This document shows positions 1 to 57,044 of a DNA stretch of 57,044 nt, piece after piece. Made by a program: the position numbers and the translations under genes. Positions within the stretch are counted from its first letter, which is position 1, and each line of letters begins with the position of its first letter. The stretch comes from Cyanobacteria bacterium P01_G01_bin.38 (lineage in GTDB: Bacteria > Cyanobacteriota > Cyanobacteriia > Phormidesmidales > Phormidesmidaceae): NCBI GenBank assembly GCA_039180385.1, contig JBCDDJ010000001.1, forward strand, positions 1 through 57,044. The letters are read 5' to 3'. The notes under the pieces were generated by a model. It searched no databases. It was not told the origin of the DNA and saw only the letters and a program-made list of their open reading frames with translations.

Positions 1-81
1 CTGTTCGCGAAGCTGTATTGCCCGCTGACGCAGGTAGTTCTGAGTTTCTATCGATAGATGTCTGCCGTCAGGTTCTTTCAT
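1..81 (-). CDS. partial CDS (first 27 codons; gene runs off the left edge), possibly an HTH/IS630-like transposase N-terminus
   Basis: ATG at 81..79 on the minus strand, open to the window edge. Translation MKEPDGRHLSIETQNYLRQRAIQLREQ resembles, from memory, winged-HTH transposase N-termini. Too short to be sure. Confidence 0.3.
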   Translation of the reverse strand, partial: MKEPDGRHLSIETQNYLRQRAIQLREQ

Positions 82-166
82 CTATAACAGGGTTAATAAT
101 CCCCTCTATTGTATCGCCCCTATTTCATTGCCGGGGTAATATGGTCAACTAAGGAGGGCAAAGATT

Positions 167-343
167 ATGCCAAGGCTCATTGGAAAACAGTCAAACAGTA
201 GCTGGTATGTCGGTCTATTGCTGATCGTGGCGATCGCCACAGCCGGATCGTTAGAAGTGTTGGGATTTATCAACGTCATTCCCGGCTTTGGTTGGGACGA
301 TCGGCTGAATGACCAGCCACAAACACCATTCCGCGATTGGTGA
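167..343 (+). CDS. small hypothetical membrane protein (58 aa)
   Basis: ATG at 167 preceded by AAGGAGG at 151-157. MPRLIGKQSNSSWYVGLLLIVAIATAGSLEVLGF... has one hydrophobic helix. It falls below the 60-aa cutoff of the ORF track. Confidence 0.4.
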   Translation: MPRLIGKQSNSSWYVGLLLIVAIATAGSLEVLGFINVIPGFGWDDRLNDQPQTPFRDW

Positions 344-411
344 TGGCTAGCAAATTGACTAGACTACAGGCTCGTTAAACATTGCAGTTAATGCAGAGGA
401 CTTTTTAAGCC

Positions 412-1947
412 ATGTATAAAGGAAGAGAACTCATCGGCAAGCCTGTTGTCTCTTATGATGCAGGTGAAAAATTTGATATCGTAGAAGACTTGATTTTTGA
501 TCAAGACAGTAACCAACTACTTGGGCTTCTGGTGCAAGAGTCGGGTTGGTTTAAAGGCGCTCGCATCTTGTTGCTCAAAGATGTGAAAGCGATCGGCCTC
601 AATGCCATTATTGCAACCTCCAAAGAGACGATCGCTAGGGCTGGAAAACTGCCCGCAATCAGCCGCATTTTAGAGCACAATACCATCCTCAAAGGAACTC
701 ACATTATGACGGTGAGTGGACGCGATCTTGGGGTTGTGGTTGACCTTTATTTTGATGAGAAAACCGGCCATATTGAAGGTTACGAGGTGTCTGGAGGACT
801 ATTCGCTGATGCCTACTCGGGTCGTTCCTTTGTGCCTGCTCTGCAAACCTTGAAGATCGGCAGAGATGTGGCGTTTGTGCCCACCCAGACTGCCCAACTG
901 ATGGAAGAGCAAGTTGGCGGCATTAAAGCGACGATGCAGACAGTCAGCGACAAGTTTCAAGAAACGGCCCAGACTACTGGGGATCGGCTCCAAGAGTTTG
1001 GCCACCTTGCCAGTGAGCAAGTCCAGGAGACCGCTCAGATGACAGGGGCTAGACTCCAAGAATTTGGTCGCGTGGCGAGTGAGCAAGCCCAAGAGACCGC
1101 TCAGATAACAGGCGATCGCCTACAGGCACTGGGCCAAAATACGACCACCTCAATGACCAACGCGATGGTCGATCCGGCAGCGCAAAAAGCCTTTGCTATC
1201 GGTAAAACCGTTGACCATGATGTAGTTGACCCTGAGGGCGAATCCCTCGTGGGTCAAGGGGAACCCGTCACCCCAGAAATTGCTGATGCCGCCGATGCCC
1301 TGGGACTTTTGGATCAACTTTATCGAGCCACGGGAGGGAGTTTGACCGCCCCCCTCAGCGATCGCTTAGGACAGGCCGTGGCAGGTCTGGCGGTTGAGCA
1401 AGCCCAGGGGCGGCGATCGCGACAAGCCGTGCGCAATAATGAAGGTTCGATTATCGCCGCAGAGGGGCAAATTGTGACTGCGCAAGTCATCGAAAAGGTC
1501 AAAACCTATCACCAAGAGCCCGCTTTGCTGCAGGCGGTAGGCTTATCTGCCGGAGGTGCTTTACAGGATCGCACGGGTAGTGCCCTGACGTTAGCGGGCG
1601 ATCGCCTCAAAACAGGCAGCCACCATGCCGGAGCGCAGCTCCAAGCAGATGCCCGAAATGTTTGGGGAACCCTCAAAGAGACAGCCCAACGCCTCCAAAC
1701 CCGTAGCACCCGCGCCATTGAGGAAAAGCAAATTAAAGGTGCCCTCGGTCGACCCGTAACCCGCGTCATTCTCGACCAGCAGGATCAGGTGATTCTTAAC
1801 GTGGGCGAGTTGATTACCCACCAGGCGATCGCCAGTGCCCGCCAGGCTCAGGTGCTTGACCTGCTGCTTAACTCTGTTTACAGCGAAAAACCCCAACTCT
1901 CCTTAGATAATTTACGGGCACCTCAAGTGGGTAATGCCGCCCTGTAA
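412..1947 (+). CDS. PRC-barrel domain protein with internal 22-aa tandem repeats
   Basis: Two PRC-barrel-like segments (GRELIGKPVVSYDAGEKFDIVEDLIFD; GTHIMTVSGRDLGVVVDLYFDEKTGHIEGYEVSGG). About 2.7 copies of QETAQ.TG.RLQEFG..ASEQ. are encoded at roughly nt 955-1135. Confidence 0.7.
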   Translation: MYKGRELIGKPVVSYDAGEKFDIVEDLIFDQDSNQLLGLLVQESGWFKGARILLLKDVKAIGLNAIIATSKETIARAGKLPAISRILEHNTILKGTHIMTVSGRDLGVVVDLYFDEKTGHIEGYEVSGGLFADAYSGRSFVPALQTLKIGRDVAFVPTQTAQLMEEQVGGIKATMQTVSDKFQETAQTTGDRLQEFGHLASEQVQETAQMTGARLQEFGRVASEQAQETAQITGDRLQALGQNTTTSMTNAMVDPAAQKAFAIGKTVDHDVVDPEGESLVGQGEPVTPEIADAADALGLLDQLYRATGGSLTAPLSDRLGQAVAGLAVEQAQGRRSRQAVRNNEGSIIAAEGQIVTAQVIEKVKTYHQEPALLQAVGLSAGGALQDRTGSALTLAGDRLKTGSHHAGAQLQADARNVWGTLKETAQRLQTRSTRAIEEKQIKGALGRPVTRVILDQQDQVILNVGELITHQAIASARQAQVLDLLLNSVYSEKPQLSLDNLRAPQVGNAAL

Positions 1948-1962
1948 GGCAAAGGTCAGGAA

Positions 1963-2721
1963 TTGATATTAAGAGAGCATTCGTTCGAGTTCTACTGTCT
2001 GGCCTTTTTGGCCATCATCTTGTTCCGGTATTTTCTGGTCGCGGGCAGCACCTATTGGTTCTTTTATTCGCCGTTCAGTGCGTCTTTCATGAATCCCCGG
2101 GTGCCCCATCGACAGCCCTCCTGGCGGATCATTCGCCATGATATTAAGCTATCGGTGATCTCAGCCGGGGTGTTTGCGTTGGCTGCCTCAGCGGTGCTAA
2201 CTGGTTATGGACAAGGACTCACCCGCTTATACAGCGACCCTCAACAATACGGACTGTGGTACCTAGGGGTGAGCTATGGGTTAGTGCTGGTGCTGCAAGA
2301 CACTTACTTTTATTTCACCCATCGCTGGTTTCACCACCCTAAACTCTTTCGCTGGTTTCATCAGGGGCATCACCGATCGCGCTACCCCACTCCCTGGACA
2401 TCCTTTGCGTTTGATCCGTTCGAGGCGATTGGGCAGTCCCTTTTTCTGCTTGCCATTGTGTTTGTGGTGCCGTTGCATTTCGTTACCTTAATCGCCACAC
2501 TCACTACGATGACGGTGTGGGCCGTACTGACCCACTTAGGGCTTGATCGTTTGCCCGCCCTATTTCCTCACCATTGGCTAGGTCAATGGGTGATTGGGCC
2601 AGCTCATCATTCCATTCATCACCTCAAATACACCGTGCATTACGGGCTTTATTTCACTTTCTGGGATAAACTCCTGGGTACTCAAGACACTGACTATAAA
2701 AAGCTGATGACGGGTCTTTAA
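1963..2721 (+). CDS. fatty acid hydroxylase / sterol desaturase superfamily membrane protein
   Basis: Histidine boxes HRWFHH, HQGHHRS and HHSIHH, plus several hydrophobic helices. The TTG start given by the ORF track is uncertain. Confidence 0.8.
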   Translation: MILREHSFEFYCLAFLAIILFRYFLVAGSTYWFFYSPFSASFMNPRVPHRQPSWRIIRHDIKLSVISAGVFALAASAVLTGYGQGLTRLYSDPQQYGLWYLGVSYGLVLVLQDTYFYFTHRWFHHPKLFRWFHQGHHRSRYPTPWTSFAFDPFEAIGQSLFLLAIVFVVPLHFVTLIATLTTMTVWAVLTHLGLDRLPALFPHHWLGQWVIGPAHHSIHHLKYTVHYGLYFTFWDKLLGTQDTDYKKLMTGL

Positions 2722-3106
2722 GTGTGCGGAGCGATCGCTGAGACTGCCGCTATGGGTTCGCCGACCATGACTCGTGATAGAGATGCAGAACAGCATTGGG
2801 AAAAGGAGCCGGGGAGCGCAGGGAATACCAGCTTTTGCGGTGCTTTACGAGCGATCGCGCTTGCCATTCTATAGGGCTGGTGTTTCCCCAGTAAGCATCG
2901 CGCTTTGATCAACGCTGCACGCCCAACTCATCAGGTAGTCAAGTGTTGCGTTGCATCTAAGCAATTCAAGCAATTCAACCCGCAAATAGAACAGCCATCT
3001 CTCACACTGTAATAAAAGACGATCTAATCATTTGGCTCAATCCGTTTTCCGCAAAATGCACTGTTTATTGACTCGCTAATTTCAGCCCCTCTTTAGGTCT
3101 TACCAT

Positions 3107-3592
3107 ATGAGCATTATCCTACAGTCGATTGCCCGTGCTGATGCAGAGACTCGCTATCTGACTCCCGGAGAAATAGATCAGATCAAAGATTTTCTAATGA
3201 GTGGCGATCGCCGCTTGCAATTAGTTAAAGCATTGACAGAAAGTCGTGACTTTATTATCAAAAAAGCGGCCAATAAATTGTTTCAGGGGCGGCCTGATTT
3301 AGTGTCACCTGGCGGTAATGCCTTTGGCAAAGAAATGACCGCCACCTGCCTGCGGGATATGGATTATTATCTGCGTTTGGTCACGTATAGTGTGGCAACT
3401 GGCAATGCCACGCCCATTCAAGAAATTGGAGTGATCGGAGCACGTCAAATGTATCAATCATTAGGCACACCGCTTAATGCTATAGCCGAGAGTGTAGGTA
3501 AAATGAAGGCGATCGCTATCTCCCTCGTGTCGGCGAAAGATGCTGATGAAGTCGGCACTTACTTTGACTATTTGATTAATGCCCTGCAATAA
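3107..3592 (+). CDS. allophycocyanin alpha-subunit family phycobiliprotein (orphan; no apcB partner nearby)
   Basis: 161 aa, colinear from memory with ApcA: MSI..., [34 protein letters not shown] (bilin-binding Cys present), [18 protein letters not shown]. Confidence 0.85.
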
Positions 3593-4236
3593 CGCATCCT
3601 CAAATCTAATCATTGCAATTCGCTGATCCAAGTTTAACAATAGCGAATCTTGAGCTAGCACATTTTTCCTGTCGTCATCATGCCAAGATCGGACGAGGCT
3701 GTTGACTTCACTTAATTCACTTAGAGAATCAAACCCTGACCCGCCAGAGTGAAATTAGTCGTCTCTAATTTCACTTATGCAAGCTGAGGAGTTCTCCCCA
3801 TTACTCAAGACTTGATTATGAACCTAGAGGAATACGAGCAAACTGCGGCCAAAGATATTTCAGGAGAAATTCCAGACACTGCAGGTGCAGGTGATTTAAG
3901 CAACGCTTATAACATGCAGGAAAGTGACCCAACAGGAATCAAAATAAGACGAGCAGCTGAAGACTTAAAAACAAGGCTACGAGAATTACTGATTAGTCGT
4001 TTTCTATCCTAAAGATAATAGATTATCCAATCCTTGGAGGAATAATCTGAAGAAGGAAGCTTCGCTTTGCGGCTCTCATTGTTAGTGCGAGCATCAATCT
4101 TTTGTTATCTCGTGAAGAGATACTTCATTCTGATACAAATCAATCAAATCAAACGCTTTCGTATACCTCTTTAAAAACCAACTGATAGTAGACTCTGCAG
4201 TAGCCAGAAAGAAAACTCTGCACCTTGGGCTAAAGC

Positions 4237-4644
4237 ATGACTTATTTACTATCTCTTTTAAGAAGCGAATTGCCTTCAACAGTGGGATTGCCTTTAGAGA
4301 AAGAATTCAACTCCCTTTGTTACTATGCCAACGATACAAAATTTGCTCAAAATATTCGAATGATTGCTGAGCATGAATGCGTCTTTGATCATCTTGTCTT
4401 TTCTAGGGAGCGCATATTATTCGAAGCTCCTTCCAGAGCTTATATACAAGTAAGCACTTTTCTTTTAGATAGCGTAAAAACGAACGAACTTGAGTGCCAA
4501 TGGTTGCGCATTGCTGAGAAACGTGATTCTGAAAACGACGTTGACGATCGTTTGTCTTCTATCAAGTCAACCCTCGAGCGCTCAGAAACCTCAAACACCT
4601 TCTGCGGCGAAGCGTATAGAAGTCAAAGCAAATCTACTAAATAG
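4237..4644 (+). CDS. hypothetical protein (AT-rich islet)
   Basis: ORF only. No recognisable motif. It overlaps another ORF at 4490..4747 in a different frame. Confidence 0.25.
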   Translation: MTYLLSLLRSELPSTVGLPLEKEFNSLCYYANDTKFAQNIRMIAEHECVFDHLVFSRERILFEAPSRAYIQVSTFLLDSVKTNELECQWLRIAEKRDSENDVDDRLSSIKSTLERSETSNTFCGEAYRSQSKSTK

Positions 4645-4739
4645 GCAGAAATCCTTTGACGCCTGCAGAATGAAACTTCAAAATAGAGCCGCCAGAAAGC
4701 AGACCGAGATTCAACTTATAAAGCCCATAGGAAGGCGTT

Positions 4740-5048
4740 ATGAATGATAACAAAACACAAAGTAAAGAACTTAAGTCTAATCAGCCAAATCACAGTGATG
4801 GTAGCGAATTAATTCCAGCTGAGGTGCAAGCTAATATGCGCCAAAATGATGAGAGTTCAGTTGATACGCCTGCTGTTTCAGGCTCTACCATAGACGATGA
4901 AGGTCGGCTTAATAATTTCGCAGTTGAACCTGAAGTCTATCCGTCAGAGTATCCTTCTCCTCACCAACAACGGCGCTATGTTTACTGGGGCATAGCGGCT
5001 GCTTTGTTAGTGGTTTCGCTAGTGCTGATTTCTGCTCTTGTGAGTTAG
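4740..5048 (+). CDS. hypothetical tail-anchored membrane protein
   Basis: GGAAGG lies a few nt upstream of the ATG. Polar N-terminal part, then a C-terminal hydrophobic helix YVYWGIAAALLVVSLVLISALVS. Confidence 0.4.
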   Translation: MNDNKTQSKELKSNQPNHSDGSELIPAEVQANMRQNDESSVDTPAVSGSTIDDEGRLNNFAVEPEVYPSEYPSPHQQRRYVYWGIAAALLVVSLVLISALVS

Positions 5049-5224
5049 GTTTGAGTCTCTTTGACCAATTCATGAAACAGTGATCTGATGAATGCAATCT
5101 TATGCAATGCAGAACATCGCTCAGATTTTAAGCCAATAGTGACAATTATCTGAATGCATCCACAACAGCATGATGGGCTGATTTATTAGTCTCCTCAACA
5201 ACAGCTCAAGCATGCGAAATAAAT

Positions 5225-5623
5225 ATGCTAAAGATAATCGATAAATTTGAAAAACTAATTGTCTATTCTCTAGTTTTCTTACTACTCACTTCCTTAATTC
5301 TAGGGACAATCAGTCTGGGCAGAGTGGTGCTAGAGGGCATCTTTGAGCCGCCCATCCTCTTAGTTGAACCCGATACCCTGTTTCAGTCTTTTTGACTTTT
5401 TCTCATCATTGTAATTGGGTTAGAACTTCTCAAATCTATCAAAAGCTATCTTCTATTCGGCGCGATTAATCCTGCATTTGTTATAGAAGTTGCCATTATC
5501 GCACTCGGAAATAAGTTGATCACGCTAGATATAACCCATGTCACCCCGGGTGTGCTGATCGGTATAGGCACTATTTTATTCGGGCTCTCCACGCTCTACC
5601 TCGTTCTTAAAACAGCTCTGTAA
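5225..5623 (+). pseudogene. PsiE-like (phosphate-starvation-inducible E family) membrane protein interrupted by an in-frame TGA
   Basis: Continuous frame MLKIIDKFEKLIVYSLVFLLL...TLFQSF*LFLIIVIGLELLKSIKSYL...ALGNKLITLD...LVLKTAL* with TGA at 5393-5395. Family-typical IGLEL..(S/T)IK.YL and LGNKLI.LD segments flank the stop. This explains why the ORF track has no entry here. Confidence 0.5.
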
Positions 5624-5722
5624 TGTTGTCGATTTCTCAGACTTGCAATCAGCAGTGGCAAGTTTGAACAGATCCTAATAGCATGACGAGCTAATTTCTC
5701 AACTCTTAACAGGTCAAATACT

Positions 5723-6277
5723 ATGAACGCTCAAGAAATTCTCGCCCTTTACGCCAATGGACATCGCGACTTTAGTCACGTCAGTTTGGTGCAGGTGTGC
5801 CTGACCAATGCCAAGCTCATTGGGGCTCAACTCGTTGGCGCTGAGTTGGTCGGCGCTGAGTTAGTCGGTGCTGATCTCACAGCAGCCCACCTCAATCAGG
5901 CCAAGCTCAATCAAGCTAACTTAGCCCATGCAGCGATGATTCAAGCCTGCTTAACTCAGGCCGATTTAAGCAATGCCGACCTGAGTGGGGCCAATCTGTC
6001 CCAAGCCGACCTGAGTGGAGCTGACTTAAGTAGGGCTAACTTAGGCGGGAGTAACTTATGCAAAGCGGATTTGAGTAAAGCCAATTTGAGTGGTGTCGAT
6101 TTGCGCTGTGCTGATTTAACCGGAGTTAATCTACGGGATGCCAACCTTAGTGATGCAGATTTTACGGGAGCCTACCTCGGTGAAGCCGATCTAACGGGGG
6201 CTAATCTTGAGGGCACCAATCTCGAAAAGGCTGGGCTAAGCCAAACTAAAATGCCTGACGGTGCGGTGCATGCCTGA
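5723..6277 (+). CDS. pentapeptide repeat protein
   Basis: Nearly the whole 184 aa consists of A(D/N)L.. pentapeptides (ADLSNADLSGANLSQADLSGADLSRANLGG...). Confidence 0.9.
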   Translation: MNAQEILALYANGHRDFSHVSLVQVCLTNAKLIGAQLVGAELVGAELVGADLTAAHLNQAKLNQANLAHAAMIQACLTQADLSNADLSGANLSQADLSGADLSRANLGGSNLCKADLSKANLSGVDLRCADLTGVNLRDANLSDADFTGAYLGEADLTGANLEGTNLEKAGLSQTKMPDGAVHA

Positions 6278-6796
6278 AGCTATCAATGCTTACAGCTTAA
6301 GCCACTTATCGGTTCCGTAGAAACGGTTTATTCTGTTCTCATCTGATCTTGCTAGGACTCCGCCAATCTGGTTTCGACAAGTAGTGGTAGACACTGTGCC
6401 GGTTTCTGACCACATGGTGCTGAGTGCGACCGATATGTCAGTACGCTACTTCATGATTGGCGATCGCCCTGAGAAAACTTTATTAATCGTTCTTCCAATA
6501 TCCTTGCTGCATGATGGCATGTTTCATAGGAGAAGGAGTTTGCCCCAAAAGCCTGCGTTTGGTTCAAGTAGTTAAACATCAACTATAATAAAAATATAAA
6601 CAGCGCCGACGCTACACATCGCGAGACAGCCGAAATGGATGTCAGCCCAGTTCTCAAGCATTTAGGACACAAGAGGAACTTCAAGTCTAAAGAGCAGAGA
6701 AGATTTGAGTTTACTCCACCAAAGATTTCTGAAAAATATAATCTACTCGGCATCGTTAATCTCATTCTTGAAAACACCCCAACTGGAATACCGGCG

Positions 6797-6997
6797 ATGG
6801 AGCGCTCGACCCAAAAAACAACTTCTACCAAGGTTGGCAATCTTCCTTTGAAAGAAAACCAGCATATCCAAATTTGGGGCTTTAACCCCAGTACTGAGAT
6901 ATTGAACGGACGTCTGGCGATGCTTGGCTTTGTGGCTGCCCTGCTGCTCGAATTCTTTTCTGGCCAGGGTGTTCTACGATTTCTTGATCTACTTTAA
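6797..6997 (+). CDS. high-light-inducible protein (HLIP / one-helix CAB family)
   Basis: C-terminal [24 protein letters not shown] chlorophyll-binding helix. I prefer the ATG at 6797 (66 aa) over the ORF-track start at 6635, because HLIPs are about 50-70 aa. Confidence 0.75.
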
Positions 6998-7029
6998 AGA
7001 TCTGACTTTATTGGATAGTGTTGCCTGGC

Positions 7030-7037
7030 CTGCTTAA
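7030..7037. repeat. target-site duplication (left copy) CTGCTTAA
   Basis: Identical octamer directly abutting both IS ends. Confidence 0.8.
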
Positions 7038-8598
7038 CTGGACAGTCAAAAGTTTCTGTTGTGTTTTGCCGTTTCGATTAGGCGGCTAAAGTTTGTTCAT
7101 CAGGTGTTTGAGATGATCCCAGTTTAGCCACGAGGAATTTATTCAAAAGTAGAGCTGGTGTACTTTTGAATAAATTGACCGGATGTTGAGACTGGAGGGA
7201 GAGCCGGACAATCTGTTCGCTGGGATAGCCATGCTTGGGTAAGGTACGAAACCATACCGGGAAGTGAGCCCAAACCTGCTGGGGCATCTCCAGAGCGAGC
7301 ACTTGTAGCAAACCTAAAGCAATGGCATTGAGATTGATAAAGCGCTCAAAGGCTTCAACTTTGCGGGTAACTTGCCGTTGAAAGCTCTCAGGATAGTCCA
7401 CCAACGGCAGATTTTTAGGCCATCGGGCAGCTGTTGCCATGGATTTGAGCCAGAAGCGGTAGCCAAAACCGCCCAGCAGGTGAACGAGTGTTCGGAAGCT
7501 GACCTCAATTTTGAAGCGCCAGCCATACGCCTCAATCACCTGTTGACCAGTCAGGTTTACATCGCTAGAGAGTAAAATGATTTGCTTGCCGTTGGGCAAT
7601 TGAGTGAGCACAAACAAGACTAAAGCCTCGGCAGTGTCCCAGTAAAATTCAAAGCATTGATAGTAGACCGTCTCCTGCTGGCCATACAGCCATACCGAGG
7701 TCTTGAGGCATTCCTCGAGCGGGGCAAATAGGTCCCGTAATTTGACTTTCGAGCCCCATTTCCTGGGTCGTCCCGGTCCATGCTTGCCAGGCAAACGGCT
7801 AAAGGCAGCATGAACCACGGTTGTAATTCGTGCCCGACTAATCAGATACAAATCGTTCTCCCGGAACGGTTTCAAGACTTTGGTTGAGGCATAGTAGGCA
7901 TCCAAGACAACGTAGCTAGCCTCAACCATATGCTCGACACACAGGGTTGCCATTTTCTCCACCAGGGTGGGGGGCTCATCGATCTCAACCGCCTTAATCC
8001 CATCATCAAGTTTGAAGATAATCGGGGCAGCAAATAGAGCCTGACCTACTCCCAACAGCAAACCTAAGGCACTGAAGTAATGACCTCGAATCCATTCGGG
8101 CTTACTGACATCCTCGGATTCTTGGTGAAGTCTCTTGACCCCTGGCATCTTGCGACCTTCTTTACTCACTTTGATGCCATCGCCCACATACACCCGTTGA
8201 CCCTTTAAGCGACGAGTCTGGGGATGCTCCCTCAGCCAGCGACCCCAACGGTAGCATAGATCGTCAATCCTGAAAGCACTCGAACTAAACCAGTGAAGTG
8301 CTCGGTGATAAAAGCTTTCGCCCAATCCCACTGCATTCAAATAGCTGGTCACCGCAGCCGGTTGGGTCGTCAATAACACCCCCCACAGCAGGATGACAAA
8401 CCATTCGAAGGGAGCCTCTCGGCTAAAGGCTGGACGCAACTTTACAATGATTTGCTCTAGACGTTCATATAGCTCCATAATGGGACTGGCTGATGATAGA
8501 TACTTCAGCCAGTTTCGGACATTCCATGCTCTTTGGGCGTAGGAATGTTCTTTTTTATCCAGTCTCCTTTAACAGAAGAAAAACTTCGCACTGTCCAG
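7038..8598 (-). mobile_element. intact insertion sequence (IS4/IS701-like DDE transposase), 1561 bp
   Basis: Terminal inverted repeats: CTGGACAGT perfect at 7038-7046 and, reverse-complemented, at 8590-8598, extending imperfectly to about 25 bp. Flanked by the direct 8-bp duplication CTGCTTAA. Contains a single 466-aa transposase ORF. Confidence 0.85.
7078..8478 (-). CDS. DDE transposase (IS4/IS701-like)
   Basis: 466-aa ORF filling the IS. Typical size and composition of cyanobacterial IS4-superfamily transposases. The exact family is not resolved by eye. Confidence 0.75.
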   Translation of the reverse strand: MELYERLEQIIVKLRPAFSREAPFEWFVILLWGVLLTTQPAAVTSYLNAVGLGESFYHRALHWFSSSAFRIDDLCYRWGRWLREHPQTRRLKGQRVYVGDGIKVSKEGRKMPGVKRLHQESEDVSKPEWIRGHYFSALGLLLGVGQALFAAPIIFKLDDGIKAVEIDEPPTLVEKMATLCVEHMVEASYVVLDAYYASTKVLKPFRENDLYLISRARITTVVHAAFSRLPGKHGPGRPRKWGSKVKLRDLFAPLEECLKTSVWLYGQQETVYYQCFEFYWDTAEALVLFVLTQLPNGKQIILLSSDVNLTGQQVIEAYGWRFKIEVSFRTLVHLLGGFGYRFWLKSMATAARWPKNLPLVDYPESFQRQVTRKVEAFERFINLNAIALGLLQVLALEMPQQVWAHFPVWFRTLPKHGYPSEQIVRLSLQSQHPVNLFKSTPALLLNKFLVAKLGSSQTPDEQTLAA

Positions 8599-8606
8599 CT
8601 GCTTAA
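8599..8606. repeat. target-site duplication (right copy) CTGCTTAA
   Basis: Identical octamer directly abutting both IS ends. Confidence 0.8.
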
Positions 8607-8642
8607 TTCTCAGAACTAATTCAGGCAGTTTCAACAGATTCA

Positions 8643-8747
8643 ATGAATGTCAATCTCAGTTGGGTTGATTTGAAAGGAGCAAATCTGTCAAATGCAAATA
8701 TGAATGGAGGAAAAAGTCTAATGATTGGATGCATAACGACTTTATAG
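8643..8747 (+). pseudogene. short pentapeptide-repeat gene fragment (34 codons)
   Basis: MNVNLSWVDLKGANLSNANMNGGKSL... carries only 2-3 pentapeptide units and then terminates. Probably a remnant. Confidence 0.3.
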
Positions 8748-8951
8748 AATCAGCTAGTTATTTGGGTATTTAGCTGACTTCCTGTTTTTAGAAACTCTAG
8801 AGGATGAAGATTATGGCAAAAGAGAAAAAAGGCAACAGAGAGGCTAAGAAACCAAAATCGACTGCGAATGGTACCAAGAAGCAGAAAAAAGATCCCAAAA
8901 GATATGACGGTGTCATGTAGGCTGGTCACGTAACTTAAAGCAGAGCGACGA

Positions 8952-9083
8952 ATGTCTCTTGAGCAGGCTCAGGAATTTCTGATTGAGCAACATCGAAGCA
9001 TGTTAATTCAGAAGCTGATCTTCCAACAACTGTTAAAGCACGAGTGGAATTTAGACATTGATGTCGATCTGGTTGCTAGCTAG
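8952..9083 (+). CDS. NblA-like (phycobilisome degradation protein) short or truncated paralogue, 43 aa
   Basis: MSLEQAQEFLIEQHRSMLIQKLIFQQLLKHEWNLD matches from memory the C-terminal two thirds of NblA (...MS.DQAKDFLVKLYEQM......YQELLKHQWGLD). An in-frame TAA lies 6 codons upstream of the ATG, so the usual N-terminal helix is absent. Confidence 0.4.
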   Translation: MSLEQAQEFLIEQHRSMLIQKLIFQQLLKHEWNLDIDVDLVAS

Positions 9084-9195
9084 GTGCTTAATCCTTGCTC
9101 ATCTCAATGGTTAGTTTGAGCGTCTTTCGCCGCCAAACTGATCTGTATTTCATTCCTTTTTCGATTAAGTCCTGAGTGATTTGCATGAATTGAGG

Positions 9196-9240
9196 CTCCC
9201 GCTGCTTAATCGTATGAGTAGTGGGAGTTTCTTTTTGTTG
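9196..9240 (+). terminator. possible intrinsic terminator downstream of the NblA-like ORF
   Basis: CTCCC (9196-9200) pairs with GGGAG (9223-9227) and is followed by TTTCTTTTTG. The loop is long (22 nt), so this is weak. Confidence 0.3.
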
Positions 9241-9352
9241 GAGTTTTTTGAAACAGTTTGAATTTTGATATCGTCCTTCATCAAATCAAACTGGAAATCA
9301 AACAGTAAACTGTCACGCTTGAGTCATCACCCCCCCTTTATGGATCAACAAA

Positions 9353-11293
9353 ATGCCTGTTAAAAATAAGCCTACGACTCCCCGCTTTCGTCCTTTTAAT
9401 AATATTTTTCTCATCCTGGGCGTGATATTTCTGGTGGCCAATTTTGTTGTGCCGTCTATCTTAGGTCCTCAAGTTCCTGCTGTTCCTTACAGTTTGTTTA
9501 TTCATCAGGTGCAGGAAGGGCAGGTTGACCGGGTGCAAATCGCCCAAAATCAAATTCGTTATCAGCTCAAGCCGGAAGTGGCAACAGGCTTAGGCGAGGC
9601 AGATGAGCCCGGTACTCAAGTCTTGTCCACCACGCCCATTTTTGACCTGAGTTTGCCCAAGTTGCTGGAAGAACAAGGGGTAGAATTTGCCGCCGCACCG
9701 CCTCCCAAGAATGGCTGGATCGGCAATGTCTTAAGTTGGGTGATTCCGCCGCTGATTTTTGTGGGTATCTGGCAGTTTTTTATTCGCCGGGGCAGTGGTG
9801 GGGGCGGCCCCCAGGGGATGCTCTCGATTGGTAAGAGCAAAGCCAAAGTCTACGTCGAAGGCGAAGCTGCAAAGACGACCTTTGCCGATGTGGCTGGCGT
9901 GGAGGAGGCCAAGGCCGAGCTGGTGGAGATTGTGGATTTCCTGAAGACTCCAGGCCGCTACACCCAGATTGGCGCGCGCATTCCGAAGGGGGTGCTGCTA
10001 GTGGGGCCACCGGGTACGGGCAAAACGTTGCTAGCGAAAGCCGTAGCCGGGGAAGCCGGGGTGCCCTTCTTTAGCATTTCGGGCTCTGAATTTGTGGAGA
10101 TGTTTGTGGGGGTAGGGTCTTCGCGGGTGCGGGATCTGTTTGAGCAGGCGAAAAAGCAGGCTCCTTGCATTGTCTTCATTGATGAGTTGGATGCAATTGG
10201 TAAGTCCCGCAGCAGCAGTGGCTTTTACGGTGGCAATGACGAACGGGAGCAAACGCTGAATCAACTGCTCTCGGAAATGGATGGCTTTGCCGCTGAAGAT
10301 GCCACGGTGATTGTGCTGGCAGCCACCAACCGCCCCGAAATTCTCGACCCGGCACTGCTGCGCCCTGGTCGATTCGATCGCCAGGTGCTAGTTGATCGCC
10401 CTGCCCTATCGGGTCGCGAAGCCATTCTCAAGATTCATGCGCAGACGGTGAAGCTGGGGGACGATGTTGATTTGCGGACGATCGCTACCCGCACCCCCGG
10501 ATTTGCCGGAGCAGACCTAGCCAACTTGGTGAATGAAGCCGCATTGCTGGCCGCCCGCAATGGGCGAGCAGCCGTCGCTCAAGCTGATTTTGCGGAAGCG
10601 ATCGAGCGCGTGGTCGCCGGGTTAGAAAAGAAAAGCCGCGTCCTCAACGACAAGGAAAAGAAAATCGTCGCCTACCACGAAGTCGGCCATGCCCTGGTGG
10701 CGTCGCTGATGCCGGGGGGCGGGCGGGTAGAAAAGATCTCTATCGTCTCCCGCGGCATGGCTGCTCTGGGCTACACTCTGCAACTGCCAACAGAAGATCG
10801 CTTCTTGATGGACGAAGCAGAACTGCGGGGACAAATTGCCACCCTGCTCGGGGGGCGATCGGCGGAAGAGATCGTGTTTAACAGCATCACCACGGGGGCC
10901 ACCAACGATTTGCAGCGGGCGACGGATCTGGCCGAGCAAATGGTCACCACCTTCGGCATGAGTAAAGTGCTGGGACCCCTGGCCTATCAGCAGGGCATCC
11001 AACCCATGTTTCTCGAAAGCGGCATGCCCAATGCCCGCCGCTCCATGAGTGAAGAAACTGCTCAATCGATCGATCGCGAAGTCAAGGAAATTGTCGAAAC
11101 CGCCCATCAGCAGGCCCTGGCAACCATTCGCAACAACCGCGACCTGATGGAAACCATCACCCTGCAGCTTTTAGAAACCGAAGCGATCGAAGGGGAGATG
11201 CTATATCAGTTGCTCCATCAAGTGCAGGCTGCACCGACTTCTCTAGGCCCCCACTCCCCCATGCCCACGCCCACGCCCGCTCATCATTCCTAA
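9353..11293 (+). CDS. ftsH: ATP-dependent zinc metalloprotease FtsH
   Basis: Two N-terminal TM helices, Walker A GPPGTGKT, Walker B IVFIDELD, second region of homology, HEVGHAL zinc site. Confidence 0.95.
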
Positions 11294-11320
11294 TCACAAC
11301 TGACGTTGTTGGAGGTTCAC

Positions 11321-11617
11321 ATGGCTACGTCAACCAAAGGTACCCTCGTCACCATTATTGGCGAAGCGGTTTTGCAGGAACGCTTGATTCATCTATTCAC
11401 CCAGCTCAACGTGTCGGGCTATACACTGATTCCCGCTAAGGGAGCGGGTAGTCATGGCAGACGCATGGGCGATATTGCGGGCTACAATACCAACATTGAA
11501 ATCAAAACCATCGTCAATTCAACCATTGCTGACCAGTTGTTAGAGGCCTTAGTGCCCTTTAAAGCGACCCACGCGCTGATCGCCTTTCGGCAAGACGTAG
11601 AAGGTTCATTTGATTGA
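11321..11617 (+). CDS. PII-like (GlnB-fold) small protein
   Basis: 98 aa, LVTIIGEAVLQERL...GYTLIPAKGAGSHGRR...NIEIKTIV pattern typical of PII-like proteins. GGAGG lies 5 nt upstream of the ATG at 11321 (the ORF-track TTG at 11306 is rejected). Sits directly upstream of a P-type ATPase. Confidence 0.5.
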   Translation: MATSTKGTLVTIIGEAVLQERLIHLFTQLNVSGYTLIPAKGAGSHGRRMGDIAGYNTNIEIKTIVNSTIADQLLEALVPFKATHALIAFRQDVEGSFD

Positions 11618-11683
11618 GCGGCAGTGGATTCGTGTTCCCGCCCATCAGAGTCACGACCAGTCCCCAATCAATCGGCATACACT

Positions 11684-14503
11684 ATGAGCCCCTGGTACCG
11701 TTTAGACGCTGCCGACGTGCTACAGCAGCTAGAAACCAGCCTTGCTCAAGGATTGAGCTCATCAGAAGTGACTCATCGCTTGCAGCAACACGGTCCGAAC
11801 GAACTGACCGAGCAATCGGGAGAAACGCTTTGGCAACTTTTATGGAAGCAGTTAACCGCCGTCATGGTGGTGGTGCTCATTGTGGCAGCCCTGATCTCTC
11901 TGGCGCTGCAAGACTACATTAACGCCACCGCCATTTTTGCCATTGTGGCGTTTAATGCCATTTTGGGCTTGCGGCAAGAGTATCAGGCCGGACAAGCGAT
12001 CGCCGCCCTCAAAAAACTCGCCGTTTCCACTGTGAAAGTCCGTCGTGATCGTCGCGTCCAGGAAATCTCCGCGCGGCAACTCGTTCCCGGCGACATTGTC
12101 CTGCTGGAAACGGGTAACCTGGTGGCGGCAGACTATCGCCTGCTGGAAACCGCTAACCTTCGCATTCAGGAATCTTCTCTGACGGGCGAGTCGGCCCCAA
12201 CGGATAAATACAGTCAGCCCTTGACAACCGCCGGGTTAATGGCTGACCGGCCTCAGACCGAACCTGCCCTGGCCGATCGCCCCACCATGGCTTACATGGG
12301 CACCACCATTACCTATGGTCGGGGCGTGGGCGTCGTCACCGAAACCGGTAATCAAACGGAACTCGGGCAAATAGCCACGGCGATTCAAACTGTTAAAACT
12401 AAACCGACCCCTCTAGAGCAGCGACTCGATCACCTGGGAGTGCGGCTGGCCATCATTACCCTGGTGCTGGTGGCGGTCATTTTTGGGTTAGGGCTGCTAC
12501 GGGGAGAAGCGCTATCGCTGATGTTCTTGATTGCGGTCAGCCTCGCCGTGGCCGCCGTTCCCGAAGGCTTACCGGCTGTGGTCACCATCACCCTGGCCCT
12601 GGGAGCCAAACGGATGTTGAAACAGCAGGGCTTGATTCGCAAACTCCCCGCTGTAGAAACCTTGGGGTCGGTGGCGGTAATTTGTTCAGATAAGACCGGT
12701 ACCCTCACCCAAAATCGGATGACGGCGACGTTTTTAGCGGTGGCGGGGCAGCGGGTTGATTTAACGAACCCCTTGGGGCGCGAGGCGATCGACACTTTTG
12801 ATGATCTATCCCGTCTGCTGCAAGAGGAGCCGACCCTGGCCTGGCTGCTCACGGGTGCTGTCCTCTGCAACGATGCCCTGCTGGAGCCCCATCCCGACAT
12901 TCCCCATCAGCTGCATACTGTGGGAGATCCCACCGAAGGGGCGTTGGTGATGACCGCTGCCCGTTTGGGGTTGGGTAAAGCCACCCTGGAGCAAGTTCTC
13001 CCTCGCGTGGCAGAGCAGCCTTTTGAGGCCGATCGCAAACGGATGACCACGGTTCACCCCTTGCCAACTGAGTCAATGCCGTTGCCCCCAGCTCTCGCCA
13101 TCCTCGTGTCTGAAGTTCACAGCTTAGGCGATGCGACCTGTATTGCTTTTACCAAAGGCAGCGTGGATAGTCTGCTGACGGTTTCTAGCCACGTCTGGGC
13201 CAAAGGACGACCGCGCCCCCTCGATCAGGTCCTGCGGCAAAAAATCCGGGCAGACAATGCCCAACTGGCCCAGAACGGGATGCGGGTTTTGGGTATCGGC
13301 TTCCGCCTGCTCGATACTCAGATTGTGGATCGGCAGGGTCACCTGGCGAGGGGAGCCGTGCTTGAAGAGCAGCTCACCTTCATCGGTCTGGTGGGCATTA
13401 TCGACCCCGTTCGTCCAGAGGTGAAAGCGGCGGTGTTGACCTGCCAAACTGCCGGTATTCGACCCATCATGATTACGGGCGATCATCCCCTCACAGCTCA
13501 ATCCATCGCGCGGGAATTGGGGATTGTTCCCAACGAGACGATCCTCACCGGGCCAGAGCTATCTCAACTCTCGATCCCGGTGTTGACCCAGCAAGTCAAT
13601 GAGGTCTCGGTTTACGCGCGGGTGTCGCCGCAGCATAAGTTAGACATTGTGCAGGCGCTGCAAAGCCAGGGCCATATCGTCGCGATGACGGGGGATGGGG
13701 TGAATGATGCCCCAGCGCTCAAACAAGCTGATATCGGCATCGCGATGGGCATCACGGGGACTGATGTCGCTAAAGACGCCGCCGATATGGTGTTGTTGGA
13801 TGACAACTTTGCCACCATTGTTGCGGCGATTAGAGAAGGGCGCGTTATCTACGACAATATCCGCAAGTTCATCAACTACACCCTGACGGGCAACGCCGGA
13901 GAACTCTGGGTCATTCTGCTGGCTCCCTTTCTGGGAATGCCGCTACCCTTGATTCCCCTGCAAATTTTGTGGGTGAACCTATTGGCGGATGGTATCCTGG
14001 CCCTGGCGTTGAGTGTGGAACCGCCTGAACGGAACATCATGCAGCGATCGCCTCGACGCCCTACGGAGAGTATCTTTAGCCGGGGCGTGGGGCTCAATAT
14101 TATCGGCGTGGGGCTCTTGCTGGGTCTGGTGTTACTGGCGATCGCCAACACCTACTGGTCAACCGGACAGGCGAGTTGGCAAACCATGGTGTTCACGACG
14201 CTCGCGTTCTCCCGCGTCGCGCTCGCGGAGACGATGCGATCGGAACGGGATTCGTTTTTCCACCTGGGGCTATTGTCCAATCGACCGCTCTTAGGCGCGG
14301 TGGCACTGACTGTAGGGCTGCAAATGCTCGTGATTTATAGTCCCCTGTTGCAACCCATCTTCCAAACGACAGCGCTTTCGGCGATCGATCTCGCCATTAG
14401 CCTAGTGTTGAGCACGGTCGTCTTTTGGGCCATCGAACTCCAGAAATGGGTAGTTCGATGGCAGTCACGCACACACAACCCAACCGTCGTGCCTAGCACC
14501 TGA
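11684..14503 (+). CDS. cation-transporting P-type ATPase (P2 / Ca2+-ATPase-like)
   Basis: TGES, phosphorylation motif CSDKTGTLT, TGDGVNDAPAL, multiple C-terminal TM helices. The start at the ATG of MSPWYRLDA... (cation-ATPase N-terminal domain) is preferred over 11624. Confidence 0.9.
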   Translation: MSPWYRLDAADVLQQLETSLAQGLSSSEVTHRLQQHGPNELTEQSGETLWQLLWKQLTAVMVVVLIVAALISLALQDYINATAIFAIVAFNAILGLRQEYQAGQAIAALKKLAVSTVKVRRDRRVQEISARQLVPGDIVLLETGNLVAADYRLLETANLRIQESSLTGESAPTDKYSQPLTTAGLMADRPQTEPALADRPTMAYMGTTITYGRGVGVVTETGNQTELGQIATAIQTVKTKPTPLEQRLDHLGVRLAIITLVLVAVIFGLGLLRGEALSLMFLIAVSLAVAAVPEGLPAVVTITLALGAKRMLKQQGLIRKLPAVETLGSVAVICSDKTGTLTQNRMTATFLAVAGQRVDLTNPLGREAIDTFDDLSRLLQEEPTLAWLLTGAVLCNDALLEPHPDIPHQLHTVGDPTEGALVMTAARLGLGKATLEQVLPRVAEQPFEADRKRMTTVHPLPTESMPLPPALAILVSEVHSLGDATCIAFTKGSVDSLLTVSSHVWAKGRPRPLDQVLRQKIRADNAQLAQNGMRVLGIGFRLLDTQIVDRQGHLARGAVLEEQLTFIGLVGIIDPVRPEVKAAVLTCQTAGIRPIMITGDHPLTAQSIARELGIVPNETILTGPELSQLSIPVLTQQVNEVSVYARVSPQHKLDIVQALQSQGHIVAMTGDGVNDAPALKQADIGIAMGITGTDVAKDAADMVLLDDNFATIVAAIREGRVIYDNIRKFINYTLTGNAGELWVILLAPFLGMPLPLIPLQILWVNLLADGILALALSVEPPERNIMQRSPRRPTESIFSRGVGLNIIGVGLLLGLVLLAIANTYWSTGQASWQTMVFTTLAFSRVALAETMRSERDSFFHLGLLSNRPLLGAVALTVGLQMLVIYSPLLQPIFQTTALSAIDLAISLVLSTVVFWAIELQKWVVRWQSRTHNPTVVPST

Positions 14504-14674
14504 CTGATTGAGCCACAATCAAGTAGTCGTAGTTCAATCTATTTCTTTCGATAGAGCGCTCAAGCAACGAATCCACCCCGTACTCAAACATCAGGCTGTC
14601 ATACTCAGTTTTGTTAGCCGTCCATTCGTGACAAATGCTACGACTAGCCATTCACAAATTCAGGTAATAAACCT

Positions 14675-15076
14675 ATGGCTAATATCATTGATACCGCCAC
14701 CGGTTCAGATGATTTCAATACCCTAGTCACCGCGATTCAAGCCGCTGACTTAGTCAAAACTCTCAAAGGAAAAGGACCTTTCACAGTCTTTGCTCCAACG
14801 GATGCAGCCTTTGCCAAACTGCCCAAGGGTGCTTTAGACGGGCTACTTAAAGACACTCCCAAGCTCAAGAAAATTCTCACGTATCATGTTGTCTCTGGGC
14901 AGGTGATGGCAGCTGATGTCGTTAAGCTGAAATCAGCTAAAACCGTCGAAGGTTCAGATGTTAAAATTGACGCTTCTGAAGGCGTCAAGATTAATGACTC
15001 AACTGTAACAACTGCGGATGTAACTGCTGATAACGGCGTTATCCACGCCATCGATACTGTCCTCATGCCTGCATAA
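14675..15076 (+). CDS. fasciclin (FAS1) domain protein
   Basis: [17 protein letters not shown] and [11 protein letters not shown] motifs. 133 aa. Confidence 0.85.
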
Positions 15077-15158
15077 GCGACTGCCCTGGGAAGCGCGATC
15101 GCTTTCTCGGGGCAACTGGCAATGTCGAGTTACGAGAATAGCTAGTTCTCATATTGAT

Positions 15159-16052
15159 TTGCGTTATTTCAACTATCAAAACATTGAGACTCCAAATTTG
15201 AAAAGCAAAAATATAGTCGGCAGCAAGCTCTTAGTACCGCTCATCATAGTCGCATCTGTCATCCTTGTGGGACTGAATTGTTTCGTGGTTCTCAATCCTG
15301 GTCAAGCTGGGGTGATCAGCATTTTAGGTAAGGCTAGAGATGGTGTGCTGTTAGAAGGAATTCACTTTAAGCCACCGTTTGTTTCTGTCGTAGACATTTA
15401 TGACCTCACAGTACAAAAATTTGAAGTTCCGGCCCAAAGTTCGACGAAGGATCTACAAGATTTAACAGCTCGATTTGCCATTAATTTCCGTCTTGATCCC
15501 CTCGTTGTCGTCGAGATTCGTCGAACCCAAGGAACATTAGCGAATATCGTTTCTAAAATTATTGCGCCCCAAACCCAGGAATCCTTTAAGATTGCTGCGG
15601 CGCGACGAACCGTCGAAGAAGCGATCACGAAACGGAACGAGCTTAAACAAGATTTTGATGAAGCACTCAGCCAGCGCTTAGACAAATATGGCATTCTCGT
15701 TTTAGACACCAGTGTCGTCGATTTAGACTTTTCCCCCGAATTTGCCAAAGCGGTAGAAGAAAAGCAAATTGCTGAGCAACGAGCAAAAAGAGCCATTTAT
15801 GTCGCTCAAGAAGCCGAGCAAACAGCCCAAGCGGATATCAATCGGGCCAAAGGTAAAGCCGAAGCACAGCGATTACTGGCAGAAACCCTAAAAGCCCAAG
15901 GTGGGCAACTGGTTCTACAAAAAGAAGCCATTCAAGCTTGGAAAGCAGGCGGATCACAAATGCCGAAAGTCTTAGTAATGGGCGGAGATGAAAAGGCCGG
16001 TGTTCCTTTCCTGTTTAATTTAAGCAATATTGAGCAGTTTCGTGAAAAGTAG
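15159..16052 (+). CDS. SPFH / prohibitin (band 7) family protein
   Basis: N-terminal TM helix followed by an SPFH domain and a coiled-coil tail (EKQIAEQRAKRAIYVAQEAEQ...AEAQRL). Start uncertain: TTG at 15159 or TTG at about 15195. Confidence 0.8.
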   Translation: MRYFNYQNIETPNLKSKNIVGSKLLVPLIIVASVILVGLNCFVVLNPGQAGVISILGKARDGVLLEGIHFKPPFVSVVDIYDLTVQKFEVPAQSSTKDLQDLTARFAINFRLDPLVVVEIRRTQGTLANIVSKIIAPQTQESFKIAAARRTVEEAITKRNELKQDFDEALSQRLDKYGILVLDTSVVDLDFSPEFAKAVEEKQIAEQRAKRAIYVAQEAEQTAQADINRAKGKAEAQRLLAETLKAQGGQLVLQKEAIQAWKAGGSQMPKVLVMGGDEKAGVPFLFNLSNIEQFREK

Positions 16053-16231
16053 TTCTCTTGGCTCTGTTTCAAAAAGATCAAAAAGAGGTAAGAGCGCTGG
16101 GGATCTGACACTGACTATGCAGCCACCTTGAGCCCTCGTTCGAGAATCATTTGACGTAGTCATAGGATACGGGTAGATGTTGATATCTTTCTGATTTCTT
16201 TGCTGGGTTGATCAGAACCGATTTTAATTAT

Positions 16232-17017
16232 TCAAGGGTTAACAGCCTTCACCCAAACCTGCATATTAGTGAGTGTTAATAGGCCGAATTGATTAGCGAG
16301 AGCGACATCGGCTGCATCGCGGCCATAGGCGATCGCAATCCGATTGCCCCGAGGTTCCGCTTGGGTGGCGTCAAAGGTATACCAGCGATTGCCCACAAAC
16401 GCTTCAAACCAGGCATGGAGATCCATCGGTTCGAGCTGATAGAGGTAGCCCACCACCATACGAGCGGGAATCGTCAGGCTGCGGCAAAGGGCCATACCCA
16501 GATGGACAAAATCGCGGCAGACGCCCTGACGGGTTTCTTGGGTATCGATCGCTGAGGTGGAGGCATCACTCGTCTCGTACTGATAGTCAATATGGTCATG
16601 AATCCAACACCGAATCGCTTCGACCTGGTCATAGCCGGAGTCAATGCCCGCTACAATCTCATTAGCCAACTCACCCAGCAAATCGGCTTGGCAATATCGA
16701 CTTGGCAAGAGAAAGTGCAGCACATCGTCCGGCAAAGACTGAACGGGGACGAAGGCGGCACTTGAATTGACGTCGATCGTGTCAGCGGTATCAGCGGTAA
16801 CTGTAGCGGTGATCTGAAACTTCCCTGGAGGTACCAGTAGGCGATCGCAAACATTGCCGTAGAGATCGAAATATTCGATTGTTGGCAAGTTAGGCTCAAT
16901 CTGCCATTGGTCAGCAATGATCGTTTGGCTTGCCCCGCTCCGAGGCCGTAGCATGAGGATCAGCGGCGACAGCGCTTGCGCTTCAAAATTCAGCTGGCAC
17001 CCGGCAGTTAATCGCAT
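16232..17017 (-). CDS. transglutaminase-like family protein
   Basis: Cys-His-Asp core context: QGVCRDFVHLGMALCRSLTIPARMVVGY ... HAWFEAFVGNRWYTFDAT. Confidence 0.85.
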   Translation of the reverse strand: MRLTAGCQLNFEAQALSPLILMLRPRSGASQTIIADQWQIEPNLPTIEYFDLYGNVCDRLLVPPGKFQITATVTADTADTIDVNSSAAFVPVQSLPDDVLHFLLPSRYCQADLLGELANEIVAGIDSGYDQVEAIRCWIHDHIDYQYETSDASTSAIDTQETRQGVCRDFVHLGMALCRSLTIPARMVVGYLYQLEPMDLHAWFEAFVGNRWYTFDATQAEPRGNRIAIAYGRDAADVALANQFGLLTLTNMQVWVKAVNP

Positions 17018-17520
17018 ACATTCTCGCTGTGAATAGCTGGGGAGGGTTGGCGGCTGGAGTGATCGTCGGCTTGACGTCGGACTTCTGCTTCAATCTGGGT
17101 TTGAAATCGGTTGAGGCTATCGACAAGGTTTTCCTCTAGCCAGCGATCGAGGCCCATTTTCTCTAATCCCTTACCGACGATGCCCCCCGGTAAGGCAAAC
17201 GCAAGGGTGAGGCGAAGCCGACAGCCGCGATCGCTGGGAAAAAATTCGGCCTTGCCCTGATTGCGGAGTCCCGAAACTGATTTCCAGGCAATGAGTCTTC
17301 CTGGAATACGCTGTTCAATGCGAGACACCCATTCGACGATGAGGGGAAATCTCACCCCAAACTGCCAGCGCCAGAGGTCAGTCTCGCCGGGTAATGGTTT
17401 GACACTTTTGACCAAAGGCATCCAGCCAGGGACATTTTCTAGGTTGTTCCAAAGGGCGTAAACTTGCTCTACTGAGCAGGCCACGTCAACCTCAACTTGG
17501 CGTTCGAGCATTAACGACGG
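17008..17520 (-). CDS. SRPBCC (cyclase/dehydrase-like) family protein
   Basis: VEQVYALWNNLENVPGWMPLVKSV...WRW...WVSRIE...IAWKS is typical of SRPBCC ligand-binding proteins. I prefer the internal start MPSLMLERQ at 17520 to 17592. Confidence 0.65.
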   Translation of the reverse strand, partial: PSLMLERQVEVDVACSVEQVYALWNNLENVPGWMPLVKSVKPLPGETDLWRWQFGVRFPLIVEWVSRIEQRIPGRLIAWKSVSGLRNQGKAEFFPSDRGCRLRLTLAFALPGGIVGKGLEKMGLDRWLEENLVDSLNRFQTQIEAEVRRQADDHSSRQPSPAIHSENVCD

Positions 17521-17769
17521 CATCCACAACCTCCATCCGAGCAGTTGAGCAATCGTACAGTTAGGATTTTGGTTACACTTGAATTTAGACAACTCATTCA
17601 GTATGGCGGATTTTTTGAATACGAAGACGACCTAGGCCAATATCTACCTTGACCTGAGTCCGTTCAATCCCGGATGGAATAGCATTCGCTAGAATCGGGC
17701 GACACTGGCAAATCTGGGAAGATCACCTCAAATATCCAAATTTGGGCCAAGTAAGAGGCAGGCTGCTGA

Positions 17770-18374
17770 GATGGGGCGCAAGGGCTTGCGCAAAGCAGTG
17801 ACTTGGGCTTGCAGCAAGCGTTTGGACGAGGGCGGTGTGCGGAGCAATCGGTGATACAGCAAACCCTCGATGCCAGTAGCGCTGAGCCGTAGAGTAGATG
17901 CATCGTGCGATGGATATGATTTATCGCAATTACTCTCAAGGCTATTGTCATGACTATGAGCAGGCATTGCAAGTGCTAGATATAGATATGAATGGACAAT
18001 CATGTGGGGCGAAAGCCGCATTTGCCGCCAAGGGGTATTTTGAGGGCAAGCGCAATCGTCGAGGCAGATAACTGGGCCGAGTGCTGACGACCCGCTATGA
18101 GGAAATCGTGGTGGAGCGAGTATTTGAGGCAAAGCCCAACTCAGCAGCACTTTGCAACCACTGCTGAGTACGGCTGAGCATACCTTAGAGATAGACCAGT
18201 TGCATGAGCGACACTGCCCGCATCCTGGTTCGGGTCGATAGTGTTGGTGGGTCTCAAGCGGATGTCAATTGGCTGTTGGCTCAAGGCTATCTGATTTTGA
18301 CCAAAGACTACTGCACCAAACGCGCCCGTAAACTGGCCCAGAGTGTAGCTAGTTGGTACGACGACCCAACTTAA
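17770..18374 (+). pseudogene. decayed IS4-superfamily transposase remnant
   Basis: Plus-strand reading gives ...LGLQQAFGRGRCAEQSVIQQTLDASSAEP* ... YEQALQVLDIDMNGQSCGAKAAFAAKGYFEGKRNRRGR*LGRVLTTRYEEIVVERVF... MSDTARILVRVDSVGGSQADVNWLLAQGYLILTKDYCTKRARKLAQSV, broken by several stops and frame changes. The blocks match conserved blocks of a cyanobacterial transposase family recalled from memory. Confidence 0.5.
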
Positions 18375-18495
18375 CGTATCTACAACTAGCTGAACGACTC
18401 CTCACAAGAGGTCACACAAACATCTCAGTTCGTCAAGTTGATGGAGCAGTCGGCAGGTTAAGCAATATTTCGCTACCAGTATCAACAGTGGACAA

Positions 18496-18735
18496 GATCC
18501 CGATGTGGTGATCAGACCAATGCCCCTTCTAAGGTTGCCGAAGCCATTCAGGTCGCCCATAAGATCCTACACATCGTATGGCAAAATATCATTCTGTCAA
18601 TGGCAGTCAAAGGGAATTTTTATCGCCCTGGGTGCAATCGGCATTGCCACTCTCTGGGAAGCCGTTTTTGCCGATGTGGGCGTATCGCTGCTAGACATTC
18701 TGAATGCCAGTCGTATTATCCGCGATTCGCAATAG
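18496..18735 (+). pseudogene. 3'-terminal remnant of a heavy-metal (CadA/ZntA-type) P1B ATPase with at least 2 frameshifts
   Basis: Three pieces in shifting frames: DPDVVI / SKVAEAIQVAHKILHIVWQNIILSMAVKG / GIFIALGAIGIATLWEAVFADVGVSLLDILNASRIIR. These correspond to the last two TM helices of P1B ATPases (canonical ...IRQNI.F.L.VK..F..L...G.A.LW.AVFAD.G.SLLV..NALRLL). Confidence 0.6.
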
Positions 18736-18797
18736 TTGATGACGATTGTAGCTCACCGAGATTTGTTAGAGTTGGCTCCTGATCATGCTTCTGGATA

Positions 18798-20354
18798 TTA
18801 TCGCTCGCTCTCAAAAATCTGCTCATAGCTGAGGTTAGTTTTCATAAGATTGGTGGTAGTCACACATTGTCTGATGCGCCATACTTCAGCTTGAAATCTT
18901 TCCAGATCAGCAATGGTAAGCTGGGTTGATATTACTTGGCTACCTTGAGAGCGCAGAATGGTTCCACGTCCTTTTGCTTTAACAATTAACTGCTTCCCTG
19001 CTGACTCTACCCGATAGGTTTGCCCTTGAACAAAATGTCTAGGATGATTGTTCGATTGACCTTTAGTTGCAGCTGTTGAATGGCAAGTCCTGACTAGAAT
19101 ATATAAAGCACATTGTATGAATCTCTGAAACTTTTCATTTGAGGTAATGGGTATCGGTTCCGAGCGTTCGATTGCCAAGAGTGGATGAGGGTTAGTATGT
19201 GAGAATAGAGATTCACTTGCTGCTGTATTATGAGAAACCTGCCGCTCATTTTGTCTCACCAATGTCTTAGTTTTCGATTTAATTGAATCAGGGCAAAGAT
19301 TATGATACGTCTGTGGAGCTGTCCTTTTAACTCGCTTCCAGGTGCTAATCTCACCTCCTGTAAAAACTGTCGCTGGTAAGCAACTTCCCGGATCAGAAAT
19401 GCTTTGGATGATACGTTCGATGCGATCGCAATCAATTCCCAACGCTGCCCCTGCTTCTCGTGCTAACTCTTTTGCATTACCACTAATCGGCACCCGATTC
19501 TGAGCCGCCCAGTTTTCCCAACCGTAGAATTCTCGCAAGGCAAACGCCAGCGAATGAGACCGAGACTCAAACGGACTATCACCATGCAGCACTGCTTGGG
19601 CTTTCGTAGCTGCGAGATCCTCAAGCCGCAACACACCCGGTTGAGCAGGCAGAGATTGAACAGGACGACGAGGATAGTTTGGTTGGGAGCGTGCCCGTCG
19701 CCGACTAACCGGATAAAGCCCGATCGCTTCCAATCGCTCAACCCACACCGGAGGAGCCCGTCGCAGGTTGATATAGGGCTTACCACTCGGGCCAATAGTC
19801 GGAGCCAGCACCGTTACCCGACCCTGCCCTAATGCCTCGCCCACATGTTTGCCGCCAGGTCCATCCAGGGAGAAATTTGTGAAGGTTTTCTCGGGAACTC
19901 GAACGGCAAATCGCCAGCCACCGCTGTGGGTCCGTTCAGCGAAGGTCTGTTGCAGCAGCGGGTATTGGGTGAGCCATTGGGTGATTTTGCGATCGCACGC
20001 TTCTTTCGACTCAAACTGTTTAACATCAATGTCAATCCATACAACATCATGCCACCCACCCAGGGTGCCAATTCCATTCGCTGGATTGGCGAACCAAGTC
20101 TGAAGCTCCTGTTTAGTGGGCATTCGGTTCTGATACTGCGTATGCCTCACCAGATGTGGAATCCCATTCACATCTAGATAGCTAGGATTTTTGCCTGTAA
20201 AGGCTGGTGTGAGAACCCCATCCTTATCTCGCTTCAGGCTGCCATCTCGATTTCGAGCCGGATATTGCTTGGCGTCTTGAACTGGAGCAATTGGCAGCGA
20301 CGGCAATCCTTGTGATTTAAGCCAATCGAGTGTCTCTTTGATTTGTTGATTCAT
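18798..20354 (-). CDS. bifunctional primase/polymerase (Prim-Pol, AEP superfamily) domain protein
   Basis: N-terminal region with the metal motif VVWIDIDV and ERTHSGGWRFAVRV (sGG.H-type motif of Prim-Pol). The C-terminal 80 aa carry the module shared with two neighbouring proteins. Confidence 0.6.
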   Translation of the reverse strand: MNQQIKETLDWLKSQGLPSLPIAPVQDAKQYPARNRDGSLKRDKDGVLTPAFTGKNPSYLDVNGIPHLVRHTQYQNRMPTKQELQTWFANPANGIGTLGGWHDVVWIDIDVKQFESKEACDRKITQWLTQYPLLQQTFAERTHSGGWRFAVRVPEKTFTNFSLDGPGGKHVGEALGQGRVTVLAPTIGPSGKPYINLRRAPPVWVERLEAIGLYPVSRRRARSQPNYPRRPVQSLPAQPGVLRLEDLAATKAQAVLHGDSPFESRSHSLAFALREFYGWENWAAQNRVPISGNAKELAREAGAALGIDCDRIERIIQSISDPGSCLPATVFTGGEISTWKRVKRTAPQTYHNLCPDSIKSKTKTLVRQNERQVSHNTAASESLFSHTNPHPLLAIERSEPIPITSNEKFQRFIQCALYILVRTCHSTAATKGQSNNHPRHFVQGQTYRVESAGKQLIVKAKGRGTILRSQGSQVISTQLTIADLERFQAEVWRIRQCVTTTNLMKTNLSYEQIFESER

Positions 20355-20408
20355 GGTCTTGACCTGTTTGAGATTGGGCCTTCAGGTCATCGAAATAGAC
20401 AGTTAGCC

Positions 20409-23400
20409 TTAGCGTTCTACACTGGCTGTTTGTGGAGTTGGCCGAGTGAGATCGCGCTCCAGTCGCTTGACAAATGCCTTAAATCGCTGGCAGTCGTCGG
20501 CTGTGACTACTGTGCGCTGAATCTTGTTCTGAGCAATTTCTAGAATGGTCTGCGGCTGTGGCTTAAGTCTCTGAACTGTTAAACTATCAGAGGTTTGTTT
20601 TAGCTCGTAAGTCTTTCCTTTGAACCGAATTTCTTGCCCGTCTTGGCGACCTACAGATGCCAGGATGAATTGGGAGGCTTGAGAAACGTACTTTCCTCGC
20701 TGTTTTTGAACCTGATAAAGTTCAAGATCCCGAGTCATTTTTTGCTGTACTGATTGAGGTATAATCAACCTTCCATCTGTGCAGTTTTTTGCTAACTGTC
20801 CTAGTTTCTTAATGTACTCCAAGCGTTGAGAGTTTTGCCCCGTGTCACGAGCGGCCCGGTACCATTCTCTTAATGCATCTACATCTATATTGACTTCTTT
20901 TTTGTTAGAGGCTGCTGAATGTCCGTTCTGTTCGTTAGTAGGTGGGCCTGTAGCATGAATTTCTGAAGTAGAGCGGCGAGAAACCAACTCGTTGGTCTGA
21001 GGTGGATTTGGTTCAGATTGAGTATCCTGCTTTGGTGCTGGTTTATCCTCAGCCGAAGGCATGTCCCAGGTCGGATCGATCCCTGCTGCATCCCCAAACC
21101 TGTCTACCTGTGGAACCTGATGAAAAGGCTCTAAGTTAAGTAGGCTAGTCTCTTGCATAACAGACTCTGCTGCCGGAGTCTCGACATTATTCAATGTCTC
21201 TGATGCCTCTGAGTTTTCTTCTGCTTGAGACGCAATCACCTCCAAACTCTGCCTAGCCGCTTCTGCAAATCCTTGATGATTAATATTCCGAGCGAACATC
21301 TGTGCAAAGCCTCGGTCACATCTGCGATACTCGCCTCCCATCGACTGCACAGCTGTTTCTTTCAGTGTCAACAGTCCCTGCTTAGATATATCCAATACCA
21401 TCTCGGTGTCGATAAACATGTCCCCGTTTTGTCTCAGGTAGTGGGTCAAATAAAGCTGCTTCCCGTGTCGCTCTACCACAAGCGGGATATAGGGCTCATT
21501 CTCAATCTTTAGATGAAAATCTTCTCCTTGCAGGATAGTCTCAATCAGCCCTGCATCTGATAAGAATTTAGCTACCTGCTTTTCAGCTCCTCCCGTTTGT
21601 TCCTTTGCGGGTGCAACTCGGGCAACAGTGGAGGATACCTCTGGCTGAGATTCAGCTGCTTCAGTCACAGGTTCTTCAGTCTGTGCTGAAGTATTTCCCT
21701 GTAAATGACTATCATTAACTGAAGCTAAAGACGCTAACAACTGCTTATCCACCAGCAGACTTGTCACTTTCCCACAGTTTTCCTGAGTTGGCTCAGGCAG
21801 ACAGGGAACAGAATTATCCTGTGCTGCATAGTTACCTGATTCCACCAACTCTAGCGTAGGCAGCTCTTCGCCTAAATAGTCTCGCGCCTGATCTTTGAAA
21901 TCAAACGCGGCCAGCGTGATTTGTTTTTCCTTCATCAGGACGATCAGCACCGGATCAATCTGCTCAGCAGGGACGACTACCTCCATCCGATCTGACACAG
22001 AATAAAAGTCAGCCCCCACTGACTCAAGAATGTCTTTATCCAGGAAATACTTTCCCCCTACGCTGGTCGCTTTCGGCGTCTGAAGGACAAAACCATCCGC
22101 CTGACTGCCTGAGAGTCGAGCAGCGGCCTGAGTTTTGATAGCTAAAACCTCATCCAAAGTCTTCACAATGCCCTTATTTTGAGTAATCTCTGTCAGGAAA
22201 GCTTTTACCTGATACGGTTCTCGAAAGGCTACCGGCTCTGCTCGCAGAGATTCCTCAATATCAAAGCCCGCAGACATCATCAGTCCCTGCCGGATATGGC
22301 CTCGGTGGTCGGTGTAGTTTAGGAACTGTCCTTTAGGATATTTCTCAAAAGCCCGCAGTAGGTTGCCAGTAAAGATTTGAGTTTCTCGTCGCTGCTGAGC
22401 CTGCTTTAGATCAAATGAATCGTAGATATCCGCCCCATCCCAGTTCTGCATCTGGGGCATGATGTTAACCGCATTCTCCCTTTGTGTATTGATTTTAGAG
22501 AGTGGCAACGTAATCTCCCGTGCCTGGCTATCGGTAAACACCTGTAATCGCCAATTTGTTGGCGCAGCGGGGCTCCCCTGACGTCCTTTTTGCCACACAT
22601 TCGCGACAACGCCATAGGCAATATTGCCCTGCTCAGAGATGAGTCGAATAGAGGTGCCCGGTGAAAAGTTCGTCAGAATAGAGCTGACGTGATCAAATTG
22701 CTCATTCAAACGCTCAGTCAGTTTTGCCATTGCCTGGGGCGTTCTCTTCTTGGGTATCATCCTGCGCCGATAGTCTCCAACTGCCTGCTTCAACCCTGCT
22801 GTTGTTTGCTGAGCTTGTGCGCTAGCGATGGATCGAGCTTGCTCAAAATCATGCGATTCTAACGAGCGCACAGGGTCTAACCCGAGCTGTCTACGTACAG
22901 CACCAATCACCTGAAGCCGCGTCATAGGTTTGACTGGAATCTTGGCGTCTACCACCTCTAGATAGACTGGTCCCGTGAACTCATTACGAATACCACTCTC
23001 ATCTGGAATGACTTCCATTCGAGCAATGGTGCGAGCGTCGAGGTCAAGCTGCTCTGCTGCAAGCACGTTTTCACCCATTGCTCGCTTCTGAGCAATCAGG
23101 TCTGTTGTTTCTGACTCAATCAAACTGTAAACCTGTTCTTGCTCTTCAATTGGCAGCAGTGGAATGCGACCTGTGACTCGACTAATCAGCTCAATTTCTG
23201 AGCTGCCTTGTAAGTTTGCAGACGGGTAGCCTAGCTTTGCCTGTAACTCTGGGTCATCTTCTAGAATCTCAGTGACCACAGCTTCACCATAGACGTTCAT
23301 AAAGTCCACAACATTTGTGACCGAGAGATCTGAGTCACGGGAGGCGGTCGTATTCGCATTGAGGGAAGCCATCTTCTTTGCCAGCAGTGCCCCCAACCGT

Positions 23401-26400
23401 TTCTCCGCAGGCAAGTCAGACATCAATAGGGTAAATTTGGGCTCAACCACCTGTCCAAACCGATTGGCGCGTCCAAGCATCTGCATGACCTGGTTGATAT
23501 CCCGTTCGGCCTGAGCCACAATCATGTGACGCGGGCGCTGGTCAGCAAATTTCTTTGAGGCATGAAGGCTTATCCCAGTGGAGCCAGAGCGGTTGAGGAT
23601 GACTACATCCAACTGACCGCGATTGAAACGATTGACCACCTCAATTTTGCCCTGGGGCCGAGTTTCACGACTGGAGCGCCGCGCATAGCTCATCTGACCC
23701 GTAATACCGTAATCAACAATATTTTTGCGTCCTGTGATTTCATCTACGGAATAGCCTTCTTGTCGCAGCCGCCATTTGATGTAGTCGATAGAGCTGAGAG
23801 GCACGGCTGAGAGATCGGTCTGGGCAATCAGCTCACGAGCTTCGTCATAGGCCGCAACCCCATCCGGGCCTAGCTCTGCATCGGTCAAAGGGCGTCGGGT
23901 TTGCAATCCCTCAAAATCCTTGAGAACAACATCGCGAGAGCGCTCCAGATAGCGATCTAAGACATCACCAAAGGAAATGTCGATAGCGTCGTCGGGTTCG
24001 AGCCCGTTGTCCTTGGCGTACCAATCGATGAAGGCATCCATCGTTGAAGCCACTGCAATCAGAGGTTTCTCGCCATTTTGGAGTGCCTGAATCGAAGCTT
24101 GAACGGTCGCTTCTGCTTTCTGACACAGCAGTCCCTGGTCAATAGCGTTGTGCATCAGGGAGGTGAAGTTAGTGGAATGCACACCCACCTGACCAATCGC
24201 GTTGTCCGATCCAAACTGCTTAGCTTCTTTTTTAATTTCCTTTCGGAGTTCGCTCAAGGCTTCGATTTTAGTCCGATCAAATGCGTCTACTGCTCGCATA
24301 ATCGCTGAGATGCCATCAGCCACCTCTCGGTCTACGGGTATCACCTGAGCTTTGAAAGAGATATTTTCAAAAGATCGCTCTCGTCTCAGCAGCTGGCCCG
24401 AGGCTACAAACTTGGTCGCCATCATCTGCTGGAGTGGGATGCCCCCAGACCGGAGGATGTTTTCTAAACTGCTCAAGCTAGAGACCGCCTGCATTGCATC
24501 GCTGCGGCGAGCATAGAGATCCATTACAGCCGGATCTTTGGTCGCTGTAGCGCTCAAGAAGACTGCCCCCGCACAGCGATCGATCAACTTCCGCACAAAT
24601 TCAGCTCGATTGGGTGGGCCGCTGGTCTTCCAAGACTGTGATTGCCCCGTACTGCCTCCTGCCTCATGAGACTCATCAAAAATGAAGACGGCTCTGGGGG
24701 CAAGGGCTCTGAAGAACTGACGACGGAAGGGCTCTTTGTTCTTGATGGTTTGTAGCTGACTGTAGGTGGTAAACACAGCGTCATAGTCCTGTCCCAAACT
24801 CCCCTGCTGAACGATTCGTCGCATTTCTGCTTCCTGCTCAGCGCCGCTGCCGGTCTTTAGCTTGCGGCCATCGTCTAGCTCAAGGGACAGACTGTTGTTA
24901 GTCGGGAACGGCTTGAATCCTGGCTTCCCGATATCAGCCAAATCGTTGATCATCGCATTGTAGAGATCGGGCTGTCGGGTGACAAAGATAGGGATGAAGC
25001 CCTGCCGCCGGGCATCAATAATGTTGGCTGCACCAAAGCGTCCCTTACCGTTGCCAGTCTGGTCGCCATTGAGAAAGATTTTGCCTTGGTCTCGTTGGTC
25101 GAAAGCCAGTGCTAGCGAGTCAATCTGCTCAGCATAAAGCACCCGCCACATTGCTGTAGGTGAGTCATAGTCGAGTCGCTGACAAACAAACTCATCGATG
25201 TCACCTCGTCTGCGCTCAACTTTGTCAAGGGCAGTCTGAGCCGCTGCCGCCATGTTTGCTGGGATGAGCGTGCCGGGTGAAGTGCCTTTGCTGCGAGGAA
25301 CGTAGGCAATATTATGAGATTGAGAATCAATCTGTATGTCCTGTTCAGGTGTGGCCATCGTGGATTGCCTCAACTCATCTCGGCGGTCAGGTAGCTCAGC
25401 CAGGTTTCCAGTGTGATCTCGTCGTTGTGTTCGCTCCGCCAGTCTTTCTGAATGGTGGGTTCGCTCGGGAGCTGCACGGGTGTCGGGAAGACCCAGCCGT
25501 TTTGCAGCTCGAACTTGGCCATCAGCGTCTCGTTGTAGCGCACCAGGGTTTCGCTCCAGTCCTCGGCCCATTCCTCTATCGGCCTCAAGTCTTGCGTCCC
25601 TGGCGTATGAAGGACTGGCGGGGTTTGTGGCGAGTAAAGCGTCTTGAGAGCCCTGGCTAATCGGCGAGCCATTGCTTCTTGAGACTCGTTGGTTTCCCCC
25701 ATCCAGACGTAAATCATCCACTGAATCCGTAGCATCATGAGTTTCAAGTAGATCTCGTCGGTCATTTCCTGAAGGTCGGGCGGTATTCGTACCATGAATA
25801 AGCCCTGATCTCCGGTTCCCTTGGGTTTCCAAACCTGGGAAAAGTCTTGATAATCCTGGTAGGTGGGTGGTTGCGTGGTGTAGTTTCTCATTTGGAATCA
25901 GCTCCTTGAGTTCATCAAAAGTTTTATAGATAGGCGGGACAGCCGCTGCCGGGAGGGGTCGTTCAGATGGACTTCGGCCTTCAATCAAAATCAGGTCGAT
26001 GGGAAAACCGGCTCCCTGTTTGCGATAGAGATCTCCCCAGATAGAGATTTGCTGAGTGACGTTGTACTGTTGATAGAGAGCATAGAAAAATCCTCGACTT
26101 TCTATCGTGTTGTATCGCTTAGAGCGCAGTGCCTCATCTGTTCCTAATTTGCCTCCCAAAATTAGAACTGCCTTGCCATCAGCTCTCATCGCTGATAAAG
26201 CAAGGAGTGAGATGGCCTGATCAATCTGAGTTGTTCCTCTGCGATTTCCAGGTAAAACAAATCGTCGCCGTTGGCCTTTGGTGTCCCGCACCGAGCCGAA
26301 GGGAGGATTTGCGATCACCACATCATGCAATTGACTGGGCTGGTAGCTGAGCGCATTGTGCTGAGTTACTTGATAGCCCTGCGATCTCAAATCCTCAGCT

Positions 26401-26855
26401 CGCTCAGGATTCAGCTCATTCACGGTTGCCTTAGTCAGATCTGTTGCCAGCAGCAACGCTCCATGCCCGGCAGTCGGTTCGTAGACCGTTGTGTCTGGAG
26501 TAATCCCTGCTAGCGTAGAAGCCAGATAAGCAATTGGAATCGGTGTGCTGTAAGCCTGTTGAAGCACGCTGGTAGAAGAGCGAACATTCAGTGATGGCTG
26601 TCGAGCGTGCAAATCCACCAGGCGATCATAGGCTTCGTGAAAAGTTTCGGCGTCCTGAATAATTACTCGGGCAGCTCTCACTAACCCAGACTCAATCGCC
26701 TCATCTACCTGTTTGGCGAGGGCCGTACCCGGACTCACCTTTTCGGTCAGAACCGCAGCCGCATATTTTCTGGCCTGGGTAATCGTGGCAAAGCACCCGC
26801 CCGTCAGAAAATGATAGGCAAAGGTATCTACCAGCGATAGTTGAGCCTCCGCCAT
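20409..26855 (-). CDS. giant N6-adenine DNA methyltransferase / strawberry-notch-like (Sno, DExH) helicase ORF (2148 aa as one open frame; may be composite)
   Basis: Methylase motif I YEPTAGHGALL and motif IV VVIANPPFG (aa about 125-186). Helicase GDQTGNGKGR (P-loop), FIFDESHEAGG (DExH), LNRSGSTGISLH, QMLGRANRFGQ. A low-complexity R/D/G-rich stretch lies between the two halves (see finding at 25356-25907). Confidence 0.8.
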   Translation of the reverse strand: MAEAQLSLVDTFAYHFLTGGCFATITQARKYAAAVLTEKVSPGTALAKQVDEAIESGLVRAARVIIQDAETFHEAYDRLVDLHARQPSLNVRSSTSVLQQAYSTPIPIAYLASTLAGITPDTTVYEPTAGHGALLLATDLTKATVNELNPERAEDLRSQGYQVTQHNALSYQPSQLHDVVIANPPFGSVRDTKGQRRRFVLPGNRRGTTQIDQAISLLALSAMRADGKAVLILGGKLGTDEALRSKRYNTIESRGFFYALYQQYNVTQQISIWGDLYRKQGAGFPIDLILIEGRSPSERPLPAAAVPPIYKTFDELKELIPNEKLHHATTHLPGLSRLFPGLETQGNRRSGLIHGTNTARPSGNDRRDLLETHDATDSVDDLRLDGGNQRVSRSNGSPISQGSQDALLATNPASPSYARDARLEADRGMGRGLERNPGALQRDADGQVRAAKRLGLPDTRAAPERTHHSERLAERTQRRDHTGNLAELPDRRDELRQSTMATPEQDIQIDSQSHNIAYVPRSKGTSPGTLIPANMAAAAQTALDKVERRRGDIDEFVCQRLDYDSPTAMWRVLYAEQIDSLALAFDQRDQGKIFLNGDQTGNGKGRFGAANIIDARRQGFIPIFVTRQPDLYNAMINDLADIGKPGFKPFPTNNSLSLELDDGRKLKTGSGAEQEAEMRRIVQQGSLGQDYDAVFTTYSQLQTIKNKEPFRRQFFRALAPRAVFIFDESHEAGGSTGQSQSWKTSGPPNRAEFVRKLIDRCAGAVFLSATATKDPAVMDLYARRSDAMQAVSSLSSLENILRSGGIPLQQMMATKFVASGQLLRRERSFENISFKAQVIPVDREVADGISAIMRAVDAFDRTKIEALSELRKEIKKEAKQFGSDNAIGQVGVHSTNFTSLMHNAIDQGLLCQKAEATVQASIQALQNGEKPLIAVASTMDAFIDWYAKDNGLEPDDAIDISFGDVLDRYLERSRDVVLKDFEGLQTRRPLTDAELGPDGVAAYDEARELIAQTDLSAVPLSSIDYIKWRLRQEGYSVDEITGRKNIVDYGITGQMSYARRSSRETRPQGKIEVVNRFNRGQLDVVILNRSGSTGISLHASKKFADQRPRHMIVAQAERDINQVMQMLGRANRFGQVVEPKFTLLMSDLPAEKRLGALLAKKMASLNANTTASRDSDLSVTNVVDFMNVYGEAVVTEILEDDPELQAKLGYPSANLQGSSEIELISRVTGRIPLLPIEEQEQVYSLIESETTDLIAQKRAMGENVLAAEQLDLDARTIARMEVIPDESGIRNEFTGPVYLEVVDAKIPVKPMTRLQVIGAVRRQLGLDPVRSLESHDFEQARSIASAQAQQTTAGLKQAVGDYRRRMIPKKRTPQAMAKLTERLNEQFDHVSSILTNFSPGTSIRLISEQGNIAYGVVANVWQKGRQGSPAAPTNWRLQVFTDSQAREITLPLSKINTQRENAVNIMPQMQNWDGADIYDSFDLKQAQQRRETQIFTGNLLRAFEKYPKGQFLNYTDHRGHIRQGLMMSAGFDIEESLRAEPVAFREPYQVKAFLTEITQNKGIVKTLDEVLAIKTQAAARLSGSQADGFVLQTPKATSVGGKYFLDKDILESVGADFYSVSDRMEVVVPAEQIDPVLIVLMKEKQITLAAFDFKDQARDYLGEELPTLELVESGNYAAQDNSVPCLPEPTQENCGKVTSLLVDKQLLASLASVNDSHLQGNTSAQTEEPVTEAAESQPEVSSTVARVAPAKEQTGGAEKQVAKFLSDAGLIETILQGEDFHLKIENEPYIPLVVERHGKQLYLTHYLRQNGDMFIDTEMVLDISKQGLLTLKETAVQSMGGEYRRCDRGFAQMFARNINHQGFAEAARQSLEVIASQAEENSEASETLNNVETPAAESVMQETSLLNLEPFHQVPQVDRFGDAAGIDPTWDMPSAEDKPAPKQDTQSEPNPPQTNELVSRRSTSEIHATGPPTNEQNGHSAASNKKEVNIDVDALREWYRAARDTGQNSQRLEYIKKLGQLAKNCTDGRLIIPQSVQQKMTRDLELYQVQKQRGKYVSQASQFILASVGRQDGQEIRFKGKTYELKQTSDSLTVQRLKPQPQTILEIAQNKIQRTVVTADDCQRFKAFVKRLERDLTRPTPQTASVER
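25370..25891 (-). CDS. embedded out-of-frame ORF (173 aa, acidic, Trp-rich) inside the methylase-helicase linker
   Basis: ATG at 25891 preceded by AAGGAG (25907-25902, 10-nt spacer). A TGA lies 3 codons upstream in the same frame. Third codon positions are mostly G/C, as in neighbouring genes. The translation is globular-looking, whereas the overlapping frame of the giant ORF is rich in CGA/AGA/GGA/CTA codons and low-complexity. Confidence 0.5.
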   Translation of the reverse strand: MRNYTTQPPTYQDYQDFSQVWKPKGTGDQGLFMVRIPPDLQEMTDEIYLKLMMLRIQWMIYVWMGETNESQEAMARRLARALKTLYSPQTPPVLHTPGTQDLRPIEEWAEDWSETLVRYNETLMAKFELQNGWVFPTPVQLPSEPTIQKDWRSEHNDEITLETWLSYLTAEMS

Positions 26856-26857
26856 GG

Positions 26858-28507
26858 TTACTCACCCATCGCTATACCTGACGTGCGATCTCGCTGCCGG
26901 TTATGCAGAGGTGTCACCGTCGCAGGCTGTGACAGCTTCAAATCTTGACTCAGCTCCCGGTCAATAAACCGAAAGTAGGCAATATCTCTCGGGCCAAGAT
27001 TGGACTGGATTTTGCCATTGTCGATATTGAGGATTTCCCCATCGTGAGCTGACTGAATTTTCAAGCTGTTGGGTGTCTCCTCAATACGGTACTGGCTGCC
27101 TCCTTGGAATACCCGCTTTCCTTGAAGATTGGGGCGACTGCCAGTGACATCCAGCAGCTTTCGAGCGGTTTTGGCCAGAGTCAATGCTGTCAGGTCTCGG
27201 GTGAGGCCAGCATCCCCTGCGGGTGAGAGATTGCCTAACTGCCTGACTCGCATCGGTGGTTCCGAAGAAATTCCCTCTAGCCCATTAATCTGAATCTGCT
27301 GACGGGCTTGCATGAAGTCATTTTCTTGAGAGGCAACCATATCATTCTTGACAATGCTCAGCCCCCAGCGTGTCTTACGAAACATCATCAGATCGGTCCC
27401 CTCTCGATCCGAGATCGTGACCATGCGCCCTCTAAAACTAAGGGTATATTTCTCAGACTGGTAAAGCCCTTTGCCACGGCTCTCTGAAACGCCATATTTT
27501 TGCAGCAAGTTCATTGCGGTGGTTGCAATCTGACGGCTGCGAATATTAGCGGCAACAGCTACAATTCGATTTGCCAAATGCTGCGAAGAGCGCTGCATGA
27601 CACGAGTCGTCTGCTGCATCCATTTGCGAGCAGCCTGATCTGCGACCTGATAGTTTTGGCGTTCCAGGACATCGAGAATAGAGACAACTTTCTGGGGTTG
27701 GCTCAGGGCAGATGGGGTTTGAGCAGGTTGGCTGGGTGCAGATGGAGGTTGGACGAACTGGGGTGATTGTTCCGCCGGTTGAGAAGCTGCCTTCGATTCC
27801 AAAACAGGCTCTGGTTTTACTTTCGACTCCAAAGCGGCCTTTACAACTGGTGGAGCGACGATAGGGACTTCCGGCTCAGCCAAAACTTGAGGTTTAGAGT
27901 CTTGGGAGGCGGATGCTCTAGAAGGTATTTCAGTATCAGCCGTGACCTGAGATTCAGAGTCTTGAGGCACAGGATCTCTAGAAGGTGTTTCAACAGATTT
28001 AGCTTGAGCTTCCAAAGGTTGGCTAACCTGCTCTGGGTGAAGACGATTGGTCTCAACGGCCCCTTTGCTCATACGATAAACCAGCTCATCGCCTGCTTTA
28101 ATGTTGATGGTGCCTTTGACATCCGTTGTCGGTTCTGAATCCGACTGCTGAGGTGCATCCACAGCCGTTTGCAGCAGCTTCAGCTTATTGGGATTAAGCT
28201 TGTTGATAGGTTTCTTATCGGCATAGCCGTCTCGGTAGACAATCTCTCGCCCCATCTTGATTTCAATAGGTTCTGGTTGTTCCATCGGCAGGTCAACCTC
28301 GGTGTCTGATAGTTCAGCTGCGGATTCTTCTTGTTTTTCTTGCTGACGAATCGCTCGGATGCGATCCCGCAGCATCTGAATAAAGGCTTGAATCGCCTCC
28401 GCTGTTGACTGAGCAGTCGCCACGGTCATTTCACTTGAAGCCAGCGTGGTGTGAGCATAGTCCTGCTCAATTTGTTTGGCTTCGCCAGGATTTACGGTTG
28501 CTTGCAT
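26858..28507 (-). CDS. hypothetical conjugation-associated protein (549 aa) with a Pro/Gln/Ser-rich centre
   Basis: No catalytic motif recognised. Central tandem repeat (TPSRDPVPQDSESQVTAD / IPSRASASQDSKPQVLAE). The C-terminal module is shared with the Prim-Pol and methylase-helicase proteins. It lies between the T4CP and the methylase-helicase. Confidence 0.5.
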   Translation of the reverse strand: MQATVNPGEAKQIEQDYAHTTLASSEMTVATAQSTAEAIQAFIQMLRDRIRAIRQQEKQEESAAELSDTEVDLPMEQPEPIEIKMGREIVYRDGYADKKPINKLNPNKLKLLQTAVDAPQQSDSEPTTDVKGTINIKAGDELVYRMSKGAVETNRLHPEQVSQPLEAQAKSVETPSRDPVPQDSESQVTADTEIPSRASASQDSKPQVLAEPEVPIVAPPVVKAALESKVKPEPVLESKAASQPAEQSPQFVQPPSAPSQPAQTPSALSQPQKVVSILDVLERQNYQVADQAARKWMQQTTRVMQRSSQHLANRIVAVAANIRSRQIATTAMNLLQKYGVSESRGKGLYQSEKYTLSFRGRMVTISDREGTDLMMFRKTRWGLSIVKNDMVASQENDFMQARQQIQINGLEGISSEPPMRVRQLGNLSPAGDAGLTRDLTALTLAKTARKLLDVTGSRPNLQGKRVFQGGSQYRIEETPNSLKIQSAHDGEILNIDNGKIQSNLGPRDIAYFRFIDRELSQDLKLSQPATVTPLHNRQRDRTSGIAMGE

Positions 28508-28893
28508 AGCTCCTCCTTGAGAGATTCCAAAACATCAATATCTAGCAGAGGCATGGCTTGAATACGATTGATTACGGTCATGCCCTGGATTGAGAAGAAA
28601 GCGGTTTCATTGTCGATGACCCACTCTATGAGATCGGGTTGGTAGTCGGATGAGATCGCAGGTAGCTGCTGCTGTATCTGCCCGTCTTTCCACAGCACCA
28701 CTGTCACATCATCAAATAGCACTTCGATCTCACGAGGCACATACTCTGCTGAGAACGGCGGCTGGTTGAGAACTGGTACCAACTCAGCCGCGATCTGGGG
28801 ATATAGCAGCAAAGCTGCTACAGTTTTAGCCGGTAGTTTATTTCTCAGAGTCTGAGATAGAAACTGTTCAGGGGCTTGAATAGAAACACTCAT
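28492..28893 (-). CDS. hypothetical protein (133 aa), T4SS/transfer operon
   Basis: ORF in operon context. Overlaps the downstream gene by 16 nt. No motif recognised. Confidence 0.45.
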   Translation of the reverse strand: MSVSIQAPEQFLSQTLRNKLPAKTVAALLLYPQIAAELVPVLNQPPFSAEYVPREIEVLFDDVTVVLWKDGQIQQQLPAISSDYQPDLIEWVIDNETAFFSIQGMTVINRIQAMPLLDIDVLESLKEELCKQP

Positions 28894-28904
28894 GGGAGAC
28901 TCTC

Positions 28905-30638
28905 CTAAAGTAAGCTGCTGTATTTGTCGATCAGGCCGGTTGGGTCAGGATAGGGAGAATTAACCGGCATTTGTGGCTCCGGCAACATGGCTTCAACCAT
29001 CTGCCGCCGCTTTTCTAAATCTTCAGTCGTAGGAATTCGCTGGGGGCTACGCTGCACCAGTCGAGCATGAATTTTGTCCCATAGCACTTTACTTGCCTCA
29101 CTGGTCTGGATATCTGCTTTGGGAATTTTGATAGCCTGCTGAATCGGGATAGCGGCTTCACCCCCTGATGTGAAGCCAGGATTGATCAGAACACACTTGC
29201 CCGGCGGCAATCGTAGAAACTGACTGGGCTCAAACAGCTTGCGCGTCCGATCCTGTTCAGAAATTGTAGTGCTGGTTTTACTACCCCCTCGATTTCGAGA
29301 TTTTTGTTTATATTGAATTTCCTCATCTCCTAGAAAATCAGAGAACATCCGAGCCGCCTCATATTCCTGTGGATTGAAGATAGCTTTGGTTGCGCAGGCT
29401 CCCAGGATGGCGCGGGCGAGTTCTCGGCCATAGGTTTTCTCTAGCTGCACCAGGTTCTGAAAACCGAGGGTGACGGCTAATCCATCTTCTCGGTTTTCAT
29501 TAAGCCACTGCACCAGCGTAGGCAGATAGAGCGTAGGCAGTTCATCGATAGCAACAATCAGAGGATCTTTCCGTCGCCGTGCAACATTACGAGTCACAAT
29601 CATGTGCAGTACGGTAGCCACCAACGGCCCTACCACATCTCGCCGTTCCCGATCCATCCCAAAAATCAGCAGCTGCTTGCCTTCAAGATCCAAGGGAATA
29701 GAAGTTCGACCACAAAAAGCGCCCAGCACGCCTGCTTTCATAAAGCGAGTAAACGTCTCACTGGCGCTGCCCACGATGCCGCTGGCAGTTTTTTCAGCAT
29801 CCTTGACCCCAATCAGTTGCGTAAACGAGACCCGAATCCACTTGTTCAAATGCTCAGCAGCGGCAACTCGATTGCCTAGATTGGTAAGCCCTAGCACCGC
29901 CTGAGCCGTCATGATGTCAGGATATTGCGTAGACCTGGCCAGCATCAACAGCGCCTCTGTCAGCTGATCGCCTGCAGCTGCGAAGAAGCCATCTTCTGTA
30001 CTCTGGGTCATCAGGCGAAAGTTTTTGTTCAGAACAGTCGCAATTTGTCGAGCCATTTCCGCATCCGATTCGTCACGGAGAAAGTCAATTGGGTTGCAGA
30101 CGTCCGACTCGGGGAAGCCAGGTGCAAAGACGCGCACCTCATAGCCAAGCTTGGCAGCATAGGCAGCGTGACGAGCGCTCTGGGTTGGATATTTGAAGTC
30201 ATACAGGGCAATTGGCAAACCCTGATCCAGAGCAGAGCGAATCAGTGGATCGATGATGCTGAAGGTTTTCCCAGAGCCGGGACCACCGCAAACCGCAGCG
30301 CCTCGCTGAAGGTCTGGCAGGTAAAGCGATTTGGCATCCTTCTCACGAGTCGGCTTGCCAATGTAGAGCGAAACCGCATTTCGTTTGCGTGCCTTCAGCT
30401 GGTTGAGTGCGCGTTTCCGGGCAGCTGATTTTTCTTTTCCACCCCCGAAGCGACTGGTGGCGAGCTTCCCTTTCTTCCGCTTTCCCAGTAGAGAGAATCC
30501 TGCAATCAAGATAACGCAACCTAGTAGCACCAAACCATTCTTCGACTGGAGTGAAGAGAACAGCTGAGACAGGGACTGGGTTGAAGCCGTGTCTACTTGA
30601 CCGAGCGTGGAAGGGCGTTCTATGTAATAGCGCATCAT
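28905..30638 (-). CDS. virD4: type IV secretion coupling protein (VirD4/TraG/TraD family)
   Basis: N-terminal TM helix (LVLLGCVILIAGFSLL), Walker A CGGPGSGKTF, Walker B PLIVAIDELPTLY. 577 aa, the typical size. Confidence 0.8.
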   Translation of the reverse strand: MMRYYIERPSTLGQVDTASTQSLSQLFSSLQSKNGLVLLGCVILIAGFSLLGKRKKGKLATSRFGGGKEKSAARKRALNQLKARKRNAVSLYIGKPTREKDAKSLYLPDLQRGAAVCGGPGSGKTFSIIDPLIRSALDQGLPIALYDFKYPTQSARHAAYAAKLGYEVRVFAPGFPESDVCNPIDFLRDESDAEMARQIATVLNKNFRLMTQSTEDGFFAAAGDQLTEALLMLARSTQYPDIMTAQAVLGLTNLGNRVAAAEHLNKWIRVSFTQLIGVKDAEKTASGIVGSASETFTRFMKAGVLGAFCGRTSIPLDLEGKQLLIFGMDRERRDVVGPLVATVLHMIVTRNVARRRKDPLIVAIDELPTLYLPTLVQWLNENREDGLAVTLGFQNLVQLEKTYGRELARAILGACATKAIFNPQEYEAARMFSDFLGDEEIQYKQKSRNRGGSKTSTTISEQDRTRKLFEPSQFLRLPPGKCVLINPGFTSGGEAAIPIQQAIKIPKADIQTSEASKVLWDKIHARLVQRSPQRIPTTEDLEKRRQMVEAMLPEPQMPVNSPYPDPTGLIDKYSSLL

Positions 30639-30649
30639 CGGTCTTCTCC

Positions 30650-31198
30650 TCAGAAAAGCACTTCGTAACTGTCGGGTGGCAGCTCAATTCCTAGCTGCTC
30701 CAATGCCCAAACGTATTCCTGAGGAAATACGCTGAGAGTCCCTTCAGACGTAGAGGCAAGATATTCGTTTAGCTGTTGCTGATAAGCCTCTCGCCCACCC
30801 TGTTCGCGTAGAACACGAGTATAGCGTTGCAGTGCCAAGTCTCTGGCAACATTAAGCGAGATATAGTGGCTGAGAACTGGGTCATCCTCGGGCAGCACAG
30901 ATCGACAGTGATCTCGGAAGTTGACGTAAATCAGGACTTCTAGATAACCACCTGTGTTATCCAAAAATTCATTTCCCTCCCAGGCTGTTCCGATCAGGTA
31001 GTAACGACCGTCCATATTTTCAACCGAGCCCCAAAGCTTTGTTGTTTGGGTGGACTCGGGTAAACAAACATAAACCTCATCGGGGATATGATCTGAGACT
31101 TGAGCCAGACTGAAGCTAACCAAACCGATTAGCCCAATCAGCCCAACAAAAATGCCTATCAGAATAGTGAAAATGGAGCGACTGCGTCTCATGAGCAA
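30650..31198 (-). CDS. hypothetical membrane-anchored or secreted protein, T4SS operon
   Basis: N-terminal hydrophobic helix IFTILIGIFVGLIGLIGLVSFSLA. No other motif. Confidence 0.45.
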   Translation of the reverse strand: MLMRRSRSIFTILIGIFVGLIGLIGLVSFSLAQVSDHIPDEVYVCLPESTQTTKLWGSVENMDGRYYLIGTAWEGNEFLDNTGGYLEVLIYVNFRDHCRSVLPEDDPVLSHYISLNVARDLALQRYTRVLREQGGREAYQQQLNEYLASTSEGTLSVFPQEYVWALEQLGIELPPDSYEVLF

Positions 31199-31202
31199 AC
31201 CT

Positions 31203-32933
31203 CTAGCGAAGGTAGTCGATGGGGTTTTGAGGTTGACCGTTCTGACGAACCTCGAAATGTAGGTGGGGACCAGTCGAGTAGCCAGAACTGTCGGCTCGAC
31301 CTATCGGATCGCCCTGGGCAATGATGTCGCCTGCTTGAACAAAGAAACCTTGCAGATGGGCATAGTAGGTCTCGTAGCCATTGCCGTGATCGACGATGAC
31401 CAGCCTGCCATAGCCCGTTGTGAGAGAACCGCTGACATCGGCGAAGGTAACCTCTCCACCATCGGCAGCTTGAACAACGGTGCCAGTGGGGGTGCCCAAA
31501 TCAACGCCTGCATGGAGACGGCGATCGCCATGAACTGGATGAGTTCGATAGCCAAAACCACTGGTGACGGAATATCCAGGTGCTGGGTTATCAAACTCTC
31601 CTGTTGCGACACCAACTTCTCCTGGGCTTCTTTCTACTGGAGTCGGCATTGGGCTAGGTTCACCCGTTTGTGGATCAATCCCCTTTGCGGAGGCGACTTC
31701 AGCCGAGGCCGTAGAGGAAAGCCCCTCCTTGACCTGTCCGAGAAACATCATGCCTTCTTCCTGCACGGGTAGCCAGGGGATTGGGCCAATAAAGTACGGC
31801 GTGCAGCCCAGGTCTACAAAGGCACTGCTGACACACATCCGAAAATAAAGGCCAGTTTCGGCAATACCTGTAGCTTCATCAGTTTCTAAGACAACCACTT
31901 TGAAGGCATTGCCGAAAGGATGTCTCCCAGTTGGTTCCAGGCCACCATTGACGCTCGCTAAGACACCCTTTCCACCGCGCACCTGCTGATATTTTCCAGA
32001 AATCCATTGAGTACCTTCTACCAGCTGCGGTTGCCCCATTTCCAGGTGAGCACACTCAGCGTCACAGGGAACATTGAAGCCTTCCACGTAGCTGCCGCTG
32101 ATAGTATTATTCCGATCACCTTCTGCTGTACCAAACACAACATCTACCATGCCGACCATTACACCCAGTTCCGCAATGGGGTTGGGGAAGTCAGCAAAGG
32201 GGACATCTGCCAAGCCGGGAATGTCTTCGATGACAGTTTGCTGCCAATTCTGAAAGTTTTCTAAGGGCACATCTTGGATGCCGGGAATAGAGGGCAGGTC
32301 ATATTGCTCTAGGTTCAGTTCGCTCAAACTAAGATCGGCGATGGCCTGCTCTTGAATCACCTCAGCAAGGGTGTCCTGAGGACTCGCGACTCCAGTGAGC
32401 AAGTCGGCGATGGGCTCAATCTCTTGAAGCTGACGATTAGCCAGATCGGGGATTGCGTCAATCAGATTGCCGATTGTCTGCCAGCCAACAAGAGCCAAAT
32501 CTGCTAAACGTAATGTATCTATATCCAAACCTGCAAGAGCAGCGATCTCATAAAGAGAGAATTGCTGAAGTTGAAAGCTGTCTTGGAAATCTCCTAGAAA
32601 CATATACTGGTCAGCAGTTTGACCCATCTCCCAATCACGAGAGGGATCATAGCCAAGCTCCCGAATGAGATCGGTCGGCACTTGGAATGAACCAGCTTCC
32701 AGAATGGCAGGCAGTGTGCGAAGCGTAATTTGTGCCCAGTCGGGTTTAGTGCCCATCATCTGATCTTCAATGACGGGTACAGGAGACCCTGGCTGCCAGC
32801 TAGAAAGAACAGGGCGAGCAGTCAGGCTATGAATGCTCATGACGAGCGCCAGAACAATGGGGACTAAAATTGGCAACAGTTTTGGCAATGGCTGCCGCCT
32901 TCGTACGAAATAATGTCTATTCATGGTCTTCAC
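31203..32933 (-). CDS. M23 family metallopeptidase (T4SS-associated peptidoglycan hydrolase)
   Basis: C-terminal HAGVDLGTPTGTVV...GYGRLVIVDHGNGYETYYAHL...GPHLHFEV (H.H and HxxxD-type M23 signature). N-terminal signal/TM. Confidence 0.85.
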   Translation of the reverse strand: MKTMNRHYFVRRRQPLPKLLPILVPIVLALVMSIHSLTARPVLSSWQPGSPVPVIEDQMMGTKPDWAQITLRTLPAILEAGSFQVPTDLIRELGYDPSRDWEMGQTADQYMFLGDFQDSFQLQQFSLYEIAALAGLDIDTLRLADLALVGWQTIGNLIDAIPDLANRQLQEIEPIADLLTGVASPQDTLAEVIQEQAIADLSLSELNLEQYDLPSIPGIQDVPLENFQNWQQTVIEDIPGLADVPFADFPNPIAELGVMVGMVDVVFGTAEGDRNNTISGSYVEGFNVPCDAECAHLEMGQPQLVEGTQWISGKYQQVRGGKGVLASVNGGLEPTGRHPFGNAFKVVVLETDEATGIAETGLYFRMCVSSAFVDLGCTPYFIGPIPWLPVQEEGMMFLGQVKEGLSSTASAEVASAKGIDPQTGEPSPMPTPVERSPGEVGVATGEFDNPAPGYSVTSGFGYRTHPVHGDRRLHAGVDLGTPTGTVVQAADGGEVTFADVSGSLTTGYGRLVIVDHGNGYETYYAHLQGFFVQAGDIIAQGDPIGRADSSGYSTGPHLHFEVRQNGQPQNPIDYLR

Positions 32934-33675
32934 CTGTATTGAGAGGTGGACGATTGAAAGTTTCTAAAAGAGGATTATCTCTGGCTTGCTTCCCCCACTC
33001 GGCTAGCTGAGCAATTAGGTCGAGGGAGACACCGGCTTGTTCTGCCGCTGTTGTAATGTCTGTACCAGCCCGTGCCAGTGAGAGAAACGTTTGTAGCCGA
33101 TTCCATAAATCTTGTTCTCTGTGGATTAATTCTCTAGATTCAGCAATCCGAATGCCCTCTTCTACATCTATCAGACCTAGCAGGGGATGGATCGGGCTAG
33201 CCGGATTGATAGCAACGGTGTGGTAGTTTGGCGTACCAGTGGCTAGCTCAATGCGAAATTCGTAGAGGTGCTGTTCGCCATCTGTCGTTTCTGTAATCAC
33301 TGTTAGCAGCGTGCCTTCAGCTTGAGGCAGATTCTCAAAATTGAGTCCTTGGATCCGACGCAGATGGATTACTGAGGGGTTGCCCGCTTCACAGTCAGTT
33401 TCCACTGCTGTTGGACAAAGTGGTTCATCAAAATCCAGAGCGACTCGACTGGGGTCGTCAATCCAAACCCGGACAATCGTTTCGTCAGTAGGTAGAAAAC
33501 TGAGATTGGTGCCGTATCCAGGCCAAACGCTGACCACTGGCGATGCGCTACCAGTCAACCCCTGGGCATGATCCGCTGAAATTGGGTACACCGACTGCGC
33601 TTGTGCTGGTTGCACAGACACTCCAGTCCAGCAAATTACACCACTGATAACCAAAGGAACCCATTGACTTTTCAT
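32917..33675 (-). CDS. secreted T4SS-operon protein (VirB9-like by position only)
   Basis: Signal peptide MKSQWVPLVISGVICWTGVSVQPAQAQ. 4-nt overlap with the upstream gene. No sequence-level family call. Confidence 0.35.
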   Translation of the reverse strand: MKSQWVPLVISGVICWTGVSVQPAQAQSVYPISADHAQGLTGSASPVVSVWPGYGTNLSFLPTDETIVRVWIDDPSRVALDFDEPLCPTAVETDCEAGNPSVIHLRRIQGLNFENLPQAEGTLLTVITETTDGEQHLYEFRIELATGTPNYHTVAINPASPIHPLLGLIDVEEGIRIAESRELIHREQDLWNRLQTFLSLARAGTDITTAAEQAGVSLDLIAQLAEWGKQARDNPLLETFNRPPLNTGEDHE

Positions 33676-35204
33676 AGCGCTACCGTCCGATTGATAAACA
33701 CTTCGATTTCAGTCCCCGGTGAGAGATACCAAATCGTGGGTCGATCCTGACTTTCTTCGAGAGCAGCTTGATTTCGCTCGGTCATGCGCTCTGTTAGCTC
33801 GCCAAAAGCGCCCTCCAGAACCCCGGCTAGGATATCGGAGTCACCGTTTTCTTGAGTCACAACGCTACCTCCAGTATTGGTGACGACCGAAGATGACTCG
33901 GGCGCGTTAATCAGCTCAGCAGCTCTGGCGACACCGGCAATCAAGGCGCTGTTGAGATCTCGACCAAACGTAGATGAACCGCGATCATCATATTCTTCAG
34001 CGATCAACGGAGTTCCGTTCTCTCCTCTGAATTGAATAGTGTTTTCTGGTAAGGGAATTTCCTGACCTTCCTGAATTATCGAGACTACAGCCAGTCGAGC
34101 GAGACCACTCTCATCTACTGACTGCACCTGAGCAACCAGTTGAGCATCAGTTGGCAAACCGACCTCTTCATCCGGAGACAGCAAAGGTTCTGTCAGCTGC
34201 ACCACAAATTGGAGACTATCTTCTGCTGTTGCCTCGGCCCAAATTAGGGGCGTCACCAGCACGGCAGCAGCTTGGGTGCCGGTCATCAGCGTCGGCGCAT
34301 GGATGGGTTCTTCATCAAGAATGGCCGCTTCCTCGGCACGATTGATGGCTGGCGCTGAGGATGTTTTAACACTAGCCTGCTCGATGGTGGGTGCTGATGA
34401 AGTGTCTGCCTGTGCTAGCTGTACCGGATCTTCTGAAAGAGTATCTTCTCTTGGTGGGATAGGTGTATTGTTTCCTGTAGAATCACCCGTCACTGGACGG
34501 CCATAGCTACCAATATGGGATAGCGCCATCCACCGCTCCATCGGGTCTACTTCTGGTTCAATTGGCGCAGGCTGTGCTTGAGGAGCCGGTGCAGCTGGCG
34601 TCATCCTGGGCACCGGAGATGACACTCGTGGAACCGGTGCAGCCCGCTGTGCTACTGGCTGAACAGGGCGTGGTGCTGGCGATGGAGCAGGTGAAAACTG
34701 GGGGGTCTCAGCTTCGTCAGCAGGCTCTGGCTGTGGTGGTTCAGCCTCTTCTGAGAGAGCTTCGAGTTCGGCTTGCTGGTTTCCCAGAGCCAAATCGGTC
34801 AATAATTCACCCCGGTCATCCCTAGCCGAATCTTCATCAGACTCAACCATCGGATCTGGAAAATCTGCCTGGGGTTCTTCCGCTGTTTTAGGATCTCCCC
34901 CATTCATGACGCTGTTCGTAAATACCGCCAGTACACCGATGACTAATCCAGTGCCTGCGGCGACTACTCCCAGCTTGGTAAAGGGGTTAGCGGCTAGAGA
35001 TAGCCTTCTCTTAGGACTGGCTCCAGCTGCTGGAGTATCTTCTAGATCTTCTGGATCGAGGAGAGGCTCGGGTGGATGGGAAGACTCATTATCGGTAGCA
35101 GCAGAGACAGGCTCCTGATCAGGATTCTCGCTCGACTCCGATAGCTGAAGCCCAACCAAATCAGCCATTCCCTGCTCATCCCAGAGATTTTCTTGCGAAT
35201 TCAT
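33672..35204 (-). CDS. VirB10/TrbI-like T4SS protein
   Basis: Acidic N-terminus, single TM (LGVVAAGTGLVIGVLAVF), long Pro-rich linker, and a C-terminal beta-rich domain ending ...PTIWYLSPGTEIEVFINRTV, as in VirB10/TrbI. Assignment by architecture and position. Confidence 0.45.
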   Translation of the reverse strand: MNSQENLWDEQGMADLVGLQLSESSENPDQEPVSAATDNESSHPPEPLLDPEDLEDTPAAGASPKRRLSLAANPFTKLGVVAAGTGLVIGVLAVFTNSVMNGGDPKTAEEPQADFPDPMVESDEDSARDDRGELLTDLALGNQQAELEALSEEAEPPQPEPADEAETPQFSPAPSPAPRPVQPVAQRAAPVPRVSSPVPRMTPAAPAPQAQPAPIEPEVDPMERWMALSHIGSYGRPVTGDSTGNNTPIPPREDTLSEDPVQLAQADTSSAPTIEQASVKTSSAPAINRAEEAAILDEEPIHAPTLMTGTQAAAVLVTPLIWAEATAEDSLQFVVQLTEPLLSPDEEVGLPTDAQLVAQVQSVDESGLARLAVVSIIQEGQEIPLPENTIQFRGENGTPLIAEEYDDRGSSTFGRDLNSALIAGVARAAELINAPESSSVVTNTGGSVVTQENGDSDILAGVLEGAFGELTERMTERNQAALEESQDRPTIWYLSPGTEIEVFINRTVAL

Positions 35205-35938
35205 TTCAGCTCCTCCCGTTCAAGCTCACGGATGGCGTAGATTTGCAAGCCCGCCTGACGGATGCTGTAGATAGCTTCCTCTAGGGCAGTCTTACCAGCA
35301 GGAACCGCCGGAGCCGTGACTGCTTCGACAAAGACTTCTCGGTTAAACGGGATAGCTTCACCCAGAGCATTGGCCTCATTGAAAACATACAAATGGGAGA
35401 CCATATCGACCTTCCAGCGTCCCTCGCCTGCTATCTCAGGTTCTGAGACATGATTGACGACGATGATGACCTGGGTACCTCCTGCAAAAACGTCTGGTGG
35501 GGTAAGTTCTGCTACCCGTTGGAGAAATTCTTGGCGAAAATCCTCTGAGAAAGCAAAGCTAGCCTGCCAACTGGCAGTCGCTACTTTTCGTTTGCCCTGC
35601 TCCACTTCGACTGGTAATCCTGGATCAGTTTTGGGCTGACTGGCTTCCTCAGCAGTCGTTGCTGGTAAACTGCCGCTCCAGTTAAACATCAGCACAAGCG
35701 TGTCATTGACAAAGCGGCGAATAGTTTCGGGTGAGCGATCTTTTGACCCCATCGCCGACACTCGAATGGCCTCACCATCCTGCATTTGCACCAGCGTAGG
35801 CGGTGGCTGACGGCTGAGGCGACTGAGAGCACCGGCTTGGAGAAATAAGATCACCAGGATGAGTAGTTGCAGCCCGACACTGCCTAGAACAAACAGCGGC
35901 ATATAGTGGGTATTGCGCTTCTCGATGAGCTGCACCAT
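35201..35938 (-). CDS. VirB8-like bitopic T4SS protein (by size, topology and position)
   Basis: 245 aa with an N-terminal TM (MPLFVLGSVGLQLLILVILFL) and a periplasmic globular part. ATGA overlap with the next gene. Confidence 0.3.
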   Translation of the reverse strand: MVQLIEKRNTHYMPLFVLGSVGLQLLILVILFLQAGALSRLSRQPPPTLVQMQDGEAIRVSAMGSKDRSPETIRRFVNDTLVLMFNWSGSLPATTAEEASQPKTDPGLPVEVEQGKRKVATASWQASFAFSEDFRQEFLQRVAELTPPDVFAGGTQVIIVVNHVSEPEIAGEGRWKVDMVSHLYVFNEANALGEAIPFNREVFVEAVTAPAVPAGKTALEEAIYSIRQAGLQIYAIRELEREELK

Positions 35939-35961
35939 GAGAGTTCTCCTGTTGAATAAAT

Positions 35962-37086
35962 TTAGCGACGATAGGCTCTGCGATGACGCGAATAGCGAGG
36001 GGAACGAGCCACACCGCCCATCGCCCCAGCCCCCGCGATCACGCCCACAGCGCCAGTAAGCGAACCAAACACGGCCATACCTCCGCCTGATGCCAACGCC
36101 AGTGAGAGAATGGGGGCTAATAGCCCCAAAAAGAAAGGTGCAATCAGCGGGTGAGAATTCTCAGCGTTGAGTACCGCTAGAGAAACCAGACCCGAAAGAA
36201 TGTTGAAGCTCAGCTTGGCGACGGCAATCGAAAAAAAGCCAGTTAGCCAGGCCATGATTGGTTTTGCACCTACTGGCAATAGAGAGCCCCCGACTGCCAT
36301 CGGCCCTAAAGTAGCTGTTAGCAACATAGAGGCTTCGATTAGCCACTGAAAGGCAATGTGCAGCGCCATCAGAATGCCTCGGGTCGCTGTCTGAAACCCG
36401 GAGCCGATCAAGGCTCCACTGAAACGAAGTCCTGACTCAATCGCATTCTCACCAGCTTGGGCCTCTTCTAGAGCGCGGGAGAGGGCGTTGGGATTGCCGG
36501 TTCTGGCACGGTAGTCTTCGATAAAGGTTTGGGCTTCAGCGGCTGCTAGCTGAATGCAGTTAGCCCGTTCTTCTGGATTCTGGAGTTCGTAGCATTGGTT
36601 GCGTCGCTGGACAATCGTTTGCTCGACAGAATCTTCAAGAACCGCAATTTGATAGGCTTCTTGCAGACGGATATCAGCAGCGGTATAGGTCAGGACTTCT
36701 TGATTAATCTGATTGATGTAGTCACGAAGCGTCAGGGTGAACGCGGCTAAGCGACTGCCGTTGTTAGAAAGCAGCACAATTACGAGCAGCGGCCAGATAA
36801 AATCGGTGTAGGCGCGACTGCTTTCTCCTTCGACCATTTGTCGAGTCCACTGGGTGAGAAACAGCAGCAGGGTAGCTACCGCAAACAGAATGCCAACTCT
36901 CGCTAGAGCGAAGTAGAGTCCACCCTGGAGAACGCTTTCCCAAAGCTGATTCCAACTTTCGGCCACCGCTTCCGACGCGATCTGACCGCCTTCAATGATT
37001 TCGGCGGTGTCACGAGGAACTTGAGCGTAAGTGGATGGCCAGATTAAAAACATAAGGGCATAGACTCCTGAGTAAACCTGCATCAA
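35962..37086 (-). CDS. polytopic inner-membrane T4SS protein (VirB6/TrbL-like)
   Basis: 374 aa with at least 5 hydrophobic helices and a Gly/Ala-rich C-terminal membrane region. Position after VirB4 and the secreted protein matches virB6. Confidence 0.4.
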   Translation of the reverse strand: MMQVYSGVYALMFLIWPSTYAQVPRDTAEIIEGGQIASEAVAESWNQLWESVLQGGLYFALARVGILFAVATLLLFLTQWTRQMVEGESSRAYTDFIWPLLVIVLLSNNGSRLAAFTLTLRDYINQINQEVLTYTAADIRLQEAYQIAVLEDSVEQTIVQRRNQCYELQNPEERANCIQLAAAEAQTFIEDYRARTGNPNALSRALEEAQAGENAIESGLRFSGALIGSGFQTATRGILMALHIAFQWLIEASMLLTATLGPMAVGGSLLPVGAKPIMAWLTGFFSIAVAKLSFNILSGLVSLAVLNAENSHPLIAPFFLGLLAPILSLALASGGGMAVFGSLTGAVGVIAGAGAMGGVARSPRYSRHRRAYRR

Positions 37087-37110
37087 TCAGTCATGACGCT
37101 GAGGCTAAAA

Positions 37111-37833
37111 TCAAAAAAGACGGGTCTGGGCGCTGATTTGCAGGGTATCCATCGCGCCGCCCATCTGCTGTAGACGGCGAGCACGAGTTTCTTGATCGAG
37201 ACTTTGAGAAATATTGGTCAGATTGAGGTTGGTCAGCTGGCTATCCTGACGAGATTGCAGTAGCTCTGACTGAACCGCGCCAAGGACTTCTGATTCCAGA
37301 GAATTCTGCTGGGCCATTTGTTTGATCGCTTCCTGGGTGGAGACTGCGACCTGGGCAGAGTCGCCATGCTGCTGCACCTGACCGATGGTGTCTTCAATCC
37401 AGGTGATTTTTTCTTTTGTCGCTGTTTGACCTTCCTCGCTTAGGATGGAATCAACCTGAGCGCGAGTGAGCTGGCGATCCACTTCATTGGCGGTTTCTGT
37501 TGCAGCATAAACTCGGTCTGATTTTGCCAGATCGCCTTCGAGCGTTTCGATTATTTTGTCAGCGATCTCGGAGCGGGCCTGATTTGGGTCAATCAAACCC
37601 AGCTCACCCCGAACATTTTGGATGACAACGTCCATATCACCGGGCAGGGTCTCTAGCTGTTCTGATATGGTTTCTTCAATGTAGGTTTTGGCATCCTCAA
37701 ATGCCTGACGAAAGATACCGAAGATATCTTCAAAAAGGGTATCCACCTGCGAAGCAGCGGCAGGCTTTGCGGGGACTAATAGCAGCGTCGCTGCCAGGAG
37801 CGATCCGCAGACCAGACGAAATTTAGATTTCAT
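37111..37833 (-). CDS. secreted alpha-helical protein (VirB5-like position)
   Basis: Signal peptide MKSKFRLVCGSLLAATLLLVPAKPAAAS followed by helical Q/E-rich sequence. Confidence 0.35.
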   Translation of the reverse strand: MKSKFRLVCGSLLAATLLLVPAKPAAASQVDTLFEDIFGIFRQAFEDAKTYIEETISEQLETLPGDMDVVIQNVRGELGLIDPNQARSEIADKIIETLEGDLAKSDRVYAATETANEVDRQLTRAQVDSILSEEGQTATKEKITWIEDTIGQVQQHGDSAQVAVSTQEAIKQMAQQNSLESEVLGAVQSELLQSRQDSQLTNLNLTNISQSLDQETRARRLQQMGGAMDTLQISAQTRLF

Positions 37834-37857
37834 GACAAAGACTCCAATTCAAAGAGA

Positions 37858-40653
37858 TTAGTGAGAATTGAGAGGCGAGATAGGAACTTCGGGATGGGGA
37901 TTACGCTGAGCGACCCAACGTTCTGTTATTACCGAGAGTGGTTGTCCTGACTGGATGGAAGCCACTAAGAGTTTGGAGAATTCAGCCAGACCGGTAAAGT
38001 CGTTTGGACAATGACGCAGTACCAGCGTTCGTGTAGCCTGCTCATCGGGGTTGTTGGCGACAGCCGCAAGTTGAGCATAGGCCGGATAGTAGCGGCAGTA
38101 GGTATAGACGCCGTTGTTATCTAGCAACCATTGGCTGTAGACGCCCTCACGCTTTGGGAAAAAGCTCTCGCTGGCATTGCGGCTGATGATTGATCTGGGA
38201 TATTTGAGGATGCGCTCGAAGCTCTCCACCGCCATCGGCTGTACTCGACCAATTAGCCGTGTGGTTAGGTTCTGGAAGATTTTTGAACTTGCGGGAGATT
38301 TGTAAACCGTATCAGGATCTTGAGCAGAGAGAATAACTCGAATTCCAGCTTTGGCACCGTTGGCGCAGAGTCGGCCAATCAGGGCTCCAATTTCGTCAAA
38401 TTCAAACAGGATGGGGGCTTCATCAATAAAGAAGATGGAGGCGGGGGCTTCCAGGGCACGGCGCAGGGCGGCGGAATAGGCAGACAGGGCCAGGACGGCG
38501 GCATCTTCTTCGTTGGCGAGGTTGCGCAGGGCGAAGACCAACAACTGGGCATCGGTGGGGAAACTGGAGGGGGTGGAAATCGCTTTACCCACCCGGCTGG
38601 TGAGCCAGAAGCGCAGTCGCAGTTCAATCATGTTGAGGGCCGCTTCGATGTTGCCACCGACCCGCTGGAGATCCAGGCGATCTGCCGTACAGAAGTCCAG
38701 GAAATCGGCCAAGGAGGGGGTTTGCTGCCAGGCGGTGGAGCCCAGGCGACCTTCCATGGCAGCCAGGTAACGCCGCTGGATCTGGGCATCTTCAAAAAAG
38801 GCGTTGAGGGCCAGCACCAGAATGGAGCGGATGGTTTGCATCATGACTGAGCCATTGGCGGCTGAACCTACAATCATGGTCAGCAGGGCAGACTCTAGAA
38901 AAGATTGAAAGTCTTGATAGCGCTCTTTTCGCTCATCGGGCGACAGGTGGCGCAAGTCCGGCTGCTCGAACAGGTTGTTGGACTCGCGGGAAATATCGAA
39001 ATAGGCCCCGCTGATAAACTCGGTGTAGTCGGTAAAGGTGGAGGTGCCATCTGGTTTTGGGAAGTCCAGAGCGACCACCGGAAAGCGATAGGAGAGTGCC
39101 TGGGTGAGGATGCCAGAGACCAGAACCGATTTACCGGCTCGGGTGGTGGCGAAAAGCCCCAGGTTTTTATGCTGATTGAACAGGTCCAAGTGGATAGGGC
39201 TGCCCCCTTCCTCGGCGATTAACTCAAAGCCGCTGGTATCACAAGGCTGAGTTAACACCAGCGGCATTAGACCCGGTACTTCCCCAGTCAGGTAGAGCTG
39301 CCGACGCTTGAAAGGATTAGCCATCAGCGCTTCCCAAACAATCGGCAGCGTCTGAAGCCACACCTTCCAGGCATAGTCTTGCTCGCGTTCGACCCAGGCA
39401 GGACGACGGAAGCAGCTTTGGAGATAGCGACAGGCTTCATCGAGCTGCTCTAGATTGGATCGGTGTATCAGGAAAACTACAGCAGTGTGGATGGGTAAGG
39501 CTCCTTCAAAGAGTTCTTCCTGAGCTTCGATAGAGCGCTTGGCTTTCAGTTCTGCCGCAACATCGACAGAATTCCCTTCCTCTGCTAGATTTGCCGTCAG
39601 ATTGGATTGCTTCAACATCCGTTGAACGGCAGTCTTCACCAGCATTTCGTTAGCACGAGTTAGCTGGCAGAAGATTTCGGTATCGGCGACAGTATCGCGA
39701 GAAAGAACTTCCCAGAGATAGCGCAGTTGGGAAAACTCATTTGCCCAGCCGCCTGGTTTCTCCATGAAGGTGAGCGGCGCAACATACTGACCCTTAACCT
39801 TCACCCATTTTTGACCGGCAGTGGGAACTCCGGCACGGGTAAGGAGGGTGGTGCTGTGAACTTCAGAGTTAATCTGCTCGTGCAGTCCCTGATCGTTCAA
39901 GATGATCAGCTGAGGAATCTCAATCGGTTCACTAGCGTTAAACCGCTGCCAGAGGAGCTGCCAGAGAGCGGCCTCATCAAAAGGTCTGATGCTCAGGCCC
40001 ATCTTGTTGGAGAGTACCTGCTCCCACAGCAGAAAGCCATCGGTAAAGGCTTTGGTGATCACCGTTTGCAGGCGTTGATTTTTGGCCTGGCGGAGTTCGC
40101 CTGTAAAGGACTTCCACAGCGTTTCGCCTTTTGCGATCAGTTTCTCGATCAGATCCTGGGCACCTTCTGACCCGCTTTCGACGGTGTAGGTGACGTAGAG
40201 CCGCAGAAACTTGGGCTTGCGTAGACCTTGCTGGGTGAGCTGCTGGACGCGGGCTCGCTCTGCGGTGACTAAGAACTTTAATGGCTGGCTGGGGGCGCGA
40301 TCGCACAGCTCACCCAACTCTTTCTGCCGCGCCGCATCTGACGAAAAAGAACCCAAATGCAGCGTCAGTCGCTCATTACCGGGCAGATCCTTGAGCCCAG
40401 ACTCCAACTGGCTGAAGGCAGTTTCAATCTGCTCATCCGTCAGCGTATTGTGAATGCCTTTGCAATCAAAGCCAAACACGAAACATAGGTGCTCGCGATT
40501 TTTACCTTTGGTCAGAACGTAAGCCCCGACCTGCCGTCCGCGTAGCTCGACCCGCAGCAGCGCTGCCAGGTGCAGAGCGTCCTCGAATGGGGTCAGCGAA
40601 CCGACGAACTGACTGCCGAGTTTGAGTCGGTGTTTGCCGATTTTTTGTTTCAT
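37858..40653 (-). CDS. virB4: type IV secretion ATPase VirB4/TrbE family
   Basis: 931 aa. Walker A ATTRAGKSV, Walker B IFFIDEAPILF. A GAGG lies 10 nt upstream of the ATG, and an in-frame TGA lies 5 codons upstream. Confidence 0.8.
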   Translation of the reverse strand: MKQKIGKHRLKLGSQFVGSLTPFEDALHLAALLRVELRGRQVGAYVLTKGKNREHLCFVFGFDCKGIHNTLTDEQIETAFSQLESGLKDLPGNERLTLHLGSFSSDAARQKELGELCDRAPSQPLKFLVTAERARVQQLTQQGLRKPKFLRLYVTYTVESGSEGAQDLIEKLIAKGETLWKSFTGELRQAKNQRLQTVITKAFTDGFLLWEQVLSNKMGLSIRPFDEAALWQLLWQRFNASEPIEIPQLIILNDQGLHEQINSEVHSTTLLTRAGVPTAGQKWVKVKGQYVAPLTFMEKPGGWANEFSQLRYLWEVLSRDTVADTEIFCQLTRANEMLVKTAVQRMLKQSNLTANLAEEGNSVDVAAELKAKRSIEAQEELFEGALPIHTAVVFLIHRSNLEQLDEACRYLQSCFRRPAWVEREQDYAWKVWLQTLPIVWEALMANPFKRRQLYLTGEVPGLMPLVLTQPCDTSGFELIAEEGGSPIHLDLFNQHKNLGLFATTRAGKSVLVSGILTQALSYRFPVVALDFPKPDGTSTFTDYTEFISGAYFDISRESNNLFEQPDLRHLSPDERKERYQDFQSFLESALLTMIVGSAANGSVMMQTIRSILVLALNAFFEDAQIQRRYLAAMEGRLGSTAWQQTPSLADFLDFCTADRLDLQRVGGNIEAALNMIELRLRFWLTSRVGKAISTPSSFPTDAQLLVFALRNLANEEDAAVLALSAYSAALRRALEAPASIFFIDEAPILFEFDEIGALIGRLCANGAKAGIRVILSAQDPDTVYKSPASSKIFQNLTTRLIGRVQPMAVESFERILKYPRSIISRNASESFFPKREGVYSQWLLDNNGVYTYCRYYPAYAQLAAVANNPDEQATRTLVLRHCPNDFTGLAEFSKLLVASIQSGQPLSVITERWVAQRNPHPEVPISPLNSH

Positions 40654-40987
40654 CGCTGGTAAACCTCAGATATCGGGCATAGCCGCGACTCCAGGTGGGA
40701 GTCGGCACAAATTTGGCCGTAAACTTCCAGCTTTTGCCCCCGGTGAGAATCCACCAGGTAGACACGCCCCAGGCGGTAATGAACCCAATCGAAATCCAGC
40801 TCAGGTTGAACCCACGCCCGATCAGGTAAGCCACCCCGGTAATGCAGAACCAGGGAATGATCTGATCGGCAGGGATCGGCCCCAGGCGAGGCTGAGACCC
40901 CAGAATGGTATTGACTGGACGAAAATTGGATGGCATACCGCTCAAGCAGCCCTGAAAGTACGATTGGCTCTGCACCCTGAGCGTCAA
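40502..40987 (-). CDS. VirB3-like small membrane protein; its 3' end overlaps virB4 by 152 nt
   Basis: Two hydrophobic helices (IIPWFCITGVAYLIGRGF; WISIGFITAWGVSTWWIL) directly upstream of VirB4. The overlapping tail is Arg-rich and low-complexity. Start uncertain (alternative MPSNF... at 40936). Confidence 0.4.
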   Translation of the reverse strand: MTLRVQSQSYFQGCLSGMPSNFRPVNTILGSQPRLGPIPADQIIPWFCITGVAYLIGRGFNLSWISIGFITAWGVSTWWILTGGKSWKFTAKFVPTPTWSRGYARYLRFTSDETKNRQTPTQTRQSVRRFADPIRGRSAPGSAAAGRATRTAGRGLRSDQR

Positions 40988-41008
40988 TCAGCACTATGAA
41001 TCAGTGCA

Positions 41009-41590
41009 TTAACCAGTAATCAACGTGGTGAGGATATCGGCGGCGGTGACCGCAATGATGATGATCAGCGGCGTCCGCGCAATCGTTTGCCAGTCCTCAT
41101 CCTGGCGGGCGGAGTTGATCACCCGCACCAGCGAAATGCCCACATACAGCAGGAATAAGCCCCTCAACACGTTAAAGACCAGCGGGATGGCATCACCCGT
41201 GTCAGTGCCAAAGTTGCTTTCCATCCAGCTCTCGGCTTCACCAAAGAACTGAGCCTGGGCGGGATGGGCCATCAAAGTCATGAGTAGAAACAGCCCCAGG
41301 CCAGTCACCAGAAGGGCTCTGGCGATAAAGCGCTGACGCTGAATGAACCGTTGAGCTGGGGGATATCGGCGGGTAAAGGCCCTGCGCCAGGTGAAGCTGG
41401 TGCCTAAAACGACGGTGAATATCGGCAGCCACACCAAGCTATGCAGCAGCGCATCCACCCAGAAAAAACTGACAGCGATAGCCGTCAAAACTGGAATCAA
41501 GGCTTGAAGTTTACTATCAGTAACCCAATCGGTTGATTGGGTCGGCTTGAATAATTTACTAGACCGTCTTGGCTGAGTCTGACTGATCAT
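41009..41590 (-). CDS. putative T4SS pilin precursor (VirB2/TrbC-like) with a long leader
   Basis: First gene of the operon. An internal signal-like segment LLVTGLGLFLLMTLMAHPAQA-QFF is followed by about 95 aa with two hydrophobic helices, the usual VirB2 layout. Confidence 0.35.
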   Translation of the reverse strand: MISQTQPRRSSKLFKPTQSTDWVTDSKLQALIPVLTAIAVSFFWVDALLHSLVWLPIFTVVLGTSFTWRRAFTRRYPPAQRFIQRQRFIARALLVTGLGLFLLMTLMAHPAQAQFFGEAESWMESNFGTDTGDAIPLVFNVLRGLFLLYVGISLVRVINSARQDEDWQTIARTPLIIIIAVTAADILTTLITG

Positions 41591-42213
41591 TTTGACCTCC
41601 TGAAATCAGGTCAGAGCGCAGCGACTTTCAGGACTTAAAAAGGTGACTGTGAATGTAGAGTTTATTCACAGGATTTTTTTCAATATAGCAGTTGCTATCA
41701 GGCTGTCAACCATCAAAGATTCAGATAGATAAATCGCTGAATCTCAACCTCAAGGCTACTTCAGAAATGGATTCAGAGTTTGATCTCTTAACCTTGTGGG
41801 ACATTAATCATGATATTGAAGCCTTACCGTAAAGACATATTTAGAATGGTCTATTTGAATACTTAGAGTCAAAAAAAGCAGTCAGAATAAATTTAAAAAT
41901 ATAGTGCTTATAAACTCTGGGATCAAAATCGTATAAATCAATACATAATCAATCTTTTTGTATTCTCCTGATTTTTGTTTGCCATCTCTGTTAATTGATT
42001 AATCGCCTAGCTTCTCGTAGATTTCCTAATACCAACTTCAGCAAAATAGACCCAACTCGATCGTATTTTAATAGAGCTAATCCATATACTGACGTCAAGA
42101 CGTGTTGATGTCTTCTAGTAGATGCGTTTTAATGGCTGCATATCTGTTCCTGCCTCGGTCAAGATGCCCATCCGTTGAGACAGCTTTGAAAAAACGCACC
42201 GGGAGCAAGTGCT

Positions 42214-42978
42214 ATGAAGACATTAAGCTGCCTGTCGCTATCGGGGGGACAGGGTAAGACATCGAGTGCGTTGCTGTTGGGGCGATTGCTGGCTCATCAG
42301 CGCCATCGGGTACTGATGGTGGATGCGGACCCCCAGGCGAATCTGACGTTTTATCTGGGGCATGAGGTGCGATCAGATGCGCCCACGCTGCTGGAGGTCT
42401 TGAAGCGCCAGGTAGAAACGGCAGACGGGATTTATCCGCTGGCTTACGAGCATCTGTATTTGATCCCGGCGGATGAGGGGTTGCACAAGGCGCAGGAGTA
42501 TTTGGCCACCAGTGGGATGGGAGCGCTGGCGTTGCGGTATTGCCTGGAGACGGTGGCAGCGTTGTTTGACTATTGCCTGATCGACTCGCCGCCCCAGCGC
42601 ACGCAGATTTGTCTGTCGGTGGTGGGGGCGTCTGACTTGGTGTTGATCCCGGCGGAGGCTTCGACGAAGGGGGTGAATTCGCTATTACTCAGTCTGGATC
42701 TGCTGGAGGAGCTGAGGGCGACTCGGGCGTTTAGGGGACAGGTGTTGGGGGTGTTGCCGTTTCGAGATAAGTGGTTTGGGCGATCTCAAGCGACGGATAG
42801 TCGGGAGGCGATCTCAGCCATGCGACAGGTGGTGGGTGACATCCCGGTTTTGCCCTCGATTGTGGAAAGTGAGCGATATAAGCAGGCGATCCGGCTGGGG
42901 CGGCTGCTCTCGGAGATGGGTCATGCGGACCTGGAATATCCACTGCATCGGATTATTGAGCTATTGGGGCAGGCATAG
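42214..42978 (+). CDS. parA: ParA/Soj family partition ATPase
   Basis: Deviant Walker A LSLSGGQGKTSSAL. MVDADPQANLT and IDSPP motifs. 254 aa. Confidence 0.85.
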   Translation: MKTLSCLSLSGGQGKTSSALLLGRLLAHQRHRVLMVDADPQANLTFYLGHEVRSDAPTLLEVLKRQVETADGIYPLAYEHLYLIPADEGLHKAQEYLATSGMGALALRYCLETVAALFDYCLIDSPPQRTQICLSVVGASDLVLIPAEASTKGVNSLLLSLDLLEELRATRAFRGQVLGVLPFRDKWFGRSQATDSREAISAMRQVVGDIPVLPSIVESERYKQAIRLGRLLSEMGHADLEYPLHRIIELLGQA

Positions 42979-42979
42979 G

Positions 42980-43423
42980 ATGAATGAGGATGCTCTGGAA
43001 CGGTTAATGCAGCGGAAGCGGCCCAGTGTGCCCCCTCGAACGGATGCGCTGGTACCGACCTCGCCGGTTGTGAAGTCTGGTCAAGGGAATGACACCACTG
43101 ATGAGCCCCCAGGATATACTGACGCTGGTGTGTCTACAGGTGTTGACGTCAATATGTCTACACAGCATGATGAGACGGATTTGCCGCAACTGGTACGGAC
43201 GACGACGCGGTTGGAAGCGCATATTGATAAGGCGCTACGCCATCTCTGTATGGATGAGAAGGTGACGAAGGAGGTGTGGTTTGAGGCGGCTTATCTGTAT
43301 CTGGTGGAGCATCCGAAGGCGATGAAAGCGGTGAATGGGTTGGCGAAGCAGCGATATCAGCGGCGGAAACGGGCGGCGGATTTGAGGAAGTTGGAGACGA
43401 TGCAGAAGCGGTTAAAGGGCTAG
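42980..43423 (+). CDS. putative partition adaptor / centromere-binding protein (147 aa)
   Basis: ATG at 42980, 1 nt after the parA stop. Disordered N-terminus and a basic helical C-terminus (KQRYQRRKRAADLRKLETMQKRLKG). Assignment by position only. Confidence 0.35.
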   Translation: MNEDALERLMQRKRPSVPPRTDALVPTSPVVKSGQGNDTTDEPPGYTDAGVSTGVDVNMSTQHDETDLPQLVRTTTRLEAHIDKALRHLCMDEKVTKEVWFEAAYLYLVEHPKAMKAVNGLAKQRYQRRKRAADLRKLETMQKRLKG

Positions 43424-43571
43424 GATTTTTAATCCGCAGATACTTCTCATCTTCCAAGCATTCAAGGATCACCACAAAATGTAGAGATCACCAACACTAA
43501 TTCTTAATCTTGAAGCAGTAAGGTTTAAAGTTAGTTACTGGAACTTAGGAGATAGTAAACAGTGCATACTA

Positions 43572-46500
43572 TTAACCAGTTTCTTGTAATCCAGCCGCAA
43601 TCGCATCGATAGAAAATAGTGTGCCTCGCAACAATTCACCACGACTGTAGCGTGATTCTCTTCTACCCAAAGACACAGCAACATCGCGATGTTCTCGAAA
43701 GCGTTTAACTAGCTCAACTTGTAAAAAGCCAAGTGGAGCAATAGTTTCTTCTCGAAATTGTAAAGATCGCTGCAAGTCAGGATTGTCATCTAACAATTGT
43801 TCGTGTGATGTGATCAACAAAATTAGATCGCGAGTCAAATTATACTCGCTGACTATTTGCTCAAAAATTGCCTCGAACCGTTTTTGATCCTCGGGTTGGG
43901 ATAGTTGTTGTAAGTAATGATGAGCGATTCGCAAATTTACTTTGGCTAGAGCCATCTCACACTTCGAAACAACCATATGAAAGAATGGCCATTTGTGATA
44001 AAAGGAGCGTAACAGCTTTATATGCTCATCTGGTGCTTTCTCTAAAAAGCCTTGAAGCGCGGTGCCAACTCCGTACCAAGATTGAAGAGAAAACCGAGAT
44101 TGATTCCAACTGAACATCCATGGTATAGTCCCTAGTTCAGCAGTTTTCCCACTTCTGCTCTTCCCAAACTTAGGCCGAGAGCTAATTTGGAGTTGGGAAA
44201 TCTCATCGAAGGGAGTAACTCTATAGAAAAAATCAACAAAGCCTGGCTGTTCATAAACTAGATCGCGATAGGCAGAACTAGCACGCGCAGATAATTCTGT
44301 CATAATTTCATTCCAAGGTTGAATCTCATCATATCCGCTTGGCAGTAAACTTAATTGTAAAACTGCAGATGCGACACCTTCTAAGTTAGATAAGGCCACC
44401 TCTGGTAGAAGATATTTAGCAGCTAAATCTTCTCCTTGCTCTGTAATTTTTATTCGACCATCTATGACTTTCCCTGGCTGAGCAAGAATCGTTTCATGAA
44501 TAAGGCCACCACCACGCCCTATTGAGCCACCCTTTTCATAGAGAATTCTTAGAAATATGCCATGTTTTTCAGCCATTTTCTGTAGAGAATACTGTGCTTT
44601 ATGGATTTCCCAGTTACTACTGAGAAATCCTATATCTTTATTAGTTTCAGAATAGCTAACTAGCAATTCCTGAATAAATATTGGCTCTTCTTGATATGGG
44701 TCTTTGCCCTCTTTTTCCAAAAAGGTTTGATATAAAGGTAAATCAAACAATGTAGACATAACTTTTGTAGCTAGATTCAGATCTTCTAGTGTTTCAAATG
44801 AGGGAACAACCTGAATTGCACTATGCTCTGTAGCAGGGTTATAAAGACTGGCTTCTTTAGCAAGAAGAAGAGCTTCTAAGACATGACTGGCCCGATTGCA
44901 TTGAGAAATAATATATTTTTGACAAATTCCGAGACCAAATTCTTTTTGAAGAGCGGCAATCATGCGAAAGGTTTGAAGGCGTTCATTTGTTTTTTTAGAT
45001 AGAGGTAACATTAAAGCTCCCAAAGGGCGAAGAGACTTTAGTTCCGTTACCAACCACAACACTCGCTCCTCTTCAGTGAGCTCGTTATACCGACGAGGTG
45101 AAAGCTTTAGATATCCAATAATTTCATCTACGGCATTAGTATGAACAGAACAGTTCTGCTTTATGTCCAAATGTGCGAAACTAAACCCAAAAACTTCTAC
45201 TTGGCAGATCAAATCATTGAGCTGCTGACAAACCAAACCGGTGCCTTCAAGGCTCTGCTGAATCAAATATAACTCTGCTAAAAACTCTTCTGCAGAGCTG
45301 TAGAACTGGGGAGAAGTTTCTACTAAATTCTCTGCCTGAGTGTAAATGATCTCATGGAGTTTTTGGCTACGTTCATAGGTGTTGATCAAACGATGTTCGA
45401 TAAAGACCAATTTAAGCCGGTAGGGTTCCTGGCGATAGCGAATAGAATATTGCTCGTACACATCGGGTAGAACTAAACGATCCTCCTCTAGTGATTCGAG
45501 TATCGCTGAGAAAACCTCGCTCCAATGCAATGATGGGCTGAGCAAGCCGGTAAGCTTTCGAACAGAGTCGATATACTTTCGTAATACTAAGTTGCGCTGG
45601 TGACAAGCTGCTTTCCACGTGATTTCAGGTGAAACAGACGGATTACCATCTTGATCTGCTCCAACCCAGGAGCCAAGCCTGCAAAAGTTACGTTTGGGTA
45701 GACGCATATTGCGGTAATTATCTTTAAGTGCTTGATGAAAGCGTTGATAGAGCGAAGGAATTACATCAAACAGTACATCCTGAAAATAATGAAGTGTAAA
45801 ATCTACTTCATCTAATACATGGGGTTTAAACTGATGCAGCTCATCTGTACGCCACCAAAGCGTTAGTTCGTTTATGAAATGTTCTCGCAGATTTTTGACT
45901 TCTGTTGAGGACAAGGAACTTTTATTCATCAATTTCTCTTCGGCTCTATCGATTTTCCGCAAAATCTCGACGGTTTTCCGCTGTTTATCTCGAATTGTGT
46001 ACCGAAAAATCTCTGTTGGATGGGATGTAAATACTAGTTGTACATCTAATCTATCCAAAACTCGCTGCACTTTTTGAGGTGGTACATTCAAACCACGTAA
46101 TTTTGGAAACAAGACTTGAAATTGGGCACTTATTTCATTTCCTTCATTTATAGTACCTGACCTGAATGTATTTTCTTTCAAAGATGTTTTATATTGTTGT
46201 CGAATTCTTTTCTCGAAGCATTGCTCTACAATATTGACTATATGAAAGTAAAGAATCAGAGCCCTTATGAGTCGAATCATCTCCTCCAGACTGAGTTCCT
46301 CAACTACTTTAAGCACATCCAAAGTGCTCTCTTCCAATTCTTTGTTTTTTTGAGAGTATATTGATCGCAAACGTACCATCGAATTCAGTATCTCACTGCC
46401 ACATTCAAGGGCTACGACAGAGTTAACACTATCTTCAATGAACTTGAGAGGATGATTCAGGAAGAAAGGTTCGGTCGACAGACTTTGCAACGCTTCCTCA

Positions 46501-49370
46501 GTTATGGCCTCCCCTACTACTTGTTCGCTTTGCTTTGGAACTTGACGCAACAATACTTCCAATGCTTGCTTGCGCTTTTGCTCGGATTTTTTACGTTCTT
46601 GCTCAAATTGCATCTGCTCTTGCAGCAGTTGGCTCTCTCGTTGTTTTACTTCTAATAACAATTCCTCAGCTTGTTTCTTAGCATTTTTAACTTCTTGTTC
46701 AGTCAGTTGTTGTTCAAGTCTTGCCTCCGTTAACTTTTGACGAAGATCTAGATTTTCTTGATGTCGAATAAGAGGAACCAAATAATCATGAACTAACTGA
46801 TATCGATCAGCGGAAGCTTCTAGTAAGCGCAGCACTATTCCCGAACCAACTAAAATCATTAGAATCAAACGCAATGTCTCCAGATTAAAAATCACACCAA
46901 GCGCTTCTAAATCCTGTGCGAGCTCAGTATGAGTTTTAATAGGGCGAGTATTGTTTTCATCAGTTAATAAATATAAAACTAACCTTGCTACCTGCTCATT
47001 CACATCGCCGCAATCTTTAACAACTTCTTCTAGGAATCTGTTGACAATCTGGTCTTTAGAACCTTTGTCAAGGTATGTTTGTAGAGTACTGATCTTCTCG
47101 ACTTGAAGCTGGGTCCCTAAAACCTGCAACTCAATTGGGAGAACTTGACCATATTCTCCTGCTAAGTCTTTCACAACCCTATTGACCAATTTAGGTTCCA
47201 TACTAAGCTGGGTATCTTCAGTTAATGCTTGAATAACTGATTTAGCATCTTCAGTAGTAAGATTTTCGAGAAAAAATAGAATATCTTTGTGTAAAATGTT
47301 GTTTATTTTCTTTAAATTAACGAGACGGTCATTACATTCTAAAATGCGGTGCAAATAGTCTTCTCGTATCGCCAAAAAAACCTTTACATAATCTATCTCT
47401 AGACAGGCATCTAGAAACTCATAAAACTGCTTTCTTTGATCAGGATCTTGGCAGGCAAAGAAAAACTCTTCAAATTGATCAAGCACCAAAATCGTCACTA
47501 AATTTCGATTCAGAGTATTTTCTTGGAGTTGTCTCAAAATATCTAATGTCGAAATTAGAGGACGATCAGGAACTGATACATTTGGCACCTTTTGGATAGA
47601 TTTCACTAAATGTTGCCCTAAATCCTCGATCCAGTTAGTATAAATTTGAAGAGTAATGATAGTCAGATTACGTGTATCAAGTGAGGAAGAAGACAAAACT
47701 GGGACTAATCCTGCCTGTATTATTGAGCTTTTCCCAACCCCCGAAGGACCGTAAAGGATAGTGAGCCGACAGTCAGTCCTATCCATAATGCGTCTAATTA
47801 AATCTTGAACTTTTTGTTGTCGTCCAGAAGCGATTATTTCTTTGGCAATGCGTTCATCCTTTTTTGCAACAGCTGAGATAGGATCAAAAACAGTTTTTGA
47901 GGGGCGCAATCGGCCAGCACCAATAAATGCTAAGAAACCATATTGTTGCTTAATAGCTTGTGAAAATTCTTTGATATTAAAAGCTTTGAGATATTCTTTC
48001 TGAGCAAAGTATACCTGGCGTAATACATCTAGAATTCGGATATAAAGAAGTGGATCATATTGAGGGTTGGAACTTGTTTTAGCCTTATTTAAGTTATCAA
48101 TTGCCTCGGAGGTTTGATTGAGATGATACTGTGCTTCTGCTAGTAATAATAAATAAAAACTCTCATAGTGCTGTCTTTCCCACTCCAAGTCAACATTGGG
48201 TTTTGAAGGCATTGAATTTGTTGCTAACGCAAGTTCAGCATAATGTTTTGCTGTTTTCCAATTCGAACTTCGTATTGCCACCTCAGCCATTAAGCCATAA
48301 CCATAAGCAAGTCGAACAGGTTCATGATGTTTCTGATGTAAATCAATAGCTGTTTGAGCAATCTCCTGTAATTCGTCAACTGTCTGTTCATTCAATTGAA
48401 CTAATACTTCCCCCCAAGCATTGACGAACTTTGCTGCTAACTCATCGTATTGAGCCTGTTGTAGTTCTCTTACACATTGATGGAAATAGTTTTTTGCCTT
48501 GCGACATGCTATCTGGTAATCTGCTCGATGCGGAGAAACATACTGACGCCACCACAAGCCTAGATAAAATGCAACGCAACTTAAACGTTGGATAGCAGCA
48601 GTAGATTTCTCATCCTTTACGCTTTCATTCCAGATCTTTAAGCTATTTTCATAAAACTGACGAGCGTTAGCTCTTTCGCCAAAAATATCTCTCACTTGCC
48701 CTTGAAGGAAAAATAAACTCGCCTCTAGATCACGACTCAAAGGAGCATTACTGCTTAGGAAATCTGAAGCTGCAAAATCCAGTTCCTTTGCATGACGAAA
48801 ATCAAGAGGTTGATTGAGAGTGACTGTTTTTAGAAATCTACTATCGCCTAAGCTCAAAATCGCGTTGAACACTTTATCTATTGAGCGCTTTAGGCAAGCA
48901 TCTAATTCATCTATCGAGATACTAAATTCTATGGGAATCGCAGCCCAGCTCTTGAAATCAGGAGCTATTTTGGACATTTTCTTTAAAAGAGAATCATTTA
49001 CCCATAAAATCAACGGAAAATCAAGCTCTCGGCGAAATTCCTCGCGAATTTGGTTTGTCGAAATTAGTAATTTGTCGATATCAGTTACCGACTCTAAACC
49101 AAATATCATTAAGGCTTGAGGATGCTGTTCACTCAACTCCTTCTGAATTTCTGTATAAAGTGATCCTGACGATTCCTGCAAATGCAGTTCATAGATTTGA
49201 ATAGAACATAGTTCCTTCAATTTTTCCACCATTTGCTCTCTCAGGTGAGCATAATTACATTTCACTAAATTTAGAGAGAATTCTCCCCGAGAAAGCTCAA
49301 TTGCACGTGCTAAAGTCTTGAGCGATTCCTCATTTGCCAACACTGTTGGATTTTGACTAGAGTTACTCAT
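43572..49370 (-). CDS. 1932-aa fusion: N-terminal conserved module + TPR-like repeats + STAND-type P-loop NTPase + coiled coil + complete PEP-carboxylase-like domain
   Basis: Walker A LYGPSGVGKSS (aa 539-549, nt 47724-47750). Walker B ILVLDQFEEFF (aa 627-637). Coiled coil at aa about 880-945. PEPC signatures: VFTSHPTE (aa 1113-1120, nt 46011-46028), SWVGADQDGNP, LDIKQNCS, VPSFETLEDL, SYSETNKDIG, EKGGSIGRGGG (nt 44505-44531), KITEQGE, IPWMFSWNQSR, C-terminal AAGLQETG. Uninterrupted ORF in DNA of roughly 30-38% GC. Confidence 0.85.
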   Translation of the reverse strand: MSNSSQNPTVLANEESLKTLARAIELSRGEFSLNLVKCNYAHLREQMVEKLKELCSIQIYELHLQESSGSLYTEIQKELSEQHPQALMIFGLESVTDIDKLLISTNQIREEFRRELDFPLILWVNDSLLKKMSKIAPDFKSWAAIPIEFSISIDELDACLKRSIDKVFNAILSLGDSRFLKTVTLNQPLDFRHAKELDFAASDFLSSNAPLSRDLEASLFFLQGQVRDIFGERANARQFYENSLKIWNESVKDEKSTAAIQRLSCVAFYLGLWWRQYVSPHRADYQIACRKAKNYFHQCVRELQQAQYDELAAKFVNAWGEVLVQLNEQTVDELQEIAQTAIDLHQKHHEPVRLAYGYGLMAEVAIRSSNWKTAKHYAELALATNSMPSKPNVDLEWERQHYESFYLLLLAEAQYHLNQTSEAIDNLNKAKTSSNPQYDPLLYIRILDVLRQVYFAQKEYLKAFNIKEFSQAIKQQYGFLAFIGAGRLRPSKTVFDPISAVAKKDERIAKEIIASGRQQKVQDLIRRIMDRTDCRLTILYGPSGVGKSSIIQAGLVPVLSSSSLDTRNLTIITLQIYTNWIEDLGQHLVKSIQKVPNVSVPDRPLISTLDILRQLQENTLNRNLVTILVLDQFEEFFFACQDPDQRKQFYEFLDACLEIDYVKVFLAIREDYLHRILECNDRLVNLKKINNILHKDILFFLENLTTEDAKSVIQALTEDTQLSMEPKLVNRVVKDLAGEYGQVLPIELQVLGTQLQVEKISTLQTYLDKGSKDQIVNRFLEEVVKDCGDVNEQVARLVLYLLTDENNTRPIKTHTELAQDLEALGVIFNLETLRLILMILVGSGIVLRLLEASADRYQLVHDYLVPLIRHQENLDLRQKLTEARLEQQLTEQEVKNAKKQAEELLLEVKQRESQLLQEQMQFEQERKKSEQKRKQALEVLLRQVPKQSEQVVGEAITEEALQSLSTEPFFLNHPLKFIEDSVNSVVALECGSEILNSMVRLRSIYSQKNKELEESTLDVLKVVEELSLEEMIRLIRALILYFHIVNIVEQCFEKRIRQQYKTSLKENTFRSGTINEGNEISAQFQVLFPKLRGLNVPPQKVQRVLDRLDVQLVFTSHPTEIFRYTIRDKQRKTVEILRKIDRAEEKLMNKSSLSSTEVKNLREHFINELTLWWRTDELHQFKPHVLDEVDFTLHYFQDVLFDVIPSLYQRFHQALKDNYRNMRLPKRNFCRLGSWVGADQDGNPSVSPEITWKAACHQRNLVLRKYIDSVRKLTGLLSPSLHWSEVFSAILESLEEDRLVLPDVYEQYSIRYRQEPYRLKLVFIEHRLINTYERSQKLHEIIYTQAENLVETSPQFYSSAEEFLAELYLIQQSLEGTGLVCQQLNDLICQVEVFGFSFAHLDIKQNCSVHTNAVDEIIGYLKLSPRRYNELTEEERVLWLVTELKSLRPLGALMLPLSKKTNERLQTFRMIAALQKEFGLGICQKYIISQCNRASHVLEALLLAKEASLYNPATEHSAIQVVPSFETLEDLNLATKVMSTLFDLPLYQTFLEKEGKDPYQEEPIFIQELLVSYSETNKDIGFLSSNWEIHKAQYSLQKMAEKHGIFLRILYEKGGSIGRGGGLIHETILAQPGKVIDGRIKITEQGEDLAAKYLLPEVALSNLEGVASAVLQLSLLPSGYDEIQPWNEIMTELSARASSAYRDLVYEQPGFVDFFYRVTPFDEISQLQISSRPKFGKSRSGKTAELGTIPWMFSWNQSRFSLQSWYGVGTALQGFLEKAPDEHIKLLRSFYHKWPFFHMVVSKCEMALAKVNLRIAHHYLQQLSQPEDQKRFEAIFEQIVSEYNLTRDLILLITSHEQLLDDNPDLQRSLQFREETIAPLGFLQVELVKRFREHRDVAVSLGRRESRYSRGELLRGTLFSIDAIAAGLQETG

Positions 49371-50667
49371 CTTTAAACCCTTCGCTTTCTACTAAGGCAG
49401 GATTTATATCAAACCATCTATCATCTCTTTTGTCTCTGTATTCAAACACAAAAAGGCTGCGGAGAAGTGCTTGATACTCGGGCTCCTCACTTATCATCTT
49501 TTCTTGAGAAATGTGACGAAGCAATTGCCATTGCTCATCACTGACAGATAGTTCCAAATCTCCTCGATAACGTTTAATCACAGCTTCTAGACAATTACGA
49601 GAAATAGGAGGGTCTATTTGCTGTAAACAACTGTAAAGCAATACCAATAAATTTCGAACATGACCTCCACTAATACAGCAAAGACGCTTCAATGTCTCTA
49701 AACTATCAAATACCTCAGTTGCTTGCTCTATTCGTTGAAGCGAATTTAGGCCAGGGAATGCCCTTGCCAATACCATCTGCTGTAACAGTGCAATTCCTTC
49801 CTTATTTTCATCACCCTTTCTGGATTTGACTGGCACCATTGGGAGAAGTAAAGGTTGAATCCCGAAACGATTGGTCAACTGTCCAAAGTTATTCGAGAAA
49901 ATCAGACTAAGTGGAACCGTATAAACCAAATGACATTTCAGTTGTTGTAGTTGATCTCCTCGATCTATAAACAGATATTCTGTTTGGGAACGACCTGAAG
50001 CCGTAGGCCTATTATCAATTCGGTCAAGATTGTCAATAATGACAACCAGCCCTTTCTTACCTTGTTGTTTTAATCTCTTTTGAGTAGGCTCTAACAACTC
50101 TCGATTCATTGCATCTAAAAGATTGTTTGTTCGCGGCTCCAGATATTGCCTGAGACTCTTACGCAACTCAGGACTATCCTTAGTCTTAGCCGTGATTTTA
50201 CCAATAATCACTGACAACTCTGCTTCAAACCCTAAATCCAGTGAAGGGATTTTTTTAGCAAGTTCGGCAAATAGGTCAGCAAAACCTCCCAAATAGGGAT
50301 GCAGTTGAGCTTCTTCTAAGCTTTTTGTCACATGTAAAGCAATAGCTAAAAGTATATCACTGATATCTACATCACCAATATCTAGAGCTTTATTCGACTC
50401 AAAATAAACGACATAGAAGTCTTTCTGTTCCAAATCAGTCTTTAGTCGTAGTAGCTCTGTCGATTTTCCACTTCCGATATGCCCAGTAAAAAGCTGGCAG
50501 TTTGGTTCGTCCTCTGACAAAGTAATAGTTCTTTCCAGTTGATGGATGATATTACTATCTCGAACTGGAGAGAAATCAATGTAGTACTGTCGATCTTCTG
50601 GTCTTCCAACCATCAATGTTTTGCTAGGATTGCAAGCTTTGAAAAATTTTGAAACATTTAGAGACAT
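49363..50667 (-). CDS. P-loop NTPase (434 aa) translationally coupled to the STAND-PEPC gene
   Basis: Walker A TGHIGSGKST (aa 61-70), Walker B LVVIIDNLD (aa about 206-214), with an insert of about 140 aa between them (KAP-like spacing but no TM helices). The stop overlaps the downstream start in ATGAGTAA (8-nt overlap). Confidence 0.75.
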   Translation of the reverse strand: MSLNVSKFFKACNPSKTLMVGRPEDRQYYIDFSPVRDSNIIHQLERTITLSEDEPNCQLFTGHIGSGKSTELLRLKTDLEQKDFYVVYFESNKALDIGDVDISDILLAIALHVTKSLEEAQLHPYLGGFADLFAELAKKIPSLDLGFEAELSVIIGKITAKTKDSPELRKSLRQYLEPRTNNLLDAMNRELLEPTQKRLKQQGKKGLVVIIDNLDRIDNRPTASGRSQTEYLFIDRGDQLQQLKCHLVYTVPLSLIFSNNFGQLTNRFGIQPLLLPMVPVKSRKGDENKEGIALLQQMVLARAFPGLNSLQRIEQATEVFDSLETLKRLCCISGGHVRNLLVLLYSCLQQIDPPISRNCLEAVIKRYRGDLELSVSDEQWQLLRHISQEKMISEEPEYQALLRSLFVFEYRDKRDDRWFDINPALVESEGFKDE

Positions 50668-51081
50668 ACTTGTTCATTAAATCCTTAGTTTACAACAGTT
50701 TATCTCTAAAGGTCTAATTGGCTGCTCTGAATTTAAGAACGGCTATCCTGATCGTAATTGAAAGCAAATACTACAGCTTTAGTACACGATTATTGCTCAA
50801 GTAAACTCAGTTTATATAGTGAATGTACGAATCCTTCCGGTATTTGTTCTGATTGACATAGTTAATGATTAACTATTTAGAGAGCTAGTCTATTCTGCCT
50901 CGCACCATACTCTTTTAGATAAGTTTAAATTCAGTACGGCAAATCAATATAATTTTGGCATCAAGTGGCTTAAAATCCAGAAACCCTAGTTAGGATACAG
51001 TGTAATAGTCTATTTCTAGGTTCCTCCATAACCTAGCTATTTGATGTGTGCTACAGACAAATATTAAACCTCTAGCAGAAA

Positions 51082-53937
51082 TTATCCACTGGTGGAATTG
51101 AGCCTTAAATCAGATAGCACTACTTCATGAGATACCCACCAACTTGGTCCTCTGATTGTTGCCATCTCACCAACAATTTCTTCGATTTTCACCCGATTTA
51201 ATCCTTTTAACTGCCTCAACCCTTTCCCCACATATTGACAAATATCCCCTACCTTCAACCGCCGCTCACCCATCCCCACGTCTACCACCTCAGTCTCTGG
51301 ATTCTCCCCCTCAGTAGACACTCTATCTATCTGTAGACCTTCAGTAGACGCCCCATCTACTGTCCGTATCCTATCCATATTAGCCCCTTCAGCCATTTCG
51401 GTAGACAAGTAGACACCCTGCCTCATTTCCACCGCAACCACCCCGTCTACCACCCCATCCTGAGCCTTCTCAACCCCGTCTACCCGTCTACCATTTCCTT
51501 GAAACCCAAATTTATCAAGCTTTTCAGCAGTAGACACCCCATCTACCCCTCCCTCCTCATCGTCTACCCCGTCTACCGTCGCCCGCCACTGCAACCGATT
51601 CCCCATCCCCCTGGTCTCCCCATACCCCATTGCCTCCAACTCCCGAAAATGAGACCGAATCACATCCGAACTCGCCTTCCGTAAACTCCGCTCATAATTC
51701 CGCACATCCTTCGCCCGTAGCCAACCCCGTACCCGCGACAGCCGAATCAACTTTGTGTAGACCGGCTCCAACGCCCCGTCTACCGTATCCCCCTCCGCAT
51801 ACAATAATTTCACCTGACCAATAAACCACCGCGCCAGCTTGATTGCCGCCGTCATCGTCTGGGCCGACACCGCCTCCGCCGGTAGACAGCCCGCCACTGA
51901 CGCATTCAGACAATGCAAGATCAACGCCAGCCGTCCCGTGTACCCCTGCATCTTTGAATAAACTGCCTGCAAACCCTGATGCGTCTCCGTCACCCGCCGC
52001 TGATCCAACTGGTCATACCAATCTGCAAACAGCGTCTTCGCCTCGGGGGTGAGCCCATAACACCGGGGCGTTAACCCCACCAACTGTCGGTAGACACCAT
52101 ACAGTCGCTCCGAAATGTCATACCGCACCGTATTGCGCGGAAACGGCGCAGGCTTTAGCGGCAGTAGACACCACAGAAACCGTGCCCACTGACCACTGGC
52201 ATCGGAGAAATCGCCCATCATCTCCCGCAAGATATCCGGCTGGATAGTCCCCGTAATGCTGAGGCTGGTGCGCGGAATGCTAATGCGAACACCGCTGGCC
52301 CGATCCACCTTCAAGCCCGACCCATCAAAGGCCGTCAGCAGCGACTCCTTATCGTTACCCCGCCCATTTCGATACTGGTTCTGCCCCTTAAAGAGCCCTG
52401 CCAGCTCATCCGGCGTCACTAAAATCCCCCGCGTCGGCTGCTGCGACTGAATTCTTGCCAGCGCCTCTCGGGTCGCATCCGAGGTGTGATACTCCCGTGG
52501 GGTAGGTTTCCGGGGGCGATCGCATCTATCCTCCTTCTTGGTCAGCTCCCATTCCCGCAGCTCCACCTCATATTCTGAGACCGCCCAGTCATAGTCCTGA
52601 TCCGCCTCTTCCTGCAATCGCGATAAGGGCTTCAGAATCTGCCGCTGGATGGGACTTTTCTTACTGCCCGAGGGAGCCACCAACCCTGTAAACAGAATCG
52701 GCGGCACATAGAAGCCCATCCCCGCATCAATTTCCAGCTCCGTCCCCATCTGGAGCAGCGAGGCCGCCACCGGCAGCAGGGTCACCAGCATGGCCGCTGG
52801 GGTGGCCCCAATCCAGTTGGCAATGCGAGTCAGCGGTTCCGCCAGGTCGGGGTGGAGATAGTCGCTGAGTTGCAACTCGTAATCGCCAATCTTCAGGAGT
52901 TGACTGATTTCAGCGATGCGATCATCTCTTTCTTCTGTCTGCTCCAGCTCCGCCTGGATCGGCTTAATCAAACTCCAGAGATCCCTGGCCGAGAGCCCCA
53001 CCTCCCGATGCCACTGCACCACCTGCCCCGACAGCTCCAGTTCAGAGGGGGCCTGGGCCAGATAGTCTCGAATCTGGGCCTGGAGCGCTGGCACATTCAG
53101 GGATTGGCCTGCTCCTGGCGGGTCAGGGGCGAGTTCTCGCCGTGCCCCCACCGCTGCCCGAATTTGCTCCGCCGTTGCCCCATCCGCAATCCAATCGGCA
53201 ATGTCCAGCCCACCATGCTTGGGTAAATTCTGCCAGCGCCAGCTATCCGGGTAGACATAGCACCACTGTGCCTGGGGAAAGTCCTCATAGACCTCCGCCA
53301 TGTGGGCCAGCCCCACCTGATCCTGATCGGGGCACAGCACCAGGCGAGCATCTTTCAGATCCGCGTTATAGTTCCCATAGCTGCGATATTTTTTGGACCC
53401 TCCCAGTGTGGTCGTCGCCGGAATCCCCAGCTGCCAGAGCGCATCGGCGCAGCCTTCCCCTTCCACCATCCAGATCGGTTGTCCCGCCGCGATCGCACCC
53501 TGCACCTCCCGATAGCGATAGATCGGCACCTGCTGCTTAACCTCTGGGGTGAGCCCTTTGACCCACCGTTGCCCGTCCCAGCGCTGTTGCACAAAATACT
53601 TGGAGCCATTGCCCTGATCTACTCGGGTCAACTTCACCAGCGGTTGACCGTCCCGGCTGGGGTAAAAATAATCCTGTTTGCGGCGGGGCCGTACCGGCTT
53701 GGCGGGCTCGGCAGTCGCTGCGAAGTATTGTCCCCACAGGCCATCAGCGGTTACGCCCCGGTAGACATAGCCCGCTACCTGCGCGTCCTGATCAATGTGG
53801 GTGTGGCAGAAGACCACCTCCTTATTCCAGCGGCAGTCTTGATCTTTGGTGCGATCGCAAATCGGGCAGGGGTGCGATCGGCCTGAATATTGGTACTGTG
53901 CCATGGTCAGCTCCTGATGGGTTAGGAGCTGGGCCAT
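51082..53937 (-). CDS. Zn-finger / Toprim primase fused to a helicase-like (DUF3987/P4-alpha-like) domain; replication protein of the element
   Basis: CPICDRTKDQDCRW...FCHTH zinc ribbon. Toprim IWMVEGEGCADAL and LCPDQDQVG. P-loop-like GLVAPSGSKKSP. The C-terminal tail has VDG repeats. Confidence 0.6.
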   Translation of the reverse strand: MAQLLTHQELTMAQYQYSGRSHPCPICDRTKDQDCRWNKEVVFCHTHIDQDAQVAGYVYRGVTADGLWGQYFAATAEPAKPVRPRRKQDYFYPSRDGQPLVKLTRVDQGNGSKYFVQQRWDGQRWVKGLTPEVKQQVPIYRYREVQGAIAAGQPIWMVEGEGCADALWQLGIPATTTLGGSKKYRSYGNYNADLKDARLVLCPDQDQVGLAHMAEVYEDFPQAQWCYVYPDSWRWQNLPKHGGLDIADWIADGATAEQIRAAVGARRELAPDPPGAGQSLNVPALQAQIRDYLAQAPSELELSGQVVQWHREVGLSARDLWSLIKPIQAELEQTEERDDRIAEISQLLKIGDYELQLSDYLHPDLAEPLTRIANWIGATPAAMLVTLLPVAASLLQMGTELEIDAGMGFYVPPILFTGLVAPSGSKKSPIQRQILKPLSRLQEEADQDYDWAVSEYEVELREWELTKKEDRCDRPRKPTPREYHTSDATREALARIQSQQPTRGILVTPDELAGLFKGQNQYRNGRGNDKESLLTAFDGSGLKVDRASGVRISIPRTSLSITGTIQPDILREMMGDFSDASGQWARFLWCLLPLKPAPFPRNTVRYDISERLYGVYRQLVGLTPRCYGLTPEAKTLFADWYDQLDQRRVTETHQGLQAVYSKMQGYTGRLALILHCLNASVAGCLPAEAVSAQTMTAAIKLARWFIGQVKLLYAEGDTVDGALEPVYTKLIRLSRVRGWLRAKDVRNYERSLRKASSDVIRSHFRELEAMGYGETRGMGNRLQWRATVDGVDDEEGGVDGVSTAEKLDKFGFQGNGRRVDGVEKAQDGVVDGVVAVEMRQGVYLSTEMAEGANMDRIRTVDGASTEGLQIDRVSTEGENPETEVVDVGMGERRLKVGDICQYVGKGLRQLKGLNRVKIEEIVGEMATIRGPSWWVSHEVVLSDLRLNSTSG
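51280..51576. repeat. cluster of 14 GTCTAC/GTAGAC (2 as ATCTAC) hexamers, iteron-like
   Basis: Copies start at 51280, 51314, 51333, 51344, 51355, 51401, 51409, 51445, 51478, 51486, 51530, 51541, 51562 and 51571. Eight are in one orientation (consensus CCCC[G/A]TCTACC) and six in the other. Two more lie at 51757 and 51778. Confidence 0.7.
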
Positions 53938-53944
53938 CCATCTG

Positions 53945-54045
53945 AACCTGCTACCGGGCTCAATTTATGTTGATGAGAGTCCTATCTTTGTGGACATTTT
54001 GAACCAGTTTGCTATAGTTAAAGAACATAAATTGAGTAGCAGGTT
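53945..54045. repeat. long imperfect inverted repeat upstream of the primase-helicase gene
   Basis: AACCTGCTACCGGGCTCAATTTATGTT (53945-53971) versus AACATAAATTGAGTAGCAGGTT (54024-54045). The arms are complementary over 22 nt apart from a 5-nt bulge. The spacer is 52 nt. Confidence 0.7.
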
Positions 54046-54124
54046 AATGGCCTGGTCGGTTCTGCTAAAACCAACCAGGCAAATAGATTAACCCAGTCCA
54101 GAAAATCAAAAAAATTAAGATCAG

Positions 54125-54157
54125 ACACCCTACCTGGTAAGCAGTTGGGTGTTTTTT
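54125..54157. terminator. hairpin plus T-run (terminator-like) between the xis-like and primase genes
   Basis: ACACCC (54125-54130) pairs with GGGTGT (54147-54152) and is followed by TTTTTT on the plus strand. It could also act on the minus strand after the xis-like gene (a T-run lies 8 nt further on). Confidence 0.35.
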
Positions 54158-54223
54158 ATTGGGAATCTAATCCCATGACATATTCAGGAAACTCATCAAC
54201 AACGTGATGAAAAAGATGAAACC

Positions 54224-54568
54224 TTAATGTCGTTTACTTCGACTCTGTCTTTGTCCACGAGCGGCGGTCTGGAATTGCTTTTTGGACGTGCTGCTTTGAT
54301 TGCTTAATAAACTGGCCTGATAAACCGCAATCGCTCGCTGATGGGCCACCGGGTCGTGACGGTTATGCACCCAGTCTTTCAGTAACTCCAGGTTGTAGCG
54401 AATCACCCGGCTATTGATGCGAACCCAATGTAGCCCCTCAATCAACAGACCCTGGGAACGGTAACGCTTGAGCGTGGTGTCGCTAAGCTTCAGACATTGG
54501 GTAGCTTCTTGCTTGCTGACGAACTGGGTGATAGGGATAGCTGTTGGCTGGCTAATGGATTGGGCCAT
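54224..54568 (-). CDS. excisionase-like / MerR-AlpA-type HTH DNA-binding protein
   Basis: MAQSISQ...VSKQEATQCLKLSDTTLKRYRSQGLLIEGLHWVRINSRVIRYNLELLKDWV is a typical Xis-type HTH. GGAG lies 9 nt upstream of the ATG at 54568. The longer ORF-track start at 54718 would overlap the Ner-like gene. Confidence 0.6.
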   Translation of the reverse strand: MAQSISQPTAIPITQFVSKQEATQCLKLSDTTLKRYRSQGLLIEGLHWVRINSRVIRYNLELLKDWVHNRHDPVAHQRAIAVYQASLLSNQSSTSKKQFQTAARGQRQSRSKRH

Positions 54569-54776
54569 GATTAACAACTCCTCGCTTATAGCGTTGAGGC
54601 CAGATTTCATGGGGTGAGAGCCCCACTTTACTTGCAATAAATCGTTCGATCCGTCGAGAGCGCTGTCGTGAGAGTGCATGGGAAACCGCCGAGGGGCCAA
54701 TTTCCAACTCCCTGGCAATGCTTGCTAGAGTCCAGCCTTGCTTTCGCAAAGCTGCTTTAATGTCTTCTACATGCAT
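54552..54776 (-). CDS. Ner/Nlp-like HTH regulator (Cro-type role)
   Basis: MHVEDIKAALRKQGWTLASIARELEIGPSAVSHAL...SPHEIWPQRY matches the Mu Ner / Nlp family pattern from memory. Confidence 0.65.
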   Translation of the reverse strand: MHVEDIKAALRKQGWTLASIARELEIGPSAVSHALSRQRSRRIERFIASKVGLSPHEIWPQRYKRGVVNHGPIH

Positions 54777-54877
54777 AAGATTTGGGTAGCTACATCAACA
54801 TACCGATGAAGTTAGCAATTAAAAAATTGCATGTCAAGCGTTATAATTTGCAATCGTTGACAACACAATAACGCCTT
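54777..54877. promoter_or_regulatory. divergent overlapping promoters with a palindromic operator (CI-like / Ner-like switch region)
   Basis: Minus strand: TTGACA (54837-54832), 17-nt spacer, TAACTT (54814-54809). Plus strand: TTAAAA (54819-54824), 17-nt spacer, TATAAT (54842-54847). The 16-bp palindrome GCAATTAAAAAATTGC (54815-54830) lies in both spacers. An extra GCAAT half-site lies at 54850-54854. Confidence 0.5.
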
Positions 54878-55513
54878 ATGCCTAATCCACCTTCTGAAAA
54901 GATGCAGCCCAATATTGGTGAATCTGATGACTTTCCCAGCCGATTGAAAAAGGCAGTTGGGAACAAGAGTATTCGCGGCTTCGCCCGTGAGTGCGGTTTT
55001 TCCGATACGGTACTGCGTCAGTATCTCAATGGACAGAGTGAGCCGACTCGACCTGTGTTGCTCGCGATCGCTCGTGCCGCTGACGTCAGTCTGGAGTGGT
55101 TGGCCGCCGGGCGGACTGCTTCCGAAAATTCAACGGATATCCTAGCTAAGAAATACGTTTATAAGGAAACCTTAGCCTTTGATGCGGATTGGCTACAGGC
55201 CCAGTTTCCAAATTCGTTCGAAAATCTTCTCCTGACCCAGGTTAAAGACGAGAGTATGGAACCAACGCTGCATGTTGGTGACTTGATTTTGGTAGACACC
55301 CATGTTCGAGACCTGGATGCGGTTGACCACGGGATTTACCTGCTGAAGTTAGGAGATCGCCTACTGATCAAACGTTTGCAATATTGGGTGGACAATACGC
55401 TTCAGGTACTCAGTGACAATCCTGCCTATGAAACTTTTTCAATCGAGTTGTCTGACAGACCCAGTCCTCTCAGTATTATGGGTAAAATCGTTTGGGTTGG
55501 CCACAAATATTAG
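54878..55513 (+). CDS. CI/LexA-like repressor (XRE HTH + S24 peptidase domain)
   Basis: HTH IRGFARECGFSDTVLRQYLNGQSEPT. S24 catalytic context DESMEPTL (Ser) and LLIKRL (Lys). Confidence 0.8.
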   Translation: MPNPPSEKMQPNIGESDDFPSRLKKAVGNKSIRGFARECGFSDTVLRQYLNGQSEPTRPVLLAIARAADVSLEWLAAGRTASENSTDILAKKYVYKETLAFDADWLQAQFPNSFENLLLTQVKDESMEPTLHVGDLILVDTHVRDLDAVDHGIYLLKLGDRLLIKRLQYWVDNTLQVLSDNPAYETFSIELSDRPSPLSIMGKIVWVGHKY

Positions 55514-55557
55514 AATGGCTTCATATACCAGTTTCACGAGATAACAAAGTCAGTGAC

Positions 55558-56727
55558 TCAAAACTCTGGCACATCAAGTTTGCGCTTCTTAGCTGCGTAA
55601 TACTTATAAATCACCTCAGGAGAGTTACCTACCAATCGAGCCACATCCTTTGCATCCATTCCAGCCTCTAACGCCAGTGTGATAAACGTATGGCGTGTTT
55701 GGTAAAGCTTTCGATATTCGAGATTGAGACCTTTGAGAACTTTTGCCCAGGTGCGATTTCTAAAATTGTTGAGATCGATAGCCTTACCCTCTGGAGAAGG
55801 AAAGACAAAGGTTTCTGAGGTAACTTTGTCAGGCTTGATAGAACACAGTAACCTTCTCAGTGGCTTATTGCATGGAAATATTCGTTGTTCCTGCGTTTTC
55901 AAACCATCTCGGATTCGCTTGCCAGTTTCTGTTCTGATCAATGCCTGAGAAAAAGTAATTTCCTTACATTTTTTTGAAATATACTTCCAGGTAAGCGCAG
56001 ATGCTTCTGAGGGCCGACAACCAGTTGAGAACAAAAACTTAATGAGCGCTGTATAATAACTATGCTTAAAGGCAGATGATCTAGGGCTAAACTGATCGGT
56101 TTCGATAGCTTGAATGATTGCATCCCGCTCTGAGGCTGAAAAGGGATTGATATCGTTCAAGCCATCTGTTGAAACTGATTTCGGCACCTTGATCTTAGCA
56201 GCCATACCGAGGAACGGATTGTGCTCAATGAATCCAGAATCAATTGCCCAGTCACAACAGGCTGAGATGCGAGTAATCAAACGTTTACTGGTATCTAGAG
56301 AAAGATGAGCCAAAATATAATCTCGCATTTCACTGGCGCGGCTTAAATCGTGAGTTGGGAAGCGAGCAATATGATTGGTGTAGGGGCCATAGGTATAGCT
56401 CATCGTGTTTGGAGAACATTGAGGTCGCTTAAATTCTATGAACTTGGGCCACAGGTCAGCCAGATTTAGCTCGGCTGATTGGGTGTTTGCATCATATTCA
56501 GGCTTATACCTGGCAAAAGTAGGGTCGAACCTGTCGAAGGCAATGTCCGATTCAATCAGTTTGGCTTTTGCTTCAGCAGCCCGACGATTAATCGTCGTAT
56601 CAGGAAGCCCCGTACTCAAATAGTGGCGCTTACCAATATAGGTAAAGACCAACTGAAGTCGATCATTAGAGGACTTAATCCGGACAGTACCTTTAGACGC
56701 TTTGTGCTTTTTCGGGGCCGAGGTCAT
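55558..56727 (-). CDS. int: tyrosine recombinase / phage-type integrase
   Basis: 389 aa. C-terminal catalytic region ...GCRPSEASAL... LYQTRHTFITLALEAGMDAKDVARLVGNSPEVIYKYY (R..H..R..Y pattern). Adjacent to the 3' end of a tRNA gene. Confidence 0.85.
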   Translation of the reverse strand: MTSAPKKHKASKGTVRIKSSNDRLQLVFTYIGKRHYLSTGLPDTTINRRAAEAKAKLIESDIAFDRFDPTFARYKPEYDANTQSAELNLADLWPKFIEFKRPQCSPNTMSYTYGPYTNHIARFPTHDLSRASEMRDYILAHLSLDTSKRLITRISACCDWAIDSGFIEHNPFLGMAAKIKVPKSVSTDGLNDINPFSASERDAIIQAIETDQFSPRSSAFKHSYYTALIKFLFSTGCRPSEASALTWKYISKKCKEITFSQALIRTETGKRIRDGLKTQEQRIFPCNKPLRRLLCSIKPDKVTSETFVFPSPEGKAIDLNNFRNRTWAKVLKGLNLEYRKLYQTRHTFITLALEAGMDAKDVARLVGNSPEVIYKYYAAKKRKLDVPEF

Positions 56728-56874
56728 GATGGTGCCTCCTTGCTCAGTACAAAATACCCGCCTGGATTTACCCCAATCCTACCCCAATAAATGAACTAAA
56801 TTGGCCAAAAATGACCCAAAAAATGCTCTTGAGTACAGACACGAGCACTTATCTTGGCGGTCATCAAGATCGTG

Positions 56875-56908
56875 AAGGCCCCTGAAATCAATTGATTTCA
56901 GGGGCCTT
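56875..56908. repeat. perfect 34-bp palindrome between the integrase region and the tRNA 3' end
   Basis: AAGGCCCCTGAAATCAA|TTGATTTCAGGGGCCTT. No convincing U-tract in either direction. Possible tRNA terminator or recombination-arm site. Confidence 0.6.
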
Positions 56909-56917
56909 TGTTGGGAA

Positions 56918-56988
56918 GCGGGTGAACGGACTCGAACCGTCGACATTCAGCTTGGGAAGCTGACGTTCTACCACTGAACTACACCCGC
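56918..56988 (-). tRNA. tRNA-Gly (anticodon CCC), CCA not encoded
   Basis: Sense strand GCGGGTG-TA-GTTC-AGTGGTA-GAAC-G-TCAGC-TTCCCAA-GCTGA-ATGTC-GACGG-TTCGAGT-CCGTT-CACCCGC folds into a canonical cloverleaf with a 7-bp acceptor, 5-bp anticodon stem, U33 and A37. Confidence 0.9.
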
Positions 56989-57044
56989 AGGTCTTGGCTC
57001 TAATAGTACCAGCTAATTAAGCTTTTGCCGAAACATGAGTAGTC

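Follow-up and report, generated by a model that had tools for sequence, protein, structure and literature searches.

The nested frame and its host gene

Is a reading frame that lies out of phase inside a much longer bacterial gene a gene in its own right, one of three ordinary genes read as one, or the trace of an error? The question is raised by a segment of about 520 nt in the DNA analyzed here (the window, 57,044 nt of contig JBCDDJ010000001.1 from Cyanobacteria bacterium P01_G01_bin.38), in which two frames of the same strand are open simultaneously. A preliminary description of the window favored an overlapping gene set in a disordered linker. The distribution of the arrangement, the selection acting on each frame and the signals for translation start all support that reading, and make it very probable that the segment is a genuine nested same-strand overlapping gene, of which a small acidic protein would be the constrained product, the giant frame serving as an open spacer.

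The host gene (20409..26855, minus strand, as all features described below) encodes 2148 aa, made up by a putative N6-adenine methylase, a linker, a Strawberry-notch (SWI2/SNF2-type) helicase, a DUF6908 domain and a C-terminal tail. The methylase domain (aa 1-320, 25896..26855) ends with the conserved motif F-x-E-L-K-E-L-I and is 57-74% identical to the corresponding region of four homologues, the motifs YEPTAGHG and NPPFG being invariant or almost so in the comparison. The Pfam N6_Mtase match (aa 173-233) is weak, 15.7 bits vs. a cut-off of 20.4, with the motifs EPTAGHG and NPPFG present and conserved. Pfam matches above the gathering cut-off mark both lobes of the helicase, AAA_34 the N-terminal ATPase lobe (24324..25142, aa 572-844, 1.6e-15), Helicase_C_4 the C-terminal lobe, or Strawberry-notch C-terminal domain (23073..23750, aa 1036-1261, 1e-25). 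DUF6908, also a Pfam match, spans aa 1760-1864 of the giant ORF. Genes for a TraG/VirD4 coupling protein, TrbI, an M23 peptidase and a Prim-Pol are found in the neighborhood, and homologues in complete plasmids are annotated as single CDSs. The giant ORF is a DarB-like methylase/Strawberry-notch helicase protein of a conjugative element, sharing both architecture and setting with the dyad of DarB-like adenine methylase and SWI2/SNF2 (Strawberry-notch) helicase described among polyvalent proteins (PMC5512222). The methylase/SNF2 dyad is described there as a counter-restriction module of conjugative elements, and is proposed to shield incoming DNA against restriction (PMC5512222). A text search of that paper did not find the words "overlapping", "frameshift" or "linker", and literature searches did not find a published account of the present overlap.

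The nested ORF (25370..25891, 173 aa) resides wholly inside the giant ORF, on the same strand and in its +1 frame; both sets of coordinates agree with those first reported. Across it the giant protein runs through a stop-free linker in frame 0 (25368..25892, pI 9.6), a low-complexity sequence rich in Arg, Gly, Ser and Asp, as had been noted. The product of the nested frame, member of a family previously unnamed, is acidic, Trp-rich and predicted to be mostly helical. The early impression of a globular-looking acidic protein holds for its composition, with 8 Trp and 25 D/E vs. 15 K/R, a pI of 4.65 and a net charge of about -10; pI values in the family range from 4.1 to 5.2.

Distribution of the two-frame arrangement

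Eighty cyanobacterial loci were retrieved by the methylase domain alone. A homologue of the small protein is found in 78 of them, every time in the +1 frame, the remaining two loci ending before the region; that homologues might be devoid of the embedded ORF, a possibility raised beforehand, is thus not what these loci reveal. An HMM of the small protein matches 75 of the 80 loci; three more, among them a degraded remnant in locus L073, are recovered with a broader HMM. The small protein is typically about 165 aa long, varying from 143 to 190 aa in the family, and indels preserve its frame over products of 143-175 aa. Finished plasmids from Acaryochloris, Leptolyngbya and Picosynechococcus have the same layout, and so does a contig from a marine metagenome. 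Plasmid pAQ6 of Picosynechococcus sp. PCC 7002, a cultured strain, carries the small gene, so that experimental carriers exist. As judged from these sequences, the arrangement is kept phylum-wide, across many cyanobacterial orders.

Sequencing or assembly errors, or a recent local mutation such as loss of the methylase stop or a pair of compensating frameshifts, might in principle generate two open frames, and a few related loci are indeed damaged (L054 is frameshifted within the overlap, L073 carries a deletion, L087 has stops in the flanking domains). The layout, however, is found in 78 of 80 independently assembled genomes as well as in finished plasmids, and an arrangement kept across a phylum is explained neither by error nor by frameshift or local loss of a stop. 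Artefact has next to no probability as an explanation, and the fallbacks listed in the preliminary description (sequencing error, erroneous frameshift, lost methylase stop) are rejected, given also the selection on the giant frame documented below.

Relatives of the small protein living in other contexts were searched for among 1.84 billion representative proteins. No clear case of a free-standing relative emerged from this profile search. The 79 matches obtained are nearly all 71-201 aa long, sizes expected of full or partial calls of the small ORF, and L095, the single contig inspected, has the two-frame layout. Only 10 clusters of the family are called among 5.8 billion. Nor is the small protein homologous to the in-frame linker of proteobacterial homologues of the giant ORF. 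The linkers of the latter either measure 37 aa (Pseudomonas) or are long, with a +1 frame full of stops; a GC-rich Pseudomonas homologue features a short open +1 stretch of about 70 codons, and no other open +1 frame was found in proteobacterial linkers. In contrast with the cyanobacterial clade, the proteobacterial dyad members examined are without a nested gene. Since these homologues do not carry the small gene, and free-standing relatives were not found, the gene probably arose by overprinting within the linker of the cyanobacterial clade.

Start signals of the nested frame

The nested ATG (25891-25889) is preceded, at a distance of 10 nt, by the Shine-Dalgarno (SD) sequence AAGGAG (25902..25907), which overlies the Lys-Glu codons of the methylase ELKEL motif; an in-frame TGA lies three codons upstream of the ATG (25900-25898). 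These signals, already pointed out in the window, are a feature of the family. Of 46 dereplicated loci, 43 have a core SD (background 9.6%), at a spacing of 5-12 nt from the ATG, as in initiation sites. At the SD the giant frame uses AAG and never AAA (27:0), and GAG rather than GAA (28:2), the background frequencies being 46% and 44%, respectively (counts without phylogenetic correction). The SD is retained also where the residues encoded by the giant frame differ (RE, GE, RG, GG). The position of the ATG is fixed among homologues, the overlying giant-frame codons being all forms of NAT-GNN. Lack of conservation of the embedded ATG had been named as an argument against a gene; ATG and SD are both conserved. 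From these comparisons the nested frame is a separate gene endowed with its own conserved ATG and SD, the latter held at synonymous sites of the giant frame. No internal promoter and no terminator were found on the coding strand. Translation of the small protein would take place by internal initiation on the shared mRNA, the SD within the last methylase codons and the nested ATG directing synthesis of a product of about 165 aa, compact, acidic and rich in Trp.

Programmed +1 frameshifting near the nested ATG, yielding a fusion of methylase and small protein in place of, or besides, the product of internal initiation, was weighed against this scheme. The codon pair containing the ATG is preceded by CCC or CCN in many lineages, and contexts of the CCC-NAT-G type are prone to +1 slippage; moreover, in metagenomic protein P0067 the methylase continues directly into the last two thirds of the small protein. 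The switch of frame in P0067, however, occurs about 30 codons into the overlap, and looks therefore like a mutation or an assembly error. In other clades Pro is replaced by Leu codons (CTC, TTA, CTT), no conserved motif is seen at the 3' end, and in several loci a +1-frame stop is located immediately upstream of the ATG. A shift site would need neither a conserved ATG nor an SD at initiation-type spacing, and, unlike sites of the prfB or IS type, frame 0 meets no stop past the putative shift site and runs for more than 1600 codons. Frameshifting is consequently regarded as very improbable. A prfB, dnaX or IS-type frameshift site was tried as a specific candidate and discarded, the zero frame staying open and the +1 ORF having a conserved ATG and SD.

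Openness of the two frames

No stop is found in either frame in any of 82 overlaps, while the +2 frame contains 12.4 stops on average, and never fewer than five. In the window, the third same-strand frame of the overlap has 12 stops, and the reverse frames 3-15. When synonymous codons of the small protein were resampled according to flanking codon usage, the giant frame of the window remained open in 0 of 2000 trials; it was open in 0.2% of trials in which the ORF's own codons were permuted. Over the loci, the probability that the giant frame is open given the small protein has a median of 0 and a mean of 6e-4 with flanking codon usage, and a median of 0.0085 when own codons are permuted. Conversely, if the linker amino acids are held fixed, the +1 frame is open in 0.3-4% of synonymous resamplings. 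Double openness is beyond chance. Among 19 pairs of close relatives about 47 nonsense differences are expected in the giant frame and none is observed (Poisson P ~5e-21), the pairs being treated as independent; as some loci look mosaic, pairs may not be fully independent. The suggestion that stops are avoided in both frames is borne out by these figures, which indicate strong selection against stops in the giant frame.

Three ordinary genes, one for the methylase, one for the small protein and one for the helicase, would look much the same if the open giant frame were a tolerated by-product and the fusion protein irrelevant. A layout of this kind had been sketched in the preliminary description, on the ground that in the window a giant-frame ATG (25356..25358), with a GAGG (25368-25371) 9 nt upstream, comes 11 nt after the nested stop (TGA, 25372-25370) and is the possible start of a 1649-aa helicase-only isoform; each of these details was confirmed. 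A giant-frame Met is found within 40 nt of the nested stop in 28 of 46 lineages, often accompanied by an SD, and a helicase-only isoform may start just past the nested stop in these other lineages as well. Where contigs are short or the upstream part is damaged, metagenome and NCBI callers call the small ORF and then the helicase just downstream. Yet in the other 18 lineages the giant frame has no Met from the nested stop up to the conserved helicase motifs, so that a separate helicase has no start codon and can be made as fusion only; the layout first sketched fits the former group and fails in the latter. Among the 82 loci no intact one has a methylase frame that ends before the helicase, and both the deficit of nonsense differences and the resampling results speak against a frame left open by tolerance. 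Three independent genes are very unlikely. The fusion itself would be what is needed, as a helicase devoid of its own start codon in many lineages suggests.

Selection acting on each frame

Within the overlap, divergence at nested-frame codon positions 1, 2 and 3 is 0.065, 0.041 and 0.144, respectively. Simple counting over 19 pairs puts omega at 0.23-0.29 in the nested frame and at 0.96-1.23 in the linker frame, values of 0.24 and 0.09 being obtained for the methylase domain and the helicase. Between pairs of homologues, on average 31% of the nested-frame residues and 19% of the linker residues are identical. Purifying selection confined to the giant frame had been foreseen as an outcome adverse to an overlapping gene; the situation encountered is the reverse, omega being about 0.25 in the nested frame and about 1 in the linker. 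By these measures the protein of the nested frame is constrained by purifying selection of ordinary strength, on a par with the methylase domain, and the amino-acid sequence of the linker drifts neutrally, no constraint beyond openness being discernible on it within the overlap. The synonymous-like rate is lower in the overlap than in the flanks (0.054 vs. 0.085-0.094), which points to extra constraint.

The nested ORF might alternatively be untranslated, its conservation stemming from an element that acts at the level of RNA or DNA, or following passively from the composition of the linker. Codon-usage scores are indeed intermediate: in the overlap the nested frame reaches 0.094 bits per codon and the giant frame 0.028, the references in the giant gene being 0.25 for normal coding windows and -0.43 for normal +1 frames. 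The profile of GC by codon position is suggestive, and undecisive at a GC content of about 50%. The claim that nested-frame codons resemble those of neighboring genes in GC3 did not survive, the value found, about 0.70-0.75, being clearly above that of the giant ORF overall (0.49). Against an untranslated element stand the order of substitution rates (position 2 < 1 < 3 in the nested frame) and the associated omega, the preservation of the nested frame by indels, the rarity with which the +1 frame stays open given the linker sequence, and the pLDDT of 94.6 reached from an alignment of nested ORFs and called homologues. The hypothesis is highly improbable.

If the nested frame is a gene, frame 0 would carry ribosomes from the methylase into the helicase domain, and the sequence of the linker would be an Arg/Gly-rich spacer dictated by the +1 frame. 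That the host frame acts as a spacer is suggested by a linker omega of about 1, openness alone being selected; the same value, together with the low-complexity composition, argues that the linker is disordered.

The small protein

AlphaFold2 predicts the fold of the small protein with a pLDDT of 80.5 when supplied with 11 sequences, and of 94.6 (pTM 0.90) with 64, all five models scoring at least 94.1. Searches of Pfam, NCBIfam, PHROGs and PADLOC with the small protein and 46 family members gave nothing above noise. No match was found in the PDB, the best hits having E >1 and TM <=0.22, and a profile search of PDB sequences returned chance matches only, such as IL-6 at E 0.17. With DNA-mimic anti-restriction proteins of the ArdA or Ocr type, family and PDB searches detected no similarity of sequence or fold; the small protein is acidic, at a level below that of classical DNA mimics. 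As a dedicated secretion chaperone of a translocated effector, either VirE1-like or of T3SS class I, the small protein would fit in size, pI and obligate linkage, and may bind the product encoded with it; no fold match was found.

Since the small gene occurs in no other setting and cannot be passed on separately from its host, the two proteins probably act in concert; the small one might be a partner bound by the giant protein, a regulator, or a chaperone for export while a transferred element becomes established. Because sequence and structural relatives are lacking, it is strict co-occurrence that argues for this joint role. A more comprehensive picture is conceivable, and rather doubtful as a whole. 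In it, overprinting in a disordered inter-domain linker would have given birth de novo to a protein with a stable fold absent from the PDB, now the obligate partner (for instance as export chaperone or regulator) of the giant counter-restriction protein whose linker encodes it; as the genetic code turns acidic GAN codons of the nested frame into Arg/Gly NGA codons of the linker, the two products would be charge-complementary and might bind each other.

Comparison with known overlapping genes

Long overlapping genes are few in bacteria, and annotation pipelines forbid such overlaps; the examples found by literature search are mostly antisense, and several are described as evolutionarily young. 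According to their abstracts, olg1/olg2 of Pseudomonas aeruginosa are antisense and evolutionarily novel (PMC8850804), laoB of E. coli is an antiparallel overlap attributed to overprinting (PMC5810103), and nog1 of E. coli is attributed to overprinting and to a recent origin (PMC4683798). Like the present gene, all are unannotated ORFs within annotated genes, missed by gene callers because overlaps are disallowed. As far as these accounts go, the cyanobacterial gene differs from them in that it lies on the same strand as its host, is under tighter constraint than the host frame, occurs phylum-wide and has a confidently predicted fold.

A fully nested same-strand overlap of about 520 nt, with both frames kept across many cyanobacterial orders and very clear comparative support, is unusual. 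Selection divides the frames cleanly between a folded protein and an "open but meaningless" tether joining two enzyme domains, and the locus offers a natural test case for the use of disordered linkers by overprinting. It also adds a hidden protein family, with no Pfam entry and no PDB-like fold; as the family sits in a gene thought to serve conjugative elements against restriction, it may supply a part that has been missing from this machinery.

Two other known pairs are on the same strand. In the Rz/Rz1 spanin genes of phage lambda, Rz1, about 60 aa long, is wholly embedded in the +1 frame of Rz and has its own start; the two products cooperate, and both sequences are functionally constrained. 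The present pair is likewise a nested +1-frame gene with its own start on a mobile element, with no relation of sequence or fold between the small protein and Rz/Rz1. It differs in the length of the nested product, about 165 aa, and in a host frame that evolves neutrally, as a spacer separating two enzymatic domains; an interaction of its two products is conjectural. The comS gene of Bacillus subtilis, nested in srfAB, encodes 46 aa from an internal start, is confined to a narrow Bacillus group and overlaps a structured NRPS domain. Here too the host is a giant bacterial gene for a multidomain protein, with the small gene lying inside it out of frame and on the same strand; the cyanobacterial gene, in contrast, encodes 143-190 aa, spans many orders and sits in an inter-domain linker.

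Organization of the overlap and of its host gene

The giant ORF spans positions 20409..26855 of the minus strand (2148 aa), and the nested 173-aa ORF (25370..25891, minus strand) lies within it in the +1 frame, as the preliminary description had stated. Also borne out are the AAGGAG Shine-Dalgarno (SD) sequence 10 nt 5' of the nested ATG, the TGA located three codons 5' of this ATG in the frame of the small ORF, and the composition attributed to the small protein (8 Trp, 25 D/E vs. 15 K/R; calculated pI 4.65). The supposed likeness in GC3 does not hold, values being ~0.70-0.75 in the embedded frame and 0.49 in the giant ORF overall. Across these 525 nt, the third frame of the same strand is interrupted by 12 stops.

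Pfam searches assign to the giant protein both lobes of the Strawberry-notch helicase (AAA_34 and Helicase_C_4) and a DUF6908 domain; the N-terminal 320 aa, which carry EPTAGHG and NPPFG motifs, match an N6-methylase weakly. To judge from these sequence features, the gene is a predicted adenine-methylase + SWI2/SNF2 dyad of the DarB/"polyvalent protein" type. Such dyads are known from DarB and from the polyvalent proteins of conjugative elements, and have been proposed to shield incoming DNA against restriction (PMC5512222). The giant gene is itself part of a conjugative element, as indicated by its neighbours (TraG/VirD4 coupling protein, TrbI, M23 peptidase, Prim-Pol). The Leptolyngbya NIES-3755 homologue (L002, 6043-13779) is 2578 aa long, the additional ~430 aa residing at the C-terminal end; the tail is therefore variable, and this matches what is described for polyvalent proteins. 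The copy found in the Picosynechococcus sp. PCC 7002 plasmid pAQ6 (L096, 95717-105897) has a shorter methylase part (~234 aa ahead of the nested ATG), and the genes upstream encode a RelE/ParE toxin, a small hypothetical protein and a large N-6 DNA methylase annotated in its own right. Elsewhere in the window, a single 1932-aa ORF (43572-49370, minus strand) joins an nSTAND1 NTPase (aa 516-891) to a complete phosphoenolpyruvate carboxylase (aa 972-1932); this may be a real if odd fusion, or the frame upstream may merely run by chance into ppc.

Distribution of the overlap

Searching plasmids with the small protein (tblastn) yielded matches in six cyanobacterial plasmids (31-41% identity), each located under an annotated Strawberry-notch gene; in the three plasmids opened, the giant gene is annotated as one CDS, and its +1 frame holds the match as an ATG-started ORF of 160-173 aa. 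Loci for comparison were fetched with the methylase domain alone (80 of the 202 found), and the sample is hence unbiased toward the small ORF. The 80 loci are nearly all cyanobacterial, and span the genera Leptolyngbya, Nodosilinea, Nostoc, Brasilonema, Chroococcidiopsis, Hydrococcus, Symploca, Oscillatoria and others. An HMM built from the small protein matches 75 of them, in each case in the frame that lies one base 3' of that of the methylase; a broader HMM and direct reading brought in L052, L090 and, as a degraded remnant, L073, and the last two loci end ahead of the overlap region. The same two-frame layout was found in a TARA Oceans contig. Sequencing error and local loss of a stop codon, put forward earlier as alternatives, are excluded; the main interpretation, that of a genuine overlapping gene in a disordered linker, is supported by both comparative and selection evidence.

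Some copies are damaged. In L054 the overlap is broken by a frameshift, in L073 most of the nested gene is gone, and in L087 methylase and helicase contain stops, the nested ORF being intact; these look like pseudogenes or assembly errors. A short duplication is present in L006. In the metagenome protein P0067 (468 aa) the methylase domain runs in frame into the small protein, whose C-terminal two thirds are retained; the switch occurs ~30 codons into the overlap, probably by frameshift mutation or assembly error, not by recoding. In several Nodosilinea genomes the locus occurs three or four times, on separate contigs (L013/L020/L046; L017/L051/L069/L086; L022/L053/L061). The overlaps of L015 and L043 are 93% identical, yet methylase identity to the query is 75% vs. 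62%, which hints at mosaic recombination.

Maintenance of the two frames and asymmetry of selection

No stop was found in either the giant or the nested frame of 82 overlaps, the +2 frame of which contains 5-20 stops (mean 12.4). When small-protein sequences were kept fixed and synonymous codons redrawn from flanking codon usage, the median probability of an open giant frame was 0 (mean 6e-4); by permuting the synonymous codons of the ORF itself, the median was 0.0085. In the reverse test, with linker amino acids fixed, the +1 frame remained free of stops in 0.3-4% of trials. In 19 non-overlapping close pairs, ~47 giant-frame nonsense differences were expected from the observed substitution rates, and none was observed (Poisson P ~5e-21). 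The openness of both frames is maintained by selection.

The two products are not equally constrained. In pairs 90-99.5% identical in the methylase, positions 1, 2 and 3 of the nested frame diverge by 0.065, 0.041 and 0.144, a normal coding pattern, which makes the "wobble" position of the giant frame the most conserved. With differences sorted by what they change in each of the two frames, omega was 0.23-0.29 for the nested frame vs. 0.96-1.23 for the linker (methylase domain, 0.24; helicase start, 0.09). Mean pairwise amino-acid identity is 31% in the nested frame vs. 19% in the linker (43 dereplicated loci). By all three measures the small protein is the constrained product, and the linker need only be translatable. 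Asp/Glu codons (GAN) of the nested frame are read in the linker as NGA, that is Arg, Gly or a forbidden stop; through the genetic code, an acidic small protein thus imposes an Arg/Gly-rich, basic linker (26 Arg, 17 Gly, pI 9.6 in the window; 25368-25892, minus strand). The same code renders small protein (pI 4.65) and linker (pI 9.6) charge-complementary.

Translation starts

The nested ATG lies at a fixed distance from the terminal F-x-E-L-K-E-L motif of the methylase. The giant-frame codons over it are NAT-GNN (Asn/Asp/His/Tyr, then Glu/Asp/Ala/Val/Gly), and this variety indicates that the ATG nucleotides, not the amino acids, are conserved. A core SD is found 5-18 nt 5' of the ATG in 43/46 dereplicated loci, vs. 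9.6% of background windows, and outlasts residue change, since KE, RE, GE, RG and GG each encode GGAG, GAGG or AGGA. Loci with Lys-Glu at the SD use AAG over AAA 27:0 and GAG over GAA 28:2 (background usage, 46% and 44%). No promoter or terminator was predicted on the coding strand. The simplest reading is that the small protein would be made by internal initiation on the mRNA of the giant gene; that programmed frameshifting yields the nested product is unlikely.

A giant-frame Met is found within 40 nt past the nested stop in 28/46 lineages, and an SD-like sequence often precedes it by 9-13 nt. In the window, the TGA ending the small ORF is followed 11 nt on by a giant-frame ATG preceded at 9 nt by GAGG, as originally noted, and this is a possible helicase start (25356-25371, minus strand). 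A helicase-only isoform may thus be made in some elements. In the remaining 18 lineages such Met is missing, and the nested stop is directly followed by the conserved helicase motif P-Y-x-P-[KR]-S; here the helicase can be obtained only as a fusion, and frame 0 must stay open. Expression would comprise a required fusion, the internally initiated small protein and an optional helicase isoform.

The small protein family

Members of the family are acidic (pI 4.1-5.2) and Trp-rich (median 7.5 Trp per protein), with Arg55, Trp112, Phe135-Pro136 and a C-terminal L-E-x-W-L motif among the conserved positions. The small protein is predicted to be foldable: AlphaFold2 gave pLDDT 80.5 and pTM 0.82 with 11 sequences, pLDDT 94.6 and pTM 0.90 with 64 (all five models at least 94.1), the fold consisting of six long helices and a few short strands. 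No relatives were found in Pfam, NCBIfam, PHROGs, PADLOC, PDB sequences, PDB structures or BFVD.

The small ORF is almost never annotated: a database of 5.8 billion clusters has 10 for it, and 1.84 billion proteins include 79 representatives, almost all being 71-201 aa long, as expected of its full or partial calls. The annotated copies traced come from short contigs, or from one NCBI record (L091) with the methylase part unannotated, settings in which the giant ORF was invisible to the caller. L091 (the L055 contig, an Elainella MAG) is the sole NCBI record seen to annotate the small ORF (hypothetical protein ACKO7W_07025), the helicase being called as a separate 1503-aa gene.

Origin, function and comparison with known nested genes

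Proteobacterial methylase/Strawberry-notch proteins have linkers of 37 aa in Pseudomonas, and long acidic linkers with a +1 frame full of stops in Acinetobacter and Xanthomonas; none resembles the small protein. Nor did plasmid, 5.8-billion-cluster and 1.84-billion-protein searches reveal a clear free-standing relative. Both results favour the view that the nested gene arose within the linker in the cyanobacterial clade; alternatively, a gene absent from present sampling may have been captured via read-through fusion.

The small protein is never found apart from the giant gene. Speculatively, a role alongside the giant protein, as partner, regulator or export chaperone, seems somewhat probable; next comes an independent anti-defence protein, which we consider rather doubtful. 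The protein does not qualify as an ArdA/Ocr-type mimic, sequence and structure searches having given no match to that group.

The overlap reveals an unannotated protein family within a counter-defence gene. Nested genes are already known (Rz/Rz1, comS, phiX174 genes), and the one described here is a further case of this type; with both frames maintained, selection asymmetric and start signals conserved, it stands out among those of bacteria for its length, deep conservation and statistical clarity.

What the first reader, a model, noticed from the sequence alone, without database searches (positions are those of the whole stretch)
43572..50667. Candidate novel conflict/defence module: a P-loop NTPase translationally coupled to a STAND NTPase fused to a full-length PEP-carboxylase-like enzyme
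What the sequence shows:
- Two minus-strand genes overlap in ATGAGTAA, so they are probably translationally coupled.
- Gene 1 (49363-50667) is a 434-aa P-loop NTPase: Walker A GHIGSGKST, Walker B VVIIDNLD, with about 140 aa between them.
- Gene 2 (43572-49370) is one uninterrupted 1932-aa ORF. It has a conserved-looking N-terminal module (about 170 aa), TPR-like helical repeats (aa about 200-480), a STAND-type NTPase (GPSGVGKSS; ILVLDQFEEFF), a helical region, and a charged coiled coil of about 65 aa.
- From about aa 975 to the last residue it aligns by eye with the entire length of bacterial PEP carboxylase. Shared elements are the N-terminal helix LSLEEMIRLIRALILYFHIVNIVEQ, TSHPTE, SW.G.D.DGNP, PSFET, YSETNKD.G, GGSIGRGGG, TEQGE, IPW.F.W.Q.R, and the C-terminal ..ETG in place of ..NTG.

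Established background: STAND/NLR-like NTPases fused to an effector domain form a recurrent architecture of bacterial anti-phage and programmed-death systems (Avs, bNACHT and related). Such systems are often carried as cargo on mobile elements.

Inference: I know of no described system in which the effector position holds a central-metabolism enzyme such as PEPC. A sensor-gated, oligomerisation-activated PEPC could crash the PEP pool, which feeds glycolysis, MurA/peptidoglycan and shikimate entry, or flood the cell with oxaloacetate as an abortive-infection output. Alternatively the pair could be a regulated anaplerotic enzyme unrelated to defence.

Context supporting recent horizontal acquisition: AT-rich cargo inside an ICE, two NTPases, and no HIP1 sites that I could see.
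Basis: partly seen in the sequence, partly recalled or inferred. Interest (0 to 1): 0.92.

Follow-up and report, generated by a model that had tools for sequence, protein, structure and literature searches.

The report
PEPC-derived domain fused to STAND NTPase
A mobile element in a cyanobacterium carries a two-gene NTPase switch in which the usual WD40 sensing domain is replaced by a whole PEP carboxylase whose active site has been rewritten, so the enzyme fold is probably a sensor or bait, not the metabolic weapon first proposed.

Summary
In detail: two overlapping minus-strand genes encode a 434-aa P-loop NTPase and a 1932-aa protein with nSTAND1 (E 4e-38) and a full-length PEPcase match (E 3e-294).

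The interpretation needs revising.
- **Known family.** The pair is a diverged copy of a two-gene module found in at least 587 cyanobacterial species genomes. Gene 1 is 58-70% identical to its homologues and gene 2 aa 1-905 is about 50% identical.
- **Sensor slot.** In that family the C-terminal slot holds WD40 propellers, occasionally CHASE2. The PEPC therefore sits in the sensor position, not the effector position.
- **Rewritten active site.** The PEPC module differs from the family at 14 of 71 near-universal positions (controls: mean 1.0). Thirteen of the 14 lie in or next to catalytic motifs, including R396K, D543E, H579Y, R581K and R713G.
- **No sign of defence.** Neither protein has a recognisable toxic effector, PADLOC finds nothing, and relatives lie in stable chromosomal synteny, often beside ftsQ/ftsZ.
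- **Unique and not an artefact.** No other such fusion appears among about 15 billion proteins. A second assembly reproduces it, and codon usage is uniform across the junction.

Best reading: an ICE-borne STAND switch with a PEPC-derived pseudoenzyme as its input domain. It is a new variant of a known kind, of moderate to high interest, with function unproven.

The parts
49363..50667 (-). Gene 1: 434-aa P-loop NTPase (KAP/ATPase_2-like). It is the conserved partner of nSTAND1 proteins in cyanobacteria.
   Evidence: ORF. Weak Pfam hits to AAA_16, nSTAND5 and ATPase_2; KAP scores 21.1 bits against a cut-off of 20. It is 62% identical to the 434-aa gene upstream of the N. punctiforme nSTAND1-WD40 gene. 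There are 3629 homologues, at most 70% identical, and relatives in at least 587 species genomes.
50458..50484 (-). Gene 1 Walker A, GHIGSGKST (aa 62-70).
   Evidence: Alignment. The G..GKST residues are invariant in alignment A2; position 66 is S here and C in the orthologues.
50023..50046 (-). Gene 1 Walker B, VVIIDNLD (aa 208-215).
49363..49370 (-). 8-nt overlap ATGAGTAA between the gene 1 stop and the gene 2 start, consistent with translational coupling.
   Evidence: Coordinates. Relatives of the same type overlap by 4 nt.
43572..49370 (-). Gene 2: 1932-aa multidomain protein, ordered AAA+-like domain, TPR, nSTAND1 NTPase, coiled coil, PEPC-derived domain.
   Evidence: The identical protein is found on a second assembly, Logan contig SRR22824324_117145, which is 100% identical to window 42090-51420.
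48837..49349 (-). N-terminal alpha/beta domain (aa 8-178). It has an AAA+-like fold but no Walker A, so it is a possible adaptor or degenerate NTPase.
   Evidence: AlphaFold model, pLDDT 85.5. Foldseek gives weak AAA+ core hits to ORC, RFC, ClpA and RuvB with TM about 0.5 and E of 7e-4 or weaker. No Pfam hit.
47943..48803 (-). TPR-like helical solenoid (aa 190-476).
   Evidence: Model with pLDDT 82. Foldseek top hits are LGN/Pins, KLC and Rap TPR domains, E down to 7e-7.
46698..47825 (-). nSTAND1 NTPase module (aa 516-891), with Walker A GPSGVGKSS (K547) and Walker B LDQFEEFF (D631).
   Evidence: Pfam PF20703, E 4.2e-38. The motifs are near-invariant in the family alignment.
46491..46757 (-). 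Charged coiled-coil linker (aa about 872-960). Homology to the WD40 relatives ends inside it, at about aa 905.
   Evidence: BLASTP against P0008 ends at query aa 905. Sequence shown.
43575..46478 (-). PEPC-derived domain (aa 965-1932). The PEPC fold is full length but the active and allosteric sites are remodelled. It is proposed to be the input (sensor or bait) module.
   Evidence: Pfam PEPcase covers profile positions 2-919 of 919, E 2.6e-294. It aligns to P0121 residues 29-1028 at 56% identity. It deviates at 40 of 207 cyanobacterial-invariant columns and 14 of 71 universal columns. It is 55-59% identical to cyanobacterial PEPCs, which are 67-100% identical to one another.
43424..51081 (.). 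Low-GC two-gene cassette between the ICE partition genes and the primase-helicase gene.
   Evidence: GC profile. Cassette GC3 is 0.30-0.34 against 0.49-0.70 in the backbone genes, and codon-usage r is 0.84-0.86 within the cassette against 0.04-0.55 with the backbone. No HIP1 sites.
55558..56988 (-). Tyrosine integrase (55558-56727) and tRNA-Gly (56917-56988), marking the right end of the ICE that carries the cassette.
   Evidence: Pfam Phage_integrase and Arm-DNA-bind_2. ARAGORN tRNA-Gly. T4SS and T4CP genes at 28.9-40.7 kb. VirB4-like relatives on 134 cyanobacterial plasmids.

Best explanation
The two genes are an ICE-borne, diverged copy of a two-gene NTPase module that is widespread in filamentous cyanobacteria. 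That module consists of a KAP/ATPase_2-like P-loop NTPase and an nSTAND1 STAND NTPase.

In this copy, the C-terminal input slot of the STAND protein normally holds WD40 beta-propellers. It has been replaced by an entire PEP carboxylase recruited from a cyanobacterial ppc. Afterwards the substrate pocket, metal site, lid loop and Asp/malate site of that PEPC were rewritten, while the fold was kept.

The PEPC-derived domain therefore most likely acts as a pseudoenzyme input module. It would bind either a PEP-like or C4-acid-like metabolite, or a protein that normally targets host PEPC (an integrated bait). It may also impose PEPC-type oligomerisation. Ligand binding would switch the central nSTAND1 NTPase and drive NTP-dependent assembly. 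Output would pass through the N-terminal AAA+-like/TPR module and the translationally coupled partner NTPase.

Shown here: the architecture, the family relationship, the slot equivalence, the active-site remodelling, the uniqueness of the fusion and its location on a mobile element.

Inferred: the sensor role, the switching mechanism and the nature of the output. Whether the switch serves defence or conflict, or ICE or host physiology, remains open. I lean slightly towards a surveillance role because it is recently acquired ICE cargo.
For: 1. Family membership. Gene 1 is 62% identical to the N. punctiforme partner gene, and gene 2 aa 1-905 is 50% identical to the adjacent nSTAND1-WD40 protein. 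In 74 of 80 gene-1 loci a homologue of the gene 2 N-terminal half lies immediately downstream.
2. Slot equivalence. In relatives the region after the coiled coil is WD40 or CHASE2 at residues 932-1205. Here PEPC starts at aa 965. The literature treats WD40, TPR and FGE domains at the STAND C-terminus as sensors (PMC13581612, PMC10907252).
3. Remodelled catalytic centre. The module deviates at 40 of 207 cyanobacterial-invariant columns, against a control mean of 0.3 and maximum of 5. It deviates at 14 of 71 universal columns, against a mean of 1.0 and maximum of 11. Thirteen of those 14 lie in or next to catalytic motifs, and 7 of 13 pocket residues are changed against 7 of 58 others, Fisher p = 0.0024. 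No PEPC shares more than 2 of these derived states.
4. Fold still under selection. The Pfam match is full length, 57 of 71 universal residues are kept, and there are 0 stops against 105-156 in the other frames.
5. Accelerated branch. The module is 55-59% identical to cyanobacterial PEPCs, which are 67-100% identical to one another. It is 31.2% identical to E. coli PEPC, lower than all 120 cyanobacterial PEPCs at 33.3-35.8%.
6. Old fusion, recent transfer. GC3 and codon usage are uniform across gene 1, the N-terminal half and the PEPC part (r 0.84-0.86), and unlike the ICE backbone.
7. Not an assembly artefact. A second assembler reproduces 9.3 kb spanning the junction and both borders.
8. No enzymatic effector is recognisable anywhere else in the pair.
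Against: - No experiment or ligand prediction supports sensing.
- Many substitutions are conservative (R->K twice, D->E, S->T, M->L). H138, E506, K546, R587, R699, R725, K773 and R832 are retained. Some catalysis, or an altered reaction such as PEP hydrolysis, cannot be excluded.
- The function and output of the parent family are unknown, so 'sensor slot' rests on analogy with other STANDs.
- The protein is a singleton, so selection cannot be measured by dN/dS.
- Enzymes in the C-terminal position of STANDs have been proposed to be effectors, for example GT4 domains (PMC8195603).
Confidence: 0.48

Rival explanations
1. The PEPC domain is a catalytically active effector. It is gated by the STAND NTPase and depletes PEP or floods the cell with oxaloacetate as an abortive-infection output.
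For: The PEPC match is full length and above the NCBIfam equivalog cut-off. H138, R587, E506, K546, R699 and R725 are retained. The pair is ICE cargo. Aravind's group has proposed C-terminal enzymatic effectors on STANDs, such as GT4 (PMC8195603). Mutant PEPCs can retain bicarbonate-dependent PEP hydrolysis (my recollection of Terada & Izui 1991, cited in PMC11832675).
Against: Residues invariant in 137-140 of 140 PEPCs are changed: R396K, D543E, G580E, R713G, H579Y, R581K, L504S, M538L. The lid loop is also altered. The slot is occupied by WD40 or CHASE2 sensors in relatives. There is no PADLOC hit. Homologues are not in defence islands.
Confidence: 0.13
2. A non-defence metabolic role. The fusion is a working, divergent anaplerotic PEPC, or an enzyme with a shifted reaction. 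The NTPase modules regulate its assembly or activity, and the ICE carries it as a fitness cargo.
For: The parent family sits in housekeeping-type synteny next to ftsQ/ftsZ, GlcD/GlcF-like genes or ribD-like genes. STAND NTPases include metabolite-sensing regulators (general knowledge; PMC7159879 text). Many active-site changes are conservative.
Against: The active-site argument is the same as above. The Asp/malate inhibitor site is also altered: N881E, R880Q, N833E. Nothing in the parent family suggests regulation of an enzyme. It would be the only such PEPC among about 15 billion proteins.
Confidence: 0.1
3. An evolutionary accident. A fortuitous in-frame recombination joined an nSTAND1 gene to a ppc paralogue, and the product is functionless or decaying cargo.
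For: It is a singleton across all collections searched. Invariant catalytic residues have been lost. Several relatives in Nostoc appear fragmented.
Against: The 5.8-kb frame is intact in AT-rich DNA, where the other frames have 105-156 stops. About 80% of invariant PEPC residues are retained, and the changes cluster in the active site instead of being spread randomly. Both NTPases keep intact Walker motifs. Codon usage is uniform across the junction, which implies long co-residence.
Confidence: 0.12
4. Assembly chimera. The nSTAND1 gene and a ppc gene from different genomes were joined by the assembler.
For: The sequence comes from a metagenome-type contig, and the fusion is unique.
Against: An independent Logan assembly of run SRR22824324 gives a 9331-bp contig that is 100% identical across the junction and both GC borders. 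The PEPC part is only 56% identical to any known PEPC and carries unique substitutions, so it is not a housekeeping ppc from a co-occurring genome. Composition is uniform across the junction.
Confidence: 0.02

Closest known systems
Cyanobacterial two-gene module: 434-aa KAP/ATPase_2-like NTPase plus nSTAND1-WD40 protein (for example the N. punctiforme PCC 73102 pair in CP001037, loci L002/P0008). Uncharacterised experimentally.
   Same: Gene 1 is 58-70% identical. Gene order, strand and start/stop overlap are the same. Gene 2 aa 1-905 is collinear at about 50% identity, covering the AAA+-like domain, TPR, nSTAND1 and the start of the coiled coil.
   Different: The C-terminal roughly 1000 aa is a PEPC-derived domain in place of WD40 propellers. 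This copy sits on an ICE, not at a syntenic chromosomal locus. None of the 80 loci examined, and no other protein found, has PEPC there.
Antiviral STAND/NLR-like proteins (Avs, bNACHT, Apaf-1-like WD40 STANDs; nSTAND1 clade of Kaur et al. 2021).
   Same: A central STAND NTPase with a variable C-terminal module. nSTAND1 was defined in predicted counter-invader systems (PMC8195603). WD40, TPR and FGE sensors are known in this superfamily (PMC13581612).
   Different: There is no recognisable N-terminal effector and no PADLOC match. The relatives' genomic context is not defence-like. No phenotype is known.
Plant paired NLRs with integrated decoy domains (RRS1/RPS4, RGA5/RGA4; Cesari et al. 2014, as cited in PMC11702601).
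   Same: Two adjacent NTPase genes, one of which carries a C-terminal domain derived from a host protein that is not part of the NLR core. This is an analogy of logic only.
   Different: There is no sequence relationship. Gene 1 is not a full NLR. A bait function is speculative. In bacteria the integrated-decoy idea is so far only a hypothesis (bNACHT11, PMC11702601).
Bacterial/cyanobacterial phosphoenolpyruvate carboxylase (Ppc, PF00311, EC 4.1.1.31).
   Same: The whole-length fold matches, at 55-59% identity to cyanobacterial PEPCs. H138, W248, E506, K546, R587, R699, R725, K773, R832 and the C-terminal G are retained.
   Different: It is fused behind 964 aa of NTPase modules. Fourteen of 71 universal residues are changed, including R396K, L504S, M538L, D543E, H579Y, G580E, R581K and R713G. 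The C-terminal QNTG is QETG. It lies on an accelerated branch.

Membership tests
PEP carboxylase (PF00311 / NF000584, EC 4.1.1.31) | Full-length match to the family profile above the curated cut-offs. | tested here: met
   Pfam scores 979 bits and covers profile positions 2-919 of 919. NCBIfam scores 858.6 bits against a cut-off of 815.
PEP carboxylase (PF00311 / NF000584, EC 4.1.1.31) | Catalytic His138 (TAHPTE) and Arg587 (GRGGxxGRGG loop), shown by mutagenesis to matter (PMC11832675, citing Terada 1991 and Yano 1995). | tested here: met
   H1117 and R1619 are conserved. The neighbouring A137 is changed to S.
PEP carboxylase (PF00311 / NF000584, EC 4.1.1.31) | Invariant substrate and metal pocket residues R396, L504, M538, D543, H579, R581, R713. 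Their roles are from my recollection of Kai 1999/2003 and Matsumura 2002; their invariance was tested here. | tested here: not met
   The query has K, S, L, E, Y, K and G at these positions, against 136-140 of 140 canonical residues in diverse PEPCs.
PEP carboxylase (PF00311 / NF000584, EC 4.1.1.31) | Conserved C-terminal ..RNTG and the Asp/malate-site residue N881. | tested here: not met
   The query ends GLQETG. N881 is E (N in 120 of 140) and R880 is Q. K773 and R832 are kept.
PEP carboxylase (PF00311 / NF000584, EC 4.1.1.31) | Carboxylase activity: PEP + HCO3- -> oxaloacetate. | not testable with these tools
   Needs an enzyme assay.
STAND NTPase, nSTAND1 clade (PF20703) | Profile match above the gathering score, with intact Walker A and B. 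| tested here: met
   132.4 bits against a cut-off of 27.1. GPSGVGKSS and LDQFEEFF match the family's near-invariant columns.
STAND NTPase, nSTAND1 clade (PF20703) | C-terminal repeat-type sensor (WD40, TPR or FGE) following the NTPase. | tested here: not met
   The C-terminus is a PEPC-derived globular domain. Relatives have WD40 or CHASE2.
Cyanobacterial gene1 + nSTAND1-WD40 two-gene module | Adjacent, co-directional partner NTPase of about 434 aa, and collinear homology of the large protein's N-terminal roughly 900 aa. | tested here: met
   62-70% and about 50% identity respectively. Seventy-four of 80 loci are paired, and the overlap type is the same.
Known anti-phage defence systems (Avs, bNACHT, PADLOC catalogue) | Match to a catalogued defence protein model. 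| tested here: not met
   PADLOC best E-values are 0.014 for gene 2 and 1.2e-4 for gene 1 (PDC-S20, partial P-loop match).
Known anti-phage defence systems (Avs, bNACHT, PADLOC catalogue) | A recognisable cell-killing or signalling effector domain. | tested here: not met
   The N-terminus is an AAA+-like domain plus TPR. There is no nuclease, protease, TIR or SIR2 domain.
Known anti-phage defence systems (Avs, bNACHT, PADLOC catalogue) | Homologues enriched in defence islands or mobile elements. | tested here: not met
   In 80 loci, neighbours are ftsQ/ftsZ (34-36 loci), GlcD/GlcF-like genes, or ribD-like and aminotransferase genes. There are no hits in viral contigs. Only the window's own copy is on an ICE. 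A DndE-domain gene with an adjacent SMC/AAA_23-type ATPase lies about 5-6 kb upstream in 20-24 mostly Microcoleus loci; this is noted but is lineage-specific.
Known anti-phage defence systems (Avs, bNACHT, PADLOC catalogue) | Protection against phage or plasmid challenge. | not testable with these tools
   Needs an experiment.
KAP-family P-loop NTPase (PF07693), for gene 1 | Profile match, and the characteristic transmembrane insert in the P-loop domain (Aravind 2004, from memory). | tested here: inconclusive
   21.1 bits against a cut-off of 20. Relatives are annotated KAP, ATPase_2 or AAA_22. The TM insert was not examined.
Integrative conjugative element (context) | Tyrosine integrase next to a tRNA gene, plus T4SS/T4CP genes. 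| tested here: met
   The attL repeat was not found in the window.

The most novel reading that the evidence does not exclude
The PEPC-derived domain is a bacterial 'integrated decoy'. It would be a catalytically disabled copy of a host central-metabolism enzyme built into an NLR-like STAND protein, which works with a paired NTPase. It would detect a phage- or plasmid-encoded factor that binds or modifies host PEPC. That would be the first case in prokaryotes where the host origin of an NLR bait is directly identifiable, and it would imply that mobile elements manipulate cyanobacterial anaplerotic carbon fixation.
Probability: 0.18. Interest if true: 0.85.

Novelty: new variant of a known kind. 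Interest (0 to 1): 0.6.

Why it matters
Bacterial STAND/NLR-like proteins are known to sense through repeat domains (TPR, WD40) or lectin-like domains. A whole metabolic enzyme fold in that slot, with its active site selectively rewritten, would extend the known range of sensor modules to pseudoenzymes derived from host metabolism.

It would also offer a tractable test of two ideas that are currently only hypotheses in bacteria: integrated decoys, and metabolite-gated NLR switches.

The work also shows that the parent two-gene NTPase module is near-universal in filamentous cyanobacteria, is often syntenic with ftsQ/ftsZ, and is entirely uncharacterised. Its role may therefore not be immunity at all, which is a caution for annotation pipelines that equate STAND with defence.

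Tried and rejected
- **Other nSTAND-PEPC fusions.** I searched with the full-length protein, the PEPC half and a junction-spanning 1200-aa query against 1.84 billion representatives. I also scanned 80 genome loci, metagenome contigs and viral contigs. None was found.
- **Two long PEPCs.** P0390 and P0454 have N-terminal extensions but no recognisable domains.
- **P0425 as a possible relative.** This outlier PEPC has different substitutions and is only 35% identical, so I rejected it.
- **A conserved third gene (effector).** Clustering of flanking ORFs found none that is universal.
- **Known defence models.** PADLOC gave nothing significant.
- **Identity of the N-terminal region.** Sequence search against the PDB gave nothing. 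Fold search gave only TPR and weak AAA+ similarity.
- **Promoters, terminators and border repeats.** Matches were no more frequent than in shuffles, and there are no flanking repeats.
- **ICE attL.** No repeat of the tRNA region of 14 nt or more occurs in the window.
- **Literature on PEPC residue roles.** Kai and Matsumura were not retrievable. The roles of R396, R581, R713, D543, L504 and M538 are therefore from memory, although their invariance was measured here.
- **The Synechocystis 'Hat' lead.** This WD-repeat protein was linked to inorganic-carbon uptake. The paper is not held, so the lead is untested.
- **SepT as a characterised relative.** It is unrelated.
- **Source organism.** It is not among the GTDB species representatives; the best gene 1 match is 69%. 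Whether the host has its own ppc therefore could not be checked.

Full report
**1.

The window contains the two minus-strand ORFs exactly as described. Gene 1 is 49363-50667 (434 aa) and gene 2 is 43572-49370 (1932 aa). They share 8 nt, ATGAGTAA.

Pfam places nSTAND1 (PF20703, E 4.2e-38) at aa 516-891 of gene 2. It places PEPcase (PF00311, E 2.6e-294) at aa 972-1932, covering profile positions 2-919 of 919. The NCBIfam PEPC equivalog model scores above its curated cut-off, 858.6 against 815. The best solved-structure matches are plant and E. coli PEPC. Against the closest cyanobacterial PEPC, the module corresponds to residues 29-1028, so a complete ppc has been fused.

Gene 1 gives only weak P-loop hits (AAA_16, nSTAND5, ATPase_2; KAP 21.1 bits against a cut-off of 20). 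It has clear Walker A (GHIGSGKST) and Walker B (VVIIDNLD) motifs.

The coding frame of gene 2 has no stop in 1932 codons. The five other frames have 105-156 stops each.

**2. Context**

The cassette (about 43.4-51.1 kb) has GC 0.38-0.40 and GC3 0.30-0.34. It is embedded in backbone genes with GC3 0.49-0.70. It has no HIP1 site between 40298 and 52515, although the window has 26.

The surrounding element is an ICE:
- T4CP, TrbI, an M23 peptidase and a VirB4-like ATPase. The ATPase has relatives on 134 cyanobacterial plasmids.
- ParA, a DUF3987 primase-helicase and an S24/HTH repressor.
- A tyrosine integrase abutting tRNA-Gly.

The host is a cyanobacterium, as shown by a phycobilisome gene and the HIP1 sites.

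**3. Not an artefact**

The identical 1932-aa protein is encoded on an independently assembled Logan contig from run SRR22824324. That contig is 9331 bp and 100% identical to window 42090-51420. It spans the nSTAND/PEPC junction and both GC borders.

Gene 1, the N-terminal half of gene 2 and the PEPC part share codon usage (r = 0.84-0.86). They differ from the ICE backbone (r = 0.04-0.55). The three parts have therefore co-resided in a low-GC genome for a long time, and the ICE acquired them as a unit.

**4. What the pair is related to**

A search of 5.8 billion protein clusters with the full-length protein returned only cyanobacterial nSTAND1 + WD40 proteins of 1300-2100 aa. They match just the N-terminal 45-50% of the query at 43-50% identity. 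The window's protein is the only one combining PF20703 with PF00311.

In N. punctiforme, a 434-aa gene that is 62% identical to gene 1 overlaps by 4 nt the start of a 2012-aa nSTAND1-WD40 gene. That gene is 50% identical to gene 2 over aa 1-905, and homology stops inside the coiled coil. Scytolyngbya has the same arrangement.

Gene 1 relatives occur in at least 587 cyanobacterial species genomes, at most 69% identical, with 3629 protein clusters. In 74 of the 80 best loci a homologue of the gene 2 N-terminal half lies immediately downstream on the same strand. Four of the six exceptions run off the contig within 1.4 kb of gene 1; of the other two, L053 has about 10 kb downstream with no hit, and L067's apparent gene 2 is interrupted in my ORF reconstruction. 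None of the 80 loci contains PEPC-like sequence.

The finding is therefore a variant of a widespread, experimentally uncharacterised two-gene module.

**5. The PEPC sits in the input slot**

In the relatives, the region after the coiled coil (from about aa 930-980) is a WD40 propeller array. In P0035 it is a CHASE2 domain at residues 932-1205. In the window's protein PEPC begins at aa 965.

WD40, TPR and FGE-type domains at the C-terminus of STAND proteins are regarded as the sensors. The N-terminus carries effectors or adaptors (PMC10907252, PMC13581612; nSTAND1 was defined in PMC8195603).

A pLDDT-82 model shows gene 2 aa 8-178 as an alpha/beta domain and aa 190-476 as a TPR solenoid. Foldseek matches the solenoid to LGN/Pins, KLC and Rap TPRs. 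The alpha/beta domain resembles AAA+ cores only weakly (TM about 0.5) and lacks a Walker A.

No nuclease, protease, TIR, SIR2 or other toxic domain is detectable in either protein, and PADLOC finds nothing.

**6. The PEPC module is not a normal PEPC**

Its closest relatives are ordinary cyanobacterial PEPCs of 992-1057 aa, at no more than 56% identity by BLAST.

| Comparison | Identity |
|---|---|
| Fused module vs 120 cyanobacterial PEPCs | 55-58.6% |
| Cyanobacterial PEPCs vs one another | 67.5-99.8% (mean 77%) |
| Fused module vs E. coli Ppc | 31.2% |
| 120 cyanobacterial PEPCs vs E. coli Ppc | 33.3-35.8% |

This is a cyanobacterial-type PEPC on an accelerated branch.

| Conserved column set | Fused module differs at | Leave-one-out controls |
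|---|---|---|
| 207 columns invariant in 120 cyanobacterial PEPCs and E. coli | 40 | mean 0.3, max 5 |
| 71 columns at least 95% conserved in 139 diverse representatives plus E. coli | 14 | mean 1.0, max 11 |

The 14 universal-column changes are L19V, A137S, R396K, L504S, M538L, G540S, D543E, S544T, F578L, H579Y, G580E, R581K, R713G and A714T. Thirteen of them lie in or next to the catalytic motifs. Seven of 13 pocket residues are changed, against 7 of 58 other universal residues (Fisher p = 0.0024).

R396, D543 and G580 are invariant in 140 of 140 PEPCs, and R713 in 139 of 140.

The lid loop is altered (SRPARR to SRPKFGKSR). So is the Asp/malate site (N881E, R880Q, N833E, D775N). The maize lid loop is described as highly conserved in PMC8637149. 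H138, H579 and R587 are cited as important for E. coli PEPC catalysis in PMC11832675. My assignment of R396, R581 and R713 to phosphate binding, of E506 and D543 to metal binding, and of W248, L504 and M538 to the hydrophobic pocket is from memory of Kai and Matsumura and could not be re-read here.

Retained residues are H138, W248, E506, K546, R587, R699, R703, R725, K773, R832 and G883. No PEPC in the diverse set shares more than 2 of the 13 derived states.

The pattern is a preserved fold (about 80% of invariant residues, no disruptive indels, open frame) with a specifically rewritten ligand pocket. That is the signature of a co-opted pseudoenzyme or a changed ligand specificity, not of a housekeeping enzyme and not of a decaying pseudogene.

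**7. Is the family a defence system?**

Direct support is lacking. I clustered the flanking ORFs of the 80 loci and found no universal third gene. There are three kinds of context:
- In 34-36 loci from at least 16 genera (Microcoleus, Trichodesmium, Lyngbya, Limnoraphis, Dapis, Tychonema, Stenomitos, Richelia and others), the pair lies divergently next to ftsQ and ftsZ.
- In Nostocales, another paralogue lies next to GlcD/GlcF-like genes.
- The overlapping-gene type, to which the window's pair belongs (best match L007, 69%), sits at a genus-stable locus in Nostoc among ribD-like, lactamase_B and aminotransferase genes.

Some genomes carry two types. No relative was found in viral contigs.

This is conserved chromosomal synteny, not a defence-island pattern. 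Only the window's copy is on a mobile element. The accessible literature contains no characterisation of the family. It also contains no link between STAND proteins and PEPC.

**8. Uniqueness**

A 1200-aa junction-spanning query was run against 1.84 billion 50%-identity representatives, read exhaustively by HMMER. The protein forms its own cluster. The next hit is a 52%-identical cyanobacterial PEPC, and none of the top 150 matches the nSTAND part. Two longer PEPCs have unannotatable N-terminal extensions.

A metagenome DNA scan with the remodelled region found 37 loci. All have canonical motifs (RAIPW in 37 of 37, HGRGG in 36 of 37), all are at most 68% identical, and none has nSTAND or gene 1 sequence nearby.

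**9. Most likely mechanism**

Shown:
- A STAND switch with two intact NTPases.
- A TPR module.
- A PEPC-derived domain in the input slot.

Inferred:
- The PEPC-derived pseudoenzyme is the input. It would bind a PEP-like or C4-acid-like metabolite, which fits the many conservative changes (R->K, D->E). Alternatively it would serve as bait for a factor that targets host PEPC, and it may hetero-oligomerise with host PEPC.
- Ligand binding would license NTP-dependent assembly of the nSTAND1 module. Output would go through the AAA+-like/TPR N-terminus and the coupled partner NTPase.
- The biological role (ICE-borne surveillance or defence, or physiological regulation) is open.

The rivals are an active-enzyme effector, a regulated metabolic enzyme, a neutral chimera and an assembly artefact. 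They are scored in the rival list. The decisive experiments are enzyme assays with reversion mutants, ligand and partner screens, and genetics on both this pair and the parent family.

**10. Verdict**

The 'effector PEPC that crashes the PEP pool' mechanism and the defence label are not supported.

This is a new variant of a known kind: a STAND NTPase module with an unprecedented, enzyme-derived C-terminal domain. It is a well-documented singleton.

Interest is moderate to high (0.6). It is unusual, mechanistically suggestive and testable, but it rests on one sequence and on a parent family of unknown function.

Noticed in passing
L020-L086 (for example L024:8736-9659 ftsQ, L031:5553-6938 ftsZ): In 34-36 of 80 cyanobacterial loci from at least 16 genera, a paralogous gene1 + nSTAND1-WD40 pair lies divergently next to ftsQ and ftsZ. 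This deep conserved synteny hints at a cell-division or filament-related role for the parent family, not mobile defence.
   Followed up: partly
window 42214-43423: A ParA-type ATPase is followed by a 147-aa ORF. The precomputed table flags that ORF as McdB (PF26392), the carboxysome-positioning partner. My Pfam copy gave no hit. It is probably the ICE partition pair, but its position next to a PEPC-derived gene is a curious coincidence.
   Followed up: partly
P0425 (protein): This is another degenerate stand-alone PEPC of 1011 aa, with E506Q, K546R and a lid-loop deletion that removes R703 and R713. It deviates at 11 universal columns. It is unrelated to the query's module (35% identity), so it may be a second, independent PEPC pseudoenzyme.
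   Followed up: partly
window 20409-26855: A 2148-aa ICE gene has Strawberry-notch/SNF2-like helicase domains (AAA_34, Helicase_C_4, ResIII) and DUF6908. It is likely a conjugation-associated helicase or an anti-restriction-type protein.
   Followed up: no
window 37858-40653: The 931-aa VirB4-like conjugation ATPase has no Pfam hit at E <= 1e-3. It nevertheless has relatives covering over 95% of its length on 134 cyanobacterial plasmids, at 53-61% identity among the 12 best. Current profiles model cyanobacterial T4SS components poorly.
   Followed up: partly
L010, L018, L019, L025, L059, L062: Several Nostoc and Lyngbya loci have short or fragmented gene 2 homologues (343-774 aa) downstream of an intact gene 1 homologue. 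These could be pseudogenised copies or MAG frameshifts.
   Followed up: no
P0035: One relative carries a CHASE2 domain (residues 932-1205) in place of WD40 in the C-terminal slot. This shows that the slot accepts different input modules.
   Followed up: yes
L042:3086-3550, L035:2528-4525: A DndE-domain gene and an SMC/AAA_23-type ATPase gene lie about 5-6 kb upstream of the pair in 20-24 mostly Microcoleus loci. This is the only defence-like neighbour seen, and it is lineage-specific.
   Followed up: no
window 3001-9000: A second lower-GC stretch (0.42-0.45) contains a phycobilisome protein gene (3107-3592), a pentapeptide-repeat gene (5723-6277) and a DDE transposase (7078-8478). It lies to the left of the ICE.
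   Followed up: no
P0390, P0454: Two otherwise canonical PEPC representatives carry N-terminal extensions of 390 aa and 228 aa with no Pfam domain. They could be other uncharacterised PEPC fusions.
   Followed up: partly

What the first reader, a model, noticed from the sequence alone, without database searches (positions are those of the whole stretch)
43575..46490. The PEPC-like domain keeps the catalytic scaffold but carries a consistent set of conservative substitutions in substrate and metal motifs
I compared the domain with canonical PEPC signatures recalled from E. coli and plant enzymes.

Retained:
- the His of T(A/S)HPTE (H1117)
- the Glu of PLFE (E1526)
- the Lys of .KD.G (K1578)
- the second Arg of the glycine loop (GGSIGR1619GG)
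- SRP (R1732)
- WNQSR (R1759)

Changed:
- DIRQES -> DIKQNC (Arg to Lys at 1404)
- GYSDS -> SYSET (metal-binding Asp to Glu at 1575)
- FHGRGG -> LYEKGG (His to Tyr, Arg to Lys at 1613)
- SWMGGDRDGNP -> SWVGADQDGNP (Arg to Gln at 1240)
- C-terminal NTG -> ETG (this Asn contributes to the aspartate-inhibitor site in E. coli)

The pattern is charge-conserving changes at PEP/bicarbonate contact residues, plus loss of an allosteric-site residue. That looks more like a re-tuned enzyme (altered substrate, or loss of metabolic feedback control) than a dead pseudo-enzyme. This fits control by the fused NTPase in place of metabolite allostery. Residue equivalences are from memory and need a real alignment.
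Basis: partly seen in the sequence, partly recalled or inferred. Interest (0 to 1): 0.6.

Follow-up and report, generated by a model that had tools for sequence, protein, structure and literature searches.

The report
Degenerate PEPC domain on a STAND NTPase
A mobile element in a marine cyanobacterium encodes a giant NLR-like switch protein whose usual WD40 propeller is replaced by a full-length copy of the carbon-fixing enzyme PEP carboxylase with a rewritten active site, so it probably acts as a recognition module rather than a working carboxylase.

Summary
The list is incomplete, however. The domain also carries R713G, R703G, L504S, M538L, G540S and G580E (E. coli numbering).

Of 22 core positions, 13 deviate. 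Among 200 other PEPCs, one shows 6 deviations and the rest show 2 or fewer. R396K, D543E, G580E, R713G and R703G occur in none of them.

The fold is intact, with TM 0.86 to maize PEPC. Conservation is graded and the replacements are unusually conservative. The domain is therefore under selection and not decaying.

The genome keeps a normal ppc elsewhere.

The N-terminal 900 residues belong to a large cyanobacterial nSTAND1 family. Of its 119 listed members, 118 end in WD40 repeats and 1 ends in CHASE2. PEPC therefore sits in the sensor slot.

The gene is low-GC cargo of a conjugative element integrated at tRNA-Gly.

Best reading (0.45): a catalytically compromised PEPC paralogue used as a ligand- or protein-recognition module. 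The "re-tuned enzyme" reading is kept as a rival (0.2).

The fusion is a singleton in all databases searched.

The parts
43572..49370 (-). Single 1932-aa ORF (P0001): a/b domain + TPR + nSTAND1 NTPase + coiled coil + PEPC-like domain
   Evidence: One Logan contig of run X1 spans 43000-51000 with 0 differences.
48921..49349 (-). N-terminal a/b domain, residues ~8-150, no known family. In relatives this module travels with the upstream 434-aa gene.
   Evidence: AF2 model with strands 32-37, 59-63, 86-90 and 119-124. No Pfam hit. Residues 13-168 are conserved downstream of the partner gene in other genomes.
47901..48920 (-). TPR-like helical repeats, residues ~151-490, of the LGN/Rap/NprR peptide-binding type
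   Evidence: Foldseek LGN E 1.8e-6. VIA 4wng Z 20.9, NprR Z 19.8. Atlas TPR clusters score 0.93.
46698..47825 (-). nSTAND1 NTPase, residues 516-891, with Walker A GPSGVGKSS and Walker B LVLDQFEE
   Evidence: PF20703 E 4.2e-38. The motifs match the family consensus.
46458..46697 (-). Charged helical (coiled-coil-like) linker, residues 892-971. The junction between the STAND family part and the PEPC part lies here.
   Evidence: Homology to WD40 relatives ends at a median of residue 900 and at most ~965, apart from one outlier at 1022. Sequence.
43575..46457 (-). PEPC-like domain, residues 972-1932, full length
   Evidence: PF00311 979 bits. NF000584 858.6 against a cutoff of 815. AF2 pLDDT 85.3 with eight barrel strands. 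TM 0.86/0.89 to 5vyj.
46020..46022 (-). H1117 = catalytic base His (Ec H138 / maize H177), kept
   Evidence: role from PMC7569800
45159..45161 (-). K1404 = Ec R396 (DIRQES -> DIKQNC)
   Evidence: R in 51/51 and in 148/149 (the other a gap)
44799..44801 (-). S1524 = Ec L504, hydrophobic pocket (PLFE -> PSFE). E1526 (metal ligand) is kept.
   Evidence: role from PMC7569800
44637..44663 (-). Residues 1570-1578, LVSYSETNK, replacing M(L/I)GYSDSxK. Changes: M538L, G540S, D543E (metal ligand), S544T. K546 is kept.
44514..44543 (-). Residues 1610-1619, LYEKGGSIGR, replacing FHGRGGxxGR. Changes: F578L, H579Y, G580E, R581K. R587 is kept.
44127..44177 (-). Lid-loop region, residues 1732-1748. R699 is kept. 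Changes: R703G (G1736), R713G (G1747), A714T.
   Evidence: lid loop described in PMC8637149
43575..43586 (-). C-terminal peptide LQETG replacing MRNTG (R880Q, N881E; terminal G kept)
   Evidence: the C-terminal peptide is called catalytic in PMC3894211
49363..50667 (-). Upstream 434-aa P-loop NTPase (KAP/AAA_16-like). Its stop overlaps the start of the big ORF by 8 nt, and the two form a conserved gene pair.
   Evidence: Pfam KAP_NTPase 21.1 bits against a cutoff of 20. Homologues in 110 of 401 cyanobacterial genomes. In 28 of 29 loci an N-terminal-domain homologue lies downstream on the same strand. Same low GC3, 0.31.

Best explanation
The PEPC-like domain is a paralogue of cyanobacterial PEP carboxylase. 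It was captured as the C-terminal module of a two-gene nSTAND1 (NLR-like) system carried on an integrative conjugative element.

It keeps the PEPC fold, the dimer-dimer salt-bridge residues and part of the ligand pockets. Several residues that canonical catalysis needs have been replaced, so it most likely no longer works as an ordinary carboxylase.

It sits where relatives carry WD40 or CHASE2 modules. I therefore infer that it is the recognition or input module of the switch. It could bind a metabolite such as PEP or a dicarboxylate. Alternatively, it could act as a bait resembling host PEPC for a protein of an invading element, in the manner of an 'integrated decoy'. In either case binding would license NTP-dependent oligomerisation of the STAND core.

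Shown:
- the residue changes and their rarity
- the retained fold
- constraint that is graded and relaxed
- the domain-slot replacement
- the separate canonical ppc
- the mobile-element context

Inferred:
- loss of carboxylase activity
- the sensor role
- the nature of the ligand
- any role in defence
For: 1. Architecture. Residues 1-~900 are ~50% identical to a large cyanobacterial family: 2551 hits, of which the 119 best non-self hits are listed. Homology ends at a median of residue 900. Of the 119 listed members, 118 have WD40-like tails and 1 has CHASE2. None has PF00311. In STAND proteins the C-terminal repeat, FGE or WD40 modules are treated as sensors (passages of PMC10907252, and PMC13581612).

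2. Active site.
- 13 of 22 core positions deviate. One other PEPC shows 6 deviations, and the remaining 199 of 200 show 2 or fewer.
- 14 of the 70 columns that are >=95% conserved in 200 PEPCs are changed, and all 14 lie in catalytic motifs.
- 6 of 13 literature-defined functional residues are changed, against 45 of 230 other near-invariant columns (one-sided Fisher p=0.033).
- Flaveria R450 and R767, named essential in the title of Gao & Woo 1996 (reference list), map to K1404 and G1747 (my count).

3. Still under selection.
- The 2.9-kb frame is intact at 40% GC.
- The match to the consensus falls with column conservation: 81, 75, 56, 41 and 19%.
- Replacements are more conservative than random.
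- The fold is predicted with confidence.
- E433 and R438 of the tetramer interface are kept (role from PMC7569800).

4. Not the housekeeping enzyme. A canonical ppc with all motifs lies on contig C70.

5. An old, real fusion.
- GC3 is 0.31, 0.32 and 0.33 across the three parts, against 0.65 for the own ppc.
- The terminal branch is 1.05, against 0.22 for the own ppc.
- A second assembler joins the two parts in one contig.

6. Context. The gene is cargo between DUF3987/integrase/tRNA-Gly and ParA plus conjugation genes.
Against: - No binding or activity data exist.
- The 'sensor slot' argument is by analogy. This STAND family has no recognised effector domain. Its N-terminus is an unassigned a/b domain plus a peptide-binding-type TPR. 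That TPR could itself be the sensor, which would leave the C-terminal module as output or scaffold.
- Many catalytic residues are kept: H138, E506, K546, R587, R699, R725. Most changes are conservative (R->K twice, D->E), which also fits an altered but live enzyme.
- The protein matches no PADLOC model.
- No paper found links cyanophages or mobile elements to PEPC targeting (listing only).
- The fusion is a singleton: 1 sequence on 1 contig, held by 1 sequencing run. Conservation of the fusion itself cannot be shown.
Confidence: 0.45

Rival explanations
1. This is the first reader's view: a re-tuned, still active enzyme. The domain would catalyse PEP carboxylation with altered kinetics, or a related reaction such as PEP hydrolysis or use of a PEP analogue. 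It would be switched on by NTPase-driven oligomerisation. PEPC is active as a tetramer, so it would serve as a metabolic effector, for example by depleting PEP.
For: - The catalytic His, the Glu metal ligand, K546, R587, R699 and R725 are kept.
- Replacements at conserved columns are significantly conservative.
- Tetramer-interface residues are kept.
- It is the only enzyme-like domain in the protein.
- The NCBIfam ppc equivalog score still passes its cutoff, 858.6 against 815.
Against: - R713G and R703G remove lid-region arginines. R396K, D543E, G580E and R713G are seen in 0 of 200 other PEPCs, and R703G in none (one has Ala).
- Flaveria R450 and R767 are called essential (title only).
- The hydrophobic pocket is altered (L504S).
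- The domain occupies the WD40/CHASE2 position of the family.
- In characterised antiviral STANDs effectors are N-terminal (passages).
Confidence: 0.2
2. Oligomerisation or partnering module. The PEPC-like domain is kept for its dimer and tetramer interfaces. These would either pre-assemble the STAND protein or co-assemble with the host's canonical PEPC, regulating or monitoring it. This would resemble the way bacterial-type PEPC subunits join plant-type subunits in Class-2 PEPC complexes.
For: - E433 and R438 (Ec numbering) are kept, and are named as tetramer-forming residues in PMC7569800.
- The whole PEPC chain is retained from about residue 35 of the canonical protein.
- There is precedent for hetero-oligomers of PEPC paralogues (abstract of PMC3010082, listing).
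Against: - No interface analysis beyond two residues.
- No complex prediction was possible, because two chains exceed the size limit.
- It does not explain why the active-site replacements remain conservative.
Confidence: 0.15
3. A recent accidental fusion with no function, on its way to decay. The active-site changes would simply reflect relaxed selection.
For: - It is a singleton in 5.8 billion clustered proteins and in 1.84 billion representatives.
- It has a long terminal branch.
- Changes are enriched at functional residues.
Against: - The 961-codon frame is open without stops at 40% GC.
- Composition is fully ameliorated to the cassette: GC3 0.33, against 0.65 for the own ppc. The fusion is therefore not recent.
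- 81% of invariant columns are retained, with graded constraint.
- Replacements are conservative.
- The fold prediction is confident.
Confidence: 0.1

Closest known systems
Cyanobacterial phosphoenolpyruvate carboxylase (Pfam PF00311, NCBIfam NF000584)
   Same: The match to the profile is full length. The fold is the same, TM 0.86 to maize and 0.82 to E. coli PEPC. The domain nests inside the cyanobacterial clade; the node that excludes E. coli and P0050 has support 0.93. H138, E506, K546, R587, R699, R725, K773 and R832 are kept.
   Different: It is fused behind a STAND NTPase. 13 of 22 core positions are changed. The terminal branch is about 5 times that of the genome's own ppc. GC3 is 0.33 against 0.65. 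It is only 56.5% identical to the own ppc, whereas that ppc is 74% identical to its nearest relative.
Cyanobacterial nSTAND1-WD40 proteins (PF20703; e.g. P0055 and P0057, named by their sources as from Nostoc)
   Same: The N-terminal a/b domain, TPR, NTPase and linker are about 50% identical over about 93% of 970 residues. They share the same upstream 434-aa partner gene. A second such pair lies on contig C52 of this genome.
   Different: The C-terminal WD40 propellers (118 of 119) are replaced by a PEPC-like domain.
Plant NLRs with integrated decoy domains (e.g. RRS1-WRKY), and the decoy idea proposed for bacterial bNACHT11
   Same: An NLR-type NTPase carries, at its C-terminus, a domain homologous to a host protein that is encoded separately in the same genome. 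The model is described in passages of PMC11702601.
   Different: No pathogen effector that targets PEPC is known here. The resemblance is architectural only. bNACHT11's sensor is not a recognisable copy of a host enzyme (passages).
Antiviral STAND (Avs) proteins and Apaf-1-like bacterial STANDs
   Same: They share the tripartite logic of NTPase plus recognition module, and mobile or defence-type genomic contexts (passages).
   Different: There is no recognised N-terminal effector and no PADLOC match. A separate KAP-like NTPase partner is present.

Membership tests
PEP carboxylase (PF00311 / EC 4.1.1.31) | Full-length match to the family profile above the curated cutoff | tested here: met
   PF00311 979.2 bits (cutoff 22.4), profile positions 2-919 of 919. 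NF000584 858.6 against 815.
PEP carboxylase (PF00311 / EC 4.1.1.31) | PEPC fold: eight-stranded barrel surrounded by helices | tested here: met
   AF2 pLDDT 85.3, pTM 0.86, eight strands. Foldseek 5vyj_C E 1.3e-51, TM 0.86/0.89.
PEP carboxylase (PF00311 / EC 4.1.1.31) | Catalytic base His (Ec H138 / maize H177) | tested here: met
   H1117
PEP carboxylase (PF00311 / EC 4.1.1.31) | Metal ligands Glu and Asp (Ec E506 and D543; maize E566 and D603) | tested here: not met
   E1526 is kept. D543 is Glu (E1575). Asp is present in 51/51 and in 148/149, the remaining one being a gap.
PEP carboxylase (PF00311 / EC 4.1.1.31) | Active-site arginines R396, R581, R587, R699 and R713 (Ec numbering) | tested here: not met
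   R587 and R699 are kept. The changes are R396K, R581K and R713G. That all five are catalytic is partly my recall. R396 and R713 rest on the title of Gao & Woo 1996, and R587 on PMC3894211.
PEP carboxylase (PF00311 / EC 4.1.1.31) | Aspartate/malate inhibitor site: R587, K773, R832, N881 | tested here: inconclusive
   3 of 4 are kept. N881E also occurs in 4 of 149 natural PEPCs.
PEP carboxylase (PF00311 / EC 4.1.1.31) | Carboxylates PEP to oxaloacetate | not testable with these tools
   Needs an enzyme assay.
nSTAND1 STAND NTPase (PF20703) | Profile match above the cutoff | tested here: met
   132.4 bits against 27.1, residues 516-891
nSTAND1 STAND NTPase (PF20703) | Intact Walker A and Walker B motifs | tested here: met
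   GPSGVGKSS and LVLDQFEEFFF match the nearly invariant family columns G-SGVGKSS and DQFEEFFF.
nSTAND1 STAND NTPase (PF20703) | C-terminal repeat-type recognition module, as in close relatives | tested here: not met
   118 of 119 relatives have WD40 tails and 1 has CHASE2. This protein has a PEPC-like domain.
Known anti-phage defence systems (PADLOC-DB 2.0) | Match to a defence-system protein model | tested here: not met
   0 families for P0001. The upstream gene has only weak hits, PDC-S20 at E 1.2e-4.
Integrated-decoy NLR | The integrated domain is a paralogue of a host protein encoded elsewhere in the genome | tested here: met
   A canonical ppc lies at G000:C70:6280-9303.
Integrated-decoy NLR | An invader protein targets the host protein and the decoy | not tested
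   No candidate is known. The literature search (listing only) gave nothing relevant.

The most novel reading that the evidence does not exclude
This could be a bacterial 'integrated decoy'. A conjugative element would carry an NLR-like STAND protein whose recognition module is a disarmed copy of the host's own PEP carboxylase. That copy would bait cyanophage or rival-element proteins that hijack host anaplerotic carbon fixation. It would be the first prokaryotic case of the plant NLR-ID principle built from a recognisable central-metabolism enzyme.
Probability: 0.15. Interest if true: 0.85.

Novelty: new variant of a known kind. Interest (0 to 1): 0.58.

Why it matters
STAND/NLR proteins are the common logic of innate immunity in bacteria, plants and animals. 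How they acquire new recognition specificities is an open question. Here a whole central-metabolism enzyme has been swapped in for the WD40 propeller of a widespread cyanobacterial STAND family. Its active site has then been selectively rewritten while the fold stays under constraint.

This gives a concrete, testable candidate for one of two mechanisms. One is a metabolite-gated NLR-like switch. The other is an integrated decoy in a prokaryote.

It also serves as a caution for annotation. The domain still passes NCBI's ppc equivalog cutoff, so a pipeline that applies that cutoff could name it phosphoenolpyruvate carboxylase.

The value is limited by two facts. Only one copy exists in the data searched, and no function of the parent STAND family is known.

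Tried and rejected
- Other copies of the fusion.
  - A word-indexed search with the PEPC part, restricted to lengths 1062-3381, gave 49 plain PEPCs.
  - A full HMMER scan of 1.84 billion representatives gave only canonical PEPCs below the query. The two long forms, P0200 and P0271, carry only PF00311.
  - A search with the N-terminal part gave no member with PF00311 among the 119 listed.
  - Caveat: searches scored only the ~8000 candidates sharing most words.
- Sequencing runs. Only one run (X1, probably the source) holds the junction. No RNA holder is listed. X2 and X3 hold next to none of its words.
- The other end of the island. No repeat of >=13 nt of the tRNA-Gly region occurs elsewhere in the window.
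- PADLOC: no model for P0001. The weak 'mad8' and 'mad2' hits of neighbouring ORFs are better explained as conjugation ATPases and helicases.
- N-terminal a/b domain (residues 8-150). No Pfam family was found even at E<=5. The fold searches were dominated by the TPR part (model range 151-490), so this domain was not really tested.
- Papers not held: Gao & Woo 1996 (PMID 8774863) and Kai et al. 1999 (PMC15309). A search for the E. coli residue names found nothing relevant. The roles of R581, H579 and R699 therefore rest on my recall.
- Literature on the fusion. 'phosphoenolpyruvate carboxylase' with 'STAND NTPase' gave 0 papers. With 'pseudoenzyme' it gave 1 irrelevant paper. PEPC with cyanophage gave 13 papers, 10 listed; none was relevant by title or abstract.
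- Earlier findings of this scan: none.
- Not run: complex prediction, because two PEPC-size chains exceed the 1000-residue limit and binding of the 434-aa partner is not central to this finding. Also not run: dN/dS, because there is no orthologue.
Full report
**What is there**

The finding lies in the 3' half of a single ORF at window 43572..49370 on the minus strand, encoding 1932 aa.

Pfam finds two domains:
- an nSTAND1 NTPase at residues 516-891 (E 4.2e-38)
- a full-length PEPcase match at residues 972-1932 (979 bits, profile positions 2-919 of 919)

NCBIfam's ppc equivalog model scores 858.6, just above its cutoff of 815.

**Checking the residue claims**

I built a MAFFT alignment of 52 sequences:
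- the domain itself
- the genome's own canonical ppc
- E. coli K-12 ppc (fetched by accession)
- 49 cyanobacterial-type PEPCs

HMMER alignments to the Flaveria and maize structures agree with it.

| Status | Residue in this protein | E. coli equivalent |
|---|---|---|
| kept | H1117 | H138 |
| kept | E1526 | E506 |
| kept | K1578 | K546 |
| kept | R1619 | R587 |
| kept | R1732 | R699 |
| kept | R1759 | R725 |
| changed | K1404 | R396 |
| changed | E1575 | D543 |
| changed | Y1611 | H579 |
| changed | K1613 | R581 |
| changed | Q1240 | R253 |
| changed | E1930 | N881 |

The codons were verified.

- R713G (G1747)
- R703G (G1736)
- L504S (S1524)
- G580E (E1612)
- M538L, G540S, S544T, F578L, A714T, D775N and R880Q

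**How unusual the changes are**

- In the 52-sequence alignment the domain changes 51 of the 243 columns that are near-invariant in the 51 canonical sequences.
- It changes 27 of the 142 strictly invariant columns. Ordinary cyanobacterial PEPCs change 0-3 of the columns that are invariant in all the others.
- I added 149 representatives from a full HMMER scan of 1.84 billion cluster representatives.
  - R396, D543, G580 and R713 are never replaced in them.
  - R703 is replaced once, by Ala.
  - R581 is Lys once and H579 is Tyr twice.
  - R253Q occurs in 6 of 149, N881E in 4 of 149 and R880Q in 22 of 149. These three are natural variation outside cyanobacteria.
- Over 22 core positions the domain has 13 deviations. 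One other protein (P0235) has 6, three have 2, twelve have 1 and 184 have none.
- Of the 70 columns that are >=95% conserved in the 200 canonical sequences, the domain changes 14, and all 14 lie in catalytic motifs. These motifs are TAHPT, DIRQES, PLFE, MxGYSDS, FHGRGG and the lid region.

The refutation condition 'the same substitutions are common in ordinary cyanobacterial PEPCs' is therefore not met.

**What the changed residues do**

From passages of PMC7569800:
- H177 (maize) is the catalytic base.
- E566 and D603 bind the metal.
- R647, K835, R894 and N968 bind aspartate.
- W248, L504 and M538 form the hydrophobic pocket. By my alignment those three numbers are E. coli numbering.
- E493 and R498 form the tetramer contact.

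From passages of other papers:
- PMC3894211 describes loop I (GRGGxxGRGG), which carries the active-site Arg, a second loop that covers the active site, and a C-terminal catalytic peptide.
- PMC8637149 describes the lid loop Asn755-Arg773 (maize). Ec R703 equals maize R763.
[quoted passage not shown] I could not read that paper.

I counted residues on the maize alignment and used the 606/600 maize/Flaveria offset stated in PMC4085955. This makes Flaveria R450 and R767 equal to maize R456 and R773, which are K1404 and G1747 here.

Of 13 residues whose role I could take from these papers, 6 are changed. Of the other 230 near-invariant columns, 45 are changed (one-sided Fisher p=0.033).

The roles of R581, H579 and R699 are my recall.

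**Dead, decaying or constrained?**

- Fold. The AF2 model has pLDDT 85.3 and pTM 0.86, with eight barrel strands. It superposes on maize PEPC 5vyj at TM 0.86/0.89 and on E. coli 1jqn at 0.82/0.90.
- Graded constraint. Agreement with the canonical consensus falls with column conservation.

  | Sequence | Agreement by conservation class, highest to lowest (%) |
  |---|---|
  | PEPC-like domain | 81, 75, 56, 41, 19 |
  | Genome's own ppc | 99, 96, 76, 60, 30 |

  Constraint is thus relaxed but still follows the PEPC pattern.
- Conservative replacements.
  - n=14: mean BLOSUM62 +0.29, against -1.34 for a composition null and -0.78 for a one-step codon null (P<=0.004).
  - n=31 at the 80% threshold: +0.19, against -1.43 and -0.76.
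- The tetramer-contact residues E433 and R438 (Ec numbering) are kept.

This argues against a decaying relic and supports a pocket that still matters.

**Origin**

- The genome has a separate canonical ppc on contig C70 (1200 bits; 1045-aa ORF with all canonical motifs).
- In a FastTree tree rooted on E. coli, the fused domain falls inside the cyanobacterial clade. The clade of 50 has support 0.93, and deeper placement is unsupported (0.42 and 0.62).
- Its terminal branch is 1.05, against 0.22 for the own ppc.
- It is 56.5% identical to the own ppc, which is itself 74% identical to its nearest relative.
- GC3 is 0.31, 0.32 and 0.33 for the N-terminal, NTPase and PEPC parts, and 0.31 for the upstream gene. 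The own ppc and the neighbouring DUF3987 gene are both at 0.65.

The fusion is therefore old enough to be compositionally uniform. It is not a chimera of the host ppc.

Logan's independent assembly of the one run that holds it covers 43000-51000 in one contig with no differences, at depth 17. That run is probably the source, so this is not independent biological support.

**Architecture and family**

- Residues 1-~900 match a large cyanobacterial family: 2551 hits at E<=1e-3 among 8000 scored. The 119 best non-self hits are about 43-50% identical.
- Homology ends at a median of residue 900.
- Of those 119, 118 continue into WD40-like repeats and one (P0084) into a CHASE2 domain. None has a PEPC domain.
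- The N-terminal 515 residues fold with pLDDT 81 into two parts:
  - a small a/b domain (about residues 8-150) with no family
  - a TPR solenoid that resembles LGN/Pins and Rap/NprR peptide-binding TPRs (Foldseek E 1.8e-6; VIA Z 20.9)
- Walker A and Walker B match the family's invariant columns.
- The upstream 434-aa P-loop protein overlaps the start codon.
  - It has homologues in 110 of 401 cyanobacterial genomes sampled.
  - In 28 of the 29 best loci, a homologue of the N-terminal domain follows on the same strand.
  - A second such pair lies on contig C52 of this genome.

The unit is thus a conserved two-gene system. Its variable C-terminal module is normally a propeller.

**Context**

The cassette (43.6-50.7 kb, GC about 0.39) has the following neighbours:
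- on one side, a DUF3987 protein, an HTH-S24 repressor, a tyrosine integrase and tRNA-Gly(ccc)
- on the other side, ParA and a long operon with TraG/TrwB, TrbI, an M23 peptidase, a VirB4-like ATPase, a 2148-aa Strawberry-notch-type helicase and a Prim-Pol

This is an integrative conjugative element, and the cassette is cargo on it.

**Interpretation**

STAND proteins of this clade are treated in the literature as conflict systems with C-terminal recognition modules:
- Passages of PMC8195603 and PMC10907252.
- Passages of PMC13581612 list TPR, WD40 and FGE-like sensors.
- An 'integrated decoy' mode has been proposed for a bacterial NLR-like protein (PMC11702601).

The PEPC-like domain combines the following features:
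- it occupies the recognition slot
- it keeps its fold and part of its pockets
- it has lost residues needed for canonical catalysis
- it coexists with an intact ppc

I therefore rank the readings as follows.

| Reading | Confidence |
|---|---|
| Recognition module (metabolite sensor, or bait resembling host PEPC) | 0.45 |
| Re-tuned, NTPase-gated enzyme | 0.20 |
| Oligomerisation or PEPC-partnering module | 0.15 |
| Functionless accident | 0.10 |

Weaknesses of the preferred reading:
- The family has no identified effector.
- The N-terminal TPR could be the true sensor.
- No PADLOC model matches.
- Nothing links invaders to PEPC.
- The fusion is a singleton.

**Novelty**

I found no paper that combines PEPC with STAND NTPases (0 papers). 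The one paper that combines PEPC with 'pseudoenzyme' is irrelevant by its title and abstract.

I class this as a new variant of a known kind: a STAND NTPase with an unprecedented, enzyme-derived C-terminal module.

Noticed in passing
window 18798-41590 (-), 42214-42978 (+), 51082-56988: The window is largely an integrative conjugative element. It carries tRNA-Gly(ccc), a tyrosine integrase, an HTH-S24 repressor, a DUF3987 protein, ParA, a TraG/TrwB coupling protein, TrbI, an M23 peptidase, a VirB4-like 931-aa ATPase, a 2148-aa Strawberry-notch/ResIII helicase with DUF6908, and a Prim-Pol. The far end was not found.
   Followed up: partly
window 49363-50667 (-): A 434-aa KAP/AAA_16-like P-loop protein is translationally coupled to the big ORF. 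It forms a conserved gene pair with proteins that carry the same N-terminal a/b domain: 110 of 401 genomes have a homologue, and the pair is seen in 28 of 29 loci. Its role is unknown.
   Followed up: partly
G000 contig C52:7712-~14000 (+) (loci L035, L036, L038): A second, resident copy of the two-gene system lies in the same genome. The 434-aa homologue is 57% identical and is followed by a 1659-aa nSTAND1 open frame that is 37-45% identical.
   Followed up: no
protein P0235 (1011 aa): This is another PEPC-family representative with several core deviations, 6 of 22: E506Q, G540D, S544A, K546R, F578L and A714T. It may be a second, independent degenerate PEPC.
   Followed up: no
proteins P0200 (1321 aa) and P0271 (1180 aa): These PEPCs have N-terminal extensions of about 400 and 230 residues that match no Pfam family. 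The extensions could be real or could be gene-call artefacts.
   Followed up: no
protein P0084 (1313 aa): This is the only listed member of the nSTAND1 family whose C-terminal WD40 is replaced by a CHASE2 domain. It is a second example of module swapping at the same junction.
   Followed up: partly
window 43572-50667 compared with its flanks: There is a sharp compositional island. GC is 0.38-0.41 over 44-50 kb, against 0.50-0.59 on both sides. GC3 is 0.31-0.33, against 0.65 in the neighbouring DUF3987 gene. This suggests the cassette was inserted into the element from a lower-GC donor.
   Followed up: partly
window 41009-41590 (-), 42776-43423 (+), 54224-54718 (-): ORFs of 193, 215 and 164 aa match no Pfam family. 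The 215-aa ORF overlaps the end of parA and may not be a gene.
   Followed up: no
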